Source: Candidatus Multivoradales bacterium | GTDB lineage: Bacteria > Acidobacteriota > Thermoanaerobaculia > Multivoradales > JAHEKO01 | DNA: 64,000 bases | Assembly (NCBI GenBank): GCA_965248055.1 | Contig: CBDFIJ010000004.1 | Location: 2,528,001 to 2,592,000 of the forward strand | Direction: 5' to 3' | Shown here: piece after piece, positions 1 through 64,000 of the stretch | Position numbering within the stretch: position 1 is the stretch's first letter | Layout of the letters: each line of letters begins with the position of its first letter | Translations under genes and position numbers: made by a program | Notes under the pieces: model-generated | Databases searched by the model: none | What the model was told of the DNA's origin: nothing | What the model saw: the letters and a program-made list of their open reading frames with translations, nothing else

Positions 1-825
1 GAAGGGTTCGCCGCCGATCTAGATCCCGACGTTTTGGGCGGTGTCCTCGACGGAATCGAAAAGGTCGAAGAGGCCTTCGTTGAGGATCGGAGCCGGGAGC
101 AGTTCGCCGCCTACCTGCGCGCGGCGCTGACCCCGGTTATCGAGCAATTTGGTTGGCAGAAGGTGGAAGGTGAGATCGAAACCACTCACGCGCTTCGTCG
201 CAGGCTATTTCGACTGCTGGGAATTCGAGGACAACAAGCGCAGGTAGGTGCTTTGGCGAAGCAATTGGCGAGTGACTTTTTCCGCGACCGCTCCTCGGTG
301 GATGCCGAACTCGCCTCACCAGCGTTGGAAGTGGCGGCGATTAGTGGCGATCGAGAACTATTCGATCGATACAAAGAAGGGTTTGAGAACCCGTTAAGCC
401 CAGATGACCGAGGCAGATATTTGAGCGCGATGGCGAATTTCTCAGACCCTGAGATTCACGCTGACTTCCTGGAATACGGATTGTCGGAGGCGGTCAAGCC
501 GACCGAATTCGTTGCCATGTTCGGCGGCGCGACCACTGATCAAGCGCTCACGGACCGTATGGAGTGGGCGTTCACTCACTACGACGAGATCAGCGCCAAG
601 CTCTCGGAGCAAGCAATGAGCTTCATACCGTTTGTCGCTGGCGGTTGTTCTCGCGAGAGACTTGATCGAGCAGCGGTGTTCTTTTCTGATCCCGGCCATC
701 AGGTTGCCGGTACCCTGGCTAGGCTGCAGCGGGTATCGGAGCAGGTTGACCAGTGCCTAGCTCTTCGCCAGCGCGAAGCCGACAGCGTCGAGGTGTTTCT
801 CAGCGGCTTTGACGGGGAGGAGTAG
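1..825 (+). CDS. M1-family aminopeptidase, C-terminal ERAP1-like domain (5' truncated by window edge)
   Basis: Frame is open from base 1. Helical ERAP1_C-like content (LGW...LRRRLFRLLG, YLSAMANF, WAFTHYDEI, VSEQVDQC). Confidence 0.75.
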   Translation, partial: EGFAADLDPDVLGGVLDGIEKVEEAFVEDRSREQFAAYLRAALTPVIEQFGWQKVEGEIETTHALRRRLFRLLGIRGQQAQVGALAKQLASDFFRDRSSVDAELASPALEVAAISGDRELFDRYKEGFENPLSPDDRGRYLSAMANFSDPEIHADFLEYGLSEAVKPTEFVAMFGGATTDQALTDRMEWAFTHYDEISAKLSEQAMSFIPFVAGGCSRERLDRAAVFFSDPGHQVAGTLARLQRVSEQVDQCLALRQREADSVEVFLSGFDGEE

Positions 826-920
826 GCGCAGGGCGCTGGAAGTGGATAGCAACTCATCTGCGATCAATCTGCGGATCAAGTCACTGTCTTTGAGTGTAAT
901 CGAGCTTTCAATCGGGCTTG

Positions 921-2174
921 TTAGGCGCCGAACTTGGCCAAGCGTCCGGCATGGGCAAATAGCAGCGCCATCAAATCGGTCGCGGGTAGTTGCCCAAGGT
1001 GGCCTTGAATCACGCTGTTCTCGTCGAACTCTTGTATCGGGTCGACGAAGGCTAGCTCGCCGGCAATCAACAGCGGGACCGGATGCCAACTGTGGGCGCG
1101 CATCGGAGCCGGGGTGGAGTGGTCCGCGGTCACCGCGATCACGTCGGGCGCCAACGCCAACAGAGTGGGGAGGTGGCGATCGACCTCCTCGATCACCTTG
1201 ATCTTGGCGTCTAGATCGCCGTCTTCGCCCGCTTGATCGGTCTGCTTGACGTGGACAAAAAAGAAGTCGAACTGATTCCAGGCCGTGGCTACGTCCTGGA
1301 AGAGATCTCCGCAATCTTTGCTCGCAGGAACGTCGGTCATGCCGCAGGCTGAGGCCACGCCTCGATACAAGGGATACCCGGCGAAGGCGCCGAATCGCGC
1401 GTTGAAGATTTCACTCAACGAGGCCAACTTGGGGCGCTGCGAAAAACCGCGCAAAACGACCCGATTGGCTGTTGGATGCTCCCGGATTACTTGTTCTGCT
1501 TGGGCGCAGAAAGCTGCGACTAAGTCGGCGGTTTGCTGTGCCTCGGGAGCCAGGGCTGTAGGCTTCAAAGGCAACACTCCCACGCGCTGTGGGTCGGTCT
1601 CACTGACCAACGGACTCAAACCTTCGCCCCGCAGATGCAGGACAAAGCGGTGGCCTTCCCCGGCGATCACGCGTGTGGCAGTGCTGTAGGAGGAGCTGCT
1701 CTCGGAGGCGGCACCGCTCTGGGAGGTCAAGCGATCATTGATCGCGGCACACAGCTGCTCGCAGGTCGCTGAAGAGATTCTTCCTGCTCTACGGTCGGTG
1801 ATCTTGCCGCTGGCGTCGGCGGAGGCAAAGTTGCCTCGTGCCAGCACATCGTCATCTTCAAACGACACTCCAAGGCCCAGGGCTTCTAGAACTCCGCGTC
1901 CGATATCGTGCTGCGGCAACCTGGGGTCGTAGCCAAAGAGCGCTAGGTGACCTGGCCCGCTGCCTGGAGTAATCCCCGGAGCCACCGGAATCAATCGCCC
2001 GTTGGATCCGCGCGCCGCCAGGGCGTCCAGATTCGGCGTATCGGCCGTCTCCAGGGCAGTTGTCGGTTGTGCACCGCTCTTTAGATCCCCGACCCCGTCC
2101 AAAATCAAGAGAATAATCTTGCTCTGGTTGCTGAGGGCCAGCCGGCTGAGAAGTTCTTGGGAGGGTGTCTTCAT
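921..2174 (-). CDS. apgM: 2,3-bisphosphoglycerate-independent phosphoglycerate mutase (ApgM type)
   Basis: ILDGVGD, TPNLD, PGSGPGHLALFGYDP, RGNFA, DRRAGRI, HVKQTDQAGEDGD, TADHSTP, HSWHPVP motifs. Confidence 0.92.
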   Translation of the reverse strand: MKTPSQELLSRLALSNQSKIILLILDGVGDLKSGAQPTTALETADTPNLDALAARGSNGRLIPVAPGITPGSGPGHLALFGYDPRLPQHDIGRGVLEALGLGVSFEDDDVLARGNFASADASGKITDRRAGRISSATCEQLCAAINDRLTSQSGAASESSSSYSTATRVIAGEGHRFVLHLRGEGLSPLVSETDPQRVGVLPLKPTALAPEAQQTADLVAAFCAQAEQVIREHPTANRVVLRGFSQRPKLASLSEIFNARFGAFAGYPLYRGVASACGMTDVPASKDCGDLFQDVATAWNQFDFFFVHVKQTDQAGEDGDLDAKIKVIEEVDRHLPTLLALAPDVIAVTADHSTPAPMRAHSWHPVPLLIAGELAFVDPIQEFDENSVIQGHLGQLPATDLMALLFAHAGRLAKFGA

Positions 2175-2229
2175 CGATGTATTCGATTACTTGGTGGGTC
2201 CAGGCTAGGAGGTCCCGAAAGCGGCATAG

Positions 2230-2703
2230 CTAGGCGACAAAAAAAGCACTGGCTCGAATTTGCACTCGCGATCTGGAGGCGAAACCTCCGCCAGCGACCG
2301 CATAAGAAGATTGTGCTCCCAGGATTGGAAGAACCACCCAACCATCGAAGGTTTCGCCCGCTCGATAGGCGGGGACCACCGGCTCCAACTCCGCCAACTT
2401 GAACCAATGTTCGGTGGTTCCGGAGAACCGAGTCTGCATTTCGACGTAGGCACGATCCAAATCGACCACCCGATCCTGTGCTGGATACCAGAGAGAGAGG
2501 ACGAAACGAACCTCGTCATAATGGGCGGTGTCAAAGACCGCCTGGCTGTCTAATTGCAGTTCAAAGCGAAAACCGCCGTCGGCATCGGTAGCAAAAATCT
2601 CCGGCGTAGCATCGAATAACAGATGCTGTGGGGGTGTGCGAGGGGTCATCGACGGGAGTCTGGGCGAAAAGATGCGGGTCGCAACGCGGCCCGAGCTTAT
2701 CAT
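2230..2703 (-). CDS. hypothetical protein
   Basis: 157-aa ORF co-oriented between trmJ-like and apgM. The start may be the internal Met (MTPRTPP). No recognised motif. Confidence 0.55.
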   Translation of the reverse strand: MISSGRVATRIFSPRLPSMTPRTPPQHLLFDATPEIFATDADGGFRFELQLDSQAVFDTAHYDEVRFVLSLWYPAQDRVVDLDRAYVEMQTRFSGTTEHWFKLAELEPVVPAYRAGETFDGWVVLPILGAQSSYAVAGGGFASRSRVQIRASAFFVA

Positions 2704-2716
2704 CGGCCATGCGACT

Positions 2717-3472
2717 TTAGATCACGTCGTTTGTCCCCCAGTTGCGACCGAGGGCGTTGCGGAAGCGGCGCAAAATACCGCGCAAAATGCTGGCTTCGTG
2801 GTGGCTGGGCTGGGCGCGAGCGACGAGTCGGCGCAAACTCAGCAACGAGGATTCGACGGTACTGTCCCTCGCGAACCCAGTCTCTTGGAGTAACGGCACT
2901 AGATCGGCGAACAACCCTTCGACCATTTCCTGATTGGCGAGGACCGGTGCGCTGGCGTCAGGCTCACTCCTGGTGTTCCCCAGGCCTGCTTTGGACAACT
3001 CATAGGTCACTAGCAGCACCGCCTGGGCCAAGTTGAGCGTCGGCTGCCGCGCGGAGCATGGAATCGACACCAGCGGGTTACACAGAGCCAGTTCATCGGT
3101 TCTCAATCCCGACGCTTCGCCACCGAAGACCAAGGCTGTCTGGTGCGCAGCATTTTGTCTAAGCACTGCGGCGAGGTCTGAGGCGGGGATCGCCGGTTCG
3201 TCCTCGGTTCGAGATCGGCTCGCCGTGGTTCCGACCACACGTTCAAAGGGACCGAGAGCTGCGGTCAGGTCGGGTTCGATGGTGGCTTGGTCCAAGATCT
3301 CCCCCGAATGAACCGCGAAGGCCCGCGCGGTGGCGTTGATGCGAGTTCTCGGATCGACCAAGATTAGCCGGCTTCGGCCCATGTTGGCCATTGCCCGCGC
3401 AGCGGCGCCGATGTTGCCGGATTCTTGCGGTCGAACCAAGACCACCGCAATGGAATCGTGCTCAACCGCCAT
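2717..3472 (-). CDS. trmJ: SPOUT tRNA/rRNA methyltransferase, TrmJ/LasT family
   Basis: VVLVRPQESGNIGAAARAMANMG, LVFGGEASGL, LNLAQAV motifs. ATG at 3472 overlaps the maf stop. Confidence 0.85.
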   Translation of the reverse strand: MAVEHDSIAVVLVRPQESGNIGAAARAMANMGRSRLILVDPRTRINATARAFAVHSGEILDQATIEPDLTAALGPFERVVGTTASRSRTEDEPAIPASDLAAVLRQNAAHQTALVFGGEASGLRTDELALCNPLVSIPCSARQPTLNLAQAVLLVTYELSKAGLGNTRSEPDASAPVLANQEMVEGLFADLVPLLQETGFARDSTVESSLLSLRRLVARAQPSHHEASILRGILRRFRNALGRNWGTNDVI

Positions 3473-4085
3473 CGACTTCAACCACTGCGGCTGGTAACCG
3501 CGGAATCTCAATCCCTTGATCGAAGAGAAGCGCACGGGTTACCGATAGAGGCAATCCAACCACGTTACTGTAACTACCGCGAATAGCACCGACGAACACC
3601 GATCCCAGTCCTTGGATCGCGTAAGAGCCGGCTTTATCCATCGGCTCACCAGTTGCGACGTAGCGCCGAATGGTGTCGTCAGCTAGGGGGTCCAGGTCGA
3701 CTAGCGTCGATTCAACCCGGACATTTGGCTGCTCCAGCTCTTGAGTCCATACGGCCACTCCGCTGAGCACCGTGTGGCTTCGCCCACAGAGCGATTGCAG
3801 CATCTCCACTGCGTCGGCGGGGGAGCGCGGTTTCCCTAGGATGGCTCCGTCGATCACCACCACCGTGTCGGCGGCCAAGACCACCTCACTAGTTTGAGGG
3901 TCTGCCGCCGTAGATTTAAGGATCGCCAGTCGACGCACCAATTCTTGAGCAGATTCACCCTGCAGCGGGGTTTCGTCGACGTCAACGACGCGCTGGATAA
4001 AGTCAACGCCCAGGTCTTGCAACATTTGCCGCCGGCGCGGCGATCCGGAGGCCAGAACTAGAGTCCTTTTTATTTTCTCCTGCAC
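3462..4085 (-). CDS. maf: Maf-family nucleoside triphosphate pyrophosphatase
   Basis: LASGSPRR, ADTVV, GKP, DKAGSYAIQG, NVVGLP motifs. Confidence 0.93.
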   Translation of the reverse strand: MQEKIKRTLVLASGSPRRRQMLQDLGVDFIQRVVDVDETPLQGESAQELVRRLAILKSTAADPQTSEVVLAADTVVVIDGAILGKPRSPADAVEMLQSLCGRSHTVLSGVAVWTQELEQPNVRVESTLVDLDPLADDTIRRYVATGEPMDKAGSYAIQGLGSVFVGAIRGSYSNVVGLPLSVTRALLFDQGIEIPRLPAAVVEVDGG

Positions 4086-4138
4086 CGGGCGATCCTAGCC
4101 GACAACGGAGGACGAAGGGCGGCGACCCTTGGACGCGA

Positions 4139-6673
4139 CTATGGGTAGTAGCCACTCATGGTCTTGGCTTCGACTCCCGACTGATCGATCTCCACTTTAA
4201 TCGTACGGAAGAGGTCTTCGCGGGAAGTATTGGTGGACTGATAGGCAAGATAGTAGCGACTTCTGAGTTCGTCGAGGATTTGTTCGTAGATTGTCTGCAG
4301 TTGATCAATTGACTCGATCACGAAAGCGATACCGCCGGTCTCTTCAGCCAAGCGAGCTAACTGTCGTTTCGATTGGCGGGTAGTTTTTTCATCCTCCAGG
4401 CGGATTGAGTAAATCGAAACTCCGGAGCGTCGAGAATAGTCGACCATTTCGTCAAACTCGAACCTGCTCGATTCGTCTTCACCATCCGACAGGAGGATTA
4501 ACGCGCGCTGGCCGCGGATGCCGTTGAAGTAGAAGAGTGAATAGATCACCGCGTCGTGTAGCGCGGTTCCGCGTTCGGCTTTGAGTCCTGCCAACCCGGC
4601 GGAGAGCTCCTCCAGGCGATCGGTGAACCGCACCACCACCCTGGGCAGATCGTTGAAGGTCAGCAAGGTGGCCCGATCCCTGGGGCTGAGGGACTCCTCG
4701 AAAAACTGCAGGGCACCTTGCTTGGCAGTGTCGAGGTTGGGGGTCATGGAAGCTGAGACGTCGAGCAAGATCCCGGCGTGAAAGGGCAAGTTGGTGACGC
4801 GGTCGAAACGCAAAGGCTGTTGCGCCTGGCCGTCTTCGGTAATCGCGAAGCTGGCCTCTGTAAGTCCTTGGACCGGACGATTGTTGCGGTCCACAGCGGT
4901 TACGTAGAGCTCTACCAACTGGACTTTGACGTTCTCGGTGAACCCAGGAGTATTGACGAAAACCACGTCTTCCGTCGAGTTGCCGTCCGGCTGGTAGGCG
5001 ACGGCGCGCACATACCCAACTGCACCCGAGGTCGGGAGTTGAATCGGAAATTCGTAGGGTTCTTGGTAGCTGGTGGCGAGCTTGGTCTCGTTGAAGTAGA
5101 ACTCGACTCGGTCGATAGAACGGCCTTCGGGGACTTCAACCAGCACCGAAGCTCTTAGGCTGGTGTCATAACGCTCCTCGGGACGCGGATCCACCAATTG
5201 CACTGCGAATCGATGCGGGCCAGAGTTGAGCGCCAGTTCGTCTTGGGCTACTTCCACACCGTCGGAATCGTAGGCAACGGCACGTAGAGCCCGCATCTTG
5301 GGGGAATGACCCAAATCCAGTTCGACGCTAAAGGGCGCTCCGCGTTTGGTTAGCACTTGGTTGTCATCGAGACTGAATCGAACTTCAGCGATGTCGGGTC
5401 CGGTGGTACGGGTGGCAAAGCGCACCATTCCGGTCAACAGGTTTCCTCCCGGGGGTAGGATCTCGACCGTGTTGTCGCCGGTGTTGATCGCCAAGTTGGC
5501 TTCGGCCAGAAGCCTAGAGGTAAAAGGATCATCCGGAGTGCGTGGCACCATCTCGCTGACCGCGGGCACCTCGGTTGACTGCTGCATGCGAAACATTTTC
5601 TTACCGTGCAGGTCTTCAATCCGCAACACCAAGTCGTAGGTTCCAGGACGCAGGCGGCTCTCGAAAATGAGGGGCAATTTTTCGCTGACGGTTTCGGCGT
5701 TGAAGTTGTATTGAAAGCGGAAGGTGTCAAATAGTTTTCCTTCTTGTAACACCTCGCCGTTGAGCAGCAGGTCGTAACTAGAAGCGGGGCCAAACTCTGC
5801 TGAGGTCAAGTGCTCGGATTCGATCGCCAAGACCCCTTGCACCACCGTCCGTGAGCGAAACCGGCCAGGAAAATTGACGGTCAACTTGGCGGGAAAGGTC
5901 TCCGTTCCCTCGGGGATCTCAGTGGAGAAGGCGTCAAAAGATTGGACCCACTCTTGGTTGGTTACTTTTTGTTCGGGCTCCAACATGCTGTCGAGGAGGC
6001 GAGCTCGCTCGAAAGACCCTTGTCGACTGATCTGACCTACTACCCGAGCCAGTTCGTCACGATTTGCGCATCCAGAAAACAGGTCGTCCGAAATACTTCC
6101 TCCGGTGCCGAACTTGGTCAAAGCACGGATGCCCTCATAGGGGTACCAAAGCCTGAAGTCACCATTGCCAAATGGTTGATAAAATAGCAACAAAGTATCC
6201 TCGCCGACCTGCTGTGCACGATAGATCCAGGCCTCAGCGGGCCAGATGTTGGAGCAACGCCGATATTGGGCGCGACCAGCGGGCTCCCCATTGAGCAACA
6301 GAATCTCTGCACGGTCGTCATCTAGAGATCCTAGATTTGCTCGGGCGTAATCCAGACGACGGATATAGCGCTCGCGATACTCATTGCGTGCGGTACCGGG
6401 ATAGGGATCGCGCTGACGCCAGAACTGCTCAATAAAGTGGTCTCGCTGATAATCTTGCTGAATCGCGAGGAAGGCGATGTGCTCTTCTTCGGTGATGATT
6501 ACCCGGACCTCTTGCAGCCAAGTACGATACGGCGCCGGTAGTTGCGCGTCCATCGCCTCGATCTCTTTCTTGCTGAGCTTCTCGTCTTCTTGGGCGCCGG
6601 CCAGGGTGGCAGTCGCTGCAAGCAGAGCGACCAGGGTTCCGACAAAGAATAGATTGCGTTTCAATTGGCACAT
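4139..6673 (-). CDS. secreted GWxTD-domain / Ig-like / VWA-domain protein (Acidobacteria-type)
   Basis: Signal peptide. FIEQFWRQRDPYPGTARNEY...DRAEILLLNGEP (GWxTD-like). C-terminal VWA with LLDVSASM, TALHDAV, LLSDGED, LAEETGG, ELRSRYYLAY. Confidence 0.8.
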   Translation of the reverse strand: MCQLKRNLFFVGTLVALLAATATLAGAQEDEKLSKKEIEAMDAQLPAPYRTWLQEVRVIITEEEHIAFLAIQQDYQRDHFIEQFWRQRDPYPGTARNEYRERYIRRLDYARANLGSLDDDRAEILLLNGEPAGRAQYRRCSNIWPAEAWIYRAQQVGEDTLLLFYQPFGNGDFRLWYPYEGIRALTKFGTGGSISDDLFSGCANRDELARVVGQISRQGSFERARLLDSMLEPEQKVTNQEWVQSFDAFSTEIPEGTETFPAKLTVNFPGRFRSRTVVQGVLAIESEHLTSAEFGPASSYDLLLNGEVLQEGKLFDTFRFQYNFNAETVSEKLPLIFESRLRPGTYDLVLRIEDLHGKKMFRMQQSTEVPAVSEMVPRTPDDPFTSRLLAEANLAINTGDNTVEILPPGGNLLTGMVRFATRTTGPDIAEVRFSLDDNQVLTKRGAPFSVELDLGHSPKMRALRAVAYDSDGVEVAQDELALNSGPHRFAVQLVDPRPEERYDTSLRASVLVEVPEGRSIDRVEFYFNETKLATSYQEPYEFPIQLPTSGAVGYVRAVAYQPDGNSTEDVVFVNTPGFTENVKVQLVELYVTAVDRNNRPVQGLTEASFAITEDGQAQQPLRFDRVTNLPFHAGILLDVSASMTPNLDTAKQGALQFFEESLSPRDRATLLTFNDLPRVVVRFTDRLEELSAGLAGLKAERGTALHDAVIYSLFYFNGIRGQRALILLSDGEDESSRFEFDEMVDYSRRSGVSIYSIRLEDEKTTRQSKRQLARLAEETGGIAFVIESIDQLQTIYEQILDELRSRYYLAYQSTNTSREDLFRTIKVEIDQSGVEAKTMSGYYP

Positions 6674-6712
6674 CCGGTTCTAGAATAGCTGGTTCTGTTA
6701 GGTACGACGATT

Positions 6713-7846
6713 ATGGGTGGATACTTCGATCACAATGCAACAACCCCGCTCGACCCAAGAGTGCTGGAGGCGATGTTGCCTTGGTTGACGACTCACCATG
6801 GCAACCCGTCGTCTTCCCATCTCTACGGGCGGGAGGCCTCGGCGGCCGTGGAACAAGCAAGACAGCAAGTTGCGTACCTAATTGTCGCTAATCCAAGAGA
6901 TATCGTATTTACCTCCTCAGGAAGCGAGGCCAACAACACCATAGTGTGTAGCTATTCGGAGCCGACGTCACGGTTCGCTGTCTCCTCTATGGAACACCCC
7001 TCAATTCTGGTGTCGATGGAATCTCAGGGTCGGAAAGGAGCGGTGATCGACTGGGTGGTCCCTGAGGCAGATGGCCGGTGCTCGGTGGATCGATGGGATC
7101 AGACTCTGAGTGAAGGCACCTCGCTGGCGATCTTGATGCTGGCGAACAATGAGATTGGAACCATCCAACCGGTGCGAGAAGTGGCGGCAGTCGCCGCTGA
7201 CCGGGGCGTACCCGTGTTGTGCGATGCGGTGCAGGCGGTGGGCAAGATCCCGGTTTCGGTGGAAGATCTGGGGGTCGATTACTTGGTGCTCGGGGGTCAT
7301 AAATTTCATGGTCCGGGTGGAACGGCGGCAGCTTGGATACGACCGGGGAGTCGCTGGACGCCGTTGTTGTTGGGGGGAAGTCAGGAAACCGGGCGTCGAG
7401 CGAGTACGGTCAATGTTGCGTCAGTGGTTGGCCTGGGTGCAGCCTGCGAGCTAGTCGGTGCGGAGTTGGCGCAGCGTGCCCAGACCATGAGTCAGTTGCG
7501 CGACCTATTTGAGCAACGGGTCAAGAGCCTCCCTGATGTGGTTATTCATGGTGCGGAGGTGGATCGCTTGCCCAATACTTCGAGCGTCGCTTTTCTCGAT
7601 GTCCCAGCGCAAACACTGATGATTCGTCTCGACATGGCTGGATTCGCGGTCTCTATGGGGTCGGCGTGTGGCTCGGGCAAGGTAACACCGAGCGCCACGC
7701 TGCAGTCGATGGAGATCCCGATCGAGGTTGCCGGATCGACTTTGCGCTTTAGCTTTGCGAGCACCAACACCGAACAGGAAGTTGAATCTCTGTCGCAAGA
7801 GGTGATTCGGCAAGTACAGGCGGTTCGTCGGCAGGTGTCAGCGTGA
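6713..7846 (+). CDS. iscS: cysteine desulfurase (IscS/NifS family)
   Basis: YFDHNATTP, GNPSS, ANNEIGTIQP, DAVQAVGK, HKFHGP, GSAC motifs. Coupled to mnmA. Confidence 0.9.
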   Translation: MGGYFDHNATTPLDPRVLEAMLPWLTTHHGNPSSSHLYGREASAAVEQARQQVAYLIVANPRDIVFTSSGSEANNTIVCSYSEPTSRFAVSSMEHPSILVSMESQGRKGAVIDWVVPEADGRCSVDRWDQTLSEGTSLAILMLANNEIGTIQPVREVAAVAADRGVPVLCDAVQAVGKIPVSVEDLGVDYLVLGGHKFHGPGGTAAAWIRPGSRWTPLLLGGSQETGRRASTVNVASVVGLGAACELVGAELAQRAQTMSQLRDLFEQRVKSLPDVVIHGAEVDRLPNTSSVAFLDVPAQTLMIRLDMAGFAVSMGSACGSGKVTPSATLQSMEIPIEVAGSTLRFSFASTNTEQEVESLSQEVIRQVQAVRRQVSA

Positions 7847-8943
7847 GTTTGACCGCGGTTGCCATGAGCGGAGGTTTGGATTCGTCGGTTACCGCGTGGA
7901 TGCTTGCCAAACAACAGCGCGAAGTGGTGGGTTTGTCAATGTTGCTTTGGGATCAATCCGAACCCGAGCCGTCTACCGAAGGACGCAGGTGCTGTGGGGC
8001 CTTGGACCTAGGCGATGCTCGCCGGGTCGCCAGCCAAATAGGGATTCCCTACTACGTCTTGGAGATGCAATCGGAGTTTCGCCAGCATGTAGTGGAGCCG
8101 TTTGTCGATGCCTACCTAGCCGGGACCACCCCGATCCCATGTACCGCATGCAACACCTGGATCAAGTTCGACTTGTTGCTAGAAAGGGCACAGCAAGTGG
8201 GCGCTGGTCGAGTGGCGACTGGACACTATGCACGGATCGTCCAAGGAGATGGCGAGTTGGAACTACACGCGGCGGCGGACCTCAGCAAGGATCAAAGTTA
8301 CTACTTGTTCGAGCTGTCTCAGGATCAGTTGGCTGCAGCAGAGTTTCCTTTGGGTGAAATGTCCAAAGATGAGGTCAGGAATCTGGCCCGAAAGGCCGGT
8401 TTGGTGGTGGCAGAGAAGGGCGAAAGCATGGAACTCTGCTTTGTTTCCGGGAGCATTCAAGAGTTCATTGAGAAGGAACTTGAAGCGCGCGAACAAATGC
8501 CTCTCGAGCCGTCCGAAGTGGTCGACAGCGAGGGCGAGTTTCTGGGAACCGCAGCGCCCTACTATCGCTACACGGTTGGCCAGCGCCGCGGCTTAGGAAT
8601 CAGTAGCGACCAGCCAACCTATGTTGTGGGTGTTGAACCGGAACGCAACGTGGTCACCCTGGGGGGCCGCCAGGCACTAATGGCTCTGGGGTTGGTTGGT
8701 GGTAGACCTCACTGGGTCGGCACAGCCTTGGAGACCGGAGCCGAAGTGGAGGTCAAGATCCGGGCGCGTCATCCACCGGTACGATCCCGCTTGACGCTTG
8801 GCGAGGAAGTTGTCCAGGTCGATTTCGAAGAACCACAATTTGGGGTCACCCCAGGGCAGGCGGCGGTGTTCTATCGTGGCAGTCAGGTACTCGGCGGTTG
8901 TTGGATTCGAGGCCGCTGCGACAGCGAAACCCCCGATTCGTAA
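7843..8943 (+). CDS. mnmA: tRNA 2-thiouridylase MnmA
   Basis: AMSGGLDSS, TPIPCTACN, ATGHYA, KDQSYYL, ESMELCF, YTVGQRRGLG, TPGQAAVFY motifs. Confidence 0.95.
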   Translation: MSLTAVAMSGGLDSSVTAWMLAKQQREVVGLSMLLWDQSEPEPSTEGRRCCGALDLGDARRVASQIGIPYYVLEMQSEFRQHVVEPFVDAYLAGTTPIPCTACNTWIKFDLLLERAQQVGAGRVATGHYARIVQGDGELELHAAADLSKDQSYYLFELSQDQLAAAEFPLGEMSKDEVRNLARKAGLVVAEKGESMELCFVSGSIQEFIEKELEAREQMPLEPSEVVDSEGEFLGTAAPYYRYTVGQRRGLGISSDQPTYVVGVEPERNVVTLGGRQALMALGLVGGRPHWVGTALETGAEVEVKIRARHPPVRSRLTLGEEVVQVDFEEPQFGVTPGQAAVFYRGSQVLGGCWIRGRCDSETPDS

Positions 8944-8956
8944 TCCTCCGCCGGGG

Positions 8957-9643
8957 CTAGTCAGCGCGGTCGATCACCAGAGTGATCTCTCCTTTGATCT
9001 TGGGTCTTGCGCCGAGAGTCTGCCGGATTTCTGAAAGTCGACCTCGAACAATCTCTTGGTGCAGTTTGGTCAGTTCTCTGCCGACCGCAGCCCGTCGGTC
9101 GCCCAAGACGCCGATCGCGTCCTCCAGACAGGCCACTAGGCGGTGCGGAGCCTCAAACAGGATCAGCGTGTGGTCGAAAGACTCGAATCGACGCAGGAAT
9201 CGGATCCGTGCTCCTCGTTTCGGGGGTGGGAAGCCGACGAAGGTAAATGGATGGGGTGGTAGTCCAGAGAGCACCAAGGCGACGATCGGCGCCGAGGCAC
9301 CGGGCGCGGCGTCAACCTCTATTCCTTGAGCGATGGCTGCCCGCACCAAGCGATATCCAGGGTCGGAGATCAGCGGTGTTCCGGCGTCGGAAACCAAAGC
9401 TACGGTCGATCCCGTCGAGACCCATTCCAGGATCTCGGGAATTCGCCGTTGCTCGTTGTGTTCGTGTAGCGACTTCAGCCGCCTCTTTTCGATTCCCAGG
9501 TGTTGCAGCAAAAGGCCGGTTCGGCGGGTGTCTTCACAGGCGATCAAATCGGCCTCTGCTAGTGCGGTCCGAGCTCGACCAGAGACATCCTTCAGGTTGC
9601 CGATGGGCGTGGCGACAACGACGATGTGTCCCAGGTCAGTCAT
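8957..9643 (-). CDS. rsmI: 16S rRNA C1402 2'-O-methyltransferase
   Basis: VATPIGNLKD, ACEDTR, VSDAGTPLISDPG, FEAPHR, RELTKLHQE, KGEITLV motifs. Confidence 0.93.
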   Translation of the reverse strand: MTDLGHIVVVATPIGNLKDVSGRARTALAEADLIACEDTRRTGLLLQHLGIEKRRLKSLHEHNEQRRIPEILEWVSTGSTVALVSDAGTPLISDPGYRLVRAAIAQGIEVDAAPGASAPIVALVLSGLPPHPFTFVGFPPPKRGARIRFLRRFESFDHTLILFEAPHRLVACLEDAIGVLGDRRAAVGRELTKLHQEIVRGRLSEIRQTLGARPKIKGEITLVIDRAD

Positions 9644-9655
9644 AATCCTCAAGCG

Positions 9656-10363
9656 ATGCACATGGTAGCAGTCAGCGGAAGAACACTTGTGACGGTCCTA
9701 CTGTTGTCCTGGCTGCCCTCACTGAAGGCTCAAGAAGCCACGGTCGCGGAGGGTTCCCCAGCGATCTTGGTGGATCGGATCGTCGCCCTGGTGGATGAAA
9801 CACCGGTCTTTGAATCGGATCTCACCGCGGCTGCCGCGTTGGAGCCGATTGCTACACCAGAGACTCAGAATGAGCAGCAATACCGGCGGCGGTTGCTCGA
9901 CCAGCTAATCGACGAGAGATTGCGCTATGCGGCGGTTCGCCGTCACGGTTTTGAGGAATTAGACCTGGAAAAGATCGACCAGCAGGTTGAAATCCTGGCC
10001 GAGAGGTTTGGTGGGTCGGAGAGCCTTACGAAAGCGTTGCAGGAAGCGGCTATGGACCAGCGATTGCTCCGAGAAATGGTCGCTCGCCAGTTAGCAGTGT
10101 GGGATTTTGTCGAAAACCGTTTGGGAGCTCGAGTCCTGGTCGACCTCGATGAGATCGAGGCCTACTACCGGGGCGAGTTCAGTGATCACCTGGGGAGCCT
10201 GGGGGAGCCGATTCCACCTCTGCGAGAAGTTCGAGAGAAGATCCGTGAGCTGCTCTATCAGCGCCAGCTGACGGAAGAGGTAGATCGATGGACCGCCGAG
10301 CTCCGCTTTCAGGCGGATATCTCTGACTACCTAAACCGGGGAGAATCTACGCCACCAGCGTAG
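9656..10363 (+). CDS. SurA N-terminal-domain periplasmic chaperone-like protein
   Basis: Signal peptide, then VDRIVALVD...SDL, LLDQLIDERL, EIEAYY, PLREVREKI. Exact start uncertain. Confidence 0.7.
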   Translation: MHMVAVSGRTLVTVLLLSWLPSLKAQEATVAEGSPAILVDRIVALVDETPVFESDLTAAAALEPIATPETQNEQQYRRRLLDQLIDERLRYAAVRRHGFEELDLEKIDQQVEILAERFGGSESLTKALQEAAMDQRLLREMVARQLAVWDFVENRLGARVLVDLDEIEAYYRGEFSDHLGSLGEPIPPLREVREKIRELLYQRQLTEEVDRWTAELRFQADISDYLNRGESTPPA

Positions 10364-10377
10364 AGAAAACTCCACAA

Positions 10378-12600
10378 TTAGTTGGTTACGGTCGGTTTGA
10401 TCGTCGGCCCGTAAAGCGAGTGGTAGCGCTCCTGGTTGGTCATCACTTTGACGATGTAGTTTCGGGTTTGGTTGAACCCGACCTTGCTCCAGTACTCTGC
10501 GGGGTCCGAACTGAAGCAGTATTCCGCCCAGACTTGTGCTTGCTGTTCACCGGCGTTGTAGGCTGCCAGAATCGCTGGTACAGCAGCGTCGAATTGTTCG
10601 CTCAGTTGTGACAGATGACTGGCGCCAAGCGTGATCGCGACTTCTGGGCGATGCAACATAGCTTGGGTCAGGTCTCGGATCCCAGCGCGCTGCGCCGCAG
10701 TCTCGGCGGTAGAGACCACGAACTGAGTGAGACCGCGGGCTGAGACTTGAGAAACCGCATCTGGATCAAATCGACTCTCCTGCCTAATCAGTCCGAGCAG
10801 CAGGTTCTCGTCGACGCCAAACCGGCTGGCTTGTTGCTGCACTGTGGCCAGGAACGGGCGAGGGTAGAGTCGCTGGTGCAGCCACCGCAGGCCTATCGAC
10901 TGACTTGCCCCAGCCACTGAGAGCCTCGAACGGAGTTTTTTTTTCAAAATTTCGGCGGTACGTAATCCACTGCGGTATTGACCTGAGAGGTTCGCCAAGT
11001 CGATTCCGGCAAGAGTTAGGGAGGGGTCTTCGAGTGGAAACCAAGATAGGGTCGCTTGACCGGTGGTGACGATCCCCAGGCTGATCAACTCATCGCCGGT
11101 GGAAGGAGTACCGGTCCACAACGGCCAATCTCGCGCGGGAGTTGGGGATAGATTCCACAGATTGCCGACCGCGGAGCGTACCTGCCGGTCTAGCTTGGCG
11201 ATCACCGTGGATTGAGCGTCCCCGTCGAGGGCGAAAACGGCTTTCTGCCAATCCGCAACCTGAAACGAACTCGCCAATTGATTGGCGCGGGTCTGAGCGA
11301 TCGGCTGCAAGTCCTCGCGTAAACGCTGCTGCGCCCAACCGGCGACCGGATGAAACGGATCCTTGGCTAGAGAAAGGTACAGGTCGACTGCCTCAGCCGA
11401 GCGACCCTCCAGTTCTGCCAGGCGCCCTTTCCAGTAGACGAATTCCGGGGCACTACTTCGGGACAGCCAGCTGTGCGCTCGATTCGAGTTACCACGTACC
11501 AGGTCCGAAGCGGCGAGAAAGATTGCCGCCCGATCGGCCAAGGTTTTCCACGATCGACGCCCAGCAAGTAGACGGTAGAGGCGCAGCGCTTCTGTATCGT
11601 TCTCCGCCATGGTTTCCAGGCGCATCGCTGAGAGAAGCGCCGCATCCGCCCAGCTTCCACTTGGATTGGCATCGTACGCCCGGCGAAAGGAAATTCCCGC
11701 TGCTTCCAGTCTTCTGTCGAGCTCCAGACTGCGACCGCGTTGGAACCAAGACCGAGCGACCAGGTTTGCCGCTGGAGCGATCTTGGCGGCGCGGGAAAAT
11801 CCCTCAGCCGCCGCAGTGTATTGACCCAACCAAAAATAGCCTCGGGCAAGCCGGTAGCGGTTGTCGTGGTCCTCTCGTTGGGCTAGGACTTGGGCGAGAA
11901 GAACGGTCGATTTTTCAAACCGCCGGTGATGATGGAGGACTTCGGCGAGAGTTCGTCTCACGGTTGGCGTCAGTCGGTCTCGGTGTGGCCACAGAAGATC
12001 TGCAGCTTCGGAGGCCACCAGGTCTTTCCCTTGACTGGAAATCAGGGCGGTGAGTTCGGTCACGGCGGGAGAAACTGACTGCCGGAGGCGACATCTGGCA
12101 CCCGCCAGAGCAACTCTTCTGCGCTCACTCTGTTCCAGTTTCCACAAGGGATCGATACCCAACGCGTCACATTTCCCATTGACTTTGACCGACTGTGTGA
12201 GGGTGGAAATCAGCGACGCGGGCCACTGTGAATGTCGCCCCAATCCCTTGCGCGCTAGTTCGGCTGCGGAGTCCGGCTGCCCCAATCGAAAATGCACTTG
12301 AGCCAAGCGGGTCAAGGCGAAGTCGCCGACAGGCTGCGGAGCGCCGATTGCTCGCAAGTAGGCGTCAAACGCGTCGTGCAGTTTGTCTTGCGAGCGGTGC
12401 AGGTCCCCAAGTGCTAGGTCGATTCCGAGTTCTAGGTACTGATTCGGTTCACTATGCCGAAGGTCGGAAGCGAATGCCAAGAATTCCTGGTCTTGCCCAG
12501 CCAGTCGAAGTTCGAGTAGCTCGGCACGCGGATCGAGGTCTTGCGCCGAGGTCGCGGTCGCCGCTAGAAGCGCCACTATGACCAGGAAAAAGCGTCGCAA
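10378..12600 (-). CDS. slt: soluble lytic transglycosylase with TPR repeats
   Basis: C-terminal SLT motifs IRQESRF, SARGLTQF, AAYNAGE, TRNYIVKV. Signal peptide and TPR-like helices. Confidence 0.88.
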   Translation of the reverse strand: MRRFFLVIVALLAATATSAQDLDPRAELLELRLAGQDQEFLAFASDLRHSEPNQYLELGIDLALGDLHRSQDKLHDAFDAYLRAIGAPQPVGDFALTRLAQVHFRLGQPDSAAELARKGLGRHSQWPASLISTLTQSVKVNGKCDALGIDPLWKLEQSERRRVALAGARCRLRQSVSPAVTELTALISSQGKDLVASEAADLLWPHRDRLTPTVRRTLAEVLHHHRRFEKSTVLLAQVLAQREDHDNRYRLARGYFWLGQYTAAAEGFSRAAKIAPAANLVARSWFQRGRSLELDRRLEAAGISFRRAYDANPSGSWADAALLSAMRLETMAENDTEALRLYRLLAGRRSWKTLADRAAIFLAASDLVRGNSNRAHSWLSRSSAPEFVYWKGRLAELEGRSAEAVDLYLSLAKDPFHPVAGWAQQRLREDLQPIAQTRANQLASSFQVADWQKAVFALDGDAQSTVIAKLDRQVRSAVGNLWNLSPTPARDWPLWTGTPSTGDELISLGIVTTGQATLSWFPLEDPSLTLAGIDLANLSGQYRSGLRTAEILKKKLRSRLSVAGASQSIGLRWLHQRLYPRPFLATVQQQASRFGVDENLLLGLIRQESRFDPDAVSQVSARGLTQFVVSTAETAAQRAGIRDLTQAMLHRPEVAITLGASHLSQLSEQFDAAVPAILAAYNAGEQQAQVWAEYCFSSDPAEYWSKVGFNQTRNYIVKVMTNQERYHSLYGPTIKPTVTN

Positions 12601-12605
12601 GTTGG

Positions 12606-13865
12606 TCAGGAGGAGACGCGCTCCACTTGAGCGCCGAGTTGCGCCAGTTTGTCTTCGATCGCTTCGTATCCCCGATCCAAGTGATAGATCCGGTCAACTA
12701 CTGTTTGACCTTGGGCAACGATTCCGGCCAACACCAGGCTTGCCGATGCGCGGAGATCGGTGGCCATGACTTTGGCACCGGAAAGTAGCGTGGGGCCGTG
12801 AACCACGGCGTGGTTTCCTTCGATGCGGATGTCAGCTCCCATGCGGGCCAGCTCTGGGACATGTTGAAACCGATTCTCAAACACCGCTTCGTGAATCCGC
12901 GAAACTCCCTGGGCCTGCGTGGTGAGCACCATCAGTTGGGCTTGAAGATCTGTCGGGAATCCAGGATGTGGGGCGGTGACGATTTCGGTGCCGACGAGGC
13001 ACTCTCCGCGCCGCACGCGGATGGTGTCGGTATCGGCCGTGACCTGACAGTGGCATTCTTCGAGTGCGGTCAGCAACGGTGCCAAGTGTTCAGGATTGAC
13101 CCCCTCCACCGTAACGTCGCCATCAGTCAGCGCTCCACCAACCAAGTAGGTGCCCGCTTCGATACGATCGGCAATCACCGTATGAGAACACCCGGACAAG
13201 CTCTCGACGCCCTCTATCTCGATTGTCGGTGTGCCCGCTCCGTGAATCGCGGCCCCCATCTTGCTCAGGAGATTTGCAAGATCTTCGATCTCGGGTTCGC
13301 GGGCGCAATTCTCAAGCACTGTGGTGCCCTTTGCCAGGCTGGCTCCTAACATGAGGTTTTCCGTGCCGCCGACGGTCGGAACCGAAAAACGATAGCGCGT
13401 CCCTTGCAAGCGCTGGGCAGTGGCGGTGACGTAACCGTGCTCCAGCGTGACCTTGGCTCCCAGAGCTTCGAATCCAGCCAGATGCTGGTCAATCGGGCGC
13501 ACACCGATGGCGCAGCCGCCAGGCAACGAGACTCGAGCATGACCCAACCTGGCAAGCAAGGGACCCAACACCAAGACGCTGGCACGCATCGTCTTGACCA
13601 ATTGGTAGGGAGCCTCGTCGGTCTCCGGTTGCCGCACAGAGTGCAATCGGAGTTCCCCGTTGAGGTCGCGCTCAGTCGAGACGCCCAAGTGTTCCAGTAG
13701 GCTGCACATCGTACCGATATCGCGCACCTGTGGCACTCGCGACAAGATCAAGGGCTGGTCGCTGAGTAGCGAAGCGGCGAGCACCGGCAAAGAGGCGTTC
13801 TTGGCCCCTGATGCCCGCACTGTGCCGCGCAGTTGAGAAGCTCCCTGGATTCGAAGTTTGTCCAT
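12606..13865 (-). CDS. murA: UDP-N-acetylglucosamine 1-carboxyvinyltransferase
   Basis: [52 protein letters not shown] motifs. Confidence 0.97.
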
Positions 13866-13942
13866 GTTTTTCTTGGTTCTGTCTAGCTAGGCGGTGTCGT
13901 CTTCAGTGTTCAAATTTCACGCCTCGGATCCTTGCCACCTGT

Positions 13943-14839
13943 TCACTCTGGACTGTGGCCCTTAATTCCTACCACGACTCTCGGTAAGCCTGAGAGGTCA
14001 GTATGAATTGTCACATTTTCAAGGTGCTCTTGGCAGAGAGAGGCCACCGCATTTCCCTGCGTAGACCCGATCTCGAACACCACGTGACAGCCGTCCATTA
14101 GATGTGAAAACGACGCGGCTAGACGACGATAGACGGCGAGCCCAGAGTCGACAGCCACCAAGGCTTGCGCTGGTTCATGAGATCGGATGTCGACCGCACA
14201 ATTCCGCCACTCGTCTTCACTCAAGTATGGTGGGTTAGCGACTACTAGGTCGAAGCTCAACAAATCGAGCGCGTCGCACCAATCGGAAGCCAGAAAGCGC
14301 ACTCGATCACGCACACTGTGCTGGCGTGCATTGTGATCGGCCACCGCCAGAGCCGCCAGAGAAAAGTCCGCTGCGGTCACTGTCGCGGCAGGGATCTCAC
14401 TTGCCAAAGTGATCGCCAAACAGCCAGAACCGGTGCCCAGGTCGAGAATCGCCAAGCCGGCAGATGAGTTGGACGCCGAGTGGGCAACTAAGTCGGTGGC
14501 CAAAATGTACTCAACCAAATGCTCTGTTTCGGGCCGAGGAATCAGCACTCGAGGGTCGACGGCAAACGACCGGCCAAAGAACTCCCGCATTCCGAGAATG
14601 TAGGCGATGGGCTCTCCCGCCACACGGCGTGCGACCTGCTCTCGATATAGGAGGGCTACCTCCGCTCTGATAGGGCGAGATAGATCTGCTCGCAACTGCG
14701 CTTCACCAAGATCAAGGACCGATCGCAGCAACAGAATCGCCTCTCGAGGAGAGGCGTCGGCAGCCCCAGAGGCCAACTCACTGCGACCCCAATCGACGAG
14801 GAAGCCGACTGTTGATTCAGAAACTTCCGGCTCAGCCAG
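13943..14839 (-). CDS. prmC: release factor glutamine methyltransferase
   Basis: [32 protein letters not shown] motifs. Directly follows prfA. The start is probably CTG at 14839. Confidence 0.9.
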
Positions 14840-15911
14840 TGTCGAGGCTCGTTTCAAGGGATTTGGCCCGCCAATGGTCGCTGAGTGCGTCAATGAGTTC
14901 GTCCAAGTCCCCCTCAAGAACGCTTCCCAGTCGATGCAGCGTGAGACCGATGCGGTGATCGGTGACCCGACTTTGGGGGAAGTTGTAGGTACGAATTTTC
15001 TCGGATCGATCACCGCTGCCGACCATCTTGCGGCGTTCGGCTGACAGTTCACTTTGTGCTTTCTCTTGTTCGATCTCCAGGAGCCTTGACTTCAAGACCC
15101 GCATCGCCTTTTGTCGATTCTTGATCTGGCTTCGCTCATCTTGGCAAGAGACCACAATATTGGTCGACAAATGGGTGATGCGAACCGCTGAGTAGGTGGT
15201 GTTGACCCCCTGTCCACCGGGCCCAGATGAACAGAATCGATCTATGCGCAGGTCTTTTTCATCGATCGCAACTTCTACGTCATCGGCTTCGGGAAGCACG
15301 GCAACCGTTACCGCTGAAGTGTGGATTCTGCCCGAGGCTTCGGTCTTAGGTACCCGCTGGACGCGGTGTACCCCGGCCTCGAACTTGAGCTTGCTGTAGG
15401 CGCCTCGACCCTCAACGATGCAGGAAACCTCTTTGACTCCCTGGACGCCGGATTCAGAGACGTCGATGATGTCGACCTTCCAGCGATTTTGCTCGGCGAA
15501 GCGGGTATACATGCGAAACAGTTCTGAAGCGAACAAGGTAGCTTCGTCACCACCGGTGCCAGCCCGGATTTCCAGTACGACATTTCTCTGGTCATTGGGG
15601 TCTTTGGGCGTCAGCTCGACGTGCAGTTCATCTTCTACTCCTTCGATTGCGGTTTCGAGGGCGGCCTTTTCTTCCATCACCATCGAATGGAGTTCGTCGC
15701 TAGTATCGATCGACTCCAAGAGCTCTTGATTCTGTTCTTGTTGGTCGAGCAGATCTCGATAGCGGTGGTACATATCCACAGCTGGCGCTATCTCAGCCAT
15801 CGATTGATTCACTTCTCGGTATCGATTCTGGTCCGACAGAACCTCTGGATCAGCGAGCTGTTGCATCAGCTGCTGGTGCGTTTTCGCAAGTTTTTCTAGT
15901 CGTTCAAGCAT
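14832..15911 (-). CDS. prfA: peptide chain release factor 1
   Basis: [21 protein letters not shown] (PxT), [21 protein letters not shown] motifs. Confidence 0.97.
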
Positions 15912-16167
15912 GTTTGTAGTTCGGTGTTGTGGCTCAATGATGCTGAGTCCTCGGGAATACTTTATCCGGCAACGAAGTCTAAGGCTAAAACGACCGAGTA
16001 AACGATCTTTGTTGCTTGGACGTCAAGGGGACATAGTGGTGGAATGAGGAGCCACGCAGGAGAATTCCTTGCAGCGGGATGATTAACCCTTCTCAAGGAC
16101 AGCGCGTATAATAGGAGAGGCGAAAAAGAGCATCGCTTTCTTTGGGCCAAGAAAAAGGACGTTAACT

Positions 16168-18438
16168 GTGATCAAGAAATGGATCTTGGGGTGCCTGTGC
16201 GCACTAGTACTAATTCTTCCCGCTCGGGCTTCTGAAAGAGATACAGCGGCTAGCGAAGAAGTTGAGGGCGTCGCGACCAGCGTTCCGCATAACGCTGAGA
16301 CTTGGCGTATCGGTCGCGCTGCCGGGGCGATCGTTGTCGACGGTCGGATTGACGATGCAGAATGGGCGGACACTCTGACGGTTCCGCTGCGCTATGAAAC
16401 CGACCCTGGGGAGAACGTTGCACCGCCAGTGGAGACTCATGTCTTGCTGGCATTCGACAATTCGACGGTGTACGTCGCCTTTCGTGCGGACGATCCCAGT
16501 CCGGACAAGATTCGTGCTCACTTGATGGATCGCGACTCGGCGTGGGATAACGACTTTGTCGGCATTCTGTTTGATCCATTCAACGATGAGCGCCGGGGAT
16601 TTGAGTTTTTTGCCAATCCCCTAGGGGTGCAGATGGATCTGTTCTTTGACGGGGTTTCAGGCCGGGAAGACAGCTCTTGGGACGCAATTTGGGACTCCGC
16701 GGGTCGTATTACCGAGACCGGTTTTGAAGTTGAGTTCGCGATTCCGTTCTCATCGTTGCGATTCCCGAGTACCGAAGACATCCAGACCTGGGGCATTGAC
16801 GCCCTGCGTTTCTACCCCAGAGAACAGCGCCACCGAATCGCGCTCCAGCCGATGGACCGGGACCTCAATTGCTACTTGTGTCAGGTGTCGAAAATGGAGG
16901 GAATCGAAGGCATTGATCCCGGACGCAACCTAGAAGTTGTGCCGACTTTGACTTCGTCCCAGGTCGACACCCGTGACGAAGACACCAATGCGCTGCAAAG
17001 CGGCGCTTCCGATACCGACCTGGGGCTGACGGCAAAATGGGGGATCACTCCAAGCTTGATTCTCAACGCCGCGATCAACCCCGATTTCTCCAACGTCGAG
17101 GCCGACGTCGCTCAGCTCAACATCAACGAGCAGTTTGCTTTGTTTTTCCCTGAGAAACGACCTTTCTTTCTCGAGGGAGCCGACTTCTTTCGCACCCAGT
17201 TCGATACCGTATTCTCACGCAACGTTGCCAATCCGGATTGGGGAATTAAGCTCTCGGGCAAAATAGGGGATAGTGCCCTCGCGGTTTTTGCGGCGACCGA
17301 TAAAGTGACCAACTTGCTACTTCCCCGCAGCCAAGGGTCGAGTGCGACCTCCCTCGACTTGGAGTCGGAAGACGTCGCGTTTCGTTATCGCCATGACGTA
17401 GCGGACAATTCGTCGATTGGCGTCGTTGCCACTTCGAGAACTGCCGAGGGGTATCACAACAATATTGCTGGCATCGACGGCCGGTTCAAATTCAAAGACT
17501 CGCACTCGGTAGATGTTCAGTGGCTGAGTTCGGACACCGAGTATCCGTTGGATGTGGTGCAAGAGTTCGGCACGCCGAGCGGCAGTTTCAGCGATCGGGC
17601 TTACACGGTTGGCTACAATTACGACTCTCGAAGCTGGGAGGGGTATTTCCGTTATAACGATGTCGGTAATGGCTTTCGCGCGGACCTTGGATTCGAGCCT
17701 CGGGTTGACTTCACCTTCTTGTTGGGTGGGTTGCAAAGATCCTGGTGGCCCGAAGACAAGAAGATCAGTCGGGCTTGGTTTGGCGGTGACTGGGATATCA
17801 CCCACGATCAGTCCGGACAGCTTTTGGAGCGCGAAACCGAGGTCAACGGCGGTATCTCGTTACCCAAGCAGTCGTTTGTCGAATTTGGTGGCGGCGTCCG
17901 CGATCGATTCTTCGACGGTGTTACTTTCGACCAAGCCTTCTACTGGAATTTCCTCCAGACGCGACCCAACGGCAACTTAACCTTGCGCATGTTCAGTCGG
18001 CTGGATACCGATGCCATTGATTTCGCCCATACGCGGCCTGGAGATCAGTTGCGCTTCAACCCGGAAATTGACTACAAGTTTGGTAAACATTTGCGAGCCA
18101 GCGTCGACTACGACTGGCGCCAGTTTGATGTTCAAGACGGAACCTTGTTTGCCGCTGCTCTCACCCAATCCAAATGGATCTACCAGTTTAATCGACGTTC
18201 GTTTCTAAGGCTGATTACCCAGTACACGCAGATCGATCGATCGGTAGAGCTGTATCAAGACGAGGTCGACACAGATACCGAAAGACTGTTTAATCAGTTG
18301 CTTTTTTCCTACAAAGTCAACCCACAGACGGTGCTATTTGTTGGCTACTCAGAGACTCAAGCGGCAACCAATGGGTCCTCCCTGGAAAAAGAAGATCGCA
18401 GCCTATTTCTCAAGCTCGGCTACGCTTGGGTTTCGTAG
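16168..18438 (+). CDS. CBM9-like sugar-binding domain + DUF5916-like outer-membrane protein
   Basis: Signal peptide, VDGRIDDAEW, FDPFNDERRGFEFFANPLGVQ, INPDFSNVEAD, FFPEKRPFFLEG, and a barrel-type C-terminus (LFLKLGYAW). Confidence 0.8.
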   Translation: MIKKWILGCLCALVLILPARASERDTAASEEVEGVATSVPHNAETWRIGRAAGAIVVDGRIDDAEWADTLTVPLRYETDPGENVAPPVETHVLLAFDNSTVYVAFRADDPSPDKIRAHLMDRDSAWDNDFVGILFDPFNDERRGFEFFANPLGVQMDLFFDGVSGREDSSWDAIWDSAGRITETGFEVEFAIPFSSLRFPSTEDIQTWGIDALRFYPREQRHRIALQPMDRDLNCYLCQVSKMEGIEGIDPGRNLEVVPTLTSSQVDTRDEDTNALQSGASDTDLGLTAKWGITPSLILNAAINPDFSNVEADVAQLNINEQFALFFPEKRPFFLEGADFFRTQFDTVFSRNVANPDWGIKLSGKIGDSALAVFAATDKVTNLLLPRSQGSSATSLDLESEDVAFRYRHDVADNSSIGVVATSRTAEGYHNNIAGIDGRFKFKDSHSVDVQWLSSDTEYPLDVVQEFGTPSGSFSDRAYTVGYNYDSRSWEGYFRYNDVGNGFRADLGFEPRVDFTFLLGGLQRSWWPEDKKISRAWFGGDWDITHDQSGQLLERETEVNGGISLPKQSFVEFGGGVRDRFFDGVTFDQAFYWNFLQTRPNGNLTLRMFSRLDTDAIDFAHTRPGDQLRFNPEIDYKFGKHLRASVDYDWRQFDVQDGTLFAAALTQSKWIYQFNRRSFLRLITQYTQIDRSVELYQDEVDTDTERLFNQLLFSYKVNPQTVLFVGYSETQAATNGSSLEKEDRSLFLKLGYAWVS

Positions 18439-18444
18439 CAAGAG

Positions 18445-18472
18445 GGGGACACAATACTTTGTTTGTGTCCCC
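18445..18472. terminator. hairpin between convergent genes, possible terminator
   Basis: GGGGACACAA (18445-54) / TTGTGTCCCC (18463-72) 10-bp inverted repeat. No clear U tract. Confidence 0.45.
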
Positions 18473-18490
18473 TTCGTGTCCCCCTGCTAG

Positions 18491-19867
18491 CTAGCGCTCG
18501 CGGCTGGTAGGAATCTCGAGGCGTTTCATCATCTCGTGCAAGGTGGTGGGCTTGACCCGAAGCAATTCAGCAGCTTTCTTCTGCACACCGCTGGTCTGTT
18601 CTAACGCTTGATGGATTAGATGACGTTCGTAGTCGGACAATGCTCCGCGTAGGGAAAATCCGTTGCCAAAGTCCGCTGAGGGCAAACTCGAAAAGCCCCC
18701 TTGCCCTCGTACCGCCGCGGGCAACAACTCGGCATCGATGATTCGATCGCTGGCCAGAACCACCGCGCGCTCGATCGCATTTTCCAGTTCGCGGACGTTT
18801 CCGGGCCAAGAGTAGTGGGCCAGAATGTCCATGGTCGCCGGCGAGAAACCGTCGACCTCCTTGTCGTTCTCGATCGCACAACGGGTGAGGAAGTGGTCTG
18901 CGAGAACTGGGATATCTCCCCTCCGTTCGCGCAGCGGCGGAAGCTGAATGGTGATGACATTGAGTCGATAGTAGAGATCTTCGCGAAAAGTACCTCGGCT
19001 AACTTCATCCGCGAGGTCGGCGTTGGTAGCGGCTAGGATGCGAGCATCGGCGCGCAAAGTCTCAACCCCACCCAGGCGCATGAACTCCTTTTCTTGGATC
19101 ACCCGAAGAAGCTTGGCTTGGGTTTCCGGCGGGATATTGCCGATCTCGTCCAAAAAGATGGTGCCGCCATCCGCGACTTCAAAAAGTCCTTGCTTGCGGG
19201 AGATTGCTCCAGTGAAGGCCCCCTTCTCATGACCGAAGAGGTTACTCTCCAATAGATCTGGCGGCACTGATCCTGAGTTGACAACAACGAAGGGCCCTTC
19301 AGCGCGTCGAGATTGTTGGTGAATGGCCTTAGCCACCAATTCCTTGCCGGTACCACTCTCGCCAAGCACCAAGATATTGCTGTTGGCGGGGGCTGCACGT
19401 TTGATCAGGTCGTAGACTACGGTCATCGGCTGGCTATTGCCGATGATCCCTTCTAGCCCGGTCTCTCGTCGTATCTGACTCTTGAGAACCTTGTTCTCGG
19501 TGGTCAATCGGCGTTGTTCGAGCCCACGCTGAATGGTTAGCAAGACCTCTTCATTCTTGAATGGCTTGGCGATGTAATCAAAGGCACCGGCACGCATCGC
19601 TTGGATCGCGGTCTCCATCGAAGAGTAGGCGGTGATCACCACCACCAGTTGGTCCGGTTTTTCGGCCCGAATCTGCTCCAAGACTGTCATCCCGTCGGTG
19701 TCGGGAAGCATCAGATCTAGCAACACCAAGTCGACGTCCTCGGTTGTGGTCAGGCGGACGCCCTCGCGGCCGGTTCGAGCCGAGAGGGTGTTGAAGCCTT
19801 CTCTACTCAGCAGGGTAGAGAGAACGTCTTGAAGGACTTCTTCGTCGTCGATGATGAGAATTTTCAC
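18491..19867 (-). CDS. sigma54-dependent response regulator (NtrC family)
   Basis: REC domain (IDDE, LLDLMLP), GESGTGKE, GAFTGA, FLDEIG, FREDLYYRL, WPGNVREL and a Fis HTH. Confidence 0.95.
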   Translation of the reverse strand: MKILIIDDEEVLQDVLSTLLSREGFNTLSARTGREGVRLTTTEDVDLVLLDLMLPDTDGMTVLEQIRAEKPDQLVVVITAYSSMETAIQAMRAGAFDYIAKPFKNEEVLLTIQRGLEQRRLTTENKVLKSQIRRETGLEGIIGNSQPMTVVYDLIKRAAPANSNILVLGESGTGKELVAKAIHQQSRRAEGPFVVVNSGSVPPDLLESNLFGHEKGAFTGAISRKQGLFEVADGGTIFLDEIGNIPPETQAKLLRVIQEKEFMRLGGVETLRADARILAATNADLADEVSRGTFREDLYYRLNVITIQLPPLRERRGDIPVLADHFLTRCAIENDKEVDGFSPATMDILAHYSWPGNVRELENAIERAVVLASDRIIDAELLPAAVRGQGGFSSLPSADFGNGFSLRGALSDYERHLIHQALEQTSGVQKKAAELLRVKPTTLHEMMKRLEIPTSRER

Positions 19868-22590
19868 GCCGATTCAGACTCTTGTAGCGGCAGTACGACC
19901 GTGAACTGAGTGCCACTGGGTCGAGTGGCGAACTGAATTTCACCGCCGTGTCGTTCCACGATGTTGTAGGAAATAGACAACCCAAGCCCGGTTCCGCCGC
20001 GGTCGGTTTTGGTCGAGAAAAACGGTTGGAAAATCTTGGGTTGGATCTCGCGCGGAATGCCAGGTCCGGTGTCGGCGACCACCACTCTGGCTCGCGAACC
20101 TTCGGTGGTGGCTGAGATCGAGAGAGTGCCCCCTTGATCGGCCATGGCATCAATCGCGTTCACCAATAGGTTGGTGAACACCTGGTTCAGCTCTCCTTCG
20201 TTGCCGGTGACCACCAAGCTTAAGGGTAGCTTCTCGACATTCAGGCTGACGCCAGCCGCTTGACGTCGCTCTCCGAGCAGATCGGCGCAATCGCGCAAGA
20301 TTGAGCAGAGGTCGACTCGGGTTGCCGGTCCGGCGCTTCCACGCGACAGACTGAGTAAGTTGTTGACGATCCTTGAGGCGCGGAAAGTCTGTTGTTCGAC
20401 CTTCTTGAGCAGGCCATAGCGGGGATCGTCGGGGGCTGTTTCTTCTAGCAGCATTTGGGCGTAGCTGGAGATTCCGGTGATTGGCGTATTGACCTCGTGA
20501 GCCACTCCAGCCGCCAGCATTCCCAAGGAAGCCAGTCGTTCTCTCTCTTGCAGCGCATGCTCCATCTCAACCCGCTCGGTGACGTCTTGAACTAGCAGCA
20601 CATTGAGCGGCTCTTTGGCCGAAGGGTCGGACAACTTTGAGGTCGACAGTTGCAAGTAGGCGGTGGTGCCATCTGCGCGCGCCACCTGCGCCTCGTTCAT
20701 CTGACCCGGAACGATCTCCTCGATATCCAGCAGGTCGGTAAGACGCACCCCTTCCAGTTGTTGTGGGCTGCGGGTAAAGACCGAAGACAGCGAGCGGTTG
20801 GCTGATCGAATGCGTCCTTCCCGGTCGAGCACTGCAATTCCAGCCGGCGAAGACTCAAGAATGCTGTGGGTAAATTCCTGCATTCTCGATACTTCTTCGA
20901 GCTGTTCTTCGACCGTATGAAACAGCCGAGCATTGTCCAAGGCGAGAGCAGCTTGGTCAAAAACCGTACGTAGCAGGTCGATGTCGTCGGAGTTCAACGG
21001 GATATCCCCGGGGTGATGCCCACAAACGAACAGTCCGACCGGTTCTCCGCGACTCATCAAGGGGAACAAGTTGCGAAAACCGCTCTGATGGAGTGTCGCC
21101 TCCGTTGAGGCGGCTTCGCCGACTAGCCCCAGCGGTTGCAACAGTGCGTGGTCGGTGTCCCAGGCGTCCGCCAAGGTGTCCACGTCAATACGCTCTGCGG
21201 TCCAGTCTCCAACCGGCTGTAGTTTGTTTCTTTCGGCTAAGAACAACTCCGCTCTGGGTAAGTCGAGGTCGGAACTCACCCGATTCAGCAACTCCAGCGC
21301 AAGGTCGTGAGAATCTTCTTCGGTCAAGCGGGTGGCAAACTCGGCCAAATCTCGGCGCAGGGTGATGCGACTTCCATACTGCAAGCGTTCCAAGGAGCCG
21401 CGAATGGTTTTCCTGGTCGGTACCATCAGGCCGGCGATCGCCAAGCCAGCGGTGAACGAGACTAAATTGCGCGGTAGTTCGGCAGCGTCAGCCATGACGT
21501 CTTTGAGCAGCAGGTTGACCAAAGAAAAACCAATGACTCCGACAAACAGGGTCAGAGCGGTGGAGACCCCACTGCGAATCAAAATGCCGATGTCAGCCAA
21601 TCGATAGCGCAGGTAGGCATAGCCGAACGCCAAGGGAATGAACCCCAGCATGGTGACCGCGATGAAAGCCTGCCATTCGGGAACCGGTCGACCAAAAAAA
21701 CCAGGCAGGACGTAGAGCAAAGAAAATGGCAAGTAGCCAGCGGCTAGCCCCACTGCGATCCACATCAGTTGTCGCCGTGGCTCCCAAGTGGTCTCAGTAA
21801 GGGCACGAAATCCCAAGATCGCAGCGGCACCCAGTCCAGCCACGACCATGTGCACCAGTTCCCACTGATCGAGACGAACGATGGCCCCACTGAGGTCTCC
21901 CTGATCGAACCAGCGTCCCCCGCGCAGCATCAAGTCTGCCTGCAGGACAAAGAGTGCAACCGCCGGGGCATAGACCAGCGCCAGACGATGGCGCTTACCA
22001 GCGACCACTCCTAAAGGAGAGGGAAACACCAAGAAGAAGTGAAGGGTGACCGCAGGCAAGAAGATGCGAGCAAATTCGTCGATGCCATAACTGGCGCGAT
22101 CGAGTAGATCGAATTGTTGTCCCGGAGAAACCAGGAACATGGCGCCGGACAACAAGCACCAGACGAAAAACAGCAAACCCGGCTTTTCACGCCGACGGGC
22201 CAAGGCAAAGCCGCCAACCGCCAGATAGGCGAGAGCAATTGCCGCTGTGGCTAGGTACTTCCAATCGATGTTGATGCCTGGCGCTCGAAGTTCAACCCGC
22301 GTCATCTGACCGCGCCGCAACACCACCGCTTCCGCGCTGGTATTACTCGATACCGCAGCGGCGAACTCAGCGACGGTGGTGACCTCCCGGTTGTCCACCA
22401 GAAGGACTCGGTCGCCGGATTGTAGCTGGCTGTGCCTGGCAGCAGAAACAATCAACCCTTGGGCTTGAGGTGAGAAGTCGGCTTCTAGGGTGCGGAAGTC
22501 TTCAATCTTGCGCAACGCACCCATCGCACCGACCACCAAGATTGCGACGGCTGCAAGAGCAGCGATGAGGGCGAATAACTTACGCATCAA
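19864..22590 (-). CDS. multi-TM sensor histidine kinase (PDZ-like, GAF, PAS, HisKA, HATPase)
   Basis: AAGVAHEVNTP H-box, NLLVNAIDA, DTGPGI, FFSTK, GTGLGL. About 8-9 TM segments. Overlaps the regulator by 4 nt. Confidence 0.9.
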   Translation of the reverse strand: MMRKLFALIAALAAVAILVVGAMGALRKIEDFRTLEADFSPQAQGLIVSAARHSQLQSGDRVLLVDNREVTTVAEFAAAVSSNTSAEAVVLRRGQMTRVELRAPGINIDWKYLATAAIALAYLAVGGFALARRREKPGLLFFVWCLLSGAMFLVSPGQQFDLLDRASYGIDEFARIFLPAVTLHFFLVFPSPLGVVAGKRHRLALVYAPAVALFVLQADLMLRGGRWFDQGDLSGAIVRLDQWELVHMVVAGLGAAAILGFRALTETTWEPRRQLMWIAVGLAAGYLPFSLLYVLPGFFGRPVPEWQAFIAVTMLGFIPLAFGYAYLRYRLADIGILIRSGVSTALTLFVGVIGFSLVNLLLKDVMADAAELPRNLVSFTAGLAIAGLMVPTRKTIRGSLERLQYGSRITLRRDLAEFATRLTEEDSHDLALELLNRVSSDLDLPRAELFLAERNKLQPVGDWTAERIDVDTLADAWDTDHALLQPLGLVGEAASTEATLHQSGFRNLFPLMSRGEPVGLFVCGHHPGDIPLNSDDIDLLRTVFDQAALALDNARLFHTVEEQLEEVSRMQEFTHSILESSPAGIAVLDREGRIRSANRSLSSVFTRSPQQLEGVRLTDLLDIEEIVPGQMNEAQVARADGTTAYLQLSTSKLSDPSAKEPLNVLLVQDVTERVEMEHALQERERLASLGMLAAGVAHEVNTPITGISSYAQMLLEETAPDDPRYGLLKKVEQQTFRASRIVNNLLSLSRGSAGPATRVDLCSILRDCADLLGERRQAAGVSLNVEKLPLSLVVTGNEGELNQVFTNLLVNAIDAMADQGGTLSISATTEGSRARVVVADTGPGIPREIQPKIFQPFFSTKTDRGGTGLGLSISYNIVERHGGEIQFATRPSGTQFTVVLPLQESESA

Positions 22591-22632
22591 AAAAGGCTTC
22601 CAAGTTTGTTCTTGGAGAACCCAGTGGTTTAC

Positions 22633-22657
22633 TTAGTGGCAGGATTCGTGCCACTAA
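22633..22657 (-). promoter_or_regulatory. candidate sigma54 (-24/-12) promoter embedded in a palindrome
   Basis: Minus strand TGGCACGAATCCTGC, about 50 nt upstream of the kinase. Whole site is TTAGTGGCA-N7-TGCCACTAA. Confidence 0.5.
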
Positions 22658-22759
22658 ATCGGTATTTTGAACCAGTGAAGAGGCTTATTGTGGCAGCACA
22701 CTCGAGCCAAAAATTCAACATTTTGAATCAAAGTGAAAGTTTTTGAATTCGTCGAAACC

Positions 22760-24682
22760 TCAGAAGGAGAGGGAAACTCCTCCGGTCAACCGCTGCCGAA
22801 TATCGTCGCGATTTCGGTTGGGCTCGTTGGGGTGCTGGCCGCGAGCGAACTCGATGCTCAAACGAAGCGCGATGTTGGCCGCGTCAACAAGAGAGTCGAG
22901 ATCTTGGGTGAGCCTCAGTTGCAGCTTGTCTAAGTTCAGGTCCGACGCCGGTAGGGTGGGTGCCAAAGACTCAGCAGATTGCTGTAGCTGCTGGAAAGCA
23001 ATGTAGACGCCGGTGTCCGAGCGCTCAAAATGGGTATCCAAGGAAGTCACCAGATACTGGACGTCGTTCTTACTTGAGGCCAAGTTACTCACAACTTGCC
23101 CTCCGCCGCCGATGGCTAAACTGGACTCGAGGCGTGATGAAACGGCTGGAGACCACCGCGAGGTGTAAGACACGCTGACTTCGGGCAGTTGATCACCATC
23201 CACCAAGTAGATGGTGTCCATGCGATCCAGTAAGTCCTCGTCAAAAAATAGTTGCAACGTTTCATCGAATTCACGATGGGTTGCAGCAAGTGTCAACTTA
23301 TTGTCGTTTCCCACCTGACGTGCAAACTCAACCTGGTAACAAGACTTCTGTCCACTCTGGCAACCGCCATAGTGGTCTGCGAGTACTCGTCGGTAGCCGA
23401 AAATATCGGCGTCTTCGCTATGAACCCGTTCCGCTGCCAAGGTTGAGGCGGTCCATCGGTCGTTGAGCCGAACCACAGCCCCGCCGCGTGGAACAAACGA
23501 CACCGCGCCGTCGCGAAGTGTGGTCACCAGACCGTACTGCACCAGGACCCGTGGTTGTACTTGGACACCACCTTCACTGAACAGATCTACTCTCTGATTG
23601 GGTGACAAACTAGTCACCCCAAAAGCGCTCGGCGACAACGCTGTTTCCCGGTAGCGGAAGCCAGCAGTCAGATGGTGGTCTTTGGTGATTTGCGCGGTGT
23701 GTTGAGCCATGAGTTCCATTTCTCGCGAAGAGTCGGGAACCACGGAACTCCACTTCTCACTGGAGTAAAAACCGCTCTGCTCGGTGAACTCGGCGCGAAC
23801 TACAGAACGTCCCGCTCTTCCAAAATCGCGCGACCATCCGATGGCGTGTCGTTCCATGGCGACAGCGTCGTCGTCGGAAGAGAACCCAGATGCTAGTTGA
23901 TGCTGCAGGCTGGTGACGCTGACCTCGTTATTGGTTCCGTCAACCGAAAGCGAAATAACCTGACTGCTCCCCGTCGGTTCATTGGACTGACCGCTGAACT
24001 CCTGATAGTCGCCAACCAACTCAAGCCGTGCCTTACCAACAGCAGCGTCGACGGTGACGGTGCCACCGGATACCGTGTTGCCAGCAACCCGATCATCAAC
24101 TCCGACAAACGCCTGGAATTCGGTGCGCACCGGCACAATTTCGTCTTGAATGGATCCAGCTCGGCGAGCCTGGATCTGATCCGTGCTGTTTTGCAGATCG
24201 CGCAAGACATCGCTTGGAATTGCCCGCCTAGCACTCCAGAAGTCGTCAGAGTCCGACTCTGCCTCCACGGCTCCAAGCTCAATTTCGACAAACTGTTTCT
24301 CGTCAACTTCGCCTCGCGACAACATTAGGATTGCTGGTACGAAACCGGTCTTAAAGGCGATCAGCTTGTAGAGCCCAGGGGCCAAGCTGTCAAAGAGAAA
24401 GCGACCATTGGTATCGGTTTCGGTGCGGGTCCAACTGTCTTGAGCAGTCTCGACCGCGTAAATGCGGACTCGATCAATGGGAGCTCGTTGATGGACCACT
24501 CGACCGAGCAGTCGAGCGTTGGTCGGTTGTGGGGAAACCGAGGCGGCTTGCAACAGGCCTCCACTGAGAAGTGCGGTCGCTAGCAGCGCGATTACCCTCC
24601 AAGCTGAGGGAGTAGCGTTGGTCGTGCCGACCGCTGCCGTCCGGCCAAAATGAAGAGCCCCAAAATGAAAGAATTTAGTCAC
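22760..24682 (-). CDS. carboxypeptidase-regulatory-like domain + beta-barrel-like outer-membrane protein
   Basis: TDTNGRFLFDSLAPGLYKLIAFKTGF motif, alternating beta-strands, terminal GGVSLSF. Confidence 0.65.
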   Translation of the reverse strand: MTKFFHFGALHFGRTAAVGTTNATPSAWRVIALLATALLSGGLLQAASVSPQPTNARLLGRVVHQRAPIDRVRIYAVETAQDSWTRTETDTNGRFLFDSLAPGLYKLIAFKTGFVPAILMLSRGEVDEKQFVEIELGAVEAESDSDDFWSARRAIPSDVLRDLQNSTDQIQARRAGSIQDEIVPVRTEFQAFVGVDDRVAGNTVSGGTVTVDAAVGKARLELVGDYQEFSGQSNEPTGSSQVISLSVDGTNNEVSVTSLQHQLASGFSSDDDAVAMERHAIGWSRDFGRAGRSVVRAEFTEQSGFYSSEKWSSVVPDSSREMELMAQHTAQITKDHHLTAGFRYRETALSPSAFGVTSLSPNQRVDLFSEGGVQVQPRVLVQYGLVTTLRDGAVSFVPRGGAVVRLNDRWTASTLAAERVHSEDADIFGYRRVLADHYGGCQSGQKSCYQVEFARQVGNDNKLTLAATHREFDETLQLFFDEDLLDRMDTIYLVDGDQLPEVSVSYTSRWSPAVSSRLESSLAIGGGGQVVSNLASSKNDVQYLVTSLDTHFERSDTGVYIAFQQLQQSAESLAPTLPASDLNLDKLQLRLTQDLDSLVDAANIALRLSIEFARGQHPNEPNRNRDDIRQRLTGGVSLSF

Positions 24683-24899
24683 CGTTTATCAGTATAGGAA
24701 CCCGAGTGTCAAGGTGTCAAATCGGTCACAGGGTGTACCAAGAGTGTGTACCAAGTAGGCCGCTGCGACCCCTTTTGGTGCCCTCTCTCAACCCGCAGCC
24801 CTAACACTCCCGAATCGCAGGCCTTGGTCCAACGGTGGGTTGTTCCATGTCCTGCCACTAGAGTTTGTTTACGTAGATCGTCAGCTAAGGGTTCAAGGG

Positions 24900-25841
24900 T
24901 TAAGTAAAGTTGGGTTGATCCATGTTTTGTTGTGCGGCGATGATCTCGTCGGGATGGGGCGTCCTGGCAATCGCTAGACAGGCAACGGACGGTATTTCGC
25001 TCCGTCGTAGGGTCCGGGCTGCCTCCTTGAGCGTCGCGCCGCTGGTAATCACATCATCAACTAGAAGAACAGAACGCAGAGCTGGCTGGTGCGAGGTCGG
25101 TGCAAAGGCGCCGCCTAGATTTCGACCTCGATCTTTGAGCGCCAATTTGGACTGAGGTCGAGTTCCACGCCGTCGTCTCAAAAGGGCTCGACAGGGTAGC
25201 CCCAAGTGATGCGCAAGGCGCTTCGCCAGTAGCTCGGCTTGGTCATATCCGCGCAGGACGCGGCGAGGCCACCATAGAGGAATCCACGTCACTAGATCAT
25301 GTTGCTGCAGGGTGACAATCTCGGCTGTAGTCAAGCTTTCCATGAGTCGATCGACGATCTGGCGTCCGATGGACTTTAGGTGGCCGAATTTGAAGGCTCG
25401 CAGAGAGTCCGCAACGGGCGGTAGATAGTCCCAGCCAATGAAAAGACGGTCAAACGGGCTTCGATGGCCAAAGCATGTCCCACACTGGAAGTCCTCTTCT
25501 GAAAGGGTGGCAATTGGTCGCCCACAGAGATGACAACGACCCGTTGTGCGCTCGGGCCACTGGCAAAGGCACTGATTGCAAAGGCCAAACGGTGGCCGCA
25601 CGGTGCGCACCGACCGCCCGCAGCAGACGCACGGACAAGGCAAAATCAGATCAAGGCCAATGCCAACTGCTCGCGACCAGCCCGAGCCAAAGGCCTCGGG
25701 CGGACCGACCGTGGATAACGGCGGCCGTGGTTGTTGAGCGACCCTACACACGGTTAAGGAGACGCGCTGGTGGACGCTATACTCGCACCCGGTCATGGCC
25801 TGTCGATTGCAGGCCACAGGAGTTTCTATGGGCTTGCACAA
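24900..25841 (-). CDS. comF: ComF family protein (double zinc ribbon + PRT domain)
   Basis: CVCC...CNQC...CHLC...CGTC, RGYDQAELLA, LLVDDVITSGATL. The true start is probably downstream of 25841. Confidence 0.85.
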   Translation of the reverse strand: MCKPIETPVACNRQAMTGCEYSVHQRVSLTVCRVAQQPRPPLSTVGPPEAFGSGWSRAVGIGLDLILPCPCVCCGRSVRTVRPPFGLCNQCLCQWPERTTGRCHLCGRPIATLSEEDFQCGTCFGHRSPFDRLFIGWDYLPPVADSLRAFKFGHLKSIGRQIVDRLMESLTTAEIVTLQQHDLVTWIPLWWPRRVLRGYDQAELLAKRLAHHLGLPCRALLRRRRGTRPQSKLALKDRGRNLGGAFAPTSHQPALRSVLLVDDVITSGATLKEAARTLRRSEIPSVACLAIARTPHPDEIIAAQQNMDQPNFT

Positions 25842-26355
25842 GTTGAAAATTGCAGTCGTGGGGGTGGTCGTGGCGTTGTTTGCCGGACCGTCAGTCGCGG
25901 GGACTCCGTTTTCGATCGGACTGTTTGCTGGCTTTGGAGGCTCGATGGATGAGAGCGATACGGGCCTTGATCAAACGGTGGTGATGGCGAAATTCACGGT
26001 TGAAACCCGTCCCCGAACCGACTTTGCGATTCGTCTTGGTGAGATCGATATCGAGCAGCTGGGTGCCGTCACGGATGCCACTTTGACCTATCTCACGCTT
26101 TCTGGCGACTACTGGGCCTATGAATCCTTCTATGAATCGGCGCTTTATCTGGGTCTTGGCTACTACGAGATTTCCGGCCTCTTGGGGTTTGCGGAAGTGC
26201 AGGAGTCTACGGTTGGAGTGGTCCTCGGGGCTTTGGGTGAGTTCGACGTTACCCAGAATTTGTCCTTTCAGGTTGAGGTCTCAGCCCACTACTCACCGAT
26301 GGATGTCGCGCAGAGTTTTGTCATGGGGCAGGCCGGTCTCGCAGTTCACTTCTAA
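25828..26355 (+). CDS. small outer-membrane beta-barrel protein
   Basis: Signal peptide from ATG 25828, YLGLGYY, C-terminal GLAVHF. Confidence 0.7.
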   Translation: MGLHKLKIAVVGVVVALFAGPSVAGTPFSIGLFAGFGGSMDESDTGLDQTVVMAKFTVETRPRTDFAIRLGEIDIEQLGAVTDATLTYLTLSGDYWAYESFYESALYLGLGYYEISGLLGFAEVQESTVGVVLGALGEFDVTQNLSFQVEVSAHYSPMDVAQSFVMGQAGLAVHF

Positions 26356-26369
26356 TCTGGAAGACTCTC

Positions 26370-27494
26370 TTGGAGTTTGAGGGTACGGTCAGCGTTCAAG
26401 GCCGCCGGGTTTACTTGGTGGGCTTGGATCTACTGAGTACTCCGCCGGGAGTAGCAGAAGAACATCTAGATGAATTGATGGCTCTGGCGCGAAGTGCTGG
26501 TGCCAAGGTGGTCGGACGATTTGTCCAAAAACGCCGAGCCGCCCATCCAGCGACCATGATCGGCTCAGGCAAGGCGGAATGGTTGGCACAGGCAGCCAAG
26601 CCGCTCAAGGTCGACATTGTGTTGTTCGACGACGACCTAGCCCCCGGTCAAGTTCGCGAACTGGAGAAGCTCATTGAGCGGCCGGTCTTGGACCGCAGCG
26701 GGCTGATTCTGGAGATATTCAGTCAAAGGGCGCAGACCTCAGAGGCCAGAACCCAAGTCGAACTGGCGCGCCTAGTGTATTTACTACCGCGTTTGACCAA
26801 ACGCTGGGGTCATCTTTCTCGTCAGGCTGGTGGTATTGGTCAACGGGGTGGAGAAGGAGAGAAGCAGCTGGAGGCTGACCGCCGGATGCTTCGGCGTCGG
26901 ATCTCGCAACTCAAAAAGAGGCTAGGCAAGATCGAAACCACCCGCGTGGTTCAAAGAAGGAGTCGCCGCCAGATTCCGACCATTGCCTTGGCTGGTTACA
27001 CTAATGCAGGGAAATCGACTCTTTTCAACCGTCTGACGGGTGCTGATGTGGTGGCCCAAGATCGCCTGTTTGCCACTTTGGATTCCAAGCTGCGGCGTGG
27101 CGTCTTGGCACCTGGAGTCGCGGTGGTGTTTGCCGACACCGTGGGTTTCATTCGCAAGCTGCCTCATGACTTAGTGGCCTCCTTTCGTTCGACGCTGGGT
27201 GAAGTGGTCGATGCCGACTTGGTATTGCACGTAGTCGATGCCAGTCATCCTCAAGCCGAAGAACAGCGCAGGGTGGCAGAAGAGGTGCTTGCTGATCTGG
27301 GTGTGCCTGCTGAGCGCCTGATTCTAGTGTGCAACAAGATGGATCGCGAAGGGGCGAACTGTGCAGCAGTTGGAAACGGCAATGGTACGGGAATCGCACT
27401 CTCGGCGACCACCGGCGAGGGTTTGGCGAACTTGCGGCAGGCGATTGCCGATCGGCTGGGTATCGCGACCGTGCCGACCGCTCAGTGGAACTAG
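26370..27494 (+). CDS. hflX: GTPase HflX
   Basis: ILEIFSQRA, QVELA, GYTNAGKST, LFATLD, DTVGFI, NKMD motifs. Confidence 0.96.
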   Translation: MEFEGTVSVQGRRVYLVGLDLLSTPPGVAEEHLDELMALARSAGAKVVGRFVQKRRAAHPATMIGSGKAEWLAQAAKPLKVDIVLFDDDLAPGQVRELEKLIERPVLDRSGLILEIFSQRAQTSEARTQVELARLVYLLPRLTKRWGHLSRQAGGIGQRGGEGEKQLEADRRMLRRRISQLKKRLGKIETTRVVQRRSRRQIPTIALAGYTNAGKSTLFNRLTGADVVAQDRLFATLDSKLRRGVLAPGVAVVFADTVGFIRKLPHDLVASFRSTLGEVVDADLVLHVVDASHPQAEEQRRVAEEVLADLGVPAERLILVCNKMDREGANCAAVGNGNGTGIALSATTGEGLANLRQAIADRLGIATVPTAQWN

Positions 27495-27523
27495 AAAAAG
27501 GCCCCTACATGGGTAGGGGCCTT
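27495..27523 (-). terminator. intrinsic terminator (possibly bidirectional)
   Basis: AAGGCCCCTAC-atgg-GTAGGGGCCTT, with an A-run on + (U tract on -), between convergent genes. Confidence 0.75.
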
Positions 27524-27560
27524 GGAATCTCTGGGTAGAGACGGTGGTAGGAAATACGCC

Positions 27561-28400
27561 CTAAGAATCGCCGTCTTCTTCGCCTTCGCTGTCTGCCTCT
27601 TCACTCGCTGCGTGCATCTCAGCGATGTACGACAGGTCGGCGCGTGGGAACCAGTTCTCCTGTTGATATCCGGAAATGCAATCTCTCCACTCAGCAAAGA
27701 GCGCGTCCTTCTCTTCCTCACCGAAGGCTTCGGTGAGAACCGCAGGCGCGGTCTTCGCTTCGTAGTAAGCGACCGGGCTTGCGGCCATGGTTACCATGAC
27801 GAAAGAACCCTCACCAATGGTGACTTCATGGGTAGTCCAATGTCCCGGGGTTTCGGTTTGCGCCCAAGCGTCAACCACCTTCTTGACCACTGCCTCAAAT
27901 CGCTCCCCCATTCCCGGCTTCACCGAGTGGACGCTAACCTGGATAAACCCCGGAGGGCCTTCCATTTCACCGGAGTGAAAAGAAAGATCTGGGCGCATTT
28001 TGTTAACGCTGCTGGAGACCACTTGGAAGTCGATTCCAGAAGCGGTGTCGCGCAACCCAGCCATGGTGTCCTCGCCGATCGCCTCAACCATTTTGGCTTG
28101 CATTTCATCGCCGTGATCAAAGCTCGCCATGTCGTTGTGCATGTCGACGATGGTGTAGTCGAATCCGTTTGAGGACATGTACCAGTCCCAAGTGGAGTCC
28201 ATCTCAGCGCCGGCGAACGCAGCAACCCAGTCCTTGCCCAGCTGCACCCACTCATCGGAATGGGCGGGGTTGACCCGGTAGTGGGTGACGTGGGCGTACA
28301 TCGTTGGACCCTCATCGCCCTCTTCATCAGCCCGCAAGACGGTCGTGGTCGCCACCAAACACAGAGCCAGCAACCCGAATACAAATAGTTTCTTCGACAA
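27561..28400 (-). CDS. secreted protein with two NIPSNAP/dimeric alpha-beta-barrel-like repeats
   Basis: Signal peptide and AGGAGG RBS. Two similar halves (HYRVNPAH..EW / HSVKPGMGERFE). Confidence 0.65.
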   Translation of the reverse strand: MSKKLFVFGLLALCLVATTTVLRADEEGDEGPTMYAHVTHYRVNPAHSDEWVQLGKDWVAAFAGAEMDSTWDWYMSSNGFDYTIVDMHNDMASFDHGDEMQAKMVEAIGEDTMAGLRDTASGIDFQVVSSSVNKMRPDLSFHSGEMEGPPGFIQVSVHSVKPGMGERFEAVVKKVVDAWAQTETPGHWTTHEVTIGEGSFVMVTMAASPVAYYEAKTAPAVLTEAFGEEEKDALFAEWRDCISGYQQENWFPRADLSYIAEMHAASEEADSEGEEDGDS

Positions 28401-28946
28401 TTTTGCCTCCTTCTAACCAACTCTAGGTTGGTTTCCTTTGGTTTCCCGTAGTTCGAGCTTCACAAATATTTGTCAACTCAAAGCGAGCTGAAGCTCGGGA
28501 TCGTGGCGACAGTATAGCTTGGCTTTTCGCCGTGCTGGACTAGACGTTGTGTTCAATCGTTCCACGCAGTTCCCGTTGCCAGCCAGGCGATCTTGCAGCC
28601 TGCTTACGAGATCCCAACGGTGTAGATCGCTGCAACCCCGGCAAGATGCCATCGAAAGAAGGCGCTGTATTCGGACAGTTTGCCGACTGTTTTGATGGTC
28701 GACCTGTACACATTAGATAGTGTTTGTTATGGAACGGTTGGTTCCGCAAAGGGGGAAATTCCGAGCGGCTTACCTTGGTCACTGCAGTTCCTGAGTTTTA
28801 TGAGCAGAGAATAGGATGAAGTGACGCGGAAAGCGATAGTCTGCCCTTCGCCTTGAAACCAACCTCGCCGCGAAGGCGTAGGTTGGACGACGGCTCAGAA
28901 CACCTCAATATGTTTTTGTTCCGAGTTACCTAAACTCCTACTAATT

Positions 28947-30401
28947 ATGAATCACCAGCGTTCGTTTTTCCCCACGCCAGTGGTCAGCGGTTTACTAATT
29001 GTGGGACTGGTCTTGATCGCTGGCTGTCGGGCGAGCATCTTTCACTCCTCCCCCGATCTGGGACAGATCTACACCCGCGAGGCCAGTACCGAAGGGCCAG
29101 ACCGCAATCCGGTGATCGTCATCCCAGGGTTGACGGGCTCACGCTTGGTCGACCCTGAATCTGGGCGCCTAGTGTGGGGTGCTTTCTCCGGAGACTACGC
29201 GAAACCCAACAACCCTGAAGACGTTCGATTGCTGGCCTTGCCGATGGCAGAAGGAAAAGAGCTACACGAGCTGACCGACCAGATGAAGCCGGACGGAGTT
29301 TTGGACCGCGTGCGGATCAGGCTTCTAGGTGTGCCCCTGGATCTGCGCGCGTATTTTCAAATCCTCTCGGCTTTGGGCGTCGGTGGCTATCGAGACGAGA
29401 CCATTGATTTGGCTGAAAAGGTTCAATGGGGCGATGCTCACTTCACTTGCTTTCAGTTTGACTACGACTGGCGGCGAGATAACGTGGAGAACGCGCAACG
29501 GTTGCATCAATTCATCGAACAAAAGCGCGCCTATGTTCGCTCTGAAACGTGGCGACGGTTCGGGGTCGACCGCGAAGACATCAAGTTTGACGTCGTCGCA
29601 CATTCCATGGGCGGCCTTCTGCTGCGCTATTACTTGCGCTACGGCGACGCAGATCTGCCACAAGATGGATCACTACCGACACCGACCTGGGCAGGCGCCG
29701 CCAATATCGGTCGTGCGATCCTGGTCGCGACTCCCAATGCTGGAACTCTCGAGAGTTTGGAGCAGTTGACTCGCGGGCGAGACTACGGACCTTTCTTGCC
29801 AAAATATTCGTCAACCATATTGGGTACGTTTCCTTCCGGCTACCAAATGCTGCCCCGAGCGCGGCACCAAATGATCAGTGTCGGGGATCAGGTTGTGGAA
29901 GACGTGTTTGATCCTGAACTGTGGCAAGAATTGGAATGGGGTCTGGCGGCTCCAGAGGCAGAAACCGAGCTGGCTTGGCTGCTTCCTGAGGTAGAAGACC
30001 CCGCGGTTCGCCGACGAATCGCCCTCGACCATCAACGCAAGGCTTTGGCCCGGGCCAAGCAGTTCACAGCCTCGATTGATTTTGAGGACCACCCTGAGTC
30101 TGCGGTCGAGTACTACATGATCGCTGGCGATTCGATTCCTACTGCGCGACGGGCGCGGGTCGATCCTCAATCGGGCAAGATCAAGGTGCAAGAGACCGGA
30201 CCTGGAGATGGCAAGGTGTTGCGCTCGAGTGCGCTGCTGGACGAACGCATGGATGGCGATTGGGCCCCCGGATTGCGCAGTCCGATTGTGTGGCGCAATG
30301 TGATGTTTCTTTCCAAGGGACACATGGGGCTGACGAAGGATCCGGTATTTACCGACAATTTGCTGTTTTGGCTGCTACAGCAGCCCAGAGATGGTGACTG
30401 A
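28947..30401 (+). CDS. lipoprotein, LCAT/PGAP1-like alpha/beta hydrolase
   Basis: Lipobox LIAGC, VIPGLTGSRL, FDYDWR, AHSMGG, GDGKV, HMGL motifs. Confidence 0.85.
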   Translation: MNHQRSFFPTPVVSGLLIVGLVLIAGCRASIFHSSPDLGQIYTREASTEGPDRNPVIVIPGLTGSRLVDPESGRLVWGAFSGDYAKPNNPEDVRLLALPMAEGKELHELTDQMKPDGVLDRVRIRLLGVPLDLRAYFQILSALGVGGYRDETIDLAEKVQWGDAHFTCFQFDYDWRRDNVENAQRLHQFIEQKRAYVRSETWRRFGVDREDIKFDVVAHSMGGLLLRYYLRYGDADLPQDGSLPTPTWAGAANIGRAILVATPNAGTLESLEQLTRGRDYGPFLPKYSSTILGTFPSGYQMLPRARHQMISVGDQVVEDVFDPELWQELEWGLAAPEAETELAWLLPEVEDPAVRRRIALDHQRKALARAKQFTASIDFEDHPESAVEYYMIAGDSIPTARRARVDPQSGKIKVQETGPGDGKVLRSSALLDERMDGDWAPGLRSPIVWRNVMFLSKGHMGLTKDPVFTDNLLFWLLQQPRDGD

Positions 30402-30431
30402 GCCAGGTGCTAAATCGGCAATGAGCGGCAG

Positions 30432-31772
30432 GTGAGAAAGTCCATAACTATGCGCCCGGTGGTTATTGCCTGTTGCGTGGTTGCGGCAACGGTCGCTGCC
30501 TGTGCCACCCTCGATTTGCAGCCCTCGCCTGCGAGTTCCAACGTCGACTCGAGCTTGACGCCGGTGGTGTTTATTCCGGGGATGACTGGAACCAAGTTAG
30601 TCGACCCAGCAACCGGAAAGATGTTGTGGGGTTCGGCGACCCAACTACTGCGTCCCCGAGATGGTGGCTACAGCGTTGCCCTACCGGTGGGCTATGGGGA
30701 GTTGATGAAATCTCGGTTGCGTGCGACCTCACCGATCCTGCGCATGAGGCTGTTGACTTGGAGCAAGCCGATCTATCAACCGATCGTCGACCGCTTGACT
30801 CAGGGAGGCTATCGGCTCGGTCGCCTTGAAGCCCCTGATACCGACGACAGTTTGTTCTTTTTTAACTACGACTGGCGTGCCGACAACCTGCTCACGGTGC
30901 GTCAATTGGATCGACAGTTGGAGGCGTTGCGACAAGCCCATGGCGGCGAGGTTGCGGTCGATCTGGTCTGTCAGAGTAACGCTGCCAAGATCTGCCGTTA
31001 TTTGGCCAAATATGGTGCCCTACCCTTAGACCAGGCGGAACAAGGAGTACAGCCAAAGAGTCGTTACCAGATCCGCAAACTGGTTCTGGCTGGTGCTTCG
31101 AACAATGGGTCGATCCGCGTCTTGGAGTTGTTGATTCACGGACGCAGCTACATCCCGGTTGTCGGACGACGACTGCTGCCCGAGACCTTTTTCACCCTCA
31201 GACCGTTGTTTGATGATCTTCCGCCGGAGCGCAAAGATTTGTTCTTTGATCGCCAGGGGGAGTCGCTACCGGTAGATCTGTTCAACCCACAGATGTGGCG
31301 AGAGTATGGCTGGTCGATTTTTGGCAAGGCCGAAACGGCGCGCGTGGCGAAGCGGGGTCGTAGCGACCTGTTCGGCAATGCCCAGGAGCGGTTTCGTTAC
31401 TTGGCTCAACGTCTTGACCGCTCACAAAGACTGCACCGTTTACTGCAGATCGAGTCGCCGTGGTTTCCTAATGTGGACTACTACCGACTGGAGAATCAAT
31501 CCGTTCCAACAGTCGACCGTGCCTTGCTGACTCAGCAAGACGGCGTCTGGCAAACGGTCTTTCCCGAGGATGACTTGATCCAAGACGATCCGTTGCTGTT
31601 TGAACTGGCCACGGTACCCGGTGACGGCCATGCAACCTTGGCCAGCCAACGGTACCTGTCCGGCCAAGAGAGCGCTGCGATGAAGGGGACGGCGATGGTC
31701 GAAGGTGGCCATTTCGAAATGGTGGTTGAGCCCCCCGGACTCCAAGCCTTGACTTCCTTCTTGCAGGATTAG
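30432..31772 (+). CDS. lipoprotein, paralogous alpha/beta hydrolase with atypical nucleophile elbow
   Basis: Lipobox VAAC, FIPGMTGTKL, FNYDWR, CQSNAA, GDGHA, HFEM motifs. Confidence 0.75.
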   Translation: MRKSITMRPVVIACCVVAATVAACATLDLQPSPASSNVDSSLTPVVFIPGMTGTKLVDPATGKMLWGSATQLLRPRDGGYSVALPVGYGELMKSRLRATSPILRMRLLTWSKPIYQPIVDRLTQGGYRLGRLEAPDTDDSLFFFNYDWRADNLLTVRQLDRQLEALRQAHGGEVAVDLVCQSNAAKICRYLAKYGALPLDQAEQGVQPKSRYQIRKLVLAGASNNGSIRVLELLIHGRSYIPVVGRRLLPETFFTLRPLFDDLPPERKDLFFDRQGESLPVDLFNPQMWREYGWSIFGKAETARVAKRGRSDLFGNAQERFRYLAQRLDRSQRLHRLLQIESPWFPNVDYYRLENQSVPTVDRALLTQQDGVWQTVFPEDDLIQDDPLLFELATVPGDGHATLASQRYLSGQESAAMKGTAMVEGGHFEMVVEPPGLQALTSFLQD

Positions 31773-31886
31773 CCGTTCTTGCTGGGCGCTGAAGCCCCTG
31801 TCTCAACGTTGTGGTCGCGAACCCAAATTGGATGCCAAAGAAAACTGGGAGTGGCCGCATTTGCCGCTGGCCGTACAATGGTCCCC

Positions 31887-33047
31887 ATGTCTGTTTCACG
31901 GCTGGAGCACATCACCAAGATCGGGGTCGAAGACTTTGGCGCCTTGGCCGACGAACTCAACGACCCTGAGATTCTGCGGCTAGAGAATCTCGATACCGAT
32001 CTGCGCCCTCCACAGTCCGCCGTCCTGGCGACTCAAGCCGCTGTGGAGGAGGATGTGGCAAACAGCTACCTGCCCTTTGTTGGCTCGAACGAATTGCGGC
32101 GTGCCGCCACCGGGTTGGTGGGTCAGCAGTCCGGAGTCAGCTACCATTGGCAAGCCCAGTCCTTGATCACTGCGGGGGGTCTCTCAGGGATTTTGAACGT
32201 TTTGCTGGCGACGTTGGAGCCCGGTGATGAGGTCTTGATGACCGACCCGATCTACGTCGGCTTGATAAATCGTGTTCGTTTGGCTGGCGGGGTTCCCCGA
32301 TTTGTGCCGTTGATTCCGAGCGATGAAGGATGGCGATTGGATCTGGAAGCGCTGCAACAGATTGATCCGAAACCAGTTCGTGCAGCGTTGATGATGAGTC
32401 CATCGATGCCAACCGGGGCGGTTTTCAATCGACAAGAATGGCGGGCTGTGGTCGATTTCTGTGTCGAGGCAGACTGTTGGTTGATCAACGACTCTGCGAT
32501 GGAGCGGATTTTGTTCGACCAGTGTGCCGTGATTCACCCAGCGTCCTACCCAGAGATCGTCGAACGGGTGATCACGGTAGGTTCGGCCTCGAAGGAATAC
32601 CGCATGATTGGTTGGCGTGTTGGTTGGGTCGTCGGGCCGGAATCTTTGCTTGCCGATGTTTCTAGAGTCAGTATCACCAACGTCTGCTGTCAGTCAGGGA
32701 TCGGCATGGCCGGGGTTGCCGCCGCGATCACCGATCCCGACCCGGGGATCGAGGATTGTGTTGTTCGCTGGCAGGCGCGTCGCGATCTGATGCTCAACGA
32801 ACTCGAGGGTTTGCCGGTAGTTCCACCGCATGGCGGCTGGTCAATGCTGCTGAACGTCAATCAGCTTGGATTTGGTGCCGCAGAAGCGGCGAATCGTCTA
32901 GTGCAAGCGGGGAAAGTGGCAGTCACGCCGATGGTCAATTGGGGTAGCGAGACAGCCAGTCAATATGTCCGCTTTGTTTTTTCCAATGAATCGCGGCAGC
33001 GGCTGTGTGGCGCAGGACAGCGGATCGCGATGGCCCTCGATCGGTAG
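31887..33047 (+). CDS. PLP-dependent aminotransferase class I/II
   Basis: SPSMPTG, NDSAMERI, SASKEYRMIGWRVGW, VRFVFS motifs. ATG at 31887. Confidence 0.88.
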   Translation: MSVSRLEHITKIGVEDFGALADELNDPEILRLENLDTDLRPPQSAVLATQAAVEEDVANSYLPFVGSNELRRAATGLVGQQSGVSYHWQAQSLITAGGLSGILNVLLATLEPGDEVLMTDPIYVGLINRVRLAGGVPRFVPLIPSDEGWRLDLEALQQIDPKPVRAALMMSPSMPTGAVFNRQEWRAVVDFCVEADCWLINDSAMERILFDQCAVIHPASYPEIVERVITVGSASKEYRMIGWRVGWVVGPESLLADVSRVSITNVCCQSGIGMAGVAAAITDPDPGIEDCVVRWQARRDLMLNELEGLPVVPPHGGWSMLLNVNQLGFGAAEAANRLVQAGKVAVTPMVNWGSETASQYVRFVFSNESRQRLCGAGQRIAMALDR

Positions 33048-33087
33048 CGTCCATCAAGGCGCATCGCGTCATTCTTGAAGACAAACG

Positions 33088-33116
33088 AAAACCGGCGACT
33101 CCGGGGAGCCGCCGGT
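33088..33116 (-). terminator. intrinsic terminator after the TonB-dependent receptor
   Basis: Minus strand ACCGGCGGCTCC-cc-GGAGTCGCCGGT followed by TTTcgTTT. Confidence 0.65.
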
Positions 33117-33166
33117 GGAAATCCGGATTGCGGTCGGACAAGTGCCTTACGACACTTTTAACGTGT

Positions 33167-36118
33167 TCAGTCCCAAGCGGTCTTGAAGTTGTACTTCACC
33201 CGAGCGTACCAAAAGGAACCGTTGAACCCGAACGGAGAAAACTGGCTGTAGAGGTTGCCGACGCCGGCGCGCGCACCAGGGTTTTCTTCCGGTGTGGTGT
33301 CAAAAATATTCTGCCCACCGATCACAAATGTGGTCGCATCGTTGAACTTGTAAGCGCCCTCAAGATCGACCAGATACTCACCACCGTAGACATTGCCATC
33401 CTCTGAGTCGTACCAATCATCGTAGTAGCTCAAGCGTCCGAGGACTCTCCAAGCATCGTTGATATGGTGGTTGGCTGACAAATTCCAGCGGGTTTCCGGC
33501 AGCGCTTCTTGCAGCTCGCGAATACGGGTCGCGTCCAAGGTCGCTGGGTTGAACTGGGTAACGTCGGTCGTAGTGTTGTTGAACAACAGACTGAAAATCG
33601 TGTCGCCTCCTAGCGCCGGAGGCGCGTAGGTTGCGACTACGTCAACACCGCTGGTCTCGGTATCGAAGTCATTGGTGAAGAAGCGAAAATTTTGCAGATT
33701 GGCAGCGCTAGTGATGCCCTCCGCTACCAATTGATTAACCTCGGTTGGACTCAACGAAAATAGCTGCGTTACCGCAAGACGATCATCAAGTTCGATCTGA
33801 AAAAAGTCAACCGTCAGTGAGAACGGTCCACTCTCATAGATCCCGCCGATTGCCAAATTCGTGGACTCTTCCGCCGTCAGAGGCTCACCCCCACGTAATT
33901 GCGCAACCCGCGAAGAAGACGGGATGGTGCCGTTGTTGACCAAGTCCATCAACACCAAATCGAACTCGGTCGAGACGTTGAAGGCGTTGGATTGACCTGG
34001 AGTCGGAGCGCGGAACCCGGTGCTGAAGCTGCCGCGTAACTGGAAGTCGTCCGTCAGCTTGACCCGGCCTGAAAGTTTGCCGTTGGTGGTGGTGCCGAAG
34101 TCCTCAAAGTCCTCGAAGCGTGCTGCTACGCCAACCATCCATTTGTCGTCGCCGCTGGTACGCTCAAGATCACCATAAACGGCATAGTTGCTACGACTCC
34201 AGTTACCAGCCGCGATCGGACCAAAACCCGGGAAGCCGTTGGATGCTGCACTGAAGCCCTGGTCGGCCAGAGGGCCAATCTGGTACGACTCCAATTGGCC
34301 GATACCAATGGTGAACTCTTCGTCGCGATACTCGAAACCGCCAGCCACGTTGGTGCGGTCGTTCAGAGCGTAGGACAAATCAAAGTTGAGGTTGAGCTCT
34401 TGTTGCTCGTACGAACCCGGATCAAAGGTGGTCGGAGTGTCGGGGCCGAGGCTGGCGTTCACCGTATTAAAGATGAAGAAATCAACCTCATTGGTACCCG
34501 AGCTGACACTTGCGTCCCATGAGAGGCCACCGTCGGTGTGTCCACGCAATCCGGCGAGGATCGAGGTATCCGTCAAATCGCCACCGAAGTTGGGGGTGAA
34601 ACCACCGGGAAACAGCTCCTGAAAACTGAAACAGTTGGGATTGGCAAATACCTCAGCCAGAGTGGTTGGGTCGGGGATGTTGTTGGTGACATTGACCACC
34701 GGGCAACCCGCCGAACCGTCCAAGATGCCGTCCTGAGCATCCAACAGGTCGCCGATCAAGAGAGTGTCGCCACCGTCGCCACTAAACACCGAACCACGGT
34801 TGTTGGGGTTCCGAAAGTAGAAGCCGCCGGTTACCTTCTTGCTGACGTAGTTGGTGTGGCCGTAGAACTGTTGACCACCGTCGAACAAATAGCCGAAGTT
34901 GCCCCAAAGTTTGAGGTCATCTTCGACCTCCGGCGATCCCCAGATTTGCGCTGGATTGGCTACCGCGCTATTTCCTGCGGCGATCAGTCCGGCGGCGTCA
35001 TCGCGTTGCACGCTGCGGTCGGTGGGGTCCGAGTTGCCGAACTCGACGCTAAAGTTCGCGAAACCATATTCACCCCAAGGCACACCAAAGTTTGCAGCGA
35101 CGGACATTGCGTCACCGTCGCCCTCGGTGTAGCCACCAGTGCGGACCTCGACGCTACCGCCACTGCGGTCGTCCTTAAGTTGAAAATTCATCACGCCAGC
35201 AATCGCGTCTGAACCGTACTGCGCCGATGCGCCGTCACGGAGCACTTCCACCTGACGCAAGGCAATGGCAGGAATTGCCGAAATGTCAGGGCCTTGGGCG
35301 CCATCGGCGACACCGTTGCCCAGCCAGTAAATTACCGCCGCACGATGGCGGCGCTTGCCGTTGACCAAAACTAGAGTGTGGTCAGGAGCGAGGTTGCGCA
35401 AATTGGCTGGGCGCACCACTGTCGCTGCGTCGCTGATCGGTTGCGTATTGACAGAATACGAAGGAGCGAGAGTCCGCAGAAGCGTACTGAGGTCGGTGTC
35501 GCCTTGGTTGCTGAAATCCTCAGCGGAAATAACGTCCACCGGCACTGCGGATTCGGTGACCGAGCGCGGTTGCGCGCGGCTACCGATAACCACAACCTCG
35601 CCGGTAAACCCTTCGTCGGTATCAGCGTCGTCATCGACAGCCGCATCTGCTGCGTCGGCGACATCATCATCCGCCACTTCTTCCGCCGCTTCCTCGGTTG
35701 CTTCGGTCGCGTCTGACGCCATCTCTTCAGCGTCGTCAGCCATGTCTGCCGTATCTGCTGCGTCGGCGACATCATCATCCGCCACTTCTTCCGCCGCTTC
35801 CTCGGTTGCTTCGACCGCGTCTGACGCCATCTCTCCAGCGTCATCAGCCATGTCTGCCGCATCAGCTTCGGCATCCTGTGCCATTTCTTCAGCTTCCTCA
35901 GCCATTTCCTCAGCGACTTCGGCCATCTCCTCAGCAGCTTCGGCCATTTCCTCAGCCGCCTCAGTCATCTCCTCGGCGGCTTCAGCCATTTCTTCAACAG
36001 CTTCCTCGACCTCTTCCGCGGCGTCATCTTGGGCCGAAACCATCGGCGCAAGGCCGAAGATCAGCACCAGCGAAAAAGCTACGATCAGCCATCTATTCTC
36101 AATTCTCAATCCAAACAT
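33167..36118 (-). CDS. TonB-dependent receptor with long acidic N-terminal extension
   Basis: TonB box/plug (EVVVIGSR, VPVDVI, TLVLVNGKRRH, VEVLRDGASAQYGSDAIAGV), STGFRAP, terminal WYARVKYNF. Confidence 0.92.
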   Translation of the reverse strand: MFGLRIENRWLIVAFSLVLIFGLAPMVSAQDDAAEEVEEAVEEMAEAAEEMTEAAEEMAEAAEEMAEVAEEMAEEAEEMAQDAEADAADMADDAGEMASDAVEATEEAAEEVADDDVADAADTADMADDAEEMASDATEATEEAAEEVADDDVADAADAAVDDDADTDEGFTGEVVVIGSRAQPRSVTESAVPVDVISAEDFSNQGDTDLSTLLRTLAPSYSVNTQPISDAATVVRPANLRNLAPDHTLVLVNGKRRHRAAVIYWLGNGVADGAQGPDISAIPAIALRQVEVLRDGASAQYGSDAIAGVMNFQLKDDRSGGSVEVRTGGYTEGDGDAMSVAANFGVPWGEYGFANFSVEFGNSDPTDRSVQRDDAAGLIAAGNSAVANPAQIWGSPEVEDDLKLWGNFGYLFDGGQQFYGHTNYVSKKVTGGFYFRNPNNRGSVFSGDGGDTLLIGDLLDAQDGILDGSAGCPVVNVTNNIPDPTTLAEVFANPNCFSFQELFPGGFTPNFGGDLTDTSILAGLRGHTDGGLSWDASVSSGTNEVDFFIFNTVNASLGPDTPTTFDPGSYEQQELNLNFDLSYALNDRTNVAGGFEYRDEEFTIGIGQLESYQIGPLADQGFSAASNGFPGFGPIAAGNWSRSNYAVYGDLERTSGDDKWMVGVAARFEDFEDFGTTTNGKLSGRVKLTDDFQLRGSFSTGFRAPTPGQSNAFNVSTEFDLVLMDLVNNGTIPSSSRVAQLRGGEPLTAEESTNLAIGGIYESGPFSLTVDFFQIELDDRLAVTQLFSLSPTEVNQLVAEGITSAANLQNFRFFTNDFDTETSGVDVVATYAPPALGGDTIFSLLFNNTTTDVTQFNPATLDATRIRELQEALPETRWNLSANHHINDAWRVLGRLSYYDDWYDSEDGNVYGGEYLVDLEGAYKFNDATTFVIGGQNIFDTTPEENPGARAGVGNLYSQFSPFGFNGSFWYARVKYNFKTAWD
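35645..35860 (-). repeat. 108-nt (36-aa) intragenic tandem duplication
   Basis: ATCTGCTGCGTCGGCGACATCATCATCC... begins at both 35645 and 35753. Encodes ADxADMADDAxEMASDAxEATEEAAEEVADDDVADA twice. Confidence 0.9.
35880..36000 (-). repeat. 21-nt (7-aa, EEMAEAA-type) degenerate tandem repeats
   Basis: Protein EEMAEAA EEMTEAA EEMAEAA EEMAEVA EEMAEEA EEMAQDA. Confidence 0.85.
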
Positions 36119-36444
36119 CTAGACCTCCTTCAATCTCCATTAACACGCGAACAGTGTGCGACGACTTTCTACGCGAAGGCGTGACACTGTTAGCGATGCG
36201 GTTCCGTTCATTGACACGTTGCCGCACGCTACAGACGGTGGTAACAAATTGTCAAGGCAAATGGTCGCCTGAGTAAATAGGAGTTGTGTATCGGAGTTAA
36301 CGCTTGGAGTCGCCTCGGTCAATGGCGGCAACCCACCTCGAAGTATTTCTTTTTATTCGTGAATGCTGCGAAGGCGACACCGAGTTCGACAATCCAGGCA
36401 GGGCCGAGGGTCAGAAACAGCCTAATTTGATAGATACGGGACAT

Positions 36445-36520
36445 TGGTGGAGCCGATCGGGATCGAACCGACGACCTCCTGAATGCCATTCAGGCGCTCT
36501 CCCAACTGAGCTACGGCCCC
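36445..36520 (-). tRNA. tRNA-Ala(GGC)
   Basis: Reverse complement GGGGCCGTAGCTCAGTTGGGAGAGCGCCTGAATGGCATTCAGG...GGTTCGATCCC...CTCCACCA, 76 nt, anticodon GGC. Confidence 0.97.
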
Positions 36521-36677
36521 ACGGGGTCGATGAGTGTATGAAGGGGTTGGGGTGGTGTCAACGCTGCGGCAAAACCTCGGGCAGTGGCAAAGTCGACCTT
36601 GTGGTCTGATATCTTGAGAGCTGGAGGATTTGGGCGATTGCTCGGTGGGGTGAGTGCTGAAATCAACCGAGTTAGCG

Positions 36678-36893
36678 ATGCCGATTTACGAGTATATTTG
36701 CCCAGAATGCCAGACGCGGCGCGAGGAGTTGCAGCGGCTCGGTGAGGACGGGCAAGAGCTCAAGTGCGACGACTGCGGTCGTGTGGGCCTGGAGAAACAG
36801 TTTTCGGTTTTTGCTGCTGGTGAAACCAGCGGATCTGCATCGATGAGCAGCGGTGGTTCCTGTGGTGGCGGTTCGGGGTTTACCTGAGGTTGA
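36678..36893 (+). CDS. FmdB-family zinc-ribbon protein, probable C-terminal selenocysteine (ends at 36887 if UGA is a stop)
   Basis: MPIYEYICPEC...CDDCG...FSVF. Ends CGGGSGFT-TGA-GGT-TGA with a hairpin downstream. Confidence 0.85.
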
Positions 36894-36921
36894 GATGACG
36901 CAGCGACCGGGTTGTTGCTGC
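36888..36921 (+). promoter_or_regulatory. candidate bacterial SECIS hairpin
   Basis: GCAGCGAC-cggguu-GUUGCUGC. The loop starts 20 nt after the UGA and has G at its second position. Confidence 0.55.
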
Positions 36922-36971
36922 TCGTGGCTAGGGTTTGGTTCGAGGTCACAGACGTGTGTTACGATTTCTTG

Positions 36972-36993
36972 AATCGGATATCGCCATGCGCTT
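36972..36993. promoter_or_regulatory. candidate Rrf2-family operator (copy 1, upstream of the eNOR-type operon)
   Basis: AATCGGAT-atcgcc-ATGCGCTT. Same geometry as the sites at 40614 and 48296. Confidence 0.5.
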
Positions 36994-37021
36994 ACAGTAT
37001 TAACAGAAGGAGATAGATACT

Positions 37022-37222
37022 ATGGATGACGATTCAAGAGACGAGGTTATGACTTCGGCTACCGAATCAGTGCAAGAGGCACAGCCGCCTGTTCCTTTGG
37101 GGCAGCGGTTGTTTGATCGACCGTTCTTGCTGCTGGTGTTGGGCCTGGTGGTGATGTTTGTCTTCTATACCGGTTGGGGGATGGTGGAAGTGATGATGCT
37201 TCCGGACGCGCCACTGCCCTGA
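37022..37222 (+). CDS. small single-TM protein, subunit IIa-like partner of B-family-derived heme-copper oxidase
   Basis: AGAAGGAG RBS. PLGQRLFDRPFLLLVLGLVVMFVFYTGWG. First gene of the oxidase operon. Confidence 0.65.
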   Translation: MDDDSRDEVMTSATESVQEAQPPVPLGQRLFDRPFLLLVLGLVVMFVFYTGWGMVEVMMLPDAPLP

Positions 37223-37314
37223 GCTTGTTGTACTGGCCATGTTGCATGGTTGGGTTGCCCTAAATGACTGACTTGAGAAAGTAGAGAGCTGATGGAGAAG
37301 AAGGAGGTTCGAGG

Positions 37315-37884
37315 ATGAGTTGGCACACAGCCATCGTTGCGCCGACCGGGGTGTGGTGGAAGCCCGCTGGTCGGCAAGAAAAAGTTTGGATTGCAGTGGC
37401 CTTTGTCTGGTGCATGGTTCTGTTCGCGATGATGCCTCTGTGGCACATCCGCGGTGGACAGAATCCATCGGGGATTCGCAGCAAAGTAACGCCAAAAGCG
37501 TTTGCCGAGCGCACTGCGCGATTCATCGCTGATTATCAAGTTGGCGAAGACGGTGGGTTTCCGCTCGTGGCACCGCCGCCAGGGTCTGACGTCTATATGC
37601 AGGCGACCATGTGGCAGTGGACCCCGGTTTTGCGCCTACAAGAGGGTGCGAGTTACACCATTCACATGTCGGCCTTGGATGTGAATCACGGGTTTAGCCT
37701 GTATCCGGCGAACGTCAATTTTCAGATCATTCCTGGCTATGACTACGGCCTCAAGATGACGCCCAACTCACCAGGCGAGTACAAGATTATTTGTAACGAG
37801 TTCTGCGGGATTGGACATCACCGGATGTTGGGCAAGATCATCGTTGAGCCACGTTCTGCTGGGTCTGAGGAGGCGGCATCATGA
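37315..37884 (+). CDS. heme-copper oxidase subunit II (CuA), single TM
   Basis: DVNHGF and CNEFCGIGHHRM CuA ligands. Confidence 0.92.
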   Translation: MSWHTAIVAPTGVWWKPAGRQEKVWIAVAFVWCMVLFAMMPLWHIRGGQNPSGIRSKVTPKAFAERTARFIADYQVGEDGGFPLVAPPPGSDVYMQATMWQWTPVLRLQEGASYTIHMSALDVNHGFSLYPANVNFQIIPGYDYGLKMTPNSPGEYKIICNEFCGIGHHRMLGKIIVEPRSAGSEEAAS

Positions 37885-39602
37885 CCAAATTCACTGATTT
37901 TGTCTTTCGCCGCTGCCCGGTTACCGGTTTGAAGATTGATCGCACTGCCGAAAAGTTGATTCAGATCAACGCGGTGGTGGCGATTGTCATGTTCTTGTTT
38001 GGCGTAGTGGCTGCCTTGCTGCTGGCGTTGACCCGCTGGCAGGCGGTTCATTTGCTGCCCGCGGACTGGTACTACCGTTTGCTGACGCTGCACGGTCTCA
38101 ACATGTTGATCTTTTTCATCATTTTCTTTGAGATGGCGGTGCTTTACTTTGCCGGGCCGGTGACCCTCAACAGCAGGCTGCCAGCGCCCAAGGTGGGTTG
38201 GATCGGCTTAGGATTGATGGTGATCGGGGCGGTGATGGTGGACTGGATGGTTTTGGCCGGTAAAGCGGATGTGCTTTTTACTTCGTATGTGCCGTTGCGG
38301 GCCGATCCTAATTACTACCTTGGGATCATTCTTTTTGCGGTGGGAGCCCTGATTGTGGTCGGCCATTTCTTTGCCGCACTGGTGGTTGCCAAGCGCGAGA
38401 AGTCCTACGAAGGATCGATCCCGCTGGTCACTTTTGGTGGACTGACGGCGGCGATTATTGCCGTGATCACCTTGCTGCATGGTGCCATTGTCTACATTCC
38501 GACCTATCTTTGGTCCTTGGGGCTGATGCACATGGACCCACAGATCTACCGCTTGATTTGGTGGGGTCTAGGTCACTCGTCGCAGCAAATTAATGTCGCG
38601 GCGATGGTCGCGGTTTGGTATCTGCTCGGTGGGCTCACGGTTGGTGCCGTGGTTTTAAACGAAAAGGTCAGCCGTTGGGCGTTTGTTCTCTACATTGCCT
38701 TTATCTCGATGGCTTCGGCGCATCATCTGTTGGTTGACCCCGGCATGGGTCCGGCGTGGAAGATTTGGAACACCAGTTACGCGATGTACCTGGCGGTTTT
38801 GGCCAGCATGATCCATGGTTTTACCGTGCCGGCCGGCCTCGAGTTGGGCCAACGGATGCAGGGGTTTGTCAAAGGTAAGTTTGAATGGCTGAAGAAGGCT
38901 CCCTGGGGTGACCCAGGGTTCTCCGGCATGTTCCTGTCGTTGATCATTTTCGGATTTCTGGGTGGCATCACGGGTGTGACGCTGGGTACCGAGCAGATCA
39001 ACATCCTGGGACACAACACTCTGCGCATCCCCGGCCACTTTCATGTCACCGTGGTTGGCGGTACCGCATTGGCGTTCATGGCTGTGACCTACTACGTCAT
39101 TCCTTTGATCTTTCAAAAGAAAGTCGCTCTGTGGAAGCTGGCCAAGATTCAGCCGTACCTGTTTGCTGCCGGTATCACCATCATGGGGATGTCGATGACT
39201 TTTGCCGGGATCTTTGGCGTGCCACGCCGTCACTGGGATATTTCGTTTTCCGATGCACCGTTTGGCATGGAGTTTCCGCCCGCGGTGGACATCATGATGG
39301 CTGGAGTAGGCCTGGGTGGTGTGCTGGCGGCAACCGCCGGCATCATCTACGTGTTGGTGGCAGTGATTTCGGTGTTCTTCGGCAGGAAGCTCGATCTGAC
39401 CCAGCTTGAGCCGGGCATGTCGGGTGTGCCGCAAGGCGTTTCCAAGCTGCCGCCTCAGGTGCAAGATGGTGTTTCCGCAGAGGAGGTCCACGACAAAGGC
39501 ACTCCTGGAACCGTTATCTTGGTCGGAGTGTTTCTCACCGTGTTTATTCTTTACTACTTCACCAACTGGAAGATGTTGGCGATGGTGTGGAAGATCGGCT
39601 AA
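37881..39602 (+). CDS. heme-copper oxidoreductase subunit I, eNOR-type nitric oxide reductase
   Basis: All six His ligands present (TLHG, GHSSQQIN, AHHL, GHFH). The H-x3-Y crosslink Tyr is replaced by Gln. Adjacent to nirS. Confidence 0.8.
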   Translation: MTKFTDFVFRRCPVTGLKIDRTAEKLIQINAVVAIVMFLFGVVAALLLALTRWQAVHLLPADWYYRLLTLHGLNMLIFFIIFFEMAVLYFAGPVTLNSRLPAPKVGWIGLGLMVIGAVMVDWMVLAGKADVLFTSYVPLRADPNYYLGIILFAVGALIVVGHFFAALVVAKREKSYEGSIPLVTFGGLTAAIIAVITLLHGAIVYIPTYLWSLGLMHMDPQIYRLIWWGLGHSSQQINVAAMVAVWYLLGGLTVGAVVLNEKVSRWAFVLYIAFISMASAHHLLVDPGMGPAWKIWNTSYAMYLAVLASMIHGFTVPAGLELGQRMQGFVKGKFEWLKKAPWGDPGFSGMFLSLIIFGFLGGITGVTLGTEQINILGHNTLRIPGHFHVTVVGGTALAFMAVTYYVIPLIFQKKVALWKLAKIQPYLFAAGITIMGMSMTFAGIFGVPRRHWDISFSDAPFGMEFPPAVDIMMAGVGLGGVLAATAGIIYVLVAVISVFFGRKLDLTQLEPGMSGVPQGVSKLPPQVQDGVSAEEVHDKGTPGTVILVGVFLTVFILYYFTNWKMLAMVWKIG

Positions 39603-40534
39603 TGGAGAACGACCTGCGGGTCGAAACACCGCCACGATCGGCTCCCCTAAACGGAAGTCGGTTTGCGGTTTGGGCCTTGGTTTGTTGGCTGGCGATCACC
39701 GTCGCTCTCTGGAGTTTGGCCTTCGCTCCTTTTCCCCGGCCCCCCGAATGGCTGGCCGCAGCGCGGCAGGTTTGCTTTGGCACTCTCGCCAATGGGCTTC
39801 CCGACAGTTGGGGTTGGATCACCTTGATCGCTGGTCCTCTGGGTGTGCTGGGTTTCTTGCTGGCGGTGTGGGGTCGAGAGCTAATGCGAGGCCTTGGTGA
39901 CCTGTCGAGGTCGGCAGTTGGGAAAGTGGCGATCATCGCGATGATCGCGATGCCATTGTTCGGCACCATCTGGGTGGGACAACGAGTAGCCGCGGTGCGC
40001 CAGCTCACCTTTGCTCTTGATCAACCAGGACTGCCAACCGACTTTCCCGAAGCCTACCCACGCACCGATCGCGCGGCTCCTAAACTTGGCCTAGTCGATC
40101 AGCAGGGTCGAGTGGTGGAGGTCACAGACCTTATCGGAAGGCCGACGATCGTGACTTTCGCCTATGCCCACTGCGCCACCGTTTGTCCGCGCATCGTCTA
40201 CACCGCTAAACAGGCGATTGAGCAGGCTCCAGGGCTCGATGCTCAACTGGTGGTGGTCAGTCTTGACCCGTGGCGCGACACCCCCAGTTCGCTTCCTGGG
40301 CTGGTCGAGTCCTGGCGGTTGCAGGATCTTCCGGTTCATTTACTTTCCGGCGAAGTGGAGCAGGTTCTGCAAGTCTTGAACGGCTGGAATATGCCGATTG
40401 AGCGGGACCAATCGACCGGTGAAATCACCCATCCAGGACTGGTCTACATCTTGGACTCGAGCGGACAGATCGCCTATACCTTGAATGCCCCCAGCGGCAC
40501 TTGGCTGCAGCAGGCGTTGGAGCGCACAGGGTAA
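39602..40534 (+). CDS. SCO/SenC copper chaperone with N-terminal membrane domain
   Basis: FAYAHCATVCP (CxxxC), VSLDPWRDTP, ITHPG. Three N-terminal TM segments. TAATG coupling to subunit I. Confidence 0.88.
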   Translation: MENDLRVETPPRSAPLNGSRFAVWALVCWLAITVALWSLAFAPFPRPPEWLAAARQVCFGTLANGLPDSWGWITLIAGPLGVLGFLLAVWGRELMRGLGDLSRSAVGKVAIIAMIAMPLFGTIWVGQRVAAVRQLTFALDQPGLPTDFPEAYPRTDRAAPKLGLVDQQGRVVEVTDLIGRPTIVTFAYAHCATVCPRIVYTAKQAIEQAPGLDAQLVVVSLDPWRDTPSSLPGLVESWRLQDLPVHLLSGEVEQVLQVLNGWNMPIERDQSTGEITHPGLVYILDSSGQIAYTLNAPSGTWLQQALERTG

Positions 40535-40613
40535 TTTCTGGCGCGAGCCGGGCATATCTGGCTGCGGTTTTTCCACCGAAAAAGGTCTTGTCGGCAGGAG
40601 TTGTTTTTACTAA

Positions 40614-40635
40614 AATGCGATAAGCGCATGGGATT
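40614..40635. promoter_or_regulatory. candidate Rrf2-family operator (copy 2, upstream of nirS)
   Basis: AATGCGAT-aagcgc-ATGGGATT. Over 40611-40635 it is 20/25 identical to the reverse complement of 48296-48320. Confidence 0.6.
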
Positions 40636-40673
40636 TCGCGCAAACGCTGGCCACGGGCCGACAGAAGGAGATC

Positions 40674-42602
40674 ATGATGTACCTAGGGAGTACCAACTAT
40701 CGAGCTGCGGTCGCTGGATTGATCGCGATCACAGCGGTTGGTCTGGCTTGTTCCAAGGCCGGAGGAAGCATGTCCGCCGACGCCAAAGCCGGGCAGGAAG
40801 TTTTTGAACGTAACTGTGTCACTTGCCATACCGTGGGGCAGGGCAAGGGCATTGGACCGGACCTCGCGGGAATTGGCGAACGCCGCGATCGTGATTGGTT
40901 GGTGAAGTGGATTGATGACCCGATCGGTATGTCCAAGACCGACCCTCTGGGTCAGCAGTTGCTGACGGAGTGGAACAACATTCCGATGTCCGATTCCAAC
41001 CTCAACGCGCAGCAGATCGATCAGGTGTTGGCGTACATTGACCATGCCGGAAGTGCGGGTGCCACTGAGGTGGCGGATGACACCCCGGTCGAGTTAGACG
41101 AAGAGAAATTTGAACAGGCCAAAGGTATCTACTTTGACCGTTGCGCTGGCTGTCATGGCACGCTGCGCGCCGGAGCTACCGGACCCAATATTCAACCAGC
41201 TCGGACGCAAGAGCTCGGCACCTCGACCATCAAGGCGATTCTCAACAACGGGCTTCCCGGCGGCATGCCACCATGGGGCCGGATGGGAATTTTGAGCCAA
41301 GAAGACATTGGTTTGATGGCGGCCTATATTCAGCAAGAGCCACCGACCCCACCGGGCCTAGACCTGGATGAAATTCGCGAGACTTGGGAGGTCAAGATCC
41401 CGATCGCCGATCGACCCACCGAGCCGCAGACGGAGTACAACTGGGAAGATTTTTTCGGCGTCATTCTGCGCGATGCAGGTCAGGTGGCGATCCTTGACGG
41501 CGACAGCAAGGAATTGATCGAGATCGTCGATACCGGCTTTGCAGTACACATCTTGCGCTCCTCGTCTTCAGGACGCTACTTCTACGCCATTGGCCGCGAT
41601 GGCAGAGTAACCCTGATCGATTTGTGGACCGAGAAACCGACCTTGGTGGCCCAGGTGCAAGGCTGCTATGACGCTCGCAGCGTCGAGGGCAGTAAGTATC
41701 AGGGTTATGAAGACAAGCTGATTATCGAGGGATGTTACTGGCCGCCGCAGTACGTCATCTTTGATGGTTTGACCCTCGAGCCGTTGCAGGTTACGAGCGT
41801 CCTCACTCCGACCTACGACACCAACGAGAAGTTGGAAGAAGTCCGGGTGGCCTCGATCGTCGCCTCTCACTACGATCCGTTGTGGGTGGTCAGTCTCAAG
41901 GAGTCTGGTCATGTGGCGCTGGTGGATTACTCCCAGCCCGACTTCCCGATGGTGAGCAAGATCGCCGCTGAGCGGTTCTTGCACGATGGTGGTTGGGACA
42001 ACGACAAGCGTTACTTCATGGTCGCGGCCAATATGCGTAACCAAATCGCGGTTGTTGACGTCAAAGAAAAGAAGTTGGTCACCAAATTTGAGACCGGCAT
42101 TAAGCCTCATCCTGGCCGTGGCGCCAATTGGTTGGATCCAGAGTACGGCTGGGTTAACGCCACCACCCATTTGGGTGAAGGCAAATTGGCGGTCTACGGA
42201 GCGGATCCTGAGGGCAGTCCGGAACACGCTTGGAAGGTGGTACGGGAAATCGAACTACCTTCTTCGGGAAGCTTGTTCTTGAAGACCCATCCTTATTCCA
42301 ACTGGGTATGGATGGATTTTTCCCTCAGTGCTGACGAAAACCTGACCCGTCAAGTGTGTGTCTACTCCAAGCAAGAGGCCAAGGTGCACAAGTGCTGGCA
42401 GCCCACTGACTACGGTCGCACTGTCCACTTCGAGTACAACCAAGCCGGTGACGAGGTGTGGATCTCAGGTTGGGACCCTGAGGGTCAACTGGTGGTCTAC
42501 GACGACAAGAGCCTGGAAGAGATCGCCCGGATTCAGGGTGATTGGCTCAAGACGCCAACCGGCAAGTTCAACGTTTACAACACCGCGCACGACGTCTACT
42601 AG
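40674..42602 (+). CDS. nirS: cytochrome cd1 nitrite reductase with an extra N-terminal cytochrome c domain (lipoprotein)
   Basis: IYFDRCAGCHGTLRAGATG, ILRDAGQV, GFAVHILR, FLHDGGWD, PHPGRGAN, LFLKTHP, TPTGKFNVYNT motifs. Extra CVTCH and a GLAC lipobox. Confidence 0.93.
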   Translation: MMYLGSTNYRAAVAGLIAITAVGLACSKAGGSMSADAKAGQEVFERNCVTCHTVGQGKGIGPDLAGIGERRDRDWLVKWIDDPIGMSKTDPLGQQLLTEWNNIPMSDSNLNAQQIDQVLAYIDHAGSAGATEVADDTPVELDEEKFEQAKGIYFDRCAGCHGTLRAGATGPNIQPARTQELGTSTIKAILNNGLPGGMPPWGRMGILSQEDIGLMAAYIQQEPPTPPGLDLDEIRETWEVKIPIADRPTEPQTEYNWEDFFGVILRDAGQVAILDGDSKELIEIVDTGFAVHILRSSSSGRYFYAIGRDGRVTLIDLWTEKPTLVAQVQGCYDARSVEGSKYQGYEDKLIIEGCYWPPQYVIFDGLTLEPLQVTSVLTPTYDTNEKLEEVRVASIVASHYDPLWVVSLKESGHVALVDYSQPDFPMVSKIAAERFLHDGGWDNDKRYFMVAANMRNQIAVVDVKEKKLVTKFETGIKPHPGRGANWLDPEYGWVNATTHLGEGKLAVYGADPEGSPEHAWKVVREIELPSSGSLFLKTHPYSNWVWMDFSLSADENLTRQVCVYSKQEAKVHKCWQPTDYGRTVHFEYNQAGDEVWISGWDPEGQLVVYDDKSLEEIARIQGDWLKTPTGKFNVYNTAHDVY

Positions 42603-42628
42603 TCGAGCGAAGTTGTCTTTCGTCCTTT

Positions 42629-42660
42629 GGGCGGGTGCTTTGCACCCGCCCTCCTTTTTT
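42629..42660 (+). terminator. intrinsic terminator after nirS
   Basis: GGGCGGGTGC-ttt-GCACCCGCCC followed by tccTTTTTT. Confidence 0.85.
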
Positions 42661-42681
42661 GTGGATCTCTACCGCGGAGTA

Positions 42682-43161
42682 GTGGAGTTGAAGTTGCCAA
42701 AGAGAAGGCTCTTTGGTGCTTGTGCCCTTGTTGGCTTGTTAGGCGGTTGCTCGGGTTCACCGCCGGCCGATGGGTCCATCAACGGTAGCTACCAACATCG
42801 TCATCAAGTGTTTGTCTTCCACGGCAGTGAACCCACCGAGGTTGAGGTGATTGACCGTTTGACTCTGTCGCGGGAGGGCAACGAGTTGACCATGGATCTG
42901 ACCCTGTACACCATGTCAGGAGAGACCTGCAGTGCTCAGGGTCGAGTCAAGTGGGCCGGTCCTGGTTATCGCTTGGAACGGAATGACAAGCGGGCAGAGA
43001 CAGGAGATTGTGACCTCCGGTTGGTTCCAAAACCCGGCACGCTCGTTTTGCGCTCTGCTGGATCACACTGCGGAGAGATTTTGTGTGGGGGTGCGGTGAA
43101 CCTCAATCCAGGCGAGCAGCCACTCACGTTCGTTCGCCAACCGAGGCAGGGACCATCCTAG
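42682..43161 (+). CDS. hypothetical lipoprotein
   Basis: GTG/TTG start after the terminator. Lipobox LLGGC and four further Cys. Confidence 0.6.
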   Translation: MELKLPKRRLFGACALVGLLGGCSGSPPADGSINGSYQHRHQVFVFHGSEPTEVEVIDRLTLSREGNELTMDLTLYTMSGETCSAQGRVKWAGPGYRLERNDKRAETGDCDLRLVPKPGTLVLRSAGSHCGEILCGGAVNLNPGEQPLTFVRQPRQGPS

Positions 43162-43706
43162 TCGGCAGGCTGGTAGACCTTGAGTTCGCCGTCCTCCTGG
43201 TCGAGTAGAACCAAGGTGATGCGGTCCTTAGCCAGGGTTACTTCACGGTCGAGAAAATAGCGAGGAATGCGGGCGAACGCGCTTTGTGCTGTTTGTGCCA
43301 TCCCCGGAGGTTCGATGGGTGTCATCGAAACCTCCAGGCGCTTGACCCCTGGGTCGATAGTAACCTCTTGATCGACAATCAAAGGTCGATCTCCGCGTAC
43401 CCCGCCGGGGTCTGCTTGCACCGTGATCACTTCATAACCGTCGAGTGTTGCGCGGACTTGATAGGTGGGCGAGATTCCTTCACAGACAGTCGGTTGTCGC
43501 ATGTGAAACGGCAGGGCTTCTAGTTCCTCCGGGCTGCGGTCCCGGCACACTTCTAGACGCGTGTTGACGGTGCGCAAAGACAGTCTCAGAGTTGCCTCAC
43601 CAATCGAACGGCCAAAGGGAATCTGGCCGGCGAGCACCACCGCTGCGAGCAAAGACGCGGTGACCAAGACGCGAGCTGCTGTCGAAAGCCAACTAGAGCT
43701 CGACAT
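43158..43706 (-). CDS. membrane-anchored hypothetical protein coupled to the cytochrome b fusion
   Basis: ATG at 43706 overlaps the upstream gene end. One N-terminal TM and the motif C-x6-ELEALPFHMRQPTVC. Confidence 0.7.
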   Translation of the reverse strand: MSSSSWLSTAARVLVTASLLAAVVLAGQIPFGRSIGEATLRLSLRTVNTRLEVCRDRSPEELEALPFHMRQPTVCEGISPTYQVRATLDGYEVITVQADPGGVRGDRPLIVDQEVTIDPGVKRLEVSMTPIEPPGMAQTAQSAFARIPRYFLDREVTLAKDRITLVLLDQEDGELKVYQPAD

Positions 43707-45333
43707 ATTGCACCTTGCAGTCACGCTCGACGCTGATCTCTCTTTCAATCACCACCGGTTCGAGCTCTTCGAGTTGGGCGCGAAACGCCGCTACTGCTCG
43801 CCGTGCTTGCGCGCCTTCACCCGGAGCGAAGGCCGCCACCTTGACCCTGCGCTTGTCGACCCGAGTACGCAGTTCGGCTTCACGGTCGCGGTACACTCTT
43901 TCGTTCAACCAGCGGGGCCCCTCCCGGTATAGGCAGTCGCGTTCGGGACAGGTCAAAAGCATCACGCCACCGGCTCCGGAGCGCAAAAGATATTCAATCG
44001 CCGAAGTGTGAACCGAGCCTGAGCAGCCACTGGTGAGGGGTAGAAAGTCAGAACCCGGAGGCGGCTGCCAGCGATCGCCCAGGCCATGGCCACAGGGAAT
44101 TACGATCACTTGATCCGCAGACGGTTGGTGGCGGTTGAGAAAATCTTTGACCGCTTGGAGCTGATCGCGCCCAGATCGACCGGCAGGACCAACCACCATC
44201 GGAGCGCAGGACCCCGAGCAGATGGCGCAGCCGGTACAAGCATCTGGGTTGACGCGGGCAACCAGTTCCGAGTGTGATGACGGAACCGGACTGGCGACCA
44301 TCGAGATCGCGTCGTAAGGACAATCAAGGTAACACTGGGCGCACCCGGTGCAGTGCTCTTCGTCGACTACCGAGGTTTCAATGGTGTGAGTCTTGGGGCG
44401 CCACCACCAGGGCACCGAGAACAAGACCACTGCGACACCCACCCAGGTGAGCAGGTGTACTAAAGGCGTCACCGAACGCGCCAGCGGCAACCAAAAGGCG
44501 TAGAACAGATCTAACGGCACGTTCACGGGCACCGCCAGCACGTCTGCCGCTGGGGGTAGGGGTACCGGAACGACAATCGCCAGAATTCCAACCGCCGCGA
44601 TAGCTCCATAGTGCAGGCCTCGCGGTGGTAAAAATTGAGCCCTAGCGACTTGGGAGATGTGAAGCCAGTAGAGAACTGCGATCCCCAGGGGCAGCGCCAC
44701 ATGGAGAAACAGGTTCATGAAGAAAAACGACCTGCCGATGGTTTCAGGCTGGGTGAAGGAACGGGTAATCGGCTCGGAGAAGATCGGTAGCAGGTCGGCG
44801 AGGCGTGCACCTTCCAGCGCCACCAACTGTCCTTGAACATCCCAGGCCATCACCAAGCCGGTCCAGCCGCACATCAACAGCACCGCCATCGAAATTAAGC
44901 CGCTGATCCAAGCCATTGCCCGAGGCCCCCAAGATCGCCCTGAGAGAAACATGCGAATTGCGTGAATCGCCACCGCAACCACCACCAAGTCAGCGGCGTA
45001 GCGATGTATCGAGCGAATCCAGCCTCCGTGCCAAGTGGCGTCCAGTCGTGAGACCGATCCGTAGGGGTCGGAGACTTTGTACAGCAGGAATAAGTAGACA
45101 CCGGTTACCAACGTGACTAACAAGAAGGTCATCGCCAGCGGCCCGGTCTTGTAGAGGGGGTTCCAATTAGCGGTGAACACCCGATTGAACCAAGAGTCGA
45201 TTGCTAGCAGCGCTCGATATGGAGCGCCTGCTCCGCTTGGAAGCGGCACTCTTTGCACGGCACCTGGAGTCGCCGTGATCCGCTCTCTGGGGAGACTGTT
45301 TTGACCTCGATGTTGGGGATCCGTTTCACTCAT
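43693..45333 (-). CDS. cytochrome b + 2x[4Fe-4S] ferredoxin + MvhD/FlpD-like [2Fe-2S] fusion protein
   Basis: GWIRSIHRY..IHAIRM and FLHV..LHI (four heme b His). CTGCAQCYLDCP and CTGCAICSGSC. C...GCSGSV...GVMLLTCPERDCLYREG. Confidence 0.85.
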   Translation of the reverse strand: MSETDPQHRGQNSLPRERITATPGAVQRVPLPSGAGAPYRALLAIDSWFNRVFTANWNPLYKTGPLAMTFLLVTLVTGVYLFLLYKVSDPYGSVSRLDATWHGGWIRSIHRYAADLVVVAVAIHAIRMFLSGRSWGPRAMAWISGLISMAVLLMCGWTGLVMAWDVQGQLVALEGARLADLLPIFSEPITRSFTQPETIGRSFFFMNLFLHVALPLGIAVLYWLHISQVARAQFLPPRGLHYGAIAAVGILAIVVPVPLPPAADVLAVPVNVPLDLFYAFWLPLARSVTPLVHLLTWVGVAVVLFSVPWWWRPKTHTIETSVVDEEHCTGCAQCYLDCPYDAISMVASPVPSSHSELVARVNPDACTGCAICSGSCAPMVVGPAGRSGRDQLQAVKDFLNRHQPSADQVIVIPCGHGLGDRWQPPPGSDFLPLTSGCSGSVHTSAIEYLLRSGAGGVMLLTCPERDCLYREGPRWLNERVYRDREAELRTRVDKRRVKVAAFAPGEGAQARRAVAAFRAQLEELEPVVIEREISVERDCKVQYVEL

Positions 45334-45432
45334 CAGTAAATTTCAATGGATTGGGAAGATCTTAGCGTTAGCGCTGAACACGCCTCGGGGATTGTGTTGA
45401 CATATTGGATAGCTAGATACATCATAGGTAGC

Positions 45433-45957
45433 ATGATTGATGAAAAAGACCTTGAAATTTTGACAATGTTGCAATCTGGGGAGCGAGTTTCCAACTCCGA
45501 AATAGCGCGTGGCGTCGCCATGACGCCCTCTGGAGTCCTGGAGCGCATTCGCCGCTTGCGGCAACGGGGTGTCCTGCAGGGCTTTTATGCCGCGATTGAC
45601 GCCGAAAAAGTTGGTTTCGGGTTGCTCGCCTTTGTCTTTGTCAGAACTCAAGAGCGTGCCGGCGAAAAGAGGGTTGGCGAGGCCCTGGCTGCGTTGCGCG
45701 AAGTGCTGGAGGTTCATCATGTTGCTGGCGAGGACTGCTACTTGGTCAAGGTTCGAGCATCCAGCCCACGAGCTTTGGGGGCGATCTTACGCGAGCGCAT
45801 CGGGGCAATGCCCGAGGTCACTTCGACTCGCTCGACGGTGGTGTTGGAAAGCCACAAAGAGACTCTCCAGCTTCCGTTGGCTACGGTCGGGGCTGCAGTT
45901 GGGGCTGCAGTTGGGGCCGGGGATGCGGCTGAGAACAGATCTGAGGTTGAGCTATGA
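45433..45957 (+). CDS. Lrp/AsnC-family transcriptional regulator
   Basis: IDEKDLEILTMLQ, ERIRRL..RGVLQGF, HHVAGEDCYLVKV. TTGACA at 45397 upstream. Confidence 0.92.
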   Translation: MIDEKDLEILTMLQSGERVSNSEIARGVAMTPSGVLERIRRLRQRGVLQGFYAAIDAEKVGFGLLAFVFVRTQERAGEKRVGEALAALREVLEVHHVAGEDCYLVKVRASSPRALGAILRERIGAMPEVTSTRSTVVLESHKETLQLPLATVGAAVGAAVGAGDAAENRSEVEL

Positions 45958-46928
45958 CCGCTCTGCTGGCCGAGTTGGGCGCCAAGCGGGTAGCTGCGTT
46001 GCTCTCGATCTATCTGATCTGGGGTTCGACCTATTTGGCGATTCGCGTGGTGATCGAGACCATGCCGCCATTCTTGACCTCGTCGATACGCTTCATGATT
46101 GCCGGCTTGCTGTTTTATGCCTGGGCGCGGCTGCGCGGTGCTGATCGGCCGAAGGCCATCCATTGGCGTTCTGCCTCGGTGGTTGGAGCCCTGCTGTTTC
46201 TTGGCGGCAATGGCGCTGTGGTTTGGGCGGAACAATGGCTCGCTTCTGGCATGGTGGCGATGTTGATCGCTACTGAACCGCTGGCGATCGCACTGTTGCT
46301 CGCCTTCTGGCCTGGCGAAACCCATCGCCCTGGCTGGAAGACATTTGCCGCATTGGGGGTTGGCTTTGGCGGTGCGATTCTCCTGGCCCTGAGCGGGGGT
46401 GTGGTGTCGGATAGTCCAGCACCGTGGTTTGCGCCTTGGGTTGTCTTGCTGGGCACCGCGAGTTGGGCGACCGGATCTCTCTACAGCCGCGACGCGCCAG
46501 CGGCCAAGAGTCCGGTGATGACCACCGGCATGCAGATGTTTACCGGCGGGGTGTTCTTGGGTGTCATGGCGCTGGTGCGAAACGAACCCGCAGCCGTCGA
46601 CCCCAGTGGTTTTTCCACCGCGTCGATTGTGGCGTTTTTCTACTTGATGATCTTTGGTTCGATGATCGCTTTTGGCGCCTACTCGTGGTTGCTGCGCACC
46701 ACCGATCCGACCTTGATCTCGACCTACGCATACGTCAACCCGATGATCGCAGTATTCCTGGGATGGCTGTTGATGAGTGAGCCGATTGGCGGCAAGACGA
46801 TTGTTGCCTCGGCGTTGATTGTCAGTGCGGTGATCGTGGTCTTGCGCCGCAGACCCGAGCCGACTACGGACCGTCCGGCACCTCCGATTCCTGAGGCCTG
46901 CCTCGGTGAGTTGAAGGACACCGGATAG
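45954..46928 (+). CDS. EamA/DMT-family transporter (YedA-like)
   Basis: YLIWGSTYLAIR, GGNGAV, FGSMIAF, YAYVNP motifs. About 10 TM segments. Confidence 0.9.
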   Translation: MTALLAELGAKRVAALLSIYLIWGSTYLAIRVVIETMPPFLTSSIRFMIAGLLFYAWARLRGADRPKAIHWRSASVVGALLFLGGNGAVVWAEQWLASGMVAMLIATEPLAIALLLAFWPGETHRPGWKTFAALGVGFGGAILLALSGGVVSDSPAPWFAPWVVLLGTASWATGSLYSRDAPAAKSPVMTTGMQMFTGGVFLGVMALVRNEPAAVDPSGFSTASIVAFFYLMIFGSMIAFGAYSWLLRTTDPTLISTYAYVNPMIAVFLGWLLMSEPIGGKTIVASALIVSAVIVVLRRRPEPTTDRPAPPIPEACLGELKDTG

Positions 46929-46996
46929 TCGCGAGCCGACCCGTTTTTGGGGCCAGGCTGAGATCAACGGTGGCAAACCCTAGAGCCGCTTACACC

Positions 46997-48220
46997 TTAG
47001 AACGAGATTTGCGTCCACAACCACCACTTGGTGGTATCTGTGGAGTGTGCTTCCGCTTCATAACTGGCGGTCTTTAGAGCGAAAGTTTGGCCCCATTGAG
47101 TCTTGTAGCTGACCACTGCGTCCAACTCGCTGCCGTAGGAGGCGCTGCCGTTGTCAGCGCTGAAGTCATGGTAGATGCCGGACCAACCCCAGGGTCCGTG
47201 GGTGCTTGCCACCGAGAGATAGACGTCTTTCAAACCGTTGGCCGGGGTGGCCAAAAATTTGTCGGCCCAACCGTTGAACTTGTGCAGAGTTCCCAGCGGT
47301 GTGCGGAAGGCTCCATCGGGGCCGCCGGACAATACCTCTAGCCCCACTTTGACCGTCACCGGGTTAAGAGCCGCGCCGGCCATCAGGTGCAGATAGTCAG
47401 CACTGATATCGGCCGGATTGTCACCGCTATCCGACTGGTTGGCGTACTCCGCTTCGTACAACCAGGAGCGACTGTCGCCCCAAGGCTGTTTGCCAGCGAA
47501 CTCAGCCCCGAAGGTGGTGGTCGATAAACCGGCTAAGTGGTCGTAGTCGAGCGCCAGCACATAGCCGCGCACAGTTGGGGAAACCGAACTTCCCGGAGTG
47601 CCTAGGGCAAACTTCGCCTCTGCCAGATGGCTTGACATATCGACTGTGGCGCCGACGATGCGATGGGCTTTGCCCAGATATGCGTAGGTAAGTTCTATGT
47701 TGTCGGTTGCCTGGTAGCCCACTCGTAAGGCGTCAAAGGTTTGATGGTGCTGGCGCCAGCCGACCGCGCCAACGAAGCGTTGATCTGCCCACTTGATCTC
47801 TTGGCGACCGAGTTTGGCGTTGAAGTCGTCGTCTGTGTAGCTGAGGGTCGCTTCCTGCACCGAAGTGACGGCCGGGTCGGCGATCACCGGGCGATCGCGC
47901 ACCCCGTTGTCAAGATGACCGGCGCCAGCATTGCGGTAGTCGTCGGAGCCAAGGACCGCGACGTTCTCCGCTGCCAAGCCAAGCGTCCAGCCTTTGTACG
48001 CCTTGGATTTGTATCCTAAGGCGGTGCGCAAGGTACCCGCGGTGGCGTCTTTGGTACTGGCGTCGTCATCCACCGTCTCGATCCGATAGCGAAAGCTCAG
48101 TTGCACCTCACCATCGGTCAACGCCTGCTTCAGCGTCGCCTCCGTTTCTTCTCCGAATAGGGGGATTAGACCAACAAGCGCGCACGCTGCTGCCAGTGTC
48201 ATGGTCCATTTACCGTTCAT
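46997..48220 (-). CDS. alginate-export-family outer-membrane porin
   Basis: Signal peptide, FRYRIETVD, KLGRQEI...QRFVGAVGWRQHHQTFDA, FRTPLGTLHKFNGWADKF, terminal WLWTQISF. Confidence 0.8.
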   Translation of the reverse strand: MNGKWTMTLAAACALVGLIPLFGEETEATLKQALTDGEVQLSFRYRIETVDDDASTKDATAGTLRTALGYKSKAYKGWTLGLAAENVAVLGSDDYRNAGAGHLDNGVRDRPVIADPAVTSVQEATLSYTDDDFNAKLGRQEIKWADQRFVGAVGWRQHHQTFDALRVGYQATDNIELTYAYLGKAHRIVGATVDMSSHLAEAKFALGTPGSSVSPTVRGYVLALDYDHLAGLSTTTFGAEFAGKQPWGDSRSWLYEAEYANQSDSGDNPADISADYLHLMAGAALNPVTVKVGLEVLSGGPDGAFRTPLGTLHKFNGWADKFLATPANGLKDVYLSVASTHGPWGWSGIYHDFSADNGSASYGSELDAVVSYKTQWGQTFALKTASYEAEAHSTDTTKWWLWTQISF

Positions 48221-48295
48221 GATTCCTCCGAATGTCTCTTGGTGTACGGTTAGTTATAGGATCAGCATGCGTGGGAGGTTTTTGTCTTTTTAAGT

Positions 48296-48317
48296 AATCC
48301 CATGCGAGAATAGGATT
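48296..48317. promoter_or_regulatory. candidate Rrf2-family operator (copy 3, between divergent porin and rrf2)
   Basis: Near-perfect palindrome AATCCCAT-gcgaga-ATAGGATT ending 5 nt before the rrf2 ATG. Confidence 0.65.
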
Positions 48318-48322
48318 TTATC

Positions 48323-48733
48323 ATGCTTTCGCAAACAGCGATCCACGCCGTCAACGCAATTCAGAAGCTAGCGCAAGCTAGTGAAGGTCAATATTTTGGG
48401 GCCTCTGCCTTGGCTCGCAGCATTGGTGCTCCGGAAAATTATTTGGGAAAACTGCTGGCAATTTTGGGGGAAAACCAAATTCTCGAATCGCGCCGCGGAC
48501 TCGGTGGGGGATTTCGTTTGGCCCGACCCGCAGAAGAGATCACCGTCTACGAAGTGGTCGCCCCGTTTGATCGACTGCATGCCTGGAAGTCCTGCGTCCT
48601 TGGCCTCAGCGACTGCTCCGACGACGAACCATGTGCCCTCCATGACATGTGGAAAATCGGTCGTGAGCGATGCCTGGAGATGCTTGAGAACTCCACCGTC
48701 GCCGATTTACGCGACTCGCCCAAACAAGCCTAG
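48323..48733 (+). CDS. Rrf2-family Fe-S transcriptional regulator
   Basis: YLGKLL, SRRGLGGGFRLARPAEEIT and three Cys (CVLGLSDCSDDEPCALH). Confidence 0.92.
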   Translation: MLSQTAIHAVNAIQKLAQASEGQYFGASALARSIGAPENYLGKLLAILGENQILESRRGLGGGFRLARPAEEITVYEVVAPFDRLHAWKSCVLGLSDCSDDEPCALHDMWKIGRERCLEMLENSTVADLRDSPKQA

Positions 48734-48757
48734 TCGTCACTGCTAGCATTTCTACAC

Positions 48758-48856
48758 GGAAGCGCTCGGGGGCTGGTGCCTCCCGCGGTCTTCAAAACCG
48801 TTGTCCCGTTCCGGATCGGCTCGGGGGGTGGGTTCGATTCCCATGCGCTTCCGCCA
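48758..48856 (+). tRNA. selC: tRNA-Sec(UCA)
   Basis: 8-bp acceptor GGAAGCGC/GCGCTTCC-GCCA, anticodon loop CTTCAAA, long variable arm, GGTTCGATTCC T-arm, 99 nt. Confidence 0.95.
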
Positions 48857-48945
48857 CCTAAGACACTAAAAATAAGTCACTTACAAGAGAGTTACTGTCG
48901 TGGTGCGGTGCCCGGTGGAAATGATTGCATGCCCGATTTGCGCTC

Positions 48946-48967
48946 CATGGCACACTCATGGCACACT
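48946..48967 (+). repeat. 11-nt tandem direct repeat, candidate integrase arm-type sites
   Basis: CATGGCACACT twice, between the tRNA 3' end and the integrase start. Confidence 0.6.
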
Positions 48968-48998
48968 TGTTCTCAACAATTGACGAGTACCGGCACCG

Positions 48999-50057
48999 AT
49001 GGCAACAATCCAAAAAAGGACTTCAAAGAGCGGTCACACAAGTTATCGGGTCATGGTTCGCCTCAGAGGCTACCCAGTGCAGTACGCGACCTTCGACCGA
49101 AAGACGGATGCCAAGCGCTGGGGGCAGCAGACTGAATCTGCAATCAAAGAAGGTCGGCACTTTCGCACCAGTCAAGCCAGAAAGCACACTCTCGCAGAGC
49201 TTGTCGACCGGTATTTTGAAGAGGTACTCCCGACGAAGTTGGCGGTAACTGCCAGGGAACAGCGGCGCCATCTTGCCCGGTGGAAGCAGGAACTCGGTGC
49301 CTATGTTCTGGCGGATGTGACCCCACCACTCATTGCACAGAAGCGAGATGCGCTCGCGCGTGGCACGACGGTGCGACACGAAAAACGAGCACCAGCCACA
49401 GTCAACCGATACCTCGGCGCCTTGAGCCATGCGTTTTCGATTGCGGTAAGAGAGTGGGAATGGATGGAGCACAACCCAGTGCGACGGGTCCGCCGCCTCA
49501 AAGAACCCCGAGGTCGAGTGCGCTTTCTTTCGGACGAAGAACGCATCCGACTACTCACCGTCTGCAAGGAAAGTTCGGATCGCCGTCTCTATCCACTGGT
49601 GGTACTCGCACTGTCCACGGGAGCGCGCCAAAGAGAGTTACTGCAACTCTCTTGGAAGGACGTAGATTTTATTCGTGGCGTTGCGGTCGTGCACCACACG
49701 AAGAACAATGAACGGCGAGCACTGCCACTTTCTGAATTTGCACGCGGTGTCTTGCAGGAGTTGAAGAAAGTGGAGCGGTTGGATTCGAATCTGGTTTTTG
49801 CTGGAGTGGATGGCAGAGCTCTTTTTCCGCGCAAGCAATGGGAGCGAATATTGCGGGAAGCATCAATTGAAGATTTCAGGTTCCATGACTTGCGGCACTC
49901 CGCTGCTAGCTATCTGGCCATGAACGGTGCGACGCTGGCTGAGATCGCTGAGATTCTCGGACATAAGACACTGGCGATGGTGAAGCGATATGCACATTTG
50001 ACCGAGCAACATACCAGTGACGTGGTTGCGCGGATGAACGACAAGATCTTTGGCTAG
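48999..50057 (+). CDS. int: tyrosine recombinase/integrase
   Basis: STGARQRELL, TKN, FHDLRHSAAS, LGH...RYAH catalytic residues. N-terminal arm-binding region. Confidence 0.96.
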   Translation: MATIQKRTSKSGHTSYRVMVRLRGYPVQYATFDRKTDAKRWGQQTESAIKEGRHFRTSQARKHTLAELVDRYFEEVLPTKLAVTAREQRRHLARWKQELGAYVLADVTPPLIAQKRDALARGTTVRHEKRAPATVNRYLGALSHAFSIAVREWEWMEHNPVRRVRRLKEPRGRVRFLSDEERIRLLTVCKESSDRRLYPLVVLALSTGARQRELLQLSWKDVDFIRGVAVVHHTKNNERRALPLSEFARGVLQELKKVERLDSNLVFAGVDGRALFPRKQWERILREASIEDFRFHDLRHSAASYLAMNGATLAEIAEILGHKTLAMVKRYAHLTEQHTSDVVARMNDKIFG

Positions 50058-50281
50058 GCGCTGCATGCACGACGGCTTTCGAGCCACGCATTGAACGCAT
50101 CTACGTCAATGAGGACACGGCGCCCCACGCGCACGAGCGCCTGATTTAGTCCATTCTCCTCAGCATTGAAGATGAGCCACCGAAGGCTACCTTCGGTGAT
50201 TGCGGGTACCGTGTCGATACCGACAGGTCGCGAGGCATCAACAATCTGTTGGACAGTACGAAGTTTTTCAAATTGAATCAT
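50054..50281 (-). CDS. excisionase-like small DNA-binding protein
   Basis: GAGGAG RBS. EGSLRWLIFNAEENGL..ALVRVGRRVLIDVDAFNAWLE. Convergent with int and overlapping it by 4 nt. Confidence 0.8.
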   Translation of the reverse strand: MIQFEKLRTVQQIVDASRPVGIDTVPAITEGSLRWLIFNAEENGLNQALVRVGRRVLIDVDAFNAWLESRRACSA

Positions 50282-50462
50282 GTTCCGTGTCTCCTCAGTT
50301 GCGAGGGTATGCACACGGCTACTGCGTTGTCAAGAAAAATGACTTGTAACTAATTGATACTAAATGAGTTAGGGAGTCTTGTGTTACCCCAAACACCCCT
50401 CTGTTCTAGGTTTGTAGGGGTAAGGAGAGGAGATAAGTTGCCTACTACCAATACATTAAGGA

Positions 50463-50840
50463 GTCTCTCGGGTCGTCGGACTAGCGTCCGACTCCCGGTC
50501 TCTCTCCTCAGCAAACAAATGCGCACTTCGGAAAGTTGATTTCGTCGAAAGCCCGGGAGTCGGACGCACGACGTTCCAACCACCGGCGGACCGGTGGGGA
50601 ACCTCGGCTACCGACGACCCGAGAGACGAAACTACGTTAATAGCAAGATGCTGAGGAGGTCTTCCGCCGTCCCCCTTGACGGAATCCCGAGTACGGGATG
50701 CACGTATTTACCTGTCGCTTCACTCTCTCGTCCCCGCAACCCCACTGAACAGGTAAGGGTTGCGGATAACTCGATTCGCTCAAGCGACAGGTAGCCGCAG
50801 CTCAAGGTCGAATGTTATTAGCAAGATAGCAAACCTCAGT
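50463..50840. ncRNA. highly structured non-coding element (RNA or ssDNA), two tandem pseudoknotted domains
   Basis: Perfect stems 50463-79/50611-27 (17 bp), 50484-98/50553-67 (15 bp), 50504-13/50649-58 (10 bp, pseudoknot), 50709-20/50782-93 (12 bp) and 50734-42/50757-65 (9 bp). Repeated GTTAWTAGCAAGAT. Family and strand unknown. Confidence 0.65.
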
Positions 50841-50844
50841 ATGT

Positions 50845-51018
50845 ATGGATTACCTCGAAATGACTGAACTACAGTTGCGCGAGTTGCTTGAAAACGCCAA
50901 CAGCGATGACGTTGTTGACTTTGTCTCAGGCGAGCTTCGTCAGTCGTACGCAAACGGTGCGCGTATGCGTGATGGCAAGCGTGGGCGTGCACGGCATCGC
51001 ACCTCGCAACCCGCATAG
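50845..51018 (+). CDS. small hypothetical protein (57 aa, not in the ORF track)
   Basis: MDYLEMTELQLRELLENANSDDVVDFVSGELRQSYANGARMRDGKRGRARHRTSQPA. Amphipathic acidic helices and a basic tail. Confidence 0.55.
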   Translation: MDYLEMTELQLRELLENANSDDVVDFVSGELRQSYANGARMRDGKRGRARHRTSQPA

Positions 51019-51153
51019 GCGGGCATGGCAACCTCCATTCGTGGGGGTTGTCTGCGGCTCCCCACCCACCCGGACGGCGGATATCAAGACGGAAGTGTCG
51101 ACAAGACACAGAGGGGTGCGGCATACTCGGCTACGTTCCGCAAAGGAGTTCGC

Positions 51154-52425
51154 ATGTATCGATCGAGGTGTGTTCGTTTTTGGGTGTTTTTCGCCGCGCT
51201 GTGGGTTGCGCTGTCGACATCGAGTAGTGCGCAGACACTCAAGAAGCTCAATCCGTTTGCTGATGTTCCGAAAGTCCATGTGACGCTCGAACACCCACCC
51301 CAGCTTTCACTTGAAATCGAGCGGGTGGCGTTCGCCACCGCTGAAGGAGAGTGCGCCGACGATTTTGTCGACGCCCTAATCTCCGACTTCGTGAGCAACG
51401 GTGTCGAAGTTATCGACCGGGCACACCTTGAGGCGTTACTGGCTGAGCACGAGTTCAGCCTCAGTGGTGTGGTTGATCGTGAGAGTGCATTGGAGCTTGG
51501 CAGGATTCTCGGCCCCACCACGCTCATCTTCGTCAAGATTCGACGGTGCACCACTGAGAAACAATCGCAGAACAACCACCGAACCACGTATACCGGGCGA
51601 GCCGTCTACGAATACATCTCCAAGACCATCGGGTACGTCAAAGGGTCGATTCAAATCGTTGATCTCGCCACTGCACGGATTCACTCAGCCCGTACCGTTG
51701 ATCAGACGGTACAACGACAGAATACAAGCTCAGGCGGCCAACCAGCTCATCCATCGGCGTACGACACTATCGATGCTGCTCTGCAGCAGGCCACCGGACG
51801 GGTGCATCGACTCTTTTTTCCATGGGTGGAGACCGAGTGGTTTCCATACTTCGATGACAAAGACTGCAATCTCAAGCTCGCCTACAACCTCATTCGCGCC
51901 AATGACATGTCAGCGGCTATCGAACAATCCGAAACGAACCTTCAAGCGTGCCAGGCCTTTCGAGAAAAAAAGCCCAAGCTCGTTGCCCGTGCTTACTACA
52001 ACCTTGGTGTCGTTCGTTGTCTAGCCGACCAATTCGATGAGGGGATTGAAGCACTCAATGAATCGCTTCAGCTACGACCCAACGAAATCACTTCATCGGC
52101 GCTTGCCACCTGCCGGAACAACTGGAAGGCTGCCGAACAGATGGCGACGTTTGATGCTGAGGCCACAGCCGAGGCGGTCGAACTTGAAAAGGCTGCCGAG
52201 GAAGACCCGAGCGAAGAGCTGGCGAAACTTGAAAAGCTCCGCGCACGAGACCTCATTACTCAAGACATTTATGCCAAGAAGGTTGGAGCCATTATTTCGC
52301 GCTCTGGCCCACCCGGCGAAACACCGGAGGATCAGCTAGCGAGTCTTAAGAAACTCCTCGGCATAGGTTTGATCTCTGAGGAGCTTTACGAGCGCAAGGT
52401 TTCAAAAATATTGTCGGATCTCTAG
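51154..52425 (+). CDS. secreted CsgG/HfaB-like + TPR + tandem SHOCT-domain protein
   Basis: AAGGAG RBS and signal peptide. VEVIDRAHLEALLAEHEFSLSGVVD...LGRILG, AYYNLGVV, LAKLEKLRARDLITQDIY, LASLKKLLGIGLISEELY. Confidence 0.75.
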   Translation: MYRSRCVRFWVFFAALWVALSTSSSAQTLKKLNPFADVPKVHVTLEHPPQLSLEIERVAFATAEGECADDFVDALISDFVSNGVEVIDRAHLEALLAEHEFSLSGVVDRESALELGRILGPTTLIFVKIRRCTTEKQSQNNHRTTYTGRAVYEYISKTIGYVKGSIQIVDLATARIHSARTVDQTVQRQNTSSGGQPAHPSAYDTIDAALQQATGRVHRLFFPWVETEWFPYFDDKDCNLKLAYNLIRANDMSAAIEQSETNLQACQAFREKKPKLVARAYYNLGVVRCLADQFDEGIEALNESLQLRPNEITSSALATCRNNWKAAEQMATFDAEATAEAVELEKAAEEDPSEELAKLEKLRARDLITQDIYAKKVGAIISRSGPPGETPEDQLASLKKLLGIGLISEELYERKVSKILSDL

Positions 52426-53372
52426 GAGCTCAGGCGTCGAACAAGCCCCTGCTCCACGAGTGCTTCGACCAAACGTGTCTCTGCGGCCGTGCGAGCTTGA
52501 GTCTCGTCAAACCCCGCGCCAGTTTCGGTTACCTGCGGCATCGTTATTGCCTGACCAGACGGCAAGCTGATGATGTGGACTGTGGCGTAACCTTTGACGT
52601 TGACCGTGTTACCGACGCCGGTCTCCTTAGCTTGGTCGAAGCGTGTTCGTCCGAGCACCATTGTGCCGGATACTGAGGTGAGACCAAGTCGTCGGAGGGT
52701 ATTGGCGTTGCCAGCAGATAGCTCAGAGAACATGGCGTTTTCAAACACTGCGGTTGTAAGTGCACTTGCGTTGACGTTGTAGCCATGCCCTCGGAGCTTT
52801 TGTGCAAGTCGGCTTTCAACCGCACCGTCAACCTTGAGCAGTACTACACTCGATGGACTTGTTGCCAGAGCAGCGCTGCGGACATAGCGATCACGAAACG
52901 CAGCTTCTGCGTGACGTGCGGATGCAGCTTCAGCAGCCTGTCGTCGCTGCCGCTCGGCTTGCGCTTTGGCTGCGATAGCCGCATCGGTATCCGCGACGCG
53001 TCCCGCTTCAGCATCCCGAATGGCTTCGACAATAGCCTGGGTGATGGGTTCACACGCTTTGCCTGTCCGCGGACTGACCAACACATCACCGCTGTACAGC
53101 TCGACATCTCCCGCAGGGTCACCGCAATACCGCACAAGGGCGGCCCCAGTGATGGGATCAAAGAGCGCGGGTGCGTCGTCAAGTGAGTGGTACGACTGCT
53201 TCAGGCTCACCGTAGGCAACTGTGCCTCGGCACTGCCAGCAAACCACGTCATGTGCACGCCGAGCACAATGGGTATGCCGACCAAGGCGAGTAGCAAGAG
53301 CGCCACGCTCCAGCGACCCACTCCGAGCACCTCGCGCTCGCGTTCGAGAATTTCAGTTTTGAGCAAATCCAC
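52422..53372 (-). CDS. membrane-anchored hypothetical protein with Ala-rich coiled coil
   Basis: One N-terminal TM, YCGDP...TGKACEPIT, coiled coil, and a C-terminal alpha/beta domain (GAGFDETQARTAA). Confidence 0.65.
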   Translation of the reverse strand: MDLLKTEILEREREVLGVGRWSVALLLLALVGIPIVLGVHMTWFAGSAEAQLPTVSLKQSYHSLDDAPALFDPITGAALVRYCGDPAGDVELYSGDVLVSPRTGKACEPITQAIVEAIRDAEAGRVADTDAAIAAKAQAERQRRQAAEAASARHAEAAFRDRYVRSAALATSPSSVVLLKVDGAVESRLAQKLRGHGYNVNASALTTAVFENAMFSELSAGNANTLRRLGLTSVSGTMVLGRTRFDQAKETGVGNTVNVKGYATVHIISLPSGQAITMPQVTETGAGFDETQARTAAETRLVEALVEQGLVRRLSS

Positions 53373-53463
53373 TTTCGATCAAGTTACCACAACACGAGTA
53401 GTCAGAACGGTATACTGCGTCGAACGCTTTAATTGCTGCGTGCGCGATATGAAGGAGGAGTAG

Positions 53464-54474
53464 GTGTCGATGCATTCTCGAAAGATGTTTCTTGCAACGC
53501 TCATCGGTTGGGCGTTACTCGCTTTTGCTCCTGTCGTTTTTCGGGGCTTTGTGCTGTTCCTCAGCACGTTCTTTCAGCAGATATCTCCGCTTATTATCGG
53601 CATTGCTGCCGTTGGATTCGGCCTCTGGTGTCTCTACGTTGGCTCGCCGCCCCTCACAACCCGGGTTGCACAGCTCTTAGAGGAACATACGCCAATGGCA
53701 GGTGCATTTGCCCTTTCCGGAAAAATCGTGCGGGGTGCGATCGCGATCCTCTTGCCCGCGATCGTGTACGCGAGCTTCATGGTATTACGCACCGGCACCG
53801 GAGCAACGTGGCTCGTACTTGTTGCCTACGGCCTACTGGTTGCGCTTCTTTGGCCGCTTGCCGTTCGGAGCCTTCGACTCGCCAATCTCAACCTCACTAC
53901 CTATCCCGAGGACGAAGTGCGGAAGTCTCTTGTTCAAACCGGCGGGTTGAGCACGGTTGCAAGAGAGAAGTTTCAGGAGGCCACAGAAGCGATCCATCAG
54001 CTGACCGAACCTGACGTACGACGAATACGCTTGCGGCGGATGGCGAGCTTGGCGCAGGTACTCAAGAACAGAAACCTCGATCCTCGACGGGAAGAACAAG
54101 AGACGCTTTCGGACGCAACTGTGTCCGCGCTTGATCGAGACATAGGGGTCAAGACCAAAACCCACGAGTACGACCGGCTCGATTTGGAAGACCTTGCATC
54201 TAGGTCGACCATCCGTGCTGACATCGCAGGTGAAGATGCTCGTGCACGGTCGTATGAGCAGAAAGCGCCGCGCAAGCCTCAAACCGCCTATGAGCAAGCG
54301 AATGAGCGTATTGGACGAGGTATGGGCGCCGATGAAGCAAGACGGCGGGTCGAGGAAGAAGGGATTGCAAAGTACGACCTAGCGCTTGCAAACGGAGAGA
54401 TTGACCAGGACGAATACGACCGTCTTGTGAGCAAGCTCAAAGAACTATTACGTCGCTGGCTTGAGGAACAATAG
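53464..54474 (+). CDS. 4-TM membrane protein with C-terminal SHOCT-like tail
   Basis: GGAGGAG RBS, four hydrophobic segments, ALANGEIDQDEYDRL. Ends 9 nt before the ATPase. Confidence 0.7.
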   Translation: MSMHSRKMFLATLIGWALLAFAPVVFRGFVLFLSTFFQQISPLIIGIAAVGFGLWCLYVGSPPLTTRVAQLLEEHTPMAGAFALSGKIVRGAIAILLPAIVYASFMVLRTGTGATWLVLVAYGLLVALLWPLAVRSLRLANLNLTTYPEDEVRKSLVQTGGLSTVAREKFQEATEAIHQLTEPDVRRIRLRRMASLAQVLKNRNLDPRREEQETLSDATVSALDRDIGVKTKTHEYDRLDLEDLASRSTIRADIAGEDARARSYEQKAPRKPQTAYEQANERIGRGMGADEARRRVEEEGIAKYDLALANGEIDQDEYDRLVSKLKELLRRWLEEQ

Positions 54475-54483
54475 CGAGTAGCA

Positions 54484-56193
54484 ATGGCTCGCCGAAAACT
54501 GTCACGCGCGGAGCTGCGCAAGCGTCTGTGGATCGGCACGGCGCTTGAGGATTCCTCTCGTGTCTTTTTTCCTCCCAAGAGCCGTCAATTTCATCTCCAC
54601 GTACTCGGGCAATTCGGGCTTGGCAAGAGCAAGTTTCTCGAGCACCTCATTCGCCAGGACATCTTGAACAATGAGGGGTTATGTCTCATCGACCCGCACG
54701 GCTCGCTCTACGACGCCATCGTCACCTGGTGTGCTGACAAGCAGCTCTTTGATTCTCGACCCATTACCTTGTTTGAACCCGCGGCTGACGCTTGGACATT
54801 TGCCTTCAATCCTCTTGATTTCAAAAGCTACCCGCCTGACCGAGTCGCTGACGCAGTCGACACGATGGTTAAAGCGTGCGCGCAGGTGTGGGGTGGCGAG
54901 GATATGACACGGACTCCGCGCCTGACGCGTTTTCTCACATCGTGCTTTCACCTGTTGGGGGAGCATGGTCTCACGTTGCGAGAGGCGCTCGATTTGTGCA
55001 CGCGGGGAGAACTCCAACAACACCTCACAAGAACCATTCATGACGACGTGTTGCAGTCCGAGTGGCAGTACTACCGAAATCTTTCTGAGGCAAACTTCGT
55101 TGAGCAAACGGAGAGTACGTTGAACCGACTATCAGCGTTTCTCAGGCATCCCATGATGCGGAGAGCCATCGGACAATCGGAAGACACCATCAACCTCCGC
55201 GAGGCGATGGATGACGGGCAGGTCGTGCTTGTTAATTTGGCAGGCTTGTCGTCCGAAAACGCCCGCCTGATGGGGTCACTCCTTATCAGCGACCTTTACG
55301 CCAAAGCCCGACTTCGAACCCCTGACAAGAGTCGACCGTTTTACCTCTATGTCGATGAGTGCTACCAGTTTTTCAACGATGACATTGAGCGCATCGTCAC
55401 CGGAATGCGTAAGTTTGGTCTCCACACAACGCTTGCCCATCAAAACCTCGGCCAGCTCCGGCAGTTTGGTGGTGACGCGGTCTTTAGTGCGGTCAATCAG
55501 ATTCCCAACAAAGTCGTGTTCGGAGGGTTACCTGTTGAAGACGTGGAGTACATGGCTCGGTCGCTGTACTTAGGGGAGATCGACTATGAGGAGGCAAAGC
55601 ATTCACTCGACAAGCCAACCGTCACTCGCTACGTCCGCAGTTGGCTTCAGAATCGTTCTGAGAGTGAAAGTATTGCTCATGGAACTAGTCACCAAGCTAC
55701 CGACTCGGAGAATACGAGCGAGACGGCGAGTGCGACAGTCGACGCAGATGGTGCTGGGGTCTCCGCTACCGTGGGTTCGTCCACGACGCATGGCCATTCG
55801 GAGACTTCTGGCACGAGTACGACACACACGCACGGAAGCTCACGTGGGATGAGCGAAACCTTTGAGCCCGAGCTGGCTTGGATGACCACAGCTGTGCATT
55901 CGCTTGAAGAGCAAATACATCGCCATATGGCGGTGATGGCGGGACAGCCCGAACGTGCAGCCATCATCAAGCTGTTCAACGAGCCGCCACGTCAGGTGAA
56001 GACTCCGTTTGTACACGAGGCGATGATTGGGGAGGACTACGTTGACGCTCGGAAGGAGAAAGTTTTTGCGGCTACTCCGTATGCCCTACCCGTTGAAGAA
56101 GCAGAGAAACGGATACGCGATCGCCGCACGCGCCTATTGAAAGAAGCAAAGCAAGCCGTCAAAGACATGGAACCTGACGACTTCCTGGAGTAG
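54484..56193 (+). CDS. type IV coupling protein-like (TraD/VirD4/HerA-clade) ATPase
   Basis: Walker A GQFGLGKS, LIDPHG, Walker B FYLYVDECYQF, RKFGL..TLAHQ, S/T/G-rich C-terminal tract. No TM. Confidence 0.88.
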   Translation: MARRKLSRAELRKRLWIGTALEDSSRVFFPPKSRQFHLHVLGQFGLGKSKFLEHLIRQDILNNEGLCLIDPHGSLYDAIVTWCADKQLFDSRPITLFEPAADAWTFAFNPLDFKSYPPDRVADAVDTMVKACAQVWGGEDMTRTPRLTRFLTSCFHLLGEHGLTLREALDLCTRGELQQHLTRTIHDDVLQSEWQYYRNLSEANFVEQTESTLNRLSAFLRHPMMRRAIGQSEDTINLREAMDDGQVVLVNLAGLSSENARLMGSLLISDLYAKARLRTPDKSRPFYLYVDECYQFFNDDIERIVTGMRKFGLHTTLAHQNLGQLRQFGGDAVFSAVNQIPNKVVFGGLPVEDVEYMARSLYLGEIDYEEAKHSLDKPTVTRYVRSWLQNRSESESIAHGTSHQATDSENTSETASATVDADGAGVSATVGSSTTHGHSETSGTSTTHTHGSSRGMSETFEPELAWMTTAVHSLEEQIHRHMAVMAGQPERAAIIKLFNEPPRQVKTPFVHEAMIGEDYVDARKEKVFAATPYALPVEEAEKRIRDRRTRLLKEAKQAVKDMEPDDFLE

Positions 56194-56202
56194 CGACAAG
56201 TA

Positions 56203-57132
56203 GTGGAGAAGCGCAGACCACGGTTCAAGCGGACGAAGGTTCCTTCGTTTCGGATAACCGCCCGTGATCTTGCCATCGTCGAGCATGTGCATTCCTACCG
56301 GCTGCTTGACTCCAACCACATCGTCTCGCTCGTAGGTGACGGTAGCCCGCAGCAGATTAGACGGCGCTTGCAGCTCCTGTACCACGCTCGCTATCTCGAT
56401 CGACCACGAGTCCAGATTGCCGACTTTTACCGGCAGCCTGGCACCGTCCCTATGGTTTACGGGCTTGGGGATAAAGGAGCGGATCTCCTTGCTGAGCATG
56501 CGAGCGTCACGCGGTCAGACGTTAGCTGGACAGCCAAGAATCGAGCCATACGGTCTCGGTTCTTCCACCATACGCTCATGGTCTCCTCAATCATGGTTGC
56601 CTTTGCCATCGCGTGCAGACGCGCAGGAAATGTCCGGCTCATTCCGTGGGAGGAGATTCTCAGAGAAAAATGTCCACAGGAAACCCAAGCCGCCAGACAC
56701 CCCAAGACCTGGCGCGTGCATATCGAGCAGCACGGTTCTCTGGGGATTACGCCAGATGCCATCTTTGGCCTCCACTACCTCGACCAGCCGGATGGCAAGA
56801 ATAAGGCGTTCTTCTTTCTCGAAGCAGATCGCGGCACCATGCCTGTGTTTCGCAAGAGTCTCAAGACCACCTCTTTCTATCGCAAGCTCGCCATCTACCA
56901 CGCCACCCATGCGCAGGGTGTACACACCAAACAATTCGGCATCAAGACCTTTCGGGTACTAACTGTGACTACGGGTGCGAAGAGAATCAGGTCAATAGTT
57001 ACTGCAGTGCAACGGCTTCAGGGATTGCAGGGATTGTTTCTGTTTGCCGCAGAAGGCGCGGTTACTCGGGGCGATCCGCTGGCGACGGGGTGGAGGAATG
57101 GGCGGGAAATAGGGGTCGAGTTAGAGAGTTAA
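56203..57132 (+). CDS. replication-relaxation family (Replic_Relax, PD-(D/E)xK-type relaxase-like) protein
   Basis: N-terminal wHTH (ITARDLAI, RRRLQLL), HHTL, PDAIFGL...FFLEADRGTM, K..Y, FRVLTVT motifs. Confidence 0.85.
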   Translation: MEKRRPRFKRTKVPSFRITARDLAIVEHVHSYRLLDSNHIVSLVGDGSPQQIRRRLQLLYHARYLDRPRVQIADFYRQPGTVPMVYGLGDKGADLLAEHASVTRSDVSWTAKNRAIRSRFFHHTLMVSSIMVAFAIACRRAGNVRLIPWEEILREKCPQETQAARHPKTWRVHIEQHGSLGITPDAIFGLHYLDQPDGKNKAFFFLEADRGTMPVFRKSLKTTSFYRKLAIYHATHAQGVHTKQFGIKTFRVLTVTTGAKRIRSIVTAVQRLQGLQGLFLFAAEGAVTRGDPLATGWRNGREIGVELES

Positions 57133-57283
57133 CCAGCGTGCAACCTCATTTTGAACCAGAGCCGCAGCAACGGATGTTTCGGGCCAACCCTGCGAGCCAC
57201 CAGCCAAAGTACTACGACGGGCCGTATGCAAAGCAGTCAAGTCGAATGCGAGTTTGCGACGAGTAACAACGCTGGTACTCGCT

Positions 57284-57364
57284 CTACTGGACCAAGAATT
57301 CCTGCGAAGATGTACTGCAGTTGTCCGCCAGCAAACTCCGGCGAGAAACGACACTATTACTCAT
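57284..57364 (-). CDS. possible 26-aa peptide MSNSVVSRRSLLADNCSTSSQEFLVQ
   Basis: GGAGG 5 nt before the ATG. No other support. Confidence 0.25.
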   Translation of the reverse strand: MSNSVVSRRSLLADNCSTSSQEFLVQ

Positions 57365-57632
57365 TGTTGCCTCCGTTCTTCTTGGTGCGAGTCTCGGGCT
57401 CGCAGTTCTGCCAACTGCGCGTACTCGCGACAGATCTCAATAACAACCTGTTTTCGACCAAGTCGCTCTCGGATCCCACCGTCGTACCCTTTCCTTCGAA
57501 CGGGTCAACGACACCACGTACGCATTTGTAATGCTTGACTCATTTACTTAGTCGTGGTGCAACTCGTTTGTCACTTGACAGAGCAACTCATTATGCTAGT
57601 CTCCATGTAGAAATCTTGTCAGTTAAAGCTTG

Positions 57633-57668
57633 AGCGCCACATGCATTCTGCATGTTAGGCGCTTTTTT
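57633..57668 (+). terminator. terminator-like hairpin
   Basis: AGCGCC-ACATGCA-ttc-TGCATGT-ta-GGCGCT followed by TTTTT. Confidence 0.6.
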
Positions 57669-59271
57669 ATGTCCGTCTGTGAGTCCATCGATCTGTCGGA
57701 ATCAGACGAGTCAACGATCCAGCAAGTGCTTGTGATTCACCATCTCCATCCAAGAAGCCAACCAGCTTGAAAGCAAGGTCTTTGCTCTCCCCGTCGAGGG
57801 AGGCTAATTGCGACGCCCACGAGGAACTGACTGCTGTCCACGTCTCTTCCCTGTTCTCAAAATCAGGGACATCGCTCAACCCACGCCACAACGCTTCAGC
57901 TTCCTTACCAAGATCTTGCGGATCATCACCTCCACCAAGTCGAGCGAGAAGGCGAAAAACGGCGCCAAAAATGCGGCTAGGAAGGCTCTCTATTCGAAGC
58001 AGACTTACTGTCGCTTTTTGGAGCTCGTTCCATTTTCCTAGCGAGCCGAGTATCACGCAATAAACAATCCAGTTTTGAGAATATCCTGGGGCTTGTGCGC
58101 ATAGTTTGCGTGCGAGCCCCAATGCTTGATCGAGCCGACCCCCAAGTATGTCGATACGTACGGCCATTGCCATAATTTTGATGGTGCTTCGCCGGGCGAG
58201 GCTTCGCTCCAATCCTTCGCGAAGGGAAGCAACTTCATCTTGGTCGATCGGAGCTCGCACAGACCTCTTAAGCACCCATCTCGCCCTCACAACAAGAGCC
58301 GAATCGTGTAAATGAAGCGGTCCATAGGACTCGACCCAAGCGAGATTGTCTTCCATTTCGTTCTCGATCGCCGAATCACCGTCGGGTGCATTCATTAGGT
58401 AGTTGGCCAATCCCAAGCGAACCCGGACAGCCTTTGGATTGGCAGCTACAAAGTTTCTTGCCAGACCAATGGCCTCTTCAGATAGGCCCCCAGAGTAAAA
58501 AGCGTTAGCTAGTTCCAGCGCTACATTGAAGTCATTCGGCCTGTTGTTACTTATCTGCTTGAGTAATTCGATGCCCTCGGCTCTTCGCCTATTTGTACGA
58601 ACCAAAGCCTTGGCCAGACGGAATTGAATAACGGACTCCTTCTTGACTTCCCACGCTCGCTCGTACAACTCTGCAGCCCTGTGCGACTGTACTGGTCTCG
58701 CCCACATACACAGATCGGCTGCGACAAGCAACACATCCGAATTGTGGGGGTCGTTTTTTAGAACACGGTCGAGAATTTCAAGTGCTTCTTGAGGAGCTTT
58801 TTCCCCGCGACGAGCCCTACCAGCAAGAGACTGGCCAAGGATGAACTGCGCTGCCTTGTTGTTAGGTTGGACAGATAGAACGTTCCGGGACAAATGCTCC
58901 GCATCTCGATAGTTGTCCTGAGCCAAGGCAAGCTGAGCGTGAACGACACTGTCTTTTTCTGCGATCGTCTTTCTCAGCTGGATGAGTTCTGCTTTCACAT
59001 CGATAAGTCCTGCATGAGCATCACCAGCCTGTGAAATCGTACTCTGCAGGTCATCCCCAACCGTCATACCTTCAGAAGTCGCACCTTCAAGTCGAAAGAT
59101 AAGGACTATGAGTAGAATTCCTAGAGCAAAGTTCCCAACGACCTCAGTGATTGACTCTCCTCCCGGTACTAGCGCTGCGACAGCAGGTACCTTCGAGATG
59201 AGGTAGACGGCAAGGAGAACAAACTTTGCGAAATACCTTTTACCTACTGAACTTCCCATTGACTCCTCCAT
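57667..59271 (-). CDS. membrane-anchored TPR-repeat protein
   Basis: Two N-terminal TMs, a coiled coil and multiple TPR-like units (VLSVQPNN, VLKNDPHN, NRPND, ANPKA). Visibly more AT-rich than neighbours. Confidence 0.75.
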   Translation of the reverse strand: MEESMGSSVGKRYFAKFVLLAVYLISKVPAVAALVPGGESITEVVGNFALGILLIVLIFRLEGATSEGMTVGDDLQSTISQAGDAHAGLIDVKAELIQLRKTIAEKDSVVHAQLALAQDNYRDAEHLSRNVLSVQPNNKAAQFILGQSLAGRARRGEKAPQEALEILDRVLKNDPHNSDVLLVAADLCMWARPVQSHRAAELYERAWEVKKESVIQFRLAKALVRTNRRRAEGIELLKQISNNRPNDFNVALELANAFYSGGLSEEAIGLARNFVAANPKAVRVRLGLANYLMNAPDGDSAIENEMEDNLAWVESYGPLHLHDSALVVRARWVLKRSVRAPIDQDEVASLREGLERSLARRSTIKIMAMAVRIDILGGRLDQALGLARKLCAQAPGYSQNWIVYCVILGSLGKWNELQKATVSLLRIESLPSRIFGAVFRLLARLGGGDDPQDLGKEAEALWRGLSDVPDFENREETWTAVSSSWASQLASLDGESKDLAFKLVGFLDGDGESQALAGSLTRLIPTDRWTHRRT

Positions 59272-59339
59272 GGATCCACCTACTATTTTCTTAGACGATA
59301 GCAGAACAAAGTGTCAACAGGCTAGTTGAATCTGACTCC

Positions 59340-60557
59340 TCAGGCATTTCGGTTAGATTCTTGTTGTTTCATGCGATGGTCAACGGCGATAGTCCTCCAT
59401 TTTGGCCATAGCTCGGCACTCAGCGGTCGACTGGGTTCTCCGTCGATTAACAGACGGAAGTAGAAGTAGAAATTGGGCAACGACAAGAAGTCGTCAGTCG
59501 AGAATGTGGGCGAGAACTCTTGTGCGAAGTATCGAGCGTCTTTTGCCCCGACCCGAAAGACGATGATCGTTCCAGCATTTCCGACGAGGGCTTCTCGAAT
59601 CTCGGGATCCAACTGCGAAGCGTGCTGATTGGCGGCAATGATCCCAACACCATATTTTCTGAGCTCACCGAGCATTGTGGCGGTATGCACGGTACCGAAG
59701 CTCTGAAACTCATCAGCGATCACCCAGAACGGATTGCGGTTTTCTCGCTGTGTGTCTGAGCGTGACAATGCCGAGAGCGCCAATCGTGAGAGAAGCAATG
59801 ATCCCAGAAGGTCACTCGGACCTTCCCCGAGCACCCCTTTGGAGAGGTCAGCAAGAATAATGTCTCCTCGATCCATCGCTTGTCGCAGACGAAGCGGCTC
59901 TCCTGAACCCGAGAATACCTTTCGCAACCGAGGGTCAGAGAGAATCGCACCAATCTTGTTCTGCACCGGAGCTAGAGCCATGGACTTGAAGCCCGGACTC
60001 CAACGAGCAAATTCATAGCGCCAGAATGCTGATACAGCGGGATTGTCAATGTACCGCAGGGCATCGCTGCGAAACGAGTTGTCTGAGAGAAGCCGTGGTA
60101 CTTCAAGCAACGTTCCATCCGGCATGTAGAACAAGGTCCAAAAGAGATTGGTGACGATATGAGCCAATCTTGGCCCCCACTCGTCAGACCAGATTTTCTT
60201 GAAGGTTTCAGTAAGCCCTGCGACTGCGAGTGGAAACTGACCCTTTGCTACGCCAGCAAACGGATTGAGATTCCATCCATCTACCTGTGCATCGAGAACT
60301 CTTACCGTTCGGTGCCTTTCTTCGGCAACCTTCAAAACCTCGGCAACAAGGTCGCCGTGCGGATCGAGAAGTAGGAATCCGTGCGGGCCTTCCAAGTCCT
60401 GACTGGCGATTTGTGAGAGCAAGGTGCTTTTGCCGACTCCCGTTTTTCCGACAACCCACAAATGACTGAGACGGTCTCGCTCCTTGATCCCAAACTTGCG
60501 CAGCTTGGCTCTTGAGTTGGCGTAGCCAAGGTATGTCACTCGATCTGGATCATGCAT
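59340..60557 (-). CDS. second type IV coupling protein-like ATPase
   Basis: HLWVVGKTGVGKSTLL, LLDPHGDL, WGPRL, NKIG, ADEFQSF, RKYGV..ANQ, GNAGT..FRVG motifs. GGAG RBS at ATG 60557. Confidence 0.88.
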   Translation of the reverse strand: MHDPDRVTYLGYANSRAKLRKFGIKERDRLSHLWVVGKTGVGKSTLLSQIASQDLEGPHGFLLLDPHGDLVAEVLKVAEERHRTVRVLDAQVDGWNLNPFAGVAKGQFPLAVAGLTETFKKIWSDEWGPRLAHIVTNLFWTLFYMPDGTLLEVPRLLSDNSFRSDALRYIDNPAVSAFWRYEFARWSPGFKSMALAPVQNKIGAILSDPRLRKVFSGSGEPLRLRQAMDRGDIILADLSKGVLGEGPSDLLGSLLLSRLALSALSRSDTQRENRNPFWVIADEFQSFGTVHTATMLGELRKYGVGIIAANQHASQLDPEIREALVGNAGTIIVFRVGAKDARYFAQEFSPTFSTDDFLSLPNFYFYFRLLIDGEPSRPLSAELWPKWRTIAVDHRMKQQESNRNA

Positions 60558-60609
60558 CTCTCCAGAATGCCTAACCTCCAACAACTCACAAGACCGCATT
60601 TCTTTCCCC

Positions 60610-60637
60610 AAAAGAAAGGCCCCCATTTCTGGGGACC
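60610..60637 (-). terminator. intrinsic terminator after radC
   Basis: Minus strand GGTCCCCA-gaaa-TGGGGGCC followed by TTTCTTTT. Confidence 0.6.
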
Positions 60638-60648
60638 CATTTGAACAA

Positions 60649-61338
60649 CTACCAGCCGCCTTGCTCCTTGAGGGAGACCCACTGCGTGGGGCTGCCCAGA
60701 ACCAAATGATCAACGAGTCTGACTCCAACGATGTCGCCAGCGTCAGCGGTTCTTCGTGTGAAGGACAAGTCTTCTGCCGATGGTCTTGGATCACCTGAAG
60801 GGTGTGTATGAAACAGGATCATTCCGGCAGCTCCTCGCTCAAGACCTTCGCGAAGCATTGGCCGTGGCTCCACAGCGGCTCTCGTAAGCGTGCCTTGGAA
60901 GAACACTCGGTCAGACAGGACGCGATTGCGAGCGTTTAAGAAGATTGCACCCATCACCTCCTGCACCGGCTTGCGGTACTTCAGGAAGAGGTAACGAGCA
61001 ACTGCATCTGGGTCATCCAGCAGATCACCACTAGGGATTTCTAGCCTTGCTAGTCGAACCGAGAGTTCCAGCGCTGCAGCTATTCGAGCCGAACCGCGCT
61101 TTGAAAACCCAAGACCCATCATCTCTCTCGTTGAGAGCCCGATCAGGCCACCAACTCCGCGGACGAGGCCAAAGACCTGTTCAACACACTCGCTCGAAAC
61201 CGCTGTAATCTCCGACACCAAGTCTTCATCCACAAGCTCTGAAGGTGAGATCAATCGTGTGTCGACAATCCCCCTCCTCCGAGCCTGCAGATCGGTTACC
61301 CGGTCTGTCTTGGCACTCTGGATGCCGTTCATTGTCAT
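60649..61338 (-). CDS. radC: RadC-family JAB-domain protein
   Basis: QEVM..IFLNARNR, GTL....VEPR, HTHPSGDPRPSAED, LVDHLVLG motifs. AAGGAGGT RBS. Confidence 0.92.
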   Translation of the reverse strand: MTMNGIQSAKTDRVTDLQARRRGIVDTRLISPSELVDEDLVSEITAVSSECVEQVFGLVRGVGGLIGLSTREMMGLGFSKRGSARIAAALELSVRLARLEIPSGDLLDDPDAVARYLFLKYRKPVQEVMGAIFLNARNRVLSDRVFFQGTLTRAAVEPRPMLREGLERGAAGMILFHTHPSGDPRPSAEDLSFTRRTADAGDIVGVRLVDHLVLGSPTQWVSLKEQGGW

Positions 61339-61414
61339 CACCTCCTTTCTGACTTGCGGACAGATCTCTCCCCAGAGCGCCGTATGCACCCGAGTAGAGA
61401 CAATCTGTCCTTGG

Positions 61415-61918
61415 CTACTTCTTGAACTGCTCGCGCTCTTCGATTGAGAGCTGCGTTGTAGCGATGGCTACCGCTTCAAAGATCGATATCCGATCATCTT
61501 CCCTTCGCCAGGTCTTCTTGATCCGTGGCAAGCGATCTGAGAGTTCTGGGAAGACTCTCGATACGGCTAGCGCCACTTCGTACTTGGTGAAGGGCTCCAC
61601 ACCTCGAAATTGCTCCTGCACGTCTTTTCTCGAGACTCTTCGAAATCCCACTTCGTTTTTGAGTGCATGCTCGACAAGCACCTCTACAGCTTGCCTAGCT
61701 TTGTTGGACCCATGAGATCGATATCTCTTAACGACGAGCAGGTCAGGATCGAAGCGCTCAATGAGACGCTTTAGGCTTCCATTGAGATCATCCCAATCCC
61801 CATAGCTGAGGGACTTCATGCCCCAGTCAATCAACCGCTCTGACCCTTCAAGGACAGCCCAGCCAAACTTCTGCGAACGAACGTCGATCGCCAGAACTCG
61901 AGTCAGTCCTCCTGCCAT
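61415..61918 (-). CDS. RuvC/RNase H-fold protein
   Basis: RVLAIDV..QKFGWAVLEG, FDPDLLVV, TKYEVA, IFEAVAIA. Pattern resembles RuvC. Confidence 0.7.
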   Translation of the reverse strand: MAGGLTRVLAIDVRSQKFGWAVLEGSERLIDWGMKSLSYGDWDDLNGSLKRLIERFDPDLLVVKRYRSHGSNKARQAVEVLVEHALKNEVGFRRVSRKDVQEQFRGVEPFTKYEVALAVSRVFPELSDRLPRIKKTWRREDDRISIFEAVAIATTQLSIEEREQFKK

Positions 61919-62262
61919 GGAACGATGACTGCATCCTCCGGGAAACAGACTTCCGAGAGCCGTTGATACTTCCTCGGTCGAGGATGCATTCCTTCAGCTT
62001 CGATCTCTACCAGAAGCTTCTTCGCACGCTCCTTGATGCAGGCCTCGACCTCTTCATAGAGGCCTGCGAAGAGCCTGGAGAGGTTCTCTCCATAGATCAC
62101 CTCGTAGGCAATCAAGACCTTGATCGATGGATGCCGTGTAGCTAGCTCGTGTCGAGCAATGGTTGCATCTGAACCACCCGAGACCAAGCGTGCGACCTCC
62201 TGCTGAGACAGCCCAGCTCGCTTGCGGTATGTCGACAAGTAGTTGTGTAACAAAGAACTCAT
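61903..62262 (-). CDS. XRE-family HTH regulator
   Basis: NYLSTYRKRAGLSQQEVARLV...IARHE..TRHPS. Confidence 0.88.
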   Translation of the reverse strand: MSSLLHNYLSTYRKRAGLSQQEVARLVSGGSDATIARHELATRHPSIKVLIAYEVIYGENLSRLFAGLYEEVEACIKERAKKLLVEIEAEGMHPRPRKYQRLSEVCFPEDAVIVPWQED

Positions 62263-62308
62263 ACCTACCCACCAGAATACGCCTTGACCAGATTCAGCAA
62301 AGCCCCCC

Positions 62309-62331
62309 GCTCTTGACTCAGAGTCAAGAGC
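62309..62331. promoter_or_regulatory. perfect inverted repeat, candidate operator
   Basis: GCTCTTGACTC-a-GAGTCAAGAGC upstream of the XRE gene. Confidence 0.6.
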
Positions 62332-62411
62332 CCCGTTTTAGATATCTGTTGCTATCTATATAGCTATAACTATTGTGTGAAGAAATTTCAGGCCCAAAAC
62401 GAAAAAGCTGC

Positions 62412-62738
62412 TCACGCAGCACCTCGACTCCTGAACTGCTGTACACAGCTTGTCCACATGGCTGTCGGTCGCAGCAGCTGATTGCGCTCTTGGTGGCGCT
62501 CTATGAGCCCCAGATCAACGAGTTTTATCAAATTCGAGTACACACTCCGTTCAGTGATTCCGAGAGCGTTAGCGAGGTAGTTCTTGGAAGCGAAACACCA
62601 GCCGGGAGACGCACTCTTCGCCCCAGCAAGCCGATCGATCATCTCCACAAGCGCATACTCCGTCATTGAAAGCTTGAGCGTCTTACGAGCGTCCAAGTAG
62701 ATGACCACATAGGGAGACGTGCGTTTCTGTTCAGTCAT
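62412..62738 (-). CDS. winged-HTH protein (replication-initiator N-terminus-like)
   Basis: LSMTEYAL...GWCFASKNYLANALGITERSVYSNLIKLVDLGLIE. Confidence 0.75.
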   Translation of the reverse strand: MTEQKRTSPYVVIYLDARKTLKLSMTEYALVEMIDRLAGAKSASPGWCFASKNYLANALGITERSVYSNLIKLVDLGLIERHQERNQLLRPTAMWTSCVQQFRSRGAA

Positions 62739-63348
62739 ACAACTCAACGTGTTCTAGCAACCGATCTCGAACCGAAATTCCCTGAGCCGCGCACTCCACC
62801 GCGCCTCCACCAGACCCAACATCCTCCGGCCACGAAACACCTCGGGCGTTAGGAAGGGAGGCGAGAATCTTGGCTTCAACCTCAGACCGTGACAATCGAC
62901 CCAACCGGCGATCTCTACGATCTCCCTTTTTCAAAGCAACGACTAGATGCGGAATCCTTGATAGGTCGTTTTGCCAGGCTCGTGCCTTGAAGTACCGACC
63001 TGAACCCGTCGTGCAGATAGCCGACAGGCCACTGCTCTCGACTACCAAACACTCGTGGATACCTTCGCAAAAGACAGCGACTGACGACTGGCGCTTGACC
63101 ACCGCCCATGGAAACAATTCAACGTGACTGAGCTCCGCCGCCGCAACTCCTACGTCCTTCCACTTCTCAAAAAAGACCACCGACCCCGAGCTATTTCTCA
63201 CCGGAACCGTGATGAGCTCGTCATCCCATCCGATCTGGTGCTTGTTAATAACTGAGTTACTGATACCGCTATCGTTGAGTGCCGCCCGGACAATGCCGGG
63301 AAGGCTCTGGTGGTAATCGACGGCGAGCTGTTCAAAGTCGGTGCACAT
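62731..63348 (-). CDS. primase/toprim-like protein
   Basis: IGWD..LITVPVRNSSG, LFPW, VFCEG..ECLV, AICTTGSG. No zinc finger and no clear DxD. Confidence 0.7.
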   Translation of the reverse strand: MCTDFEQLAVDYHQSLPGIVRAALNDSGISNSVINKHQIGWDDELITVPVRNSSGSVVFFEKWKDVGVAAAELSHVELFPWAVVKRQSSVAVFCEGIHECLVVESSGLSAICTTGSGRYFKARAWQNDLSRIPHLVVALKKGDRRDRRLGRLSRSEVEAKILASLPNARGVSWPEDVGSGGGAVECAAQGISVRDRLLEHVELYD

Positions 63349-63382
63349 CCACCCAAGCTACCGCTTCGAGAGACCCTGCAAA

Positions 63383-63421
63383 AGTCCCCGGATGCTGACT
63401 GGCAGTCAACATCCGGGGACT
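63383..63421. promoter_or_regulatory. 39-nt near-perfect palindrome between divergent operons
   Basis: AGTCCCCGGATGCTGACTG-g-CAGTCAACATCCGGGGACT (18/19 pairs). Confidence 0.7.
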
Positions 63422-63457
63422 GGTCATCAAGGGGATCTCCATGTACCTTGCACACCA

Positions 63458-63589
63458 ATGTCAGAAACAGACCCTCAAAACGCTCAAGAAGAGCATCATC
63501 ACCTAGAGAAGCTCGCGGAGCTGTTCCTTGACATGTGGCTAGAGGAGCGCACTATGAATACAACAACAAACGATGGAGACAAAACGTGA
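63458..63589 (+). CDS. small hypothetical protein preceding the recombinase
   Basis: MSETDPQNAQEEHHHLEKLAELFLDMWLEER..., overlapping the recombinase start. Confidence 0.45.
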   Translation: MSETDPQNAQEEHHHLEKLAELFLDMWLEERTMNTTTNDGDKT

Positions 63590-64000
63590 AAACTGCATCA
63601 TTCGCTGTCGAGTCAGTTCGGCCAAGCAAGCGAGAGAAGGGGACAGCCTCGAAGATCAAGAACTCGTCGGTCACCGAGTAGCCGCCCGAGACGATTGGAA
63701 CGTCGTACGGGTTTTCCATCAACCCTACTCTGCGAGCAAACCAGAGCACGCCATGATCGACGAAATCGTCGAATTCATCCAAGACTACTCAGAACCCATA
63801 CACCATCTCATCTTCAAAGGGATCGATCGATTTACCCGGGCGGGGGTCAGCGACTATGAACAGCTCAAGAATCGGATTGAGGATCTCGGCGTCAACTTGG
63901 TAGACAGCTACGGCCTGATTCAACCCAAGCAGAACACCTTGGACCACTTTGGGTTTGAGTATCACTGGAGTGTCTACGCTCCTAGCGAGATGGCCGAGAT
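63573..64000 (+). CDS. serine recombinase, probably large type (3' truncated by window edge)
   Basis: Manual translation METKRENCIIRCRVSSAKQAREGDSLEDQ...LIFKGIDRFTR shows the catalytic RVS and DR..R motifs. Frame is open to the window end. Confidence 0.88.
   Translation, partial: METKRENCIIRCRVSSAKQAREGDSLEDQELVGHRVAARDDWNVVRVFHQPYSASKPEHAMIDEIVEFIQDYSEPIHHLIFKGIDRFTRAGVSDYEQLKNRIEDLGVNLVDSYGLIQPKQNTLDHFGFEYHWSVYAPSEMAE

What the first reader, a model, noticed from the sequence alone, without database searches (positions are those of the whole stretch)
43158..45333. Rieske-less cytochrome b fused to ferredoxin and MvhD domains, with a dedicated partner protein
One polypeptide joins a four-His diheme cytochrome b, two [4Fe-4S] motifs and an MvhD/FlpD-type [2Fe-2S] domain, which is known from heterodisulfide-reductase complexes. 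No Rieske, cytochrome c1, hydrogenase or hdr gene is nearby. An overlapping gene encodes a membrane-anchored 2-Cys protein. Its position inside the nirS/eNOR cluster suggests an uncharacterised trans-membrane electron conduit, either for respiration or for reductive metal-site assembly/repair.
Basis: partly seen in the sequence, partly recalled or inferred. Interest (0 to 1): 0.7.

Follow-up and report, generated by a model that had tools for sequence, protein, structure and literature searches.

The report
Membrane electron module tied to eNOR
Two overlapping genes encode a membrane protein that can carry electrons across the membrane, and it is inherited together with one type of nitric oxide reductase (eNOR) in several bacterial phyla, so it looks like an overlooked part of that enzyme system.

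Summary
Window 45333..43693 (-) encodes a 546-aa b6-like dihaem cytochrome b fused to a 2x[4Fe-4S] ferredoxin domain and an MvhD/FlpD domain. Its stop overlaps the start of a 182-aa gene, P2 (43706..43158), which has one TM helix and a periplasmic beta-sandwich.

The pair belongs to the eNOR gene set (small TM ORF, subunit II, subunit I, polytopic SCO).
- 70 of 80 related loci have eNOR or SCO genes adjacent. The other 10 are cut by contig ends.
- In 401 genomes of the window's own phylum, the same 6 hold a strong match to the fusion and an eNOR-type subunit I.
- In 281 Gemmatimonadota genomes, 62 hold both. One holds only a decayed remnant of the module. Three hold a divergent eNOR-like clade without it.

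P2 is fused to the C-terminus in 101 of the 150 best family representatives. A complex model scores 0.83 against 0.00 for controls. One variant adds a C-terminal cytochrome c.

No hydrogenase, Hdr or Rieske gene was found in the window or among the conserved neighbours.

Best reading: an eNOR-dedicated transmembrane electron conduit. Its direction, its cytoplasmic partner, and whether it serves catalysis or assembly remain inferred. In the searched library it is noted only in passing, in one preprint and one table row.

The parts
43693..45333 (-). Fusion protein P0001, 546 aa: cytochrome b, 2x[4Fe-4S] ferredoxin and MvhD domains. The true start may be GTG near 45249, because the closest relative begins there.
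44647..45168 (-). b6-like cytochrome b four-helix core, residues 56-229. Haem ligands are H110/H211 (periplasmic-side haem) and H124/H225 (cytoplasmic-side haem).
   Evidence: Pfam. PDB profile search: best match cytochrome b6, E 8.5e-23. His invariant. Helices.
44404..44622 (-). Two further TM helices (E 238-254, F 290-310) with a conserved periplasmic loop (D275, F280-W281-L282-P283). No family match.
   Evidence: The loop lies in the predicted P2 interface.
44203..44370 (-). 2x[4Fe-4S] ferredoxin domain, residues 322-377 (C328/331/334/338 and C366/369/372/376). It resembles the C-terminal ferredoxin domain of HdrA.
   Evidence: HdrA chains at E 3e-13.
43762..44109 (-). MvhD/FlpD-type domain, residues 409-524. 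Candidate [2Fe-2S] ligands are C414, C437, C462 and C467.
43158..43706 (-). P2, 182 aa: TM helix 4-27 and periplasmic beta-sandwich 38-178. Invariant residues are R41, C54, H68-M69-R70, C75, G102 and G120. In most relatives this part is fused to the C-terminus of the cytochrome b protein.
37022..37222 (+). Conserved 66-aa single-TM ORF directly upstream of subunit II. Candidate small eNOR subunit.
   Evidence: tblastn E < 1e-3 in 63 of 80 loci
37315..37884 (+). eNOR subunit II (cupredoxin, CuA motif CNEFCGIGHHRM)
   Evidence: Found in 63 of 80 loci.
37881..39602 (+). eNOR subunit I (B-family-like HCO with Gln at the cross-link Tyr position)
   Evidence: Found in 64 of 80 loci.
39587..40534 (+). 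SCO1/SenC protein (CATVC and His) with a conserved ~150-aa polytopic N-terminal domain that has one invariant Cys (C63)
   Evidence: Found in 61 of 80 loci.
40674..42602 (+). NirS with two N-terminal cytochrome c domains. It is inserted between the eNOR genes and the module in this genome, and is adjacent in only 1 of 80 loci.
48323..48733 (+). Rrf2-family regulator. Relatives lie next to the module in 38 of 80 loci.

Best explanation
P0001 and P2 together form one membrane redox protein. In most relatives it is a single polypeptide. It is a dedicated accessory of the main eNOR clade.

**Anatomy.**
- A b6-like dihaem cytochrome b with six TM helices.
- A cytoplasmic chain of two [4Fe-4S] clusters and one MvhD-type [2Fe-2S] cluster.
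- A seventh TM helix, the N-terminus of P2.
- A periplasmic beta-sandwich that folds back onto the periplasmic loops of the cytochrome b.

This gives a five-cofactor wire across the membrane.

**Mechanism I commit to.** A cytoplasmic reductant reduces the MvhD cluster. Electrons then pass through the two [4Fe-4S] clusters, the cytoplasmic-side haem and the periplasmic-side haem. They leave at the P2-capped periplasmic face to a c-type cytochrome or to the CuA domain of eNOR. NO reduction is thereby supplied directly from the cytoplasm, independently of the bc1/quinol route. The Rrf2 regulator found next to the module in many loci would fit NO-responsive control if it is NsrR-like. That assignment is recalled and was not tested here.

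**Shown.** The domains and ligands, the co-inheritance with eNOR, and the fusion of P2 with the cytochrome b protein.

**Modelled, not shown.** The P2 docking site.

**Inferred.** The topology, which follows from homology to b6 and from the fused forms. Also the outward direction, the donor and acceptor, and the physiological role.

The general claim, an eNOR-dedicated transmembrane redox module, I put at about 0.85. The specific outward supply route I put at about 0.4.
For: **Domains and ligands.**

**Synteny.**
- 70 of 80 loci have eNOR I, eNOR II or SCO adjacent, in three different gene orders: 49 divergent, 12 collinear, 8 convergent, 1 other. The varied order argues for selection on the linkage rather than inherited order.
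- The 10 loci without these genes all end within 3 kb of the pair on one side.
- Five of those 10 genomes were searched, and all 5 have eNOR subunit I on another contig.

**Genome level.**
- Own phylum: 6 of 401 genomes have a strong fusion match (E <= 1e-75). The same 6 are the only ones with eNOR-type COX1. In each case the two lie on the same contig; in five they are 0.9-1.2 kb apart. In G314 they are about 4.7 kb apart, and COX1 there is split into two frames and cut at the contig end.
- Gemmatimonadota: 63 of 281 genomes have the fusion, 65 have COX1, and 62 have both.
- The single fusion-only genome holds a truncated remnant.

**P2 belongs to the protein.**
- It is the next gene on the same strand in 73 of 73 loci where it was found.
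- It is fused in G282 and G003 (hhalign probabilities 98.5 and 98.9).
- It is fused in 101 of the 150 best representatives.
- The complex model scores 0.83 in three runs against a best control of 0.00. Runs agree in at least 95% of contacts and partner pLDDT is at least 79. The mark was reached by 116 of 157 solved complexes and 2 of 215 mismatched pairs. The calibration holds only roughly here, because I used my own alignments and haems rode along.
- The interface is coherent with an N-in TM helix and a periplasmic cap.

**Electron-transfer role at the periplasmic end.**
- Variant P0258 carries a C-terminal class I cytochrome c (E 4.8e-12 to 7zs2; E 1.6e-8 to 1w2l_A, titled 'cytochrome oxidase subunit II').
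- Table A3 of PMC8756737 lists an ORF that combines a cytochrome c domain with cytochrome b6, FeS and FlpD domains (passage seen).
- The Ferrigenium preprint (section 31 read) reports two cytochrome b/FeS proteins in an eNOR operon, one of them with FAD and NADH domains. [quoted passage not shown]
- Distant split relatives sit in Rieske/cytochrome b/cbb3 respiratory clusters.
Against: - No donor gene is conserved in the cluster. No ORF cluster beyond the core occurs in more than 9 of 80 loci.
- An outward route conserves no energy, and no reason is known why eNOR should need it.
- Purified two-subunit R. marinus eNOR is active with TMPD/ascorbate (PMC11214002, section 6 read), so the module is not needed for catalysis itself.
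- A Gln-type eNOR-like clade with a CuA motif lacks the module in 3 of 281 genomes. G674 and G595 were examined; only G674's neighbours were scanned with Pfam. G665 was not fetched.
- Only 1 of 268 family members checked has the fused cytochrome c.
- P2 has no evident cofactor site. Its His-Met-Arg loop is not among the confidently placed contact residues of the modelled interface, and its role is unknown.
- The module always travels with SCO, which also fits an assembly role.
- The ferredoxin domain is poorly modelled (pLDDT below 50), so the distances between cofactors were not checked.
Confidence: 0.42

Rival explanations
1. Assembly or repair factor. The same outward conduit delivers single electrons to the periplasm to reduce Cu(II) or Fe(III). 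It could also keep SCO and the CuA site competent, so that CuA and the non-haem FeB of eNOR can be loaded. P2 would act as the periplasmic hand-over or docking domain. This would work like the eukaryotic dihaem ferric/cupric reductases; that comparison is recalled and was not tested here.
For: - The module is co-inherited with an unusual SCO that has a conserved polytopic N-terminal domain (61 of 80 loci).
- The module-less eNOR-like clade also lacks an adjacent SCO.
- P2 has an invariant Cys-X13-His-Met-Arg-X4-Cys loop in the 62-sequence alignment. This ligand set is reminiscent of copper sites, but that is a recalled comparison.
- Purified eNOR works without the module.
- The strict, near-obligate co-occurrence fits a biogenesis factor.
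Against: - The Cys pair is absent in 34 of 101 fused P2 domains. Both Cys are missing together in G282. That pattern suits a structural disulfide better than a metal or thiol site.
- The P2 fold has no clear relative. The best fold-search hits are generic sandwiches at Z 8.4 or below, within the background range the tool states.
- A variant with a fused cytochrome c and respiratory-cluster relatives without CuA enzymes point to electron transfer between redox proteins.
- The Ferrigenium preprint says 'all four proteins' of its operon were in a published proteome. That is a weak argument.
Confidence: 0.25
2. Inward, energy-coupled route. Quinol is oxidised at a b6-like periplasmic-side pocket under the P2 cap. 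One electron goes to the high-potential side (cytochrome c, CuA, eNOR). The other is driven through the two b haems to the cytoplasmic FeS/MvhD chain, where it reduces ferredoxin or NAD(P)+. This would be a Rieske-less bifurcating module that harvests part of the large driving force of NO reduction.
For: - MvhD and HdrA-type ferredoxin domains are otherwise known from bifurcating Hdr complexes. NCBIfam HdrA2 matches residues 320-528 at 59 bits, far below its cut-off. HdrA and MvhD chains match.
- The periplasmic cd and ef-like loops are highly conserved. P2 is modelled onto those loops. From recalled bc1 geometry, this is roughly where the Rieske head docks.
- Distant relatives are encoded directly after a Rieske gene and a full-length cytochrome b.
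- The Ferrigenium preprint proposes quinol:NAD+ coupling for its FAD/NADH-bearing paralogue.
Against: - No high-potential one-electron acceptor is evident at the pocket. P2 has no cofactor motif.
- No PEWY-type motif or subunit IV/Cytochrom_B_C match was found for residues 236-312.
- The immediate acceptor potential, not the NO/N2O couple, sets the bifurcation energetics. This is an inference.
- No cytoplasmic flavoprotein is conserved nearby.
Confidence: 0.18
3. Quinone-linked side route unrelated to eNOR catalysis. For example, a cytoplasmic-donor:quinone oxidoreductase or a redox sensor that is merely co-regulated with eNOR.
For: The cytochrome b fold normally binds quinones. The cluster is often next to an Rrf2 regulator (38 of 80 loci).
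Against: - Co-regulation alone does not explain the identical genome sets in two phyla.
- It does not explain the decay of the module where eNOR is gone.
- It does not explain the fused cytochrome c variant.
Confidence: 0.1

Closest known systems
Cytochrome b6 of the b6f complex and cytochrome b of bc1 (PF00033)
   Same: Four-helix core, four His ligands with 13-residue spacing, and b6-like cd region. Best PDB matches are cytochrome b6 chains (E 8.5e-23).
   Different: - No Rieske, cytochrome f/c1 or subunit IV partner gene.
- No Cytochrom_B_C match.
- The C-terminus continues into cytoplasmic FeS domains.
- A beta-sandwich subunit is modelled onto the conserved periplasmic cd and ef-like loops. 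From recalled bc1 geometry, this is roughly where the Rieske head would dock.
HdrA2 C-terminal ferredoxin plus MvhD module, and MvhD of Mvh-Hdr complexes
   Same: The same two domains in the same order (NCBIfam HdrA2 positions 571-775). The MvhD Cys motifs align.
   Different: - No HdrA flavin domain.
- No HdrBC or hydrogenase in the window or in conserved neighbours.
- The score is far below the family cut-off (59 against 1100 bits).
- The module is membrane-tethered.
Dihaem cytochrome b with cytoplasmic FeS modules (NarI-NarH, HdrE-HdrD, QmoC, DsrMK). Recalled; QmoABC paper PMC3333476 seen only in a search listing.
   Same: The same logic: two b haems spanning the membrane, wired to cytoplasmic iron-sulfur clusters.
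   Different: - A different cytochrome b fold family (NarI/HdrE type, not b/b6). This is recalled and was not tested.
- Those systems reduce a cytoplasmic substrate with quinol electrons. Here no cytoplasmic terminal enzyme is linked.
Cytochrome b/[Fe-S] proteins of the Ferrigenium straubiae eNOR operon (bioRxiv 10.64898/2026.01.22.701106, section 31 read)
   Same: Cytochrome b plus FeS proteins encoded with eNOR II, eNOR I and sco1. The authors propose a supercomplex with eNOR.
   Different: - Described there as 'rather unusual' and as possible Ferrigenium marker genes.
- The word 'MvhD' does not occur in the text.
- The passages I read (section 31 and 'find' passages) describe no P2-type partner and no cross-phylum survey. 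Whether their 'eNOR scaffold protein' is P2 is unknown.
- I could not fetch their sequences, so homology to P0001 is inferred from the description.
Rieske/cytochrome b clusters with an extra cytochrome b-ferredoxin gene and an MvhD gene (family f41 of the window's phylum; loci L086, L087)
   Same: 28-30% identical split version of the same three domains, also next to a haem-copper enzyme.
   Different: - Split into two genes.
- Accompanied by a Rieske gene, a full-length cytochrome b, dihaem cytochrome c and a cbb3-type oxidase.
- No eNOR in those genomes at E <= 1e-60. No P2 was looked for.

Membership tests
Cytochrome b/b6 (PF00033) | Profile match above the curated cut-off | tested here: met
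   59 bits against a cut-off of 27.2. Cytochrome b6 chains at E 1.1e-17 with the single sequence and 8.5e-23 with the profile.
Cytochrome b/b6 (PF00033) | Four His haem ligands, two in helix B and two in helix D, spaced by 13-14 residues | tested here: met
   H110/H124 and H211/H225. All are invariant in 23 of 23 sequences.
Rieske/cytochrome b complex (bc1 or b6f) | Rieske iron-sulfur protein and cytochrome c1/f encoded with, or acting with, the cytochrome b | tested here: not met
   - No Rieske match inside the window.
- None among 54 window ORFs scanned.
- No extra conserved neighbour in more than 9 of 80 loci.
- The genome's canonical Rieske/cytochrome b pair lies about 1.1 Mb away.
Rieske/cytochrome b complex (bc1 or b6f) | C-terminal cytochrome b domain or subunit IV with a PEWY-type Qo motif | tested here: inconclusive
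   No PF00032 hit, and no subunit IV chain among the 60 best PDB profile hits shown. By eye, the loop PLDLFYAFWLPLAR is only vaguely similar to the recalled PEWY region.
MvhD/FlpD (PF02662) | Profile match above the cut-off and the Cys ligands of the [2Fe-2S] cluster | tested here: met
   50.1 bits against 22.3. C437, C462 and C467 align with MvhD motifs. C414 is invariant; its equivalence to the N-terminal MvhD Cys is inferred.
Mvh hydrogenase / heterodisulfide reductase system | MvhAG hydrogenase or HdrABC genes linked to the MvhD domain | tested here: not met
   - None in the window.
- None in the ORFs scanned by Pfam in the related loci sampled.
- HdrA2 model: 59 bits against a cut-off of 1100.
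eNOR (neighbouring subunit I) | Gln in place of the cross-linked active-site Tyr (PMC8756737, section 2.7.1 and Table A4, passages seen) | tested here: met
   Window GHSSQQ against ba3 GHPIVY.
eNOR (neighbouring subunit I and II) | B-family-like subunit I with haem and metal His ligands, and a CuA-bearing subunit II | tested here: met
   Best PDB relatives are ba3-type oxidases. The motifs LTLHG, HH and PGHFH align. Subunit II has CNEFCGIGHHRM. Haem As, FeB and NO-reducing activity are not testable here.
SCO or PCuAC copper chaperones (for P2) | Thioredoxin-like or cupredoxin-like fold with the family's metal motif | tested here: inconclusive
   No Pfam or NCBIfam hit and no PDB sequence hit. 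Fold searches give only generic beta-sandwiches, best Z 8.4. An unlisted family is not excluded.

The most novel reading that the evidence does not exclude
The module and eNOR form one supercomplex. In it, quinol oxidation under the P2 cap is split. One electron goes to NO reduction. The other is pushed through the b haems to the HdrA/MvhD-like clusters, where it makes reduced ferredoxin or NAD(P)H. This would be a Rieske-less, bc-type electron bifurcation powered by nitric oxide respiration. It would also be a new route of energy conservation or reverse electron flow in denitrifiers and iron oxidisers.
Probability: 0.15. Interest if true: 0.9.

Novelty: new variant of a known kind. Interest (0 to 1): 0.68.

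Why it matters
eNOR was characterised biochemically only recently, and it is widespread in soil and sediment phyla that matter for N2O budgets. It is drawn as a two-subunit enzyme fed by cytochrome c.

In the genomes sampled here, the main eNOR clade comes with a five-cofactor transmembrane redox protein, a novel periplasmic domain, an unusual SCO and a small TM ORF. If so, either its electron supply or energy coupling, or its biogenesis, differs from the textbook picture.

Public annotation calls the protein 'hydrogenase iron-sulfur subunit' or 'ferredoxin'. That could suggest hydrogen metabolism where these loci show no hydrogenase genes.

The tight linkage gives a ready marker for this eNOR clade. 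It also gives a concrete candidate to test for how eNOR is wired into metabolism. That includes the idea, raised for Ferrigenium, that NO reduction is coupled to NAD(P)+ or ferredoxin reduction.

Tried and rejected
**Searches that gave nothing useful**
- P2 against Pfam, NCBIfam and PDB sequences: no match.
- P2 fold searches: no Foldseek hit at E <= 1e-3. VIA-align's best was Z 8.4 on the HGSNAT luminal domain, followed by generic sandwiches. This is not informative and is no evidence that the fold is new.
- Protein atlas: only unnamed 'hypothetical protein' clusters, mostly Gemmatimonadota.
- 'Longer' homologue search (957-2730 aa): none found, which is weak evidence.

**Side checks**
- The N-terminal 360 aa of the 1019-aa ORF in L084 is not SCO. 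It is probably an over-extended ORF in 72% GC DNA.
- In-frame TGA in the f41 relatives: read with TGA=U. It turned out to be an ordinary stop between a cytochrome b-ferredoxin gene and a separate MvhD gene, not selenocysteine.
- Haem A synthesis link: rejected as the main idea. No ctaA or ctaB cluster occurs among conserved neighbours. The genome's CtaA lies about 1.1 Mb away.
- A shared operator upstream of the fusion gene: none convincing.

**Limits of what was run**
- First all-against-all ORF clustering timed out. It was redone with a greedy ORF set that is noisy in high-GC DNA.

**Literature**
- Searches found no paper linking eNOR with MvhD, apart from the two passing mentions cited.
- Supplements of the PNAS paper and of the preprint were not read. 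They may show operon maps.


Full report
**1. What is there**

The minus strand between 45333 and 43158 carries two overlapping genes.

*The first gene* (45333..43693, 546 aa, P0001) matches three Pfam families:
- Cytochrome_B, residues 56-228, E 7.4e-16.
- 4Fe-4S ferredoxin models, residues 322-377.
- FlpD/MvhD, residues 436-524, E 3.3e-13.

The sequence shows two His pairs spaced by 13 residues (H110/H124 and H211/H225) and two CxxCxxCxxxC(A)P motifs. In an alignment of 23 relatives sharing 48-81% identity, all four His, all eight ferredoxin Cys, C414, C437, C462, C467 and C539 are invariant.

Against solved structures:
- The N-terminal part is closest to cytochrome b6 (profile E 8.5e-23).
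- The middle part is closest to the C-terminal ferredoxin domain of HdrA (E 3e-13).
- The end is closest to MvhD. C437 aligns with the CSG motif, and C462 and C467 align with the GC..DCH motif.

An AlphaFold model has moderate confidence (mean pLDDT 68.6; the ferredoxin part is below 50). It gives six TM helices: A 63-83, B 101-130, C 137-162, D 196-229, E 238-254 and F 290-310.

*The second gene* (ATG at 43706, 182 aa, P2) has no family match. Its model is confident (pLDDT 95.1): one TM helix (4-27) followed by a beta-sandwich.

**2. Surroundings**

Upstream on the plus strand lie:
- A 66-aa TM ORF, 37022-37222.
- A CuA-type subunit II, 37315-37884.
- A B-family-like haem-copper subunit I, 37881-39602. 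It has Gln where oxidases have the cross-linked Tyr. A published eNOR phylogeny uses this Gln to define eNOR (PMC8756737, passages seen).
- An SCO protein with a polytopic N-terminal domain, 39587-40534.
- nirS with two N-terminal cytochrome c domains, 40674-42602.

Further points:
- The fusion gene diverges from an Lrp/AsnC regulator gene. An Rrf2 regulator lies at 48323.
- No hydrogenase, Hdr, Rieske or cytochrome c1 family was found in 54 window ORFs.
- The genome's Rieske/cytochrome b pair and its CtaA lie about 1.1 Mb away.

**3. Link to eNOR**

*Family size and naming.* A word-indexed search gave 745 relatives among the 7,999 candidates scored. The 120 listed have the same three domains. 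Where a source names them, it calls them 'hydrogenase iron-sulfur subunit' or 'ferredoxin'.

*Loci.* A scan of species-representative genomes found 339 stretches that encode a relative, and 80 loci were fetched. They come mostly from Gemmatimonadota, Thermoanaerobaculia and other Acidobacteriota. Single loci are labelled Myxococcota, Binatia, Schekmanbacteria, Lambdaproteobacteria and others.

tblastn with the window's proteins found these in the 80 loci:

| Protein | Loci with a match (of 80) |
|---|---|
| Subunit I | 64 |
| Subunit II | 63 |
| SCO | 61 |
| P2 | 73 |
| Rrf2 | 38 |
| nirS | 1 |
| Lrp, EamA, porin, TonB receptor, post-nirS ORF, ORF 36304-36609 | 0 each |

*Gene order.* Seventy loci have at least one eNOR or SCO gene next to the fusion, in four layouts: divergent 49, collinear 12, convergent 8 and other 1. 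The 10 loci without them all end within 3 kb of the pair on one side. Five of those 10 genomes were searched, and all 5 hold an eNOR-type subunit I (67-76% identity) on another contig. Beyond this core, no ORF cluster is shared by more than 9 loci.

*Genome level, own phylum.* In 401 genomes, a match to P0001 at E <= 1e-75 occurs in 6. An eNOR-type subunit I at E <= 1e-60 occurs in exactly the same 6. In each genome the two lie on the same contig, and in five they are 0.9-1.2 kb apart. In G314 they are about 4.7 kb apart, and subunit I there is split into two frames and cut at the contig end.

*Genome level, Gemmatimonadota.* In 281 genomes, 63 hold the fusion, 65 hold subunit I (E <= 1e-100), and 62 hold both.
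- The one fusion-only genome (G531) has only residues 363-540 of the fusion, plus P2 and SCO fragments. This is a decayed remnant.
- The three subunit-I-only genomes carry a 46-48% identical clade. G674 and G595 were examined; G665 was not fetched. Their subunit II has a CuA motif. Only G674's subunit I was read, and it still has the Gln signature. In G674 the neighbours are a UbiA-family gene and Rrf2, with no SCO or module.

The link therefore holds for the main eNOR clade, not for every Gln-type enzyme. Kin are not independent, so these counts describe the samples and are not statistics.

**4. P2 is part of the same protein**

- Wherever it was found, P2 is the next gene on the same strand (73 of 73 loci).
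- In G282 and G003 it is fused to the C-terminus of the MvhD domain (hhalign probabilities 98.5 and 98.9).
- An exhaustive search of 1.84 billion cluster representatives gave 2,868 hits at E <= 1e-3 and 375 at E <= 1e-30.
- Of the 150 best representatives, 101 carry a P2 domain at the C-terminus. That includes 97 of the 102 that are 600 aa or longer.

The fused form is thus the commoner architecture among these representatives, and the window has a split version.

This also fixes the topology, provided the FeS domains are cytoplasmic. The TM helix of P2 then runs from inside to outside, and the sandwich is periplasmic.

A complex model agrees:
- It was run with two haems riding along and with my own alignments.
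- It scored 0.83 in three runs against 0.00 for the best of three controls.
- The runs agree in at least 95% of contacts, and partner pLDDT is at least 79.
- The mark was reached by 116 of 157 solved complexes and 2 of 215 mismatched pairs. The calibration holds only roughly here.
- The P2 helix lies against helices B and E. The sandwich lies on the periplasmic cd loop (186-196) and on the conserved 264-283 loop.
- This supports binding but does not show it.

Conserved residues of P2:
- In the 62-sequence alignment, R41, C54, H68-M69-R70, C75, G102 and G120 are invariant.
- Among the 101 fused domains, the Cys pair with the His-Met-Arg motif is present in 67, the motif alone in 22, and neither in 12. 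G282 lacks both Cys together.
- I read the Cys pair as a structural disulfide that staples the His-Met-Arg loop.
- That loop is not among the confidently placed contact residues of the modelled interface, and its role is unknown.

**5. Hints to function**

- One representative (P0258, 792 aa) continues after the P2-like sandwich into a class I cytochrome c. This domain matches 7zs2 at E 4.8e-12 and 1w2l_A ('cytochrome oxidase subunit II') at E 1.6e-8. It is 1 of 268 family members checked for CxxCH outside the ferredoxin motifs.
- Table A3 of PMC8756737 lists another ORF that joins a cytochrome c domain to cytochrome b6, FeS and FlpD domains.
- The Ferrigenium straubiae preprint (section 31 read) describes two cytochrome b/FeS proteins in an eNOR operon with sco1. 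One of them carries FAD and NADH domains. [quoted passage not shown]
- Distant relatives (28-30% identity) occur in five genomes of the window's phylum that lack eNOR. Two of them, G139 and G232, were examined. Both have a cytochrome b-ferredoxin gene that lies directly after a weak Rieske match and a full-length cytochrome b, near a dihaem cytochrome c. In G139 a separate MvhD gene follows an ordinary stop, and a cbb3-type oxidase lies nearby.

Together these place the family in respiratory electron transfer around haem-copper enzymes. They do not place it in hydrogen or heterodisulfide metabolism.

**6. How it most likely works**

*Shown.* There is a possible chain of one [2Fe-2S] cluster, two [4Fe-4S] clusters and two b haems from cytoplasm to periplasm. 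It has a periplasmic cap domain and is inherited with eNOR.

*Inferred.* Electrons flow outward, which is thermodynamically downhill: from low-potential clusters through the b haems to cytochrome c or CuA. I commit to a supply line from a cytoplasmic reductant to eNOR, at about 0.4.

*Rivals.*
- The same conduit used for reductive loading of CuA or FeB together with the unusual SCO: about 0.25.
- Inward, bifurcation-type flow from quinol to ferredoxin or NAD(P)+: about 0.18.
- An eNOR-unrelated quinone-linked role: about 0.1.

*Against my choice.*
- No donor gene is conserved.
- The route conserves no energy.
- Purified R. marinus eNOR works with artificial donors as isolated (PMC11214002, section 6).
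- The module always travels with SCO.

The general claim, an eNOR-dedicated transmembrane redox module, I put at about 0.85.

**7. Comparison and novelty**

The parts are members of known families: the cytochrome b/b6 N-terminal domain, the 2x[4Fe-4S] ferredoxin domain and MvhD. The whole is not a bc1/b6f complex, because no Rieske or cytochrome c1/f partner was found. It is not an Mvh/Hdr component either, because no hydrogenase or Hdr is linked and the HdrA2 model scores 59 bits against a cut-off of 1100.

It works like the membrane modules that wire dihaem b cytochromes to cytoplasmic clusters (NarI, HdrE, QmoC; recalled). It differs from them in three ways: a b6-type core, a new periplasmic domain and a different client enzyme.

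Six searches of the held library turned up only two mentions: the preprint's remark for Ferrigenium and one table row in PMC8756737. The PNAS eNOR paper's text does not contain 'ferredoxin'. Its uses of 'cytochrome b' do not concern the operon. Supplements were not read.

I class the finding as a new variant of a known kind, with interest 0.68.

Noticed in passing
window 37022-37222 (+): A 66-aa ORF with one TM helix directly upstream of eNOR subunit II. It is conserved at the same place in 63 of 80 related loci (tblastn E < 1e-3). It is a candidate third eNOR subunit and is too short for default ORF lists.
   Followed up: partly
window 39587-40534 (+): The eNOR-linked SCO has a conserved ~150-aa polytopic N-terminal domain (W41-W42, R60, invariant C63-F64, G70-L71-P72, G76-W77, P84) with no Pfam match. 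This differs from the single-anchor SCO that I recall.
   Followed up: partly
window 40674-42602 (+); L013 5340-7169: NirS carries two N-terminal cytochrome c domains. PMC8756737 calls this architecture unique to Chloroflexi (section heading seen). L013 is labelled Candidatus Multivoradales, not Chloroflexi, and holds a 74% identical copy.
   Followed up: no
window 40615-40629; 36983-36994; 48294-48307: Palindrome ATGCG-N5-CGCAT upstream of nirS. Related half-sites lie upstream of the small ORF/eNOR operon and of the Rrf2 gene. This is a candidate Rrf2 (NsrR-like) operator. No convincing copy was seen upstream of the fusion gene.
   Followed up: partly
window 48758-63348: tRNA-SeC (48758-48856) is followed by a tyrosine integrase (48999-50057). 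Further on are TraG/TrwB-like coupling proteins, a relaxase-like gene, RadC and HTH genes, in DNA of lower GC. This looks like an integrative element inserted at tRNA-SeC, right beside the eNOR/nirS cluster.
   Followed up: partly
window 36304-36609 (+): This 101-aa ORF overlaps tRNA-Ala (36445-36520, -) and has no relatives in the loci. It is probably not a gene.
   Followed up: yes
window 42358-43161 (+): The ORF after nirS overlaps nirS by 245 nt if read from its first start. Its later part has a lipoprotein-like signal (LLGGC). It is not conserved in any of the 80 loci.
   Followed up: partly
L086 (G139) 2861-11102; L087 (G232) 8414-14086: Clusters with a dihaem cytochrome c, a weak Rieske match, a full-length cytochrome b and a cytochrome b-ferredoxin gene. 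L086 also has a cbb3-type oxidase and a separate MvhD gene. Here the module sits inside a Rieske/cytochrome b complex operon, in genomes without eNOR.
   Followed up: partly
L098 (G531) 8381-10266: A decayed cluster. It holds only the C-terminal third of the fusion, a P2 gene, fragmented SCO and part of Rrf2. The genome has no eNOR subunit I at E <= 1e-100.
   Followed up: partly
L096 (G674) 6228-10433; L097 (G595): A second Gln-type eNOR-like clade, 46-48% identical in subunit I, with a CuA motif. In L096 it sits next to a UbiA-family (haem O synthase-like) gene and Rrf2. It has no SCO, fusion or P2.
   Followed up: partly
window 37881-39602 compared with L004: Subunit I is 82% identical to that of a Thermoanaerobaculia MAG. 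Only 6 of 401 sampled genomes of the window's own phylum have the cluster at all. This suggests transfer between phyla.
   Followed up: no
protein P0258 (792 aa, unnamed representative): A family member whose periplasmic end carries a class I cytochrome c after a P2-like sandwich that lacks the Cys and His-Met-Arg motifs.
   Followed up: partly

Follow-up and report, generated by a model that had tools for sequence, protein, structure and literature searches.

Domain 1, a large nested inverted repeat beside the xis-like gene of an integrated element, together with a short palindrome upstream of it, probably forms the origin of transfer (oriT) of a MOBC-type transfer module and would act as folded DNA. 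This reading fits best because domain 1 is a cis element linked to the genes for the relaxase and the type IV coupling protein (T4CP), has a fixed orientation, shows pairing of a DNA type and has a palindrome for a neighbor, and also because it is kept even where genes on the opposite strand separate it from the transfer operon. The computed evidence comprises the conservation of the repeat, the covariation of its stems, the way it is linked and oriented to the relaxase gene, and the rarity of G-U pairs, which are nearly absent.

The window (the whole 64,000 nt stretch of DNA that was analyzed) contains part of a ~26 kb element that is integrated at a tRNA-Sec gene and carries genes for an integrase (int), an xis-like protein, a T4CP and a PF13814 (MOBC) relaxase. 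Coordinates of all features are given in Table 1. The attL repeat, formed by the 3' part of the tRNA-Sec gene, recurs ~26 kb downstream, beyond the window (window-equivalent positions 74732-74789), and so bounds the integrated element. The gene order is int, xis-like, a structured gap of 530 nt, a doubtful 57-codon ORF (orf57), a CsgG/TPR protein, two proteins without a family hit, the coupling protein and then, directly following, the relaxase, which scores 79.9 bits against PF13814 (cut-off 25.3). Domain 1 lies 5.6 kb from the relaxase gene. PF13814 is assigned to the PD-(D/E)XK family in PMC3424549 and to the MobC relaxase superfamily of CONJscan in PMC5357655, where streptococcal mobilizable elements are also described as pairing a PF13814 relaxase with a VirD4-type coupling protein. 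The family is carried by 21 genomes in a 401-genome sample of the phylum, and a search of plasmids with the relaxase as query retrieved a single record, in Bradyrhizobium. No relatives of the T4CP or the CsgG/TPR protein were found in viral contigs. The integrase belongs to a family that integrates at many different tRNAs (80 loci compared, of at least 559 relatives), and, among named records, Acidobacteriota assemblies hold its closest counterparts at tRNA-Sec. The xis-like gene, whose likely start, as read from the sequence, is the ATG at 50281 preceded by GAGGAG, has tblastn relatives in 51 of these 80 loci. A retron msr-msd was considered for the structured gap and rejected, as no RVT match occurred among the 30 proteins (11 + 19) scanned against Pfam.

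Table 1. Features of the integrated element and its structured gap, in window coordinates
Feature	Position	Strand	Basis or remarks
tRNA-Sec gene	48758-48856		
attL (3' part of tRNA-Sec)	48800..48857	+	58-nt repeat, 98% identical
Tyrosine integrase	48999..50057	+	Pfam Phage_integrase, E 9e-33
xis-like small HTH gene	50054..50281	-	Weak Pfam hit; convergent with integrase; putative function
Degenerate copy of the family's upstream palindrome	50384..50423	.	Stem 50384-90/50417-23 in computed fold
Domain 1, three-way junction, candidate oriT core	50463..50627	.	Repeat finder, covariance model, covariation
Domain-1 outer stem	50463-79/50611-27		17-nt arms, 100% complementary; repeat finder
Domain-1 best-conserved block	50475-50495		GTCGGRC-N2-4-GCGYCCGAC type
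Domain-1 inner stem	50484-98/50553-67		Perfect 15 bp, extends to 21 nt at 90%; repeat finder
Inner-loop segment pairing with 50649-58 over 10 bp	50504..50513	.	Repeat finder; element-specific
Domain-1 hairpin	50573-50602		Computed fold
Motif copy 1, GTTAATAGCAAGAT	50636..50649	+	Repeat finder, window motif count; missing in relatives
Two small hairpins	50667..50699 (50667-82, 50684-99)	.	Computed fold
Domain 2, 12-bp outer stem enclosing 9-bp stem	50709..50793 (12-nt arms 50709-20/50782-93; 9-nt arms 50734-42/50757-65)	.	Repeat finder
Motif copy 2, GTTATTAGCAAGAT	50814..50827	+	Repeat finder, window motif count
orf57	50845-51018		No family hit; no visible ribosome-binding site (read from sequence)
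Type IV coupling protein (TraD/TrwB-like)	54484..56193	+	Pfam TrwB_AAD_bind, TraG-D_C; NCBIfam TraD weak
MOBC-type relaxase (Replic_Relax, PD-(D/E)XK family)	56203..57132	+	PF13814, E 3e-22

The sequence-only reading had described two tandem pseudoknotted domains in the gap, of equal topology and joined by a selected linker motif. All the stems, hairpins and motif copies that it listed were recovered, far beyond what shuffled sequences give. Compared with 2000 mononucleotide shuffles of 50315-50850, perfect inverted repeats of at least 9 bp numbered 5 (0.24 expected), those of at least 12 bp numbered 3 (0.0035 expected), and the 2 of at least 15 bp had no equal in any shuffle. The RNA folding energy of 50340-50850 corresponds to z = -6.3 on the plus strand and -8.2 on the minus strand, and none of 100 dinucleotide shuffles folded as well. 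When 50455-50665 was folded as single-stranded DNA, the plus strand reached -63 kcal/mol (z -7.8) and the minus strand -64.5 kcal/mol (z -9.5). The stems of domain 1 are GC-rich. In the window, its inverted repeat covers 165 bp (152-237 bp in relatives), and the best-conserved block, which bridges the point where the outer stem meets the inner one, is a short palindrome in its own right. The structured region has one match in its own genome and is thus single copy. A search of Rfam, which had been proposed as a check, returned no family for the region, where the best match below threshold scored 21.6 bits and 85 were needed; the sole matches to pass in the window were tRNA-Sec and one further tRNA, and there was likewise no match at domain 1 in the loci of seven relatives.

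Homologs at the DNA level were scarce. Searches of 60 relatives gave nothing meaningful apart from one 50-nt match of 82% in G054, those of 400 genomes of the phylum gave only matches of up to 41 nt, and those of plasmids (one 40-nt match) and phages gave none. An exact-pattern search for the motif pair in metagenome contigs hit one satellite-like tandem repeat of ~22 nt, which is no homolog, and the 80 integrase-anchored loci contained neither the motif downstream of int nor similar DNA. A search with the coupling protein did retrieve a sister element, G001, from a genome of the same genus and also at tRNA-Sec, in which the integrase is 90%, the xis-like protein 74%, the T4CP 49% and the relaxase 61% identical to those of the window. 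Of the structured features, only domain 1 has a clear homolog in the gap beside its xis gene, with a perfect outer stem of 20 bp, the inner stem and the second hairpin. Between the two copies, 9 of the 50 consensus pairs differ at both positions and none at a single position, and the two arms of the outer stem carry matching 2-nt insertions.

A covariance model built from these two copies (R1) was used to scan 151 related genomes, and its three matches were all in relaxase-bearing genomes, the third copy being in G520, from another family of the same order. Relaxase homologs are present in 11 of the 151 genomes. With G459 left out of the count (a 2.9 kb contig), all ten examined elements, with relaxases 46-65% identical, match the domain-1 model at 33-194 bits, and every match lies upstream of the relaxase gene and is co-oriented with it. 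In the seven further loci (G034, G024, G455, G474, G507, G521 and G480), R1 scores 33-63 bits, always on the relaxase-sense strand, and the nested repeats and the block GCGYCCGACT are present in 7/7. G024 carries a second copy of domain 1, 4.5 kb upstream of a second relaxase of 35% identity. Scans of whole genomes found no model match at E<=0.1 in five relaxase-negative genomes and found matches in four of five relaxase-positive ones; the fifth, G474, was missed by the first-look stage of the scan and gave 63 bits in a local search. The T4CP-like gene starts 0.27-0.56 kb downstream of domain 1 in the seven further loci and 2.4-3.9 kb from it in the window, G001 and G520. Since G520 retains domain 1 despite an integrase of only 27% identity, an xis gene of the HTH_17 type and a different arrangement, the constant partner of domain 1 is the transfer module and not one type of integrase.

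Covariation among homologs, which the sequence-only reading had proposed to examine, was assessed on nine copies, in an alignment fitted to the structure of the model. Paired cells amounted to 94.1% (73.4 +/- 1.5% in shuffles), 34 of the 50 pairs were changed on both sides (16.4 in shuffles) and the covariation score was 0.444 (0.144 in shuffles), a value reached by 0 of 500 shuffles, although these figures are generous because the alignment is structure-fitted and the sequences are related. Controls with slid partners scored 0.05-0.07. Domain 1 is kept, with compensatory changes, across three bacterial families. The 30 core pairs in ten copies comprise 284 Watson-Crick pairs, 1 G-U pair, 13 mismatches and 2 gaps, counts that are not independent, as the ten sequences are related; pairing is almost purely Watson-Crick. 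Structured RNAs normally tolerate G-U pairs far better than other mismatches, and the pattern thus points to pairing as DNA rather than RNA. The two strands also differ. In 10/10 copies, the strand complementary to the relaxase-coding one has the more stable fold with both RNA and DNA parameters (by 3-14 kcal/mol with RNA parameters). A.C or C.A combinations, which read as G.U or G.T on the complement, make up six of the 13 mismatches, against one G.U on the sense strand. From this asymmetry, we infer that the complement is the folding strand. In conjugation, the relaxase gene usually enters the recipient last; if it does so here, the folding strand would be the transferred strand.

The strong covariation could also reflect a structured non-coding RNA, either a small RNA read from the minus strand or the leader transcript of the transfer operon, that is needed for or regulates mobilization. 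Such an RNA would suit the stability of the complement strand with RNA parameters, the mismatches that become G.U on that strand, and the location of domain 1 shortly upstream of the T4CP-like gene in seven of ten elements, and it has a precedent in the essential sRNA described beside the oriT of SGI1 (PMC9299015). It is rather unlikely, however, given that G-U pairs account for no more than ~2% of the cells in the core pairs, whichever strand is read, and are outnumbered by plain mismatches, and that functional RNAs do not usually contain runs of 15-21 perfect Watson-Crick pairs. Neither a sigma-70-like promoter nor a terminator was found in 50315-50844 on either strand, and no Rfam family matches. 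In G001, the intrinsic terminator of the convergent gene abuts domain 1 on the complement (xis) strand, its T-tract leaving no room for a promoter, and on the sense strand the domain runs into a convergent gene. Domain 1 does not need to be a leader RNA, as in the window and G001 genes on the opposite strand lie between it and the T4CP-relaxase operon and yet the stems are kept perfect. A single-strand origin or priming signal, starting synthesis of the complementary strand and distinct from the nick site, would make use of several of the same properties, namely the stable single-stranded DNA fold on both strands, the asymmetry with DNA parameters that is consistent in 10/10 copies, the pairing by Watson-Crick pairs only and the linkage to a conjugative module; such a role could coexist with a nearby oriT. 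The sequence-only reading had pointed to an ssoA CS-6-like TAGCGT at 50482-87, but TAGCG is retained in only three of ten members, and in the window the hexamer lies at a junction, where the outer helix joins the inner one, rather than in a terminal loop. The single-strand promoter that it had also proposed would need -35 and -10 boxes, and these are missing from the GC-rich stems, with no promoter-like site in 50315-50844 on either strand. The tight coupling in position and orientation to the T4CP and relaxase genes and the conserved palindrome are more typical of an oriT, and a single-strand origin is, in our judgment, unlikely.

Two further readings concern the region rather than the fold. 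In the window, G001 and G520, domain 1 lies ~150-180 nt upstream of the divergent xis start, even though the xis and int families differ, and a conserved upstream palindrome is typical of dimeric repressors. The region might then be one of transcriptional control between the divergent xis and transfer genes, with the palindrome as operator and the large repeat as a regulatory structure at the DNA level. This is very doubtful, as tblastn gave no xis homolog within 12-18 kb in the six closest other members (G034, G024, G455, G507, G521 and G480), nor in G474, and arms of 13-21 bp that stand 100-200 nt apart and enclose covarying hairpins are not operator-like. The terminal inverted repeats, together with a 7-nt direct repeat (ACTGGCT/ACTGGTC) that flanks the structure in G507, G521 and G480, could be taken as signs of a MITE-like palindromic insertion, now a functionless relic in which the tandem domains arose by chance. 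Copy number and covariation largely refute this: the structure is single copy in its own genome, with one match per relaxase gene in relatives, and it has accumulated compensatory changes across three bacterial families, leaving a relic highly improbable.

The oriT reading also takes in the upstream palindrome. A stem at 50384-90/50417-23, noted earlier as a separate feature, is present in the computed fold and proved to be a degenerate copy of a palindrome (consensus ~CTACAWAC-N3/4-GTWTGTAG) that lies 40-70 nt upstream of domain 1 in 9/9 relatives. In the window, only its right half, CTAGGTTTGTAGGGG (50406-50420), survives intact. The relaxase TraX of pAD1 is described in PMC12857230 as binding direct repeats 70-120 bp from nic, a relaxase with an N-terminal winged HTH binding away from the nick. 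No conserved array of short direct repeats as in pAD1 was found in the present family; TAGG repeats occur upstream of domain 1 in the window (three, plus two TAAGG) and in G001 (six), and other short repeats are heterogeneous. No TAGG repeats were noticed in the flank of G520 on reading by eye.

As an oriT, domain 1 and the palindrome would form a cis-acting site serving the T4CP and MOBC relaxase of the element. The palindrome may be bound by the HTH domain of the relaxase or of an accessory protein, and the GC-rich nested inverted repeat may fold as DNA into a three-way junction, whether by extrusion of a cruciform or because the displaced strand adopts a branched hairpin. The PD-(D/E)XK relaxase would then nick in or beside the junction, and the same fold on the transferred strand might be reused for closure of the circle. 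The folding strand is probably the minus strand of the window, in which case the relaxase gene would enter the recipient last. A DNA role, for example as the oriT of the relaxase module, had been among the suggestions of the sequence-only reading, and the comparative evidence now favors it for domain 1.

More distant MOBC loci offer a parallel. Among assessable loci with relaxase tblastn matches of 27-29%, five (G149, G220, G399, G097 and G265) show perfect repeats of 13-20 bp, again nested, directly upstream of the relaxase gene; those of G149 fall in the interval that separates this gene from the T4CP gene. In a sixth locus, G435, the gap is unstructured. As R1 gives no significant match to these loci, their repeats back the oriT reading by analogy only. 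In the G220 and G399 structures, which are unrelated to domain 1, a 13-bp pairing between the inner loop and the 3' flank recalls the 10-bp pairing of the window. A bolder form of the proposal, which we regard as tentative and on balance improbable, is that the three-way junction is the actual substrate of the relaxase, or else that the domain is a new minus-strand RNA required for mobilization. Under the former, transfer would start and end by recognition of branched DNA and not of a linear nic sequence, the branched DNA would be formed by one strand, the complement of the relaxase's own gene, and the enzyme could be likened to junction-resolving nucleases of the same fold. Either would constitute a new class of conjugation signal for MOBC relaxases.

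The remaining parts of the gap are not shared. Domain 2, GTTAWTAGCAAGAT and a partner for either pseudoknot are missing in all nine relatives (G001, G520 and the seven further loci), which keep domain 1, and no homolog of domain 2 was found among 60 relatives, 80 integrase loci and 400 phylum genomes or in the comparison with G001 and G520. The loop at 50504-13 has no pairing partner in G001 or G520. The homologs therefore divide the proposal of two equivalent pseudoknotted domains with a selected linker, having the domain-1 stems and lacking the pseudoknots and the motif. A tandem riboswitch or ribozyme, another earlier suggestion, loses its ground in the same way, with the pseudoknot, second domain and linker motif all unconserved. 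The motif repeat itself was confirmed: GTTAATAGCAAGAT and GTTATTAGCAAGAT form a direct repeat matching at 13 of 14 positions, and with up to 2 mismatches the motif occurs only twice in the 64 kb window (0.21 expected), a count equaled in one of 100 shuffles. The 10-bp pseudoknot of domain 1 is not significant alone, because perfect inverted repeats of at least 10 bp occur in 6% of shuffles of 50315-50850, and that of domain 2, read from the sequence as 4 + 4 bp flanking a 3-nt bulge, is regarded as being at chance level. Domain 2, both GTTAWTAGCAAGAT copies and the 10-bp loop pairing are thus additions private to this element, and may be binding sites or a region that regulates the cargo genes next to them. 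The small hairpins, too, occur in this element alone. All these parts either arrived together with the cargo genes or evolved next to them, and the cargo differs among the window, G001 and G520. The 14-mer was considered as a minus-strand promoter (TGnTATTAA) and rejected, the promoter scan being unsupportive and relatives having no counterpart; a pairing of the anti-SD or xis ribosome-binding-site kind was likewise rejected, having no counterpart in G001. The small protein encoded next to the gap had been suggested as the partner of an RNA. As no tblastn relatives of orf57 were found in any locus compared, and it has neither a family hit nor a visible ribosome-binding site, it is probably not a partner protein.

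MOBC is the least understood relaxase family. The sources consulted, PMC12857230 among them, discuss only TraX of pAD1 and MobC of CloDF13 where they treat MOBC relaxases, and state there that a stable covalent DNA intermediate has never been observed. The present result is a covarying candidate oriT that is defined in sequence, as a palindrome and a three-way junction of nested repeats with a conserved core. It is carried by integrated elements that form a clade within an environmental phylum, and its fold has a clear strand asymmetry. Two questions become testable with it, namely where and how a PD-(D/E)XK relaxase cuts, and whether the shape of the DNA or its linear sequence is read. Domain 1 can also serve as a marker for annotating such elements. 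The finding matters to specialists more than to a general readership. Literature searches of main texts found no description of this element.

Several known systems resemble domain 1 in part. The ssoA origins of rolling-circle plasmids are also long folded elements of single-stranded DNA, and their hallmark is CS-6 (TAGCGT/A) in the terminal loop of a long hairpin; the window has TAGCGT, but at a junction and not conserved, and domain 1 is GC-rich, branched, linked to a relaxase and found in a different phylum. The Frpo/ssi single-strand promoters of plasmid leading regions are folded single-stranded DNA elements next to oriT with -35 and -10 boxes within the folded stem, whereas no stem of domain 1 contains boxes of that kind. 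The sgm-sRNA of Salmonella Genomic Island 1, which is described as adjoining the SGI1 oriT and as essential for transfer (PMC9299015), offers by description another structured non-coding element beside an oriT, in a mobilizable element with an atypical relaxase. It is, however, a demonstrated RNA, whereas domain 1 is known from sequence alone, and the SGI1 relaxase belongs to an unrelated family of the tyrosine recombinase type. The closest likeness is to oriT2 of the Enterococcus plasmids pAD1 and pAM373, which likewise acts in cis and is associated with genes for a PF13814/MOBC relaxase and a TraG/T4CP-like protein, and to our knowledge the oriT of pAD1 is the only well-studied one of the MOBC type. 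From the work of Francia and Clewell in 2002, oriT2 of pAD1 is said to have an inverted repeat of ~140 bp that contains nic and lies between the TraG-like gene and traX. The two share, by description, a large inverted repeat of roughly 140-200 bp. For domain 1, by comparison, no conserved array of 5-6 bp direct repeats was found, and nesting of the repeat gives a three-way junction whose core is conserved and GC-rich, the upstream palindrome being a separate feature; the host is of a different phylum, the carrier is integrated, and in the window the site is 5.6 kb away from the relaxase gene.

Because no VirB4-type gene was present among the scanned ORFs of the window's element, which is integrated at tRNA-Sec, this element is possibly mobilisable but not self-transmissible. 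The tRNA-Sec 3' segment (57 nt) has a third copy outside the window (G000:C4:2259374-2259430, locus L084), some 317 kb upstream of the element, possibly left behind by a previous integration. The same genome includes three small contigs (C1-C3) of 15-28 kb each, with 39-43% G+C vs 57% in the main contig, and these may be plasmids, phage or contamination. Near the xis gene, a putative promoter (TTGACA-N18-TACCCT) can be read from the sequence, and a TTGACAA box likewise precedes xis in G520, one of the genomes with a homologous nested structure; the promoter scan did not call the window's site.

Coordinates of features in the window's element, its relatives and other loci
Feature	Location	Strand	Context
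Second T4CP/VirD4-like ATPase	window 59340-60794	-	in element
RadC-like JAB protein	window 60649-61389	-	in element
Putative xis promoter	window 50309-50338	-	near xis gene
Nested repeat with flanking 7-nt direct repeat	L198 5450-5610		G507
Same	L199 13216-13404		G521
Same	L200 5803-5966		G480
Structure and 3' segment	L154 9139-9242 + 9342-9354		G220
Same	L159 9058-9164 + 9253-9265		G399
Inverted-repeat site	L007 3727-3862		upstream of int
Same	L008 629-764		upstream of int
Same	L009 3756-3865		upstream of int
Same	L080 3722-3857		upstream of int

In three of the relatives (G507, G521 and G480), the nested repeat has a 7-nt direct repeat, ACTGGCT/ACTGGTC, on either side, possibly either a binding repeat or an ancient target duplication. 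A fourth, G474, carries a group II intron domain (RF02003; L197 17763-17898) downstream of its relaxase gene, at a distance of about 3 kb. The 14-nt motif pair also matched, by chance, a marine metagenome contig (L095) in which a CCTAATAGTCTTAATAGCGAGAT-like tandem repeat with a unit of ~22 nt extends over some 850 nt (positions 4950-5800); this repeat is not a homologue.

Four elements with related integrases, in four unrelated hosts, have perfect inverted repeats of 17-25 bp, with loops of ~60-100 nt, just 5' of the integrase gene, and at L009 these lie between the tRNA and int. At the distant MOBC loci of G220 and G399, where the nested repeats are analogues, the 22-nt stretch following the structure is exactly complementary to an inner-loop segment and the outer 5' arm combined, and is therefore able to pair with either, making a two-state switch possible in these structures.
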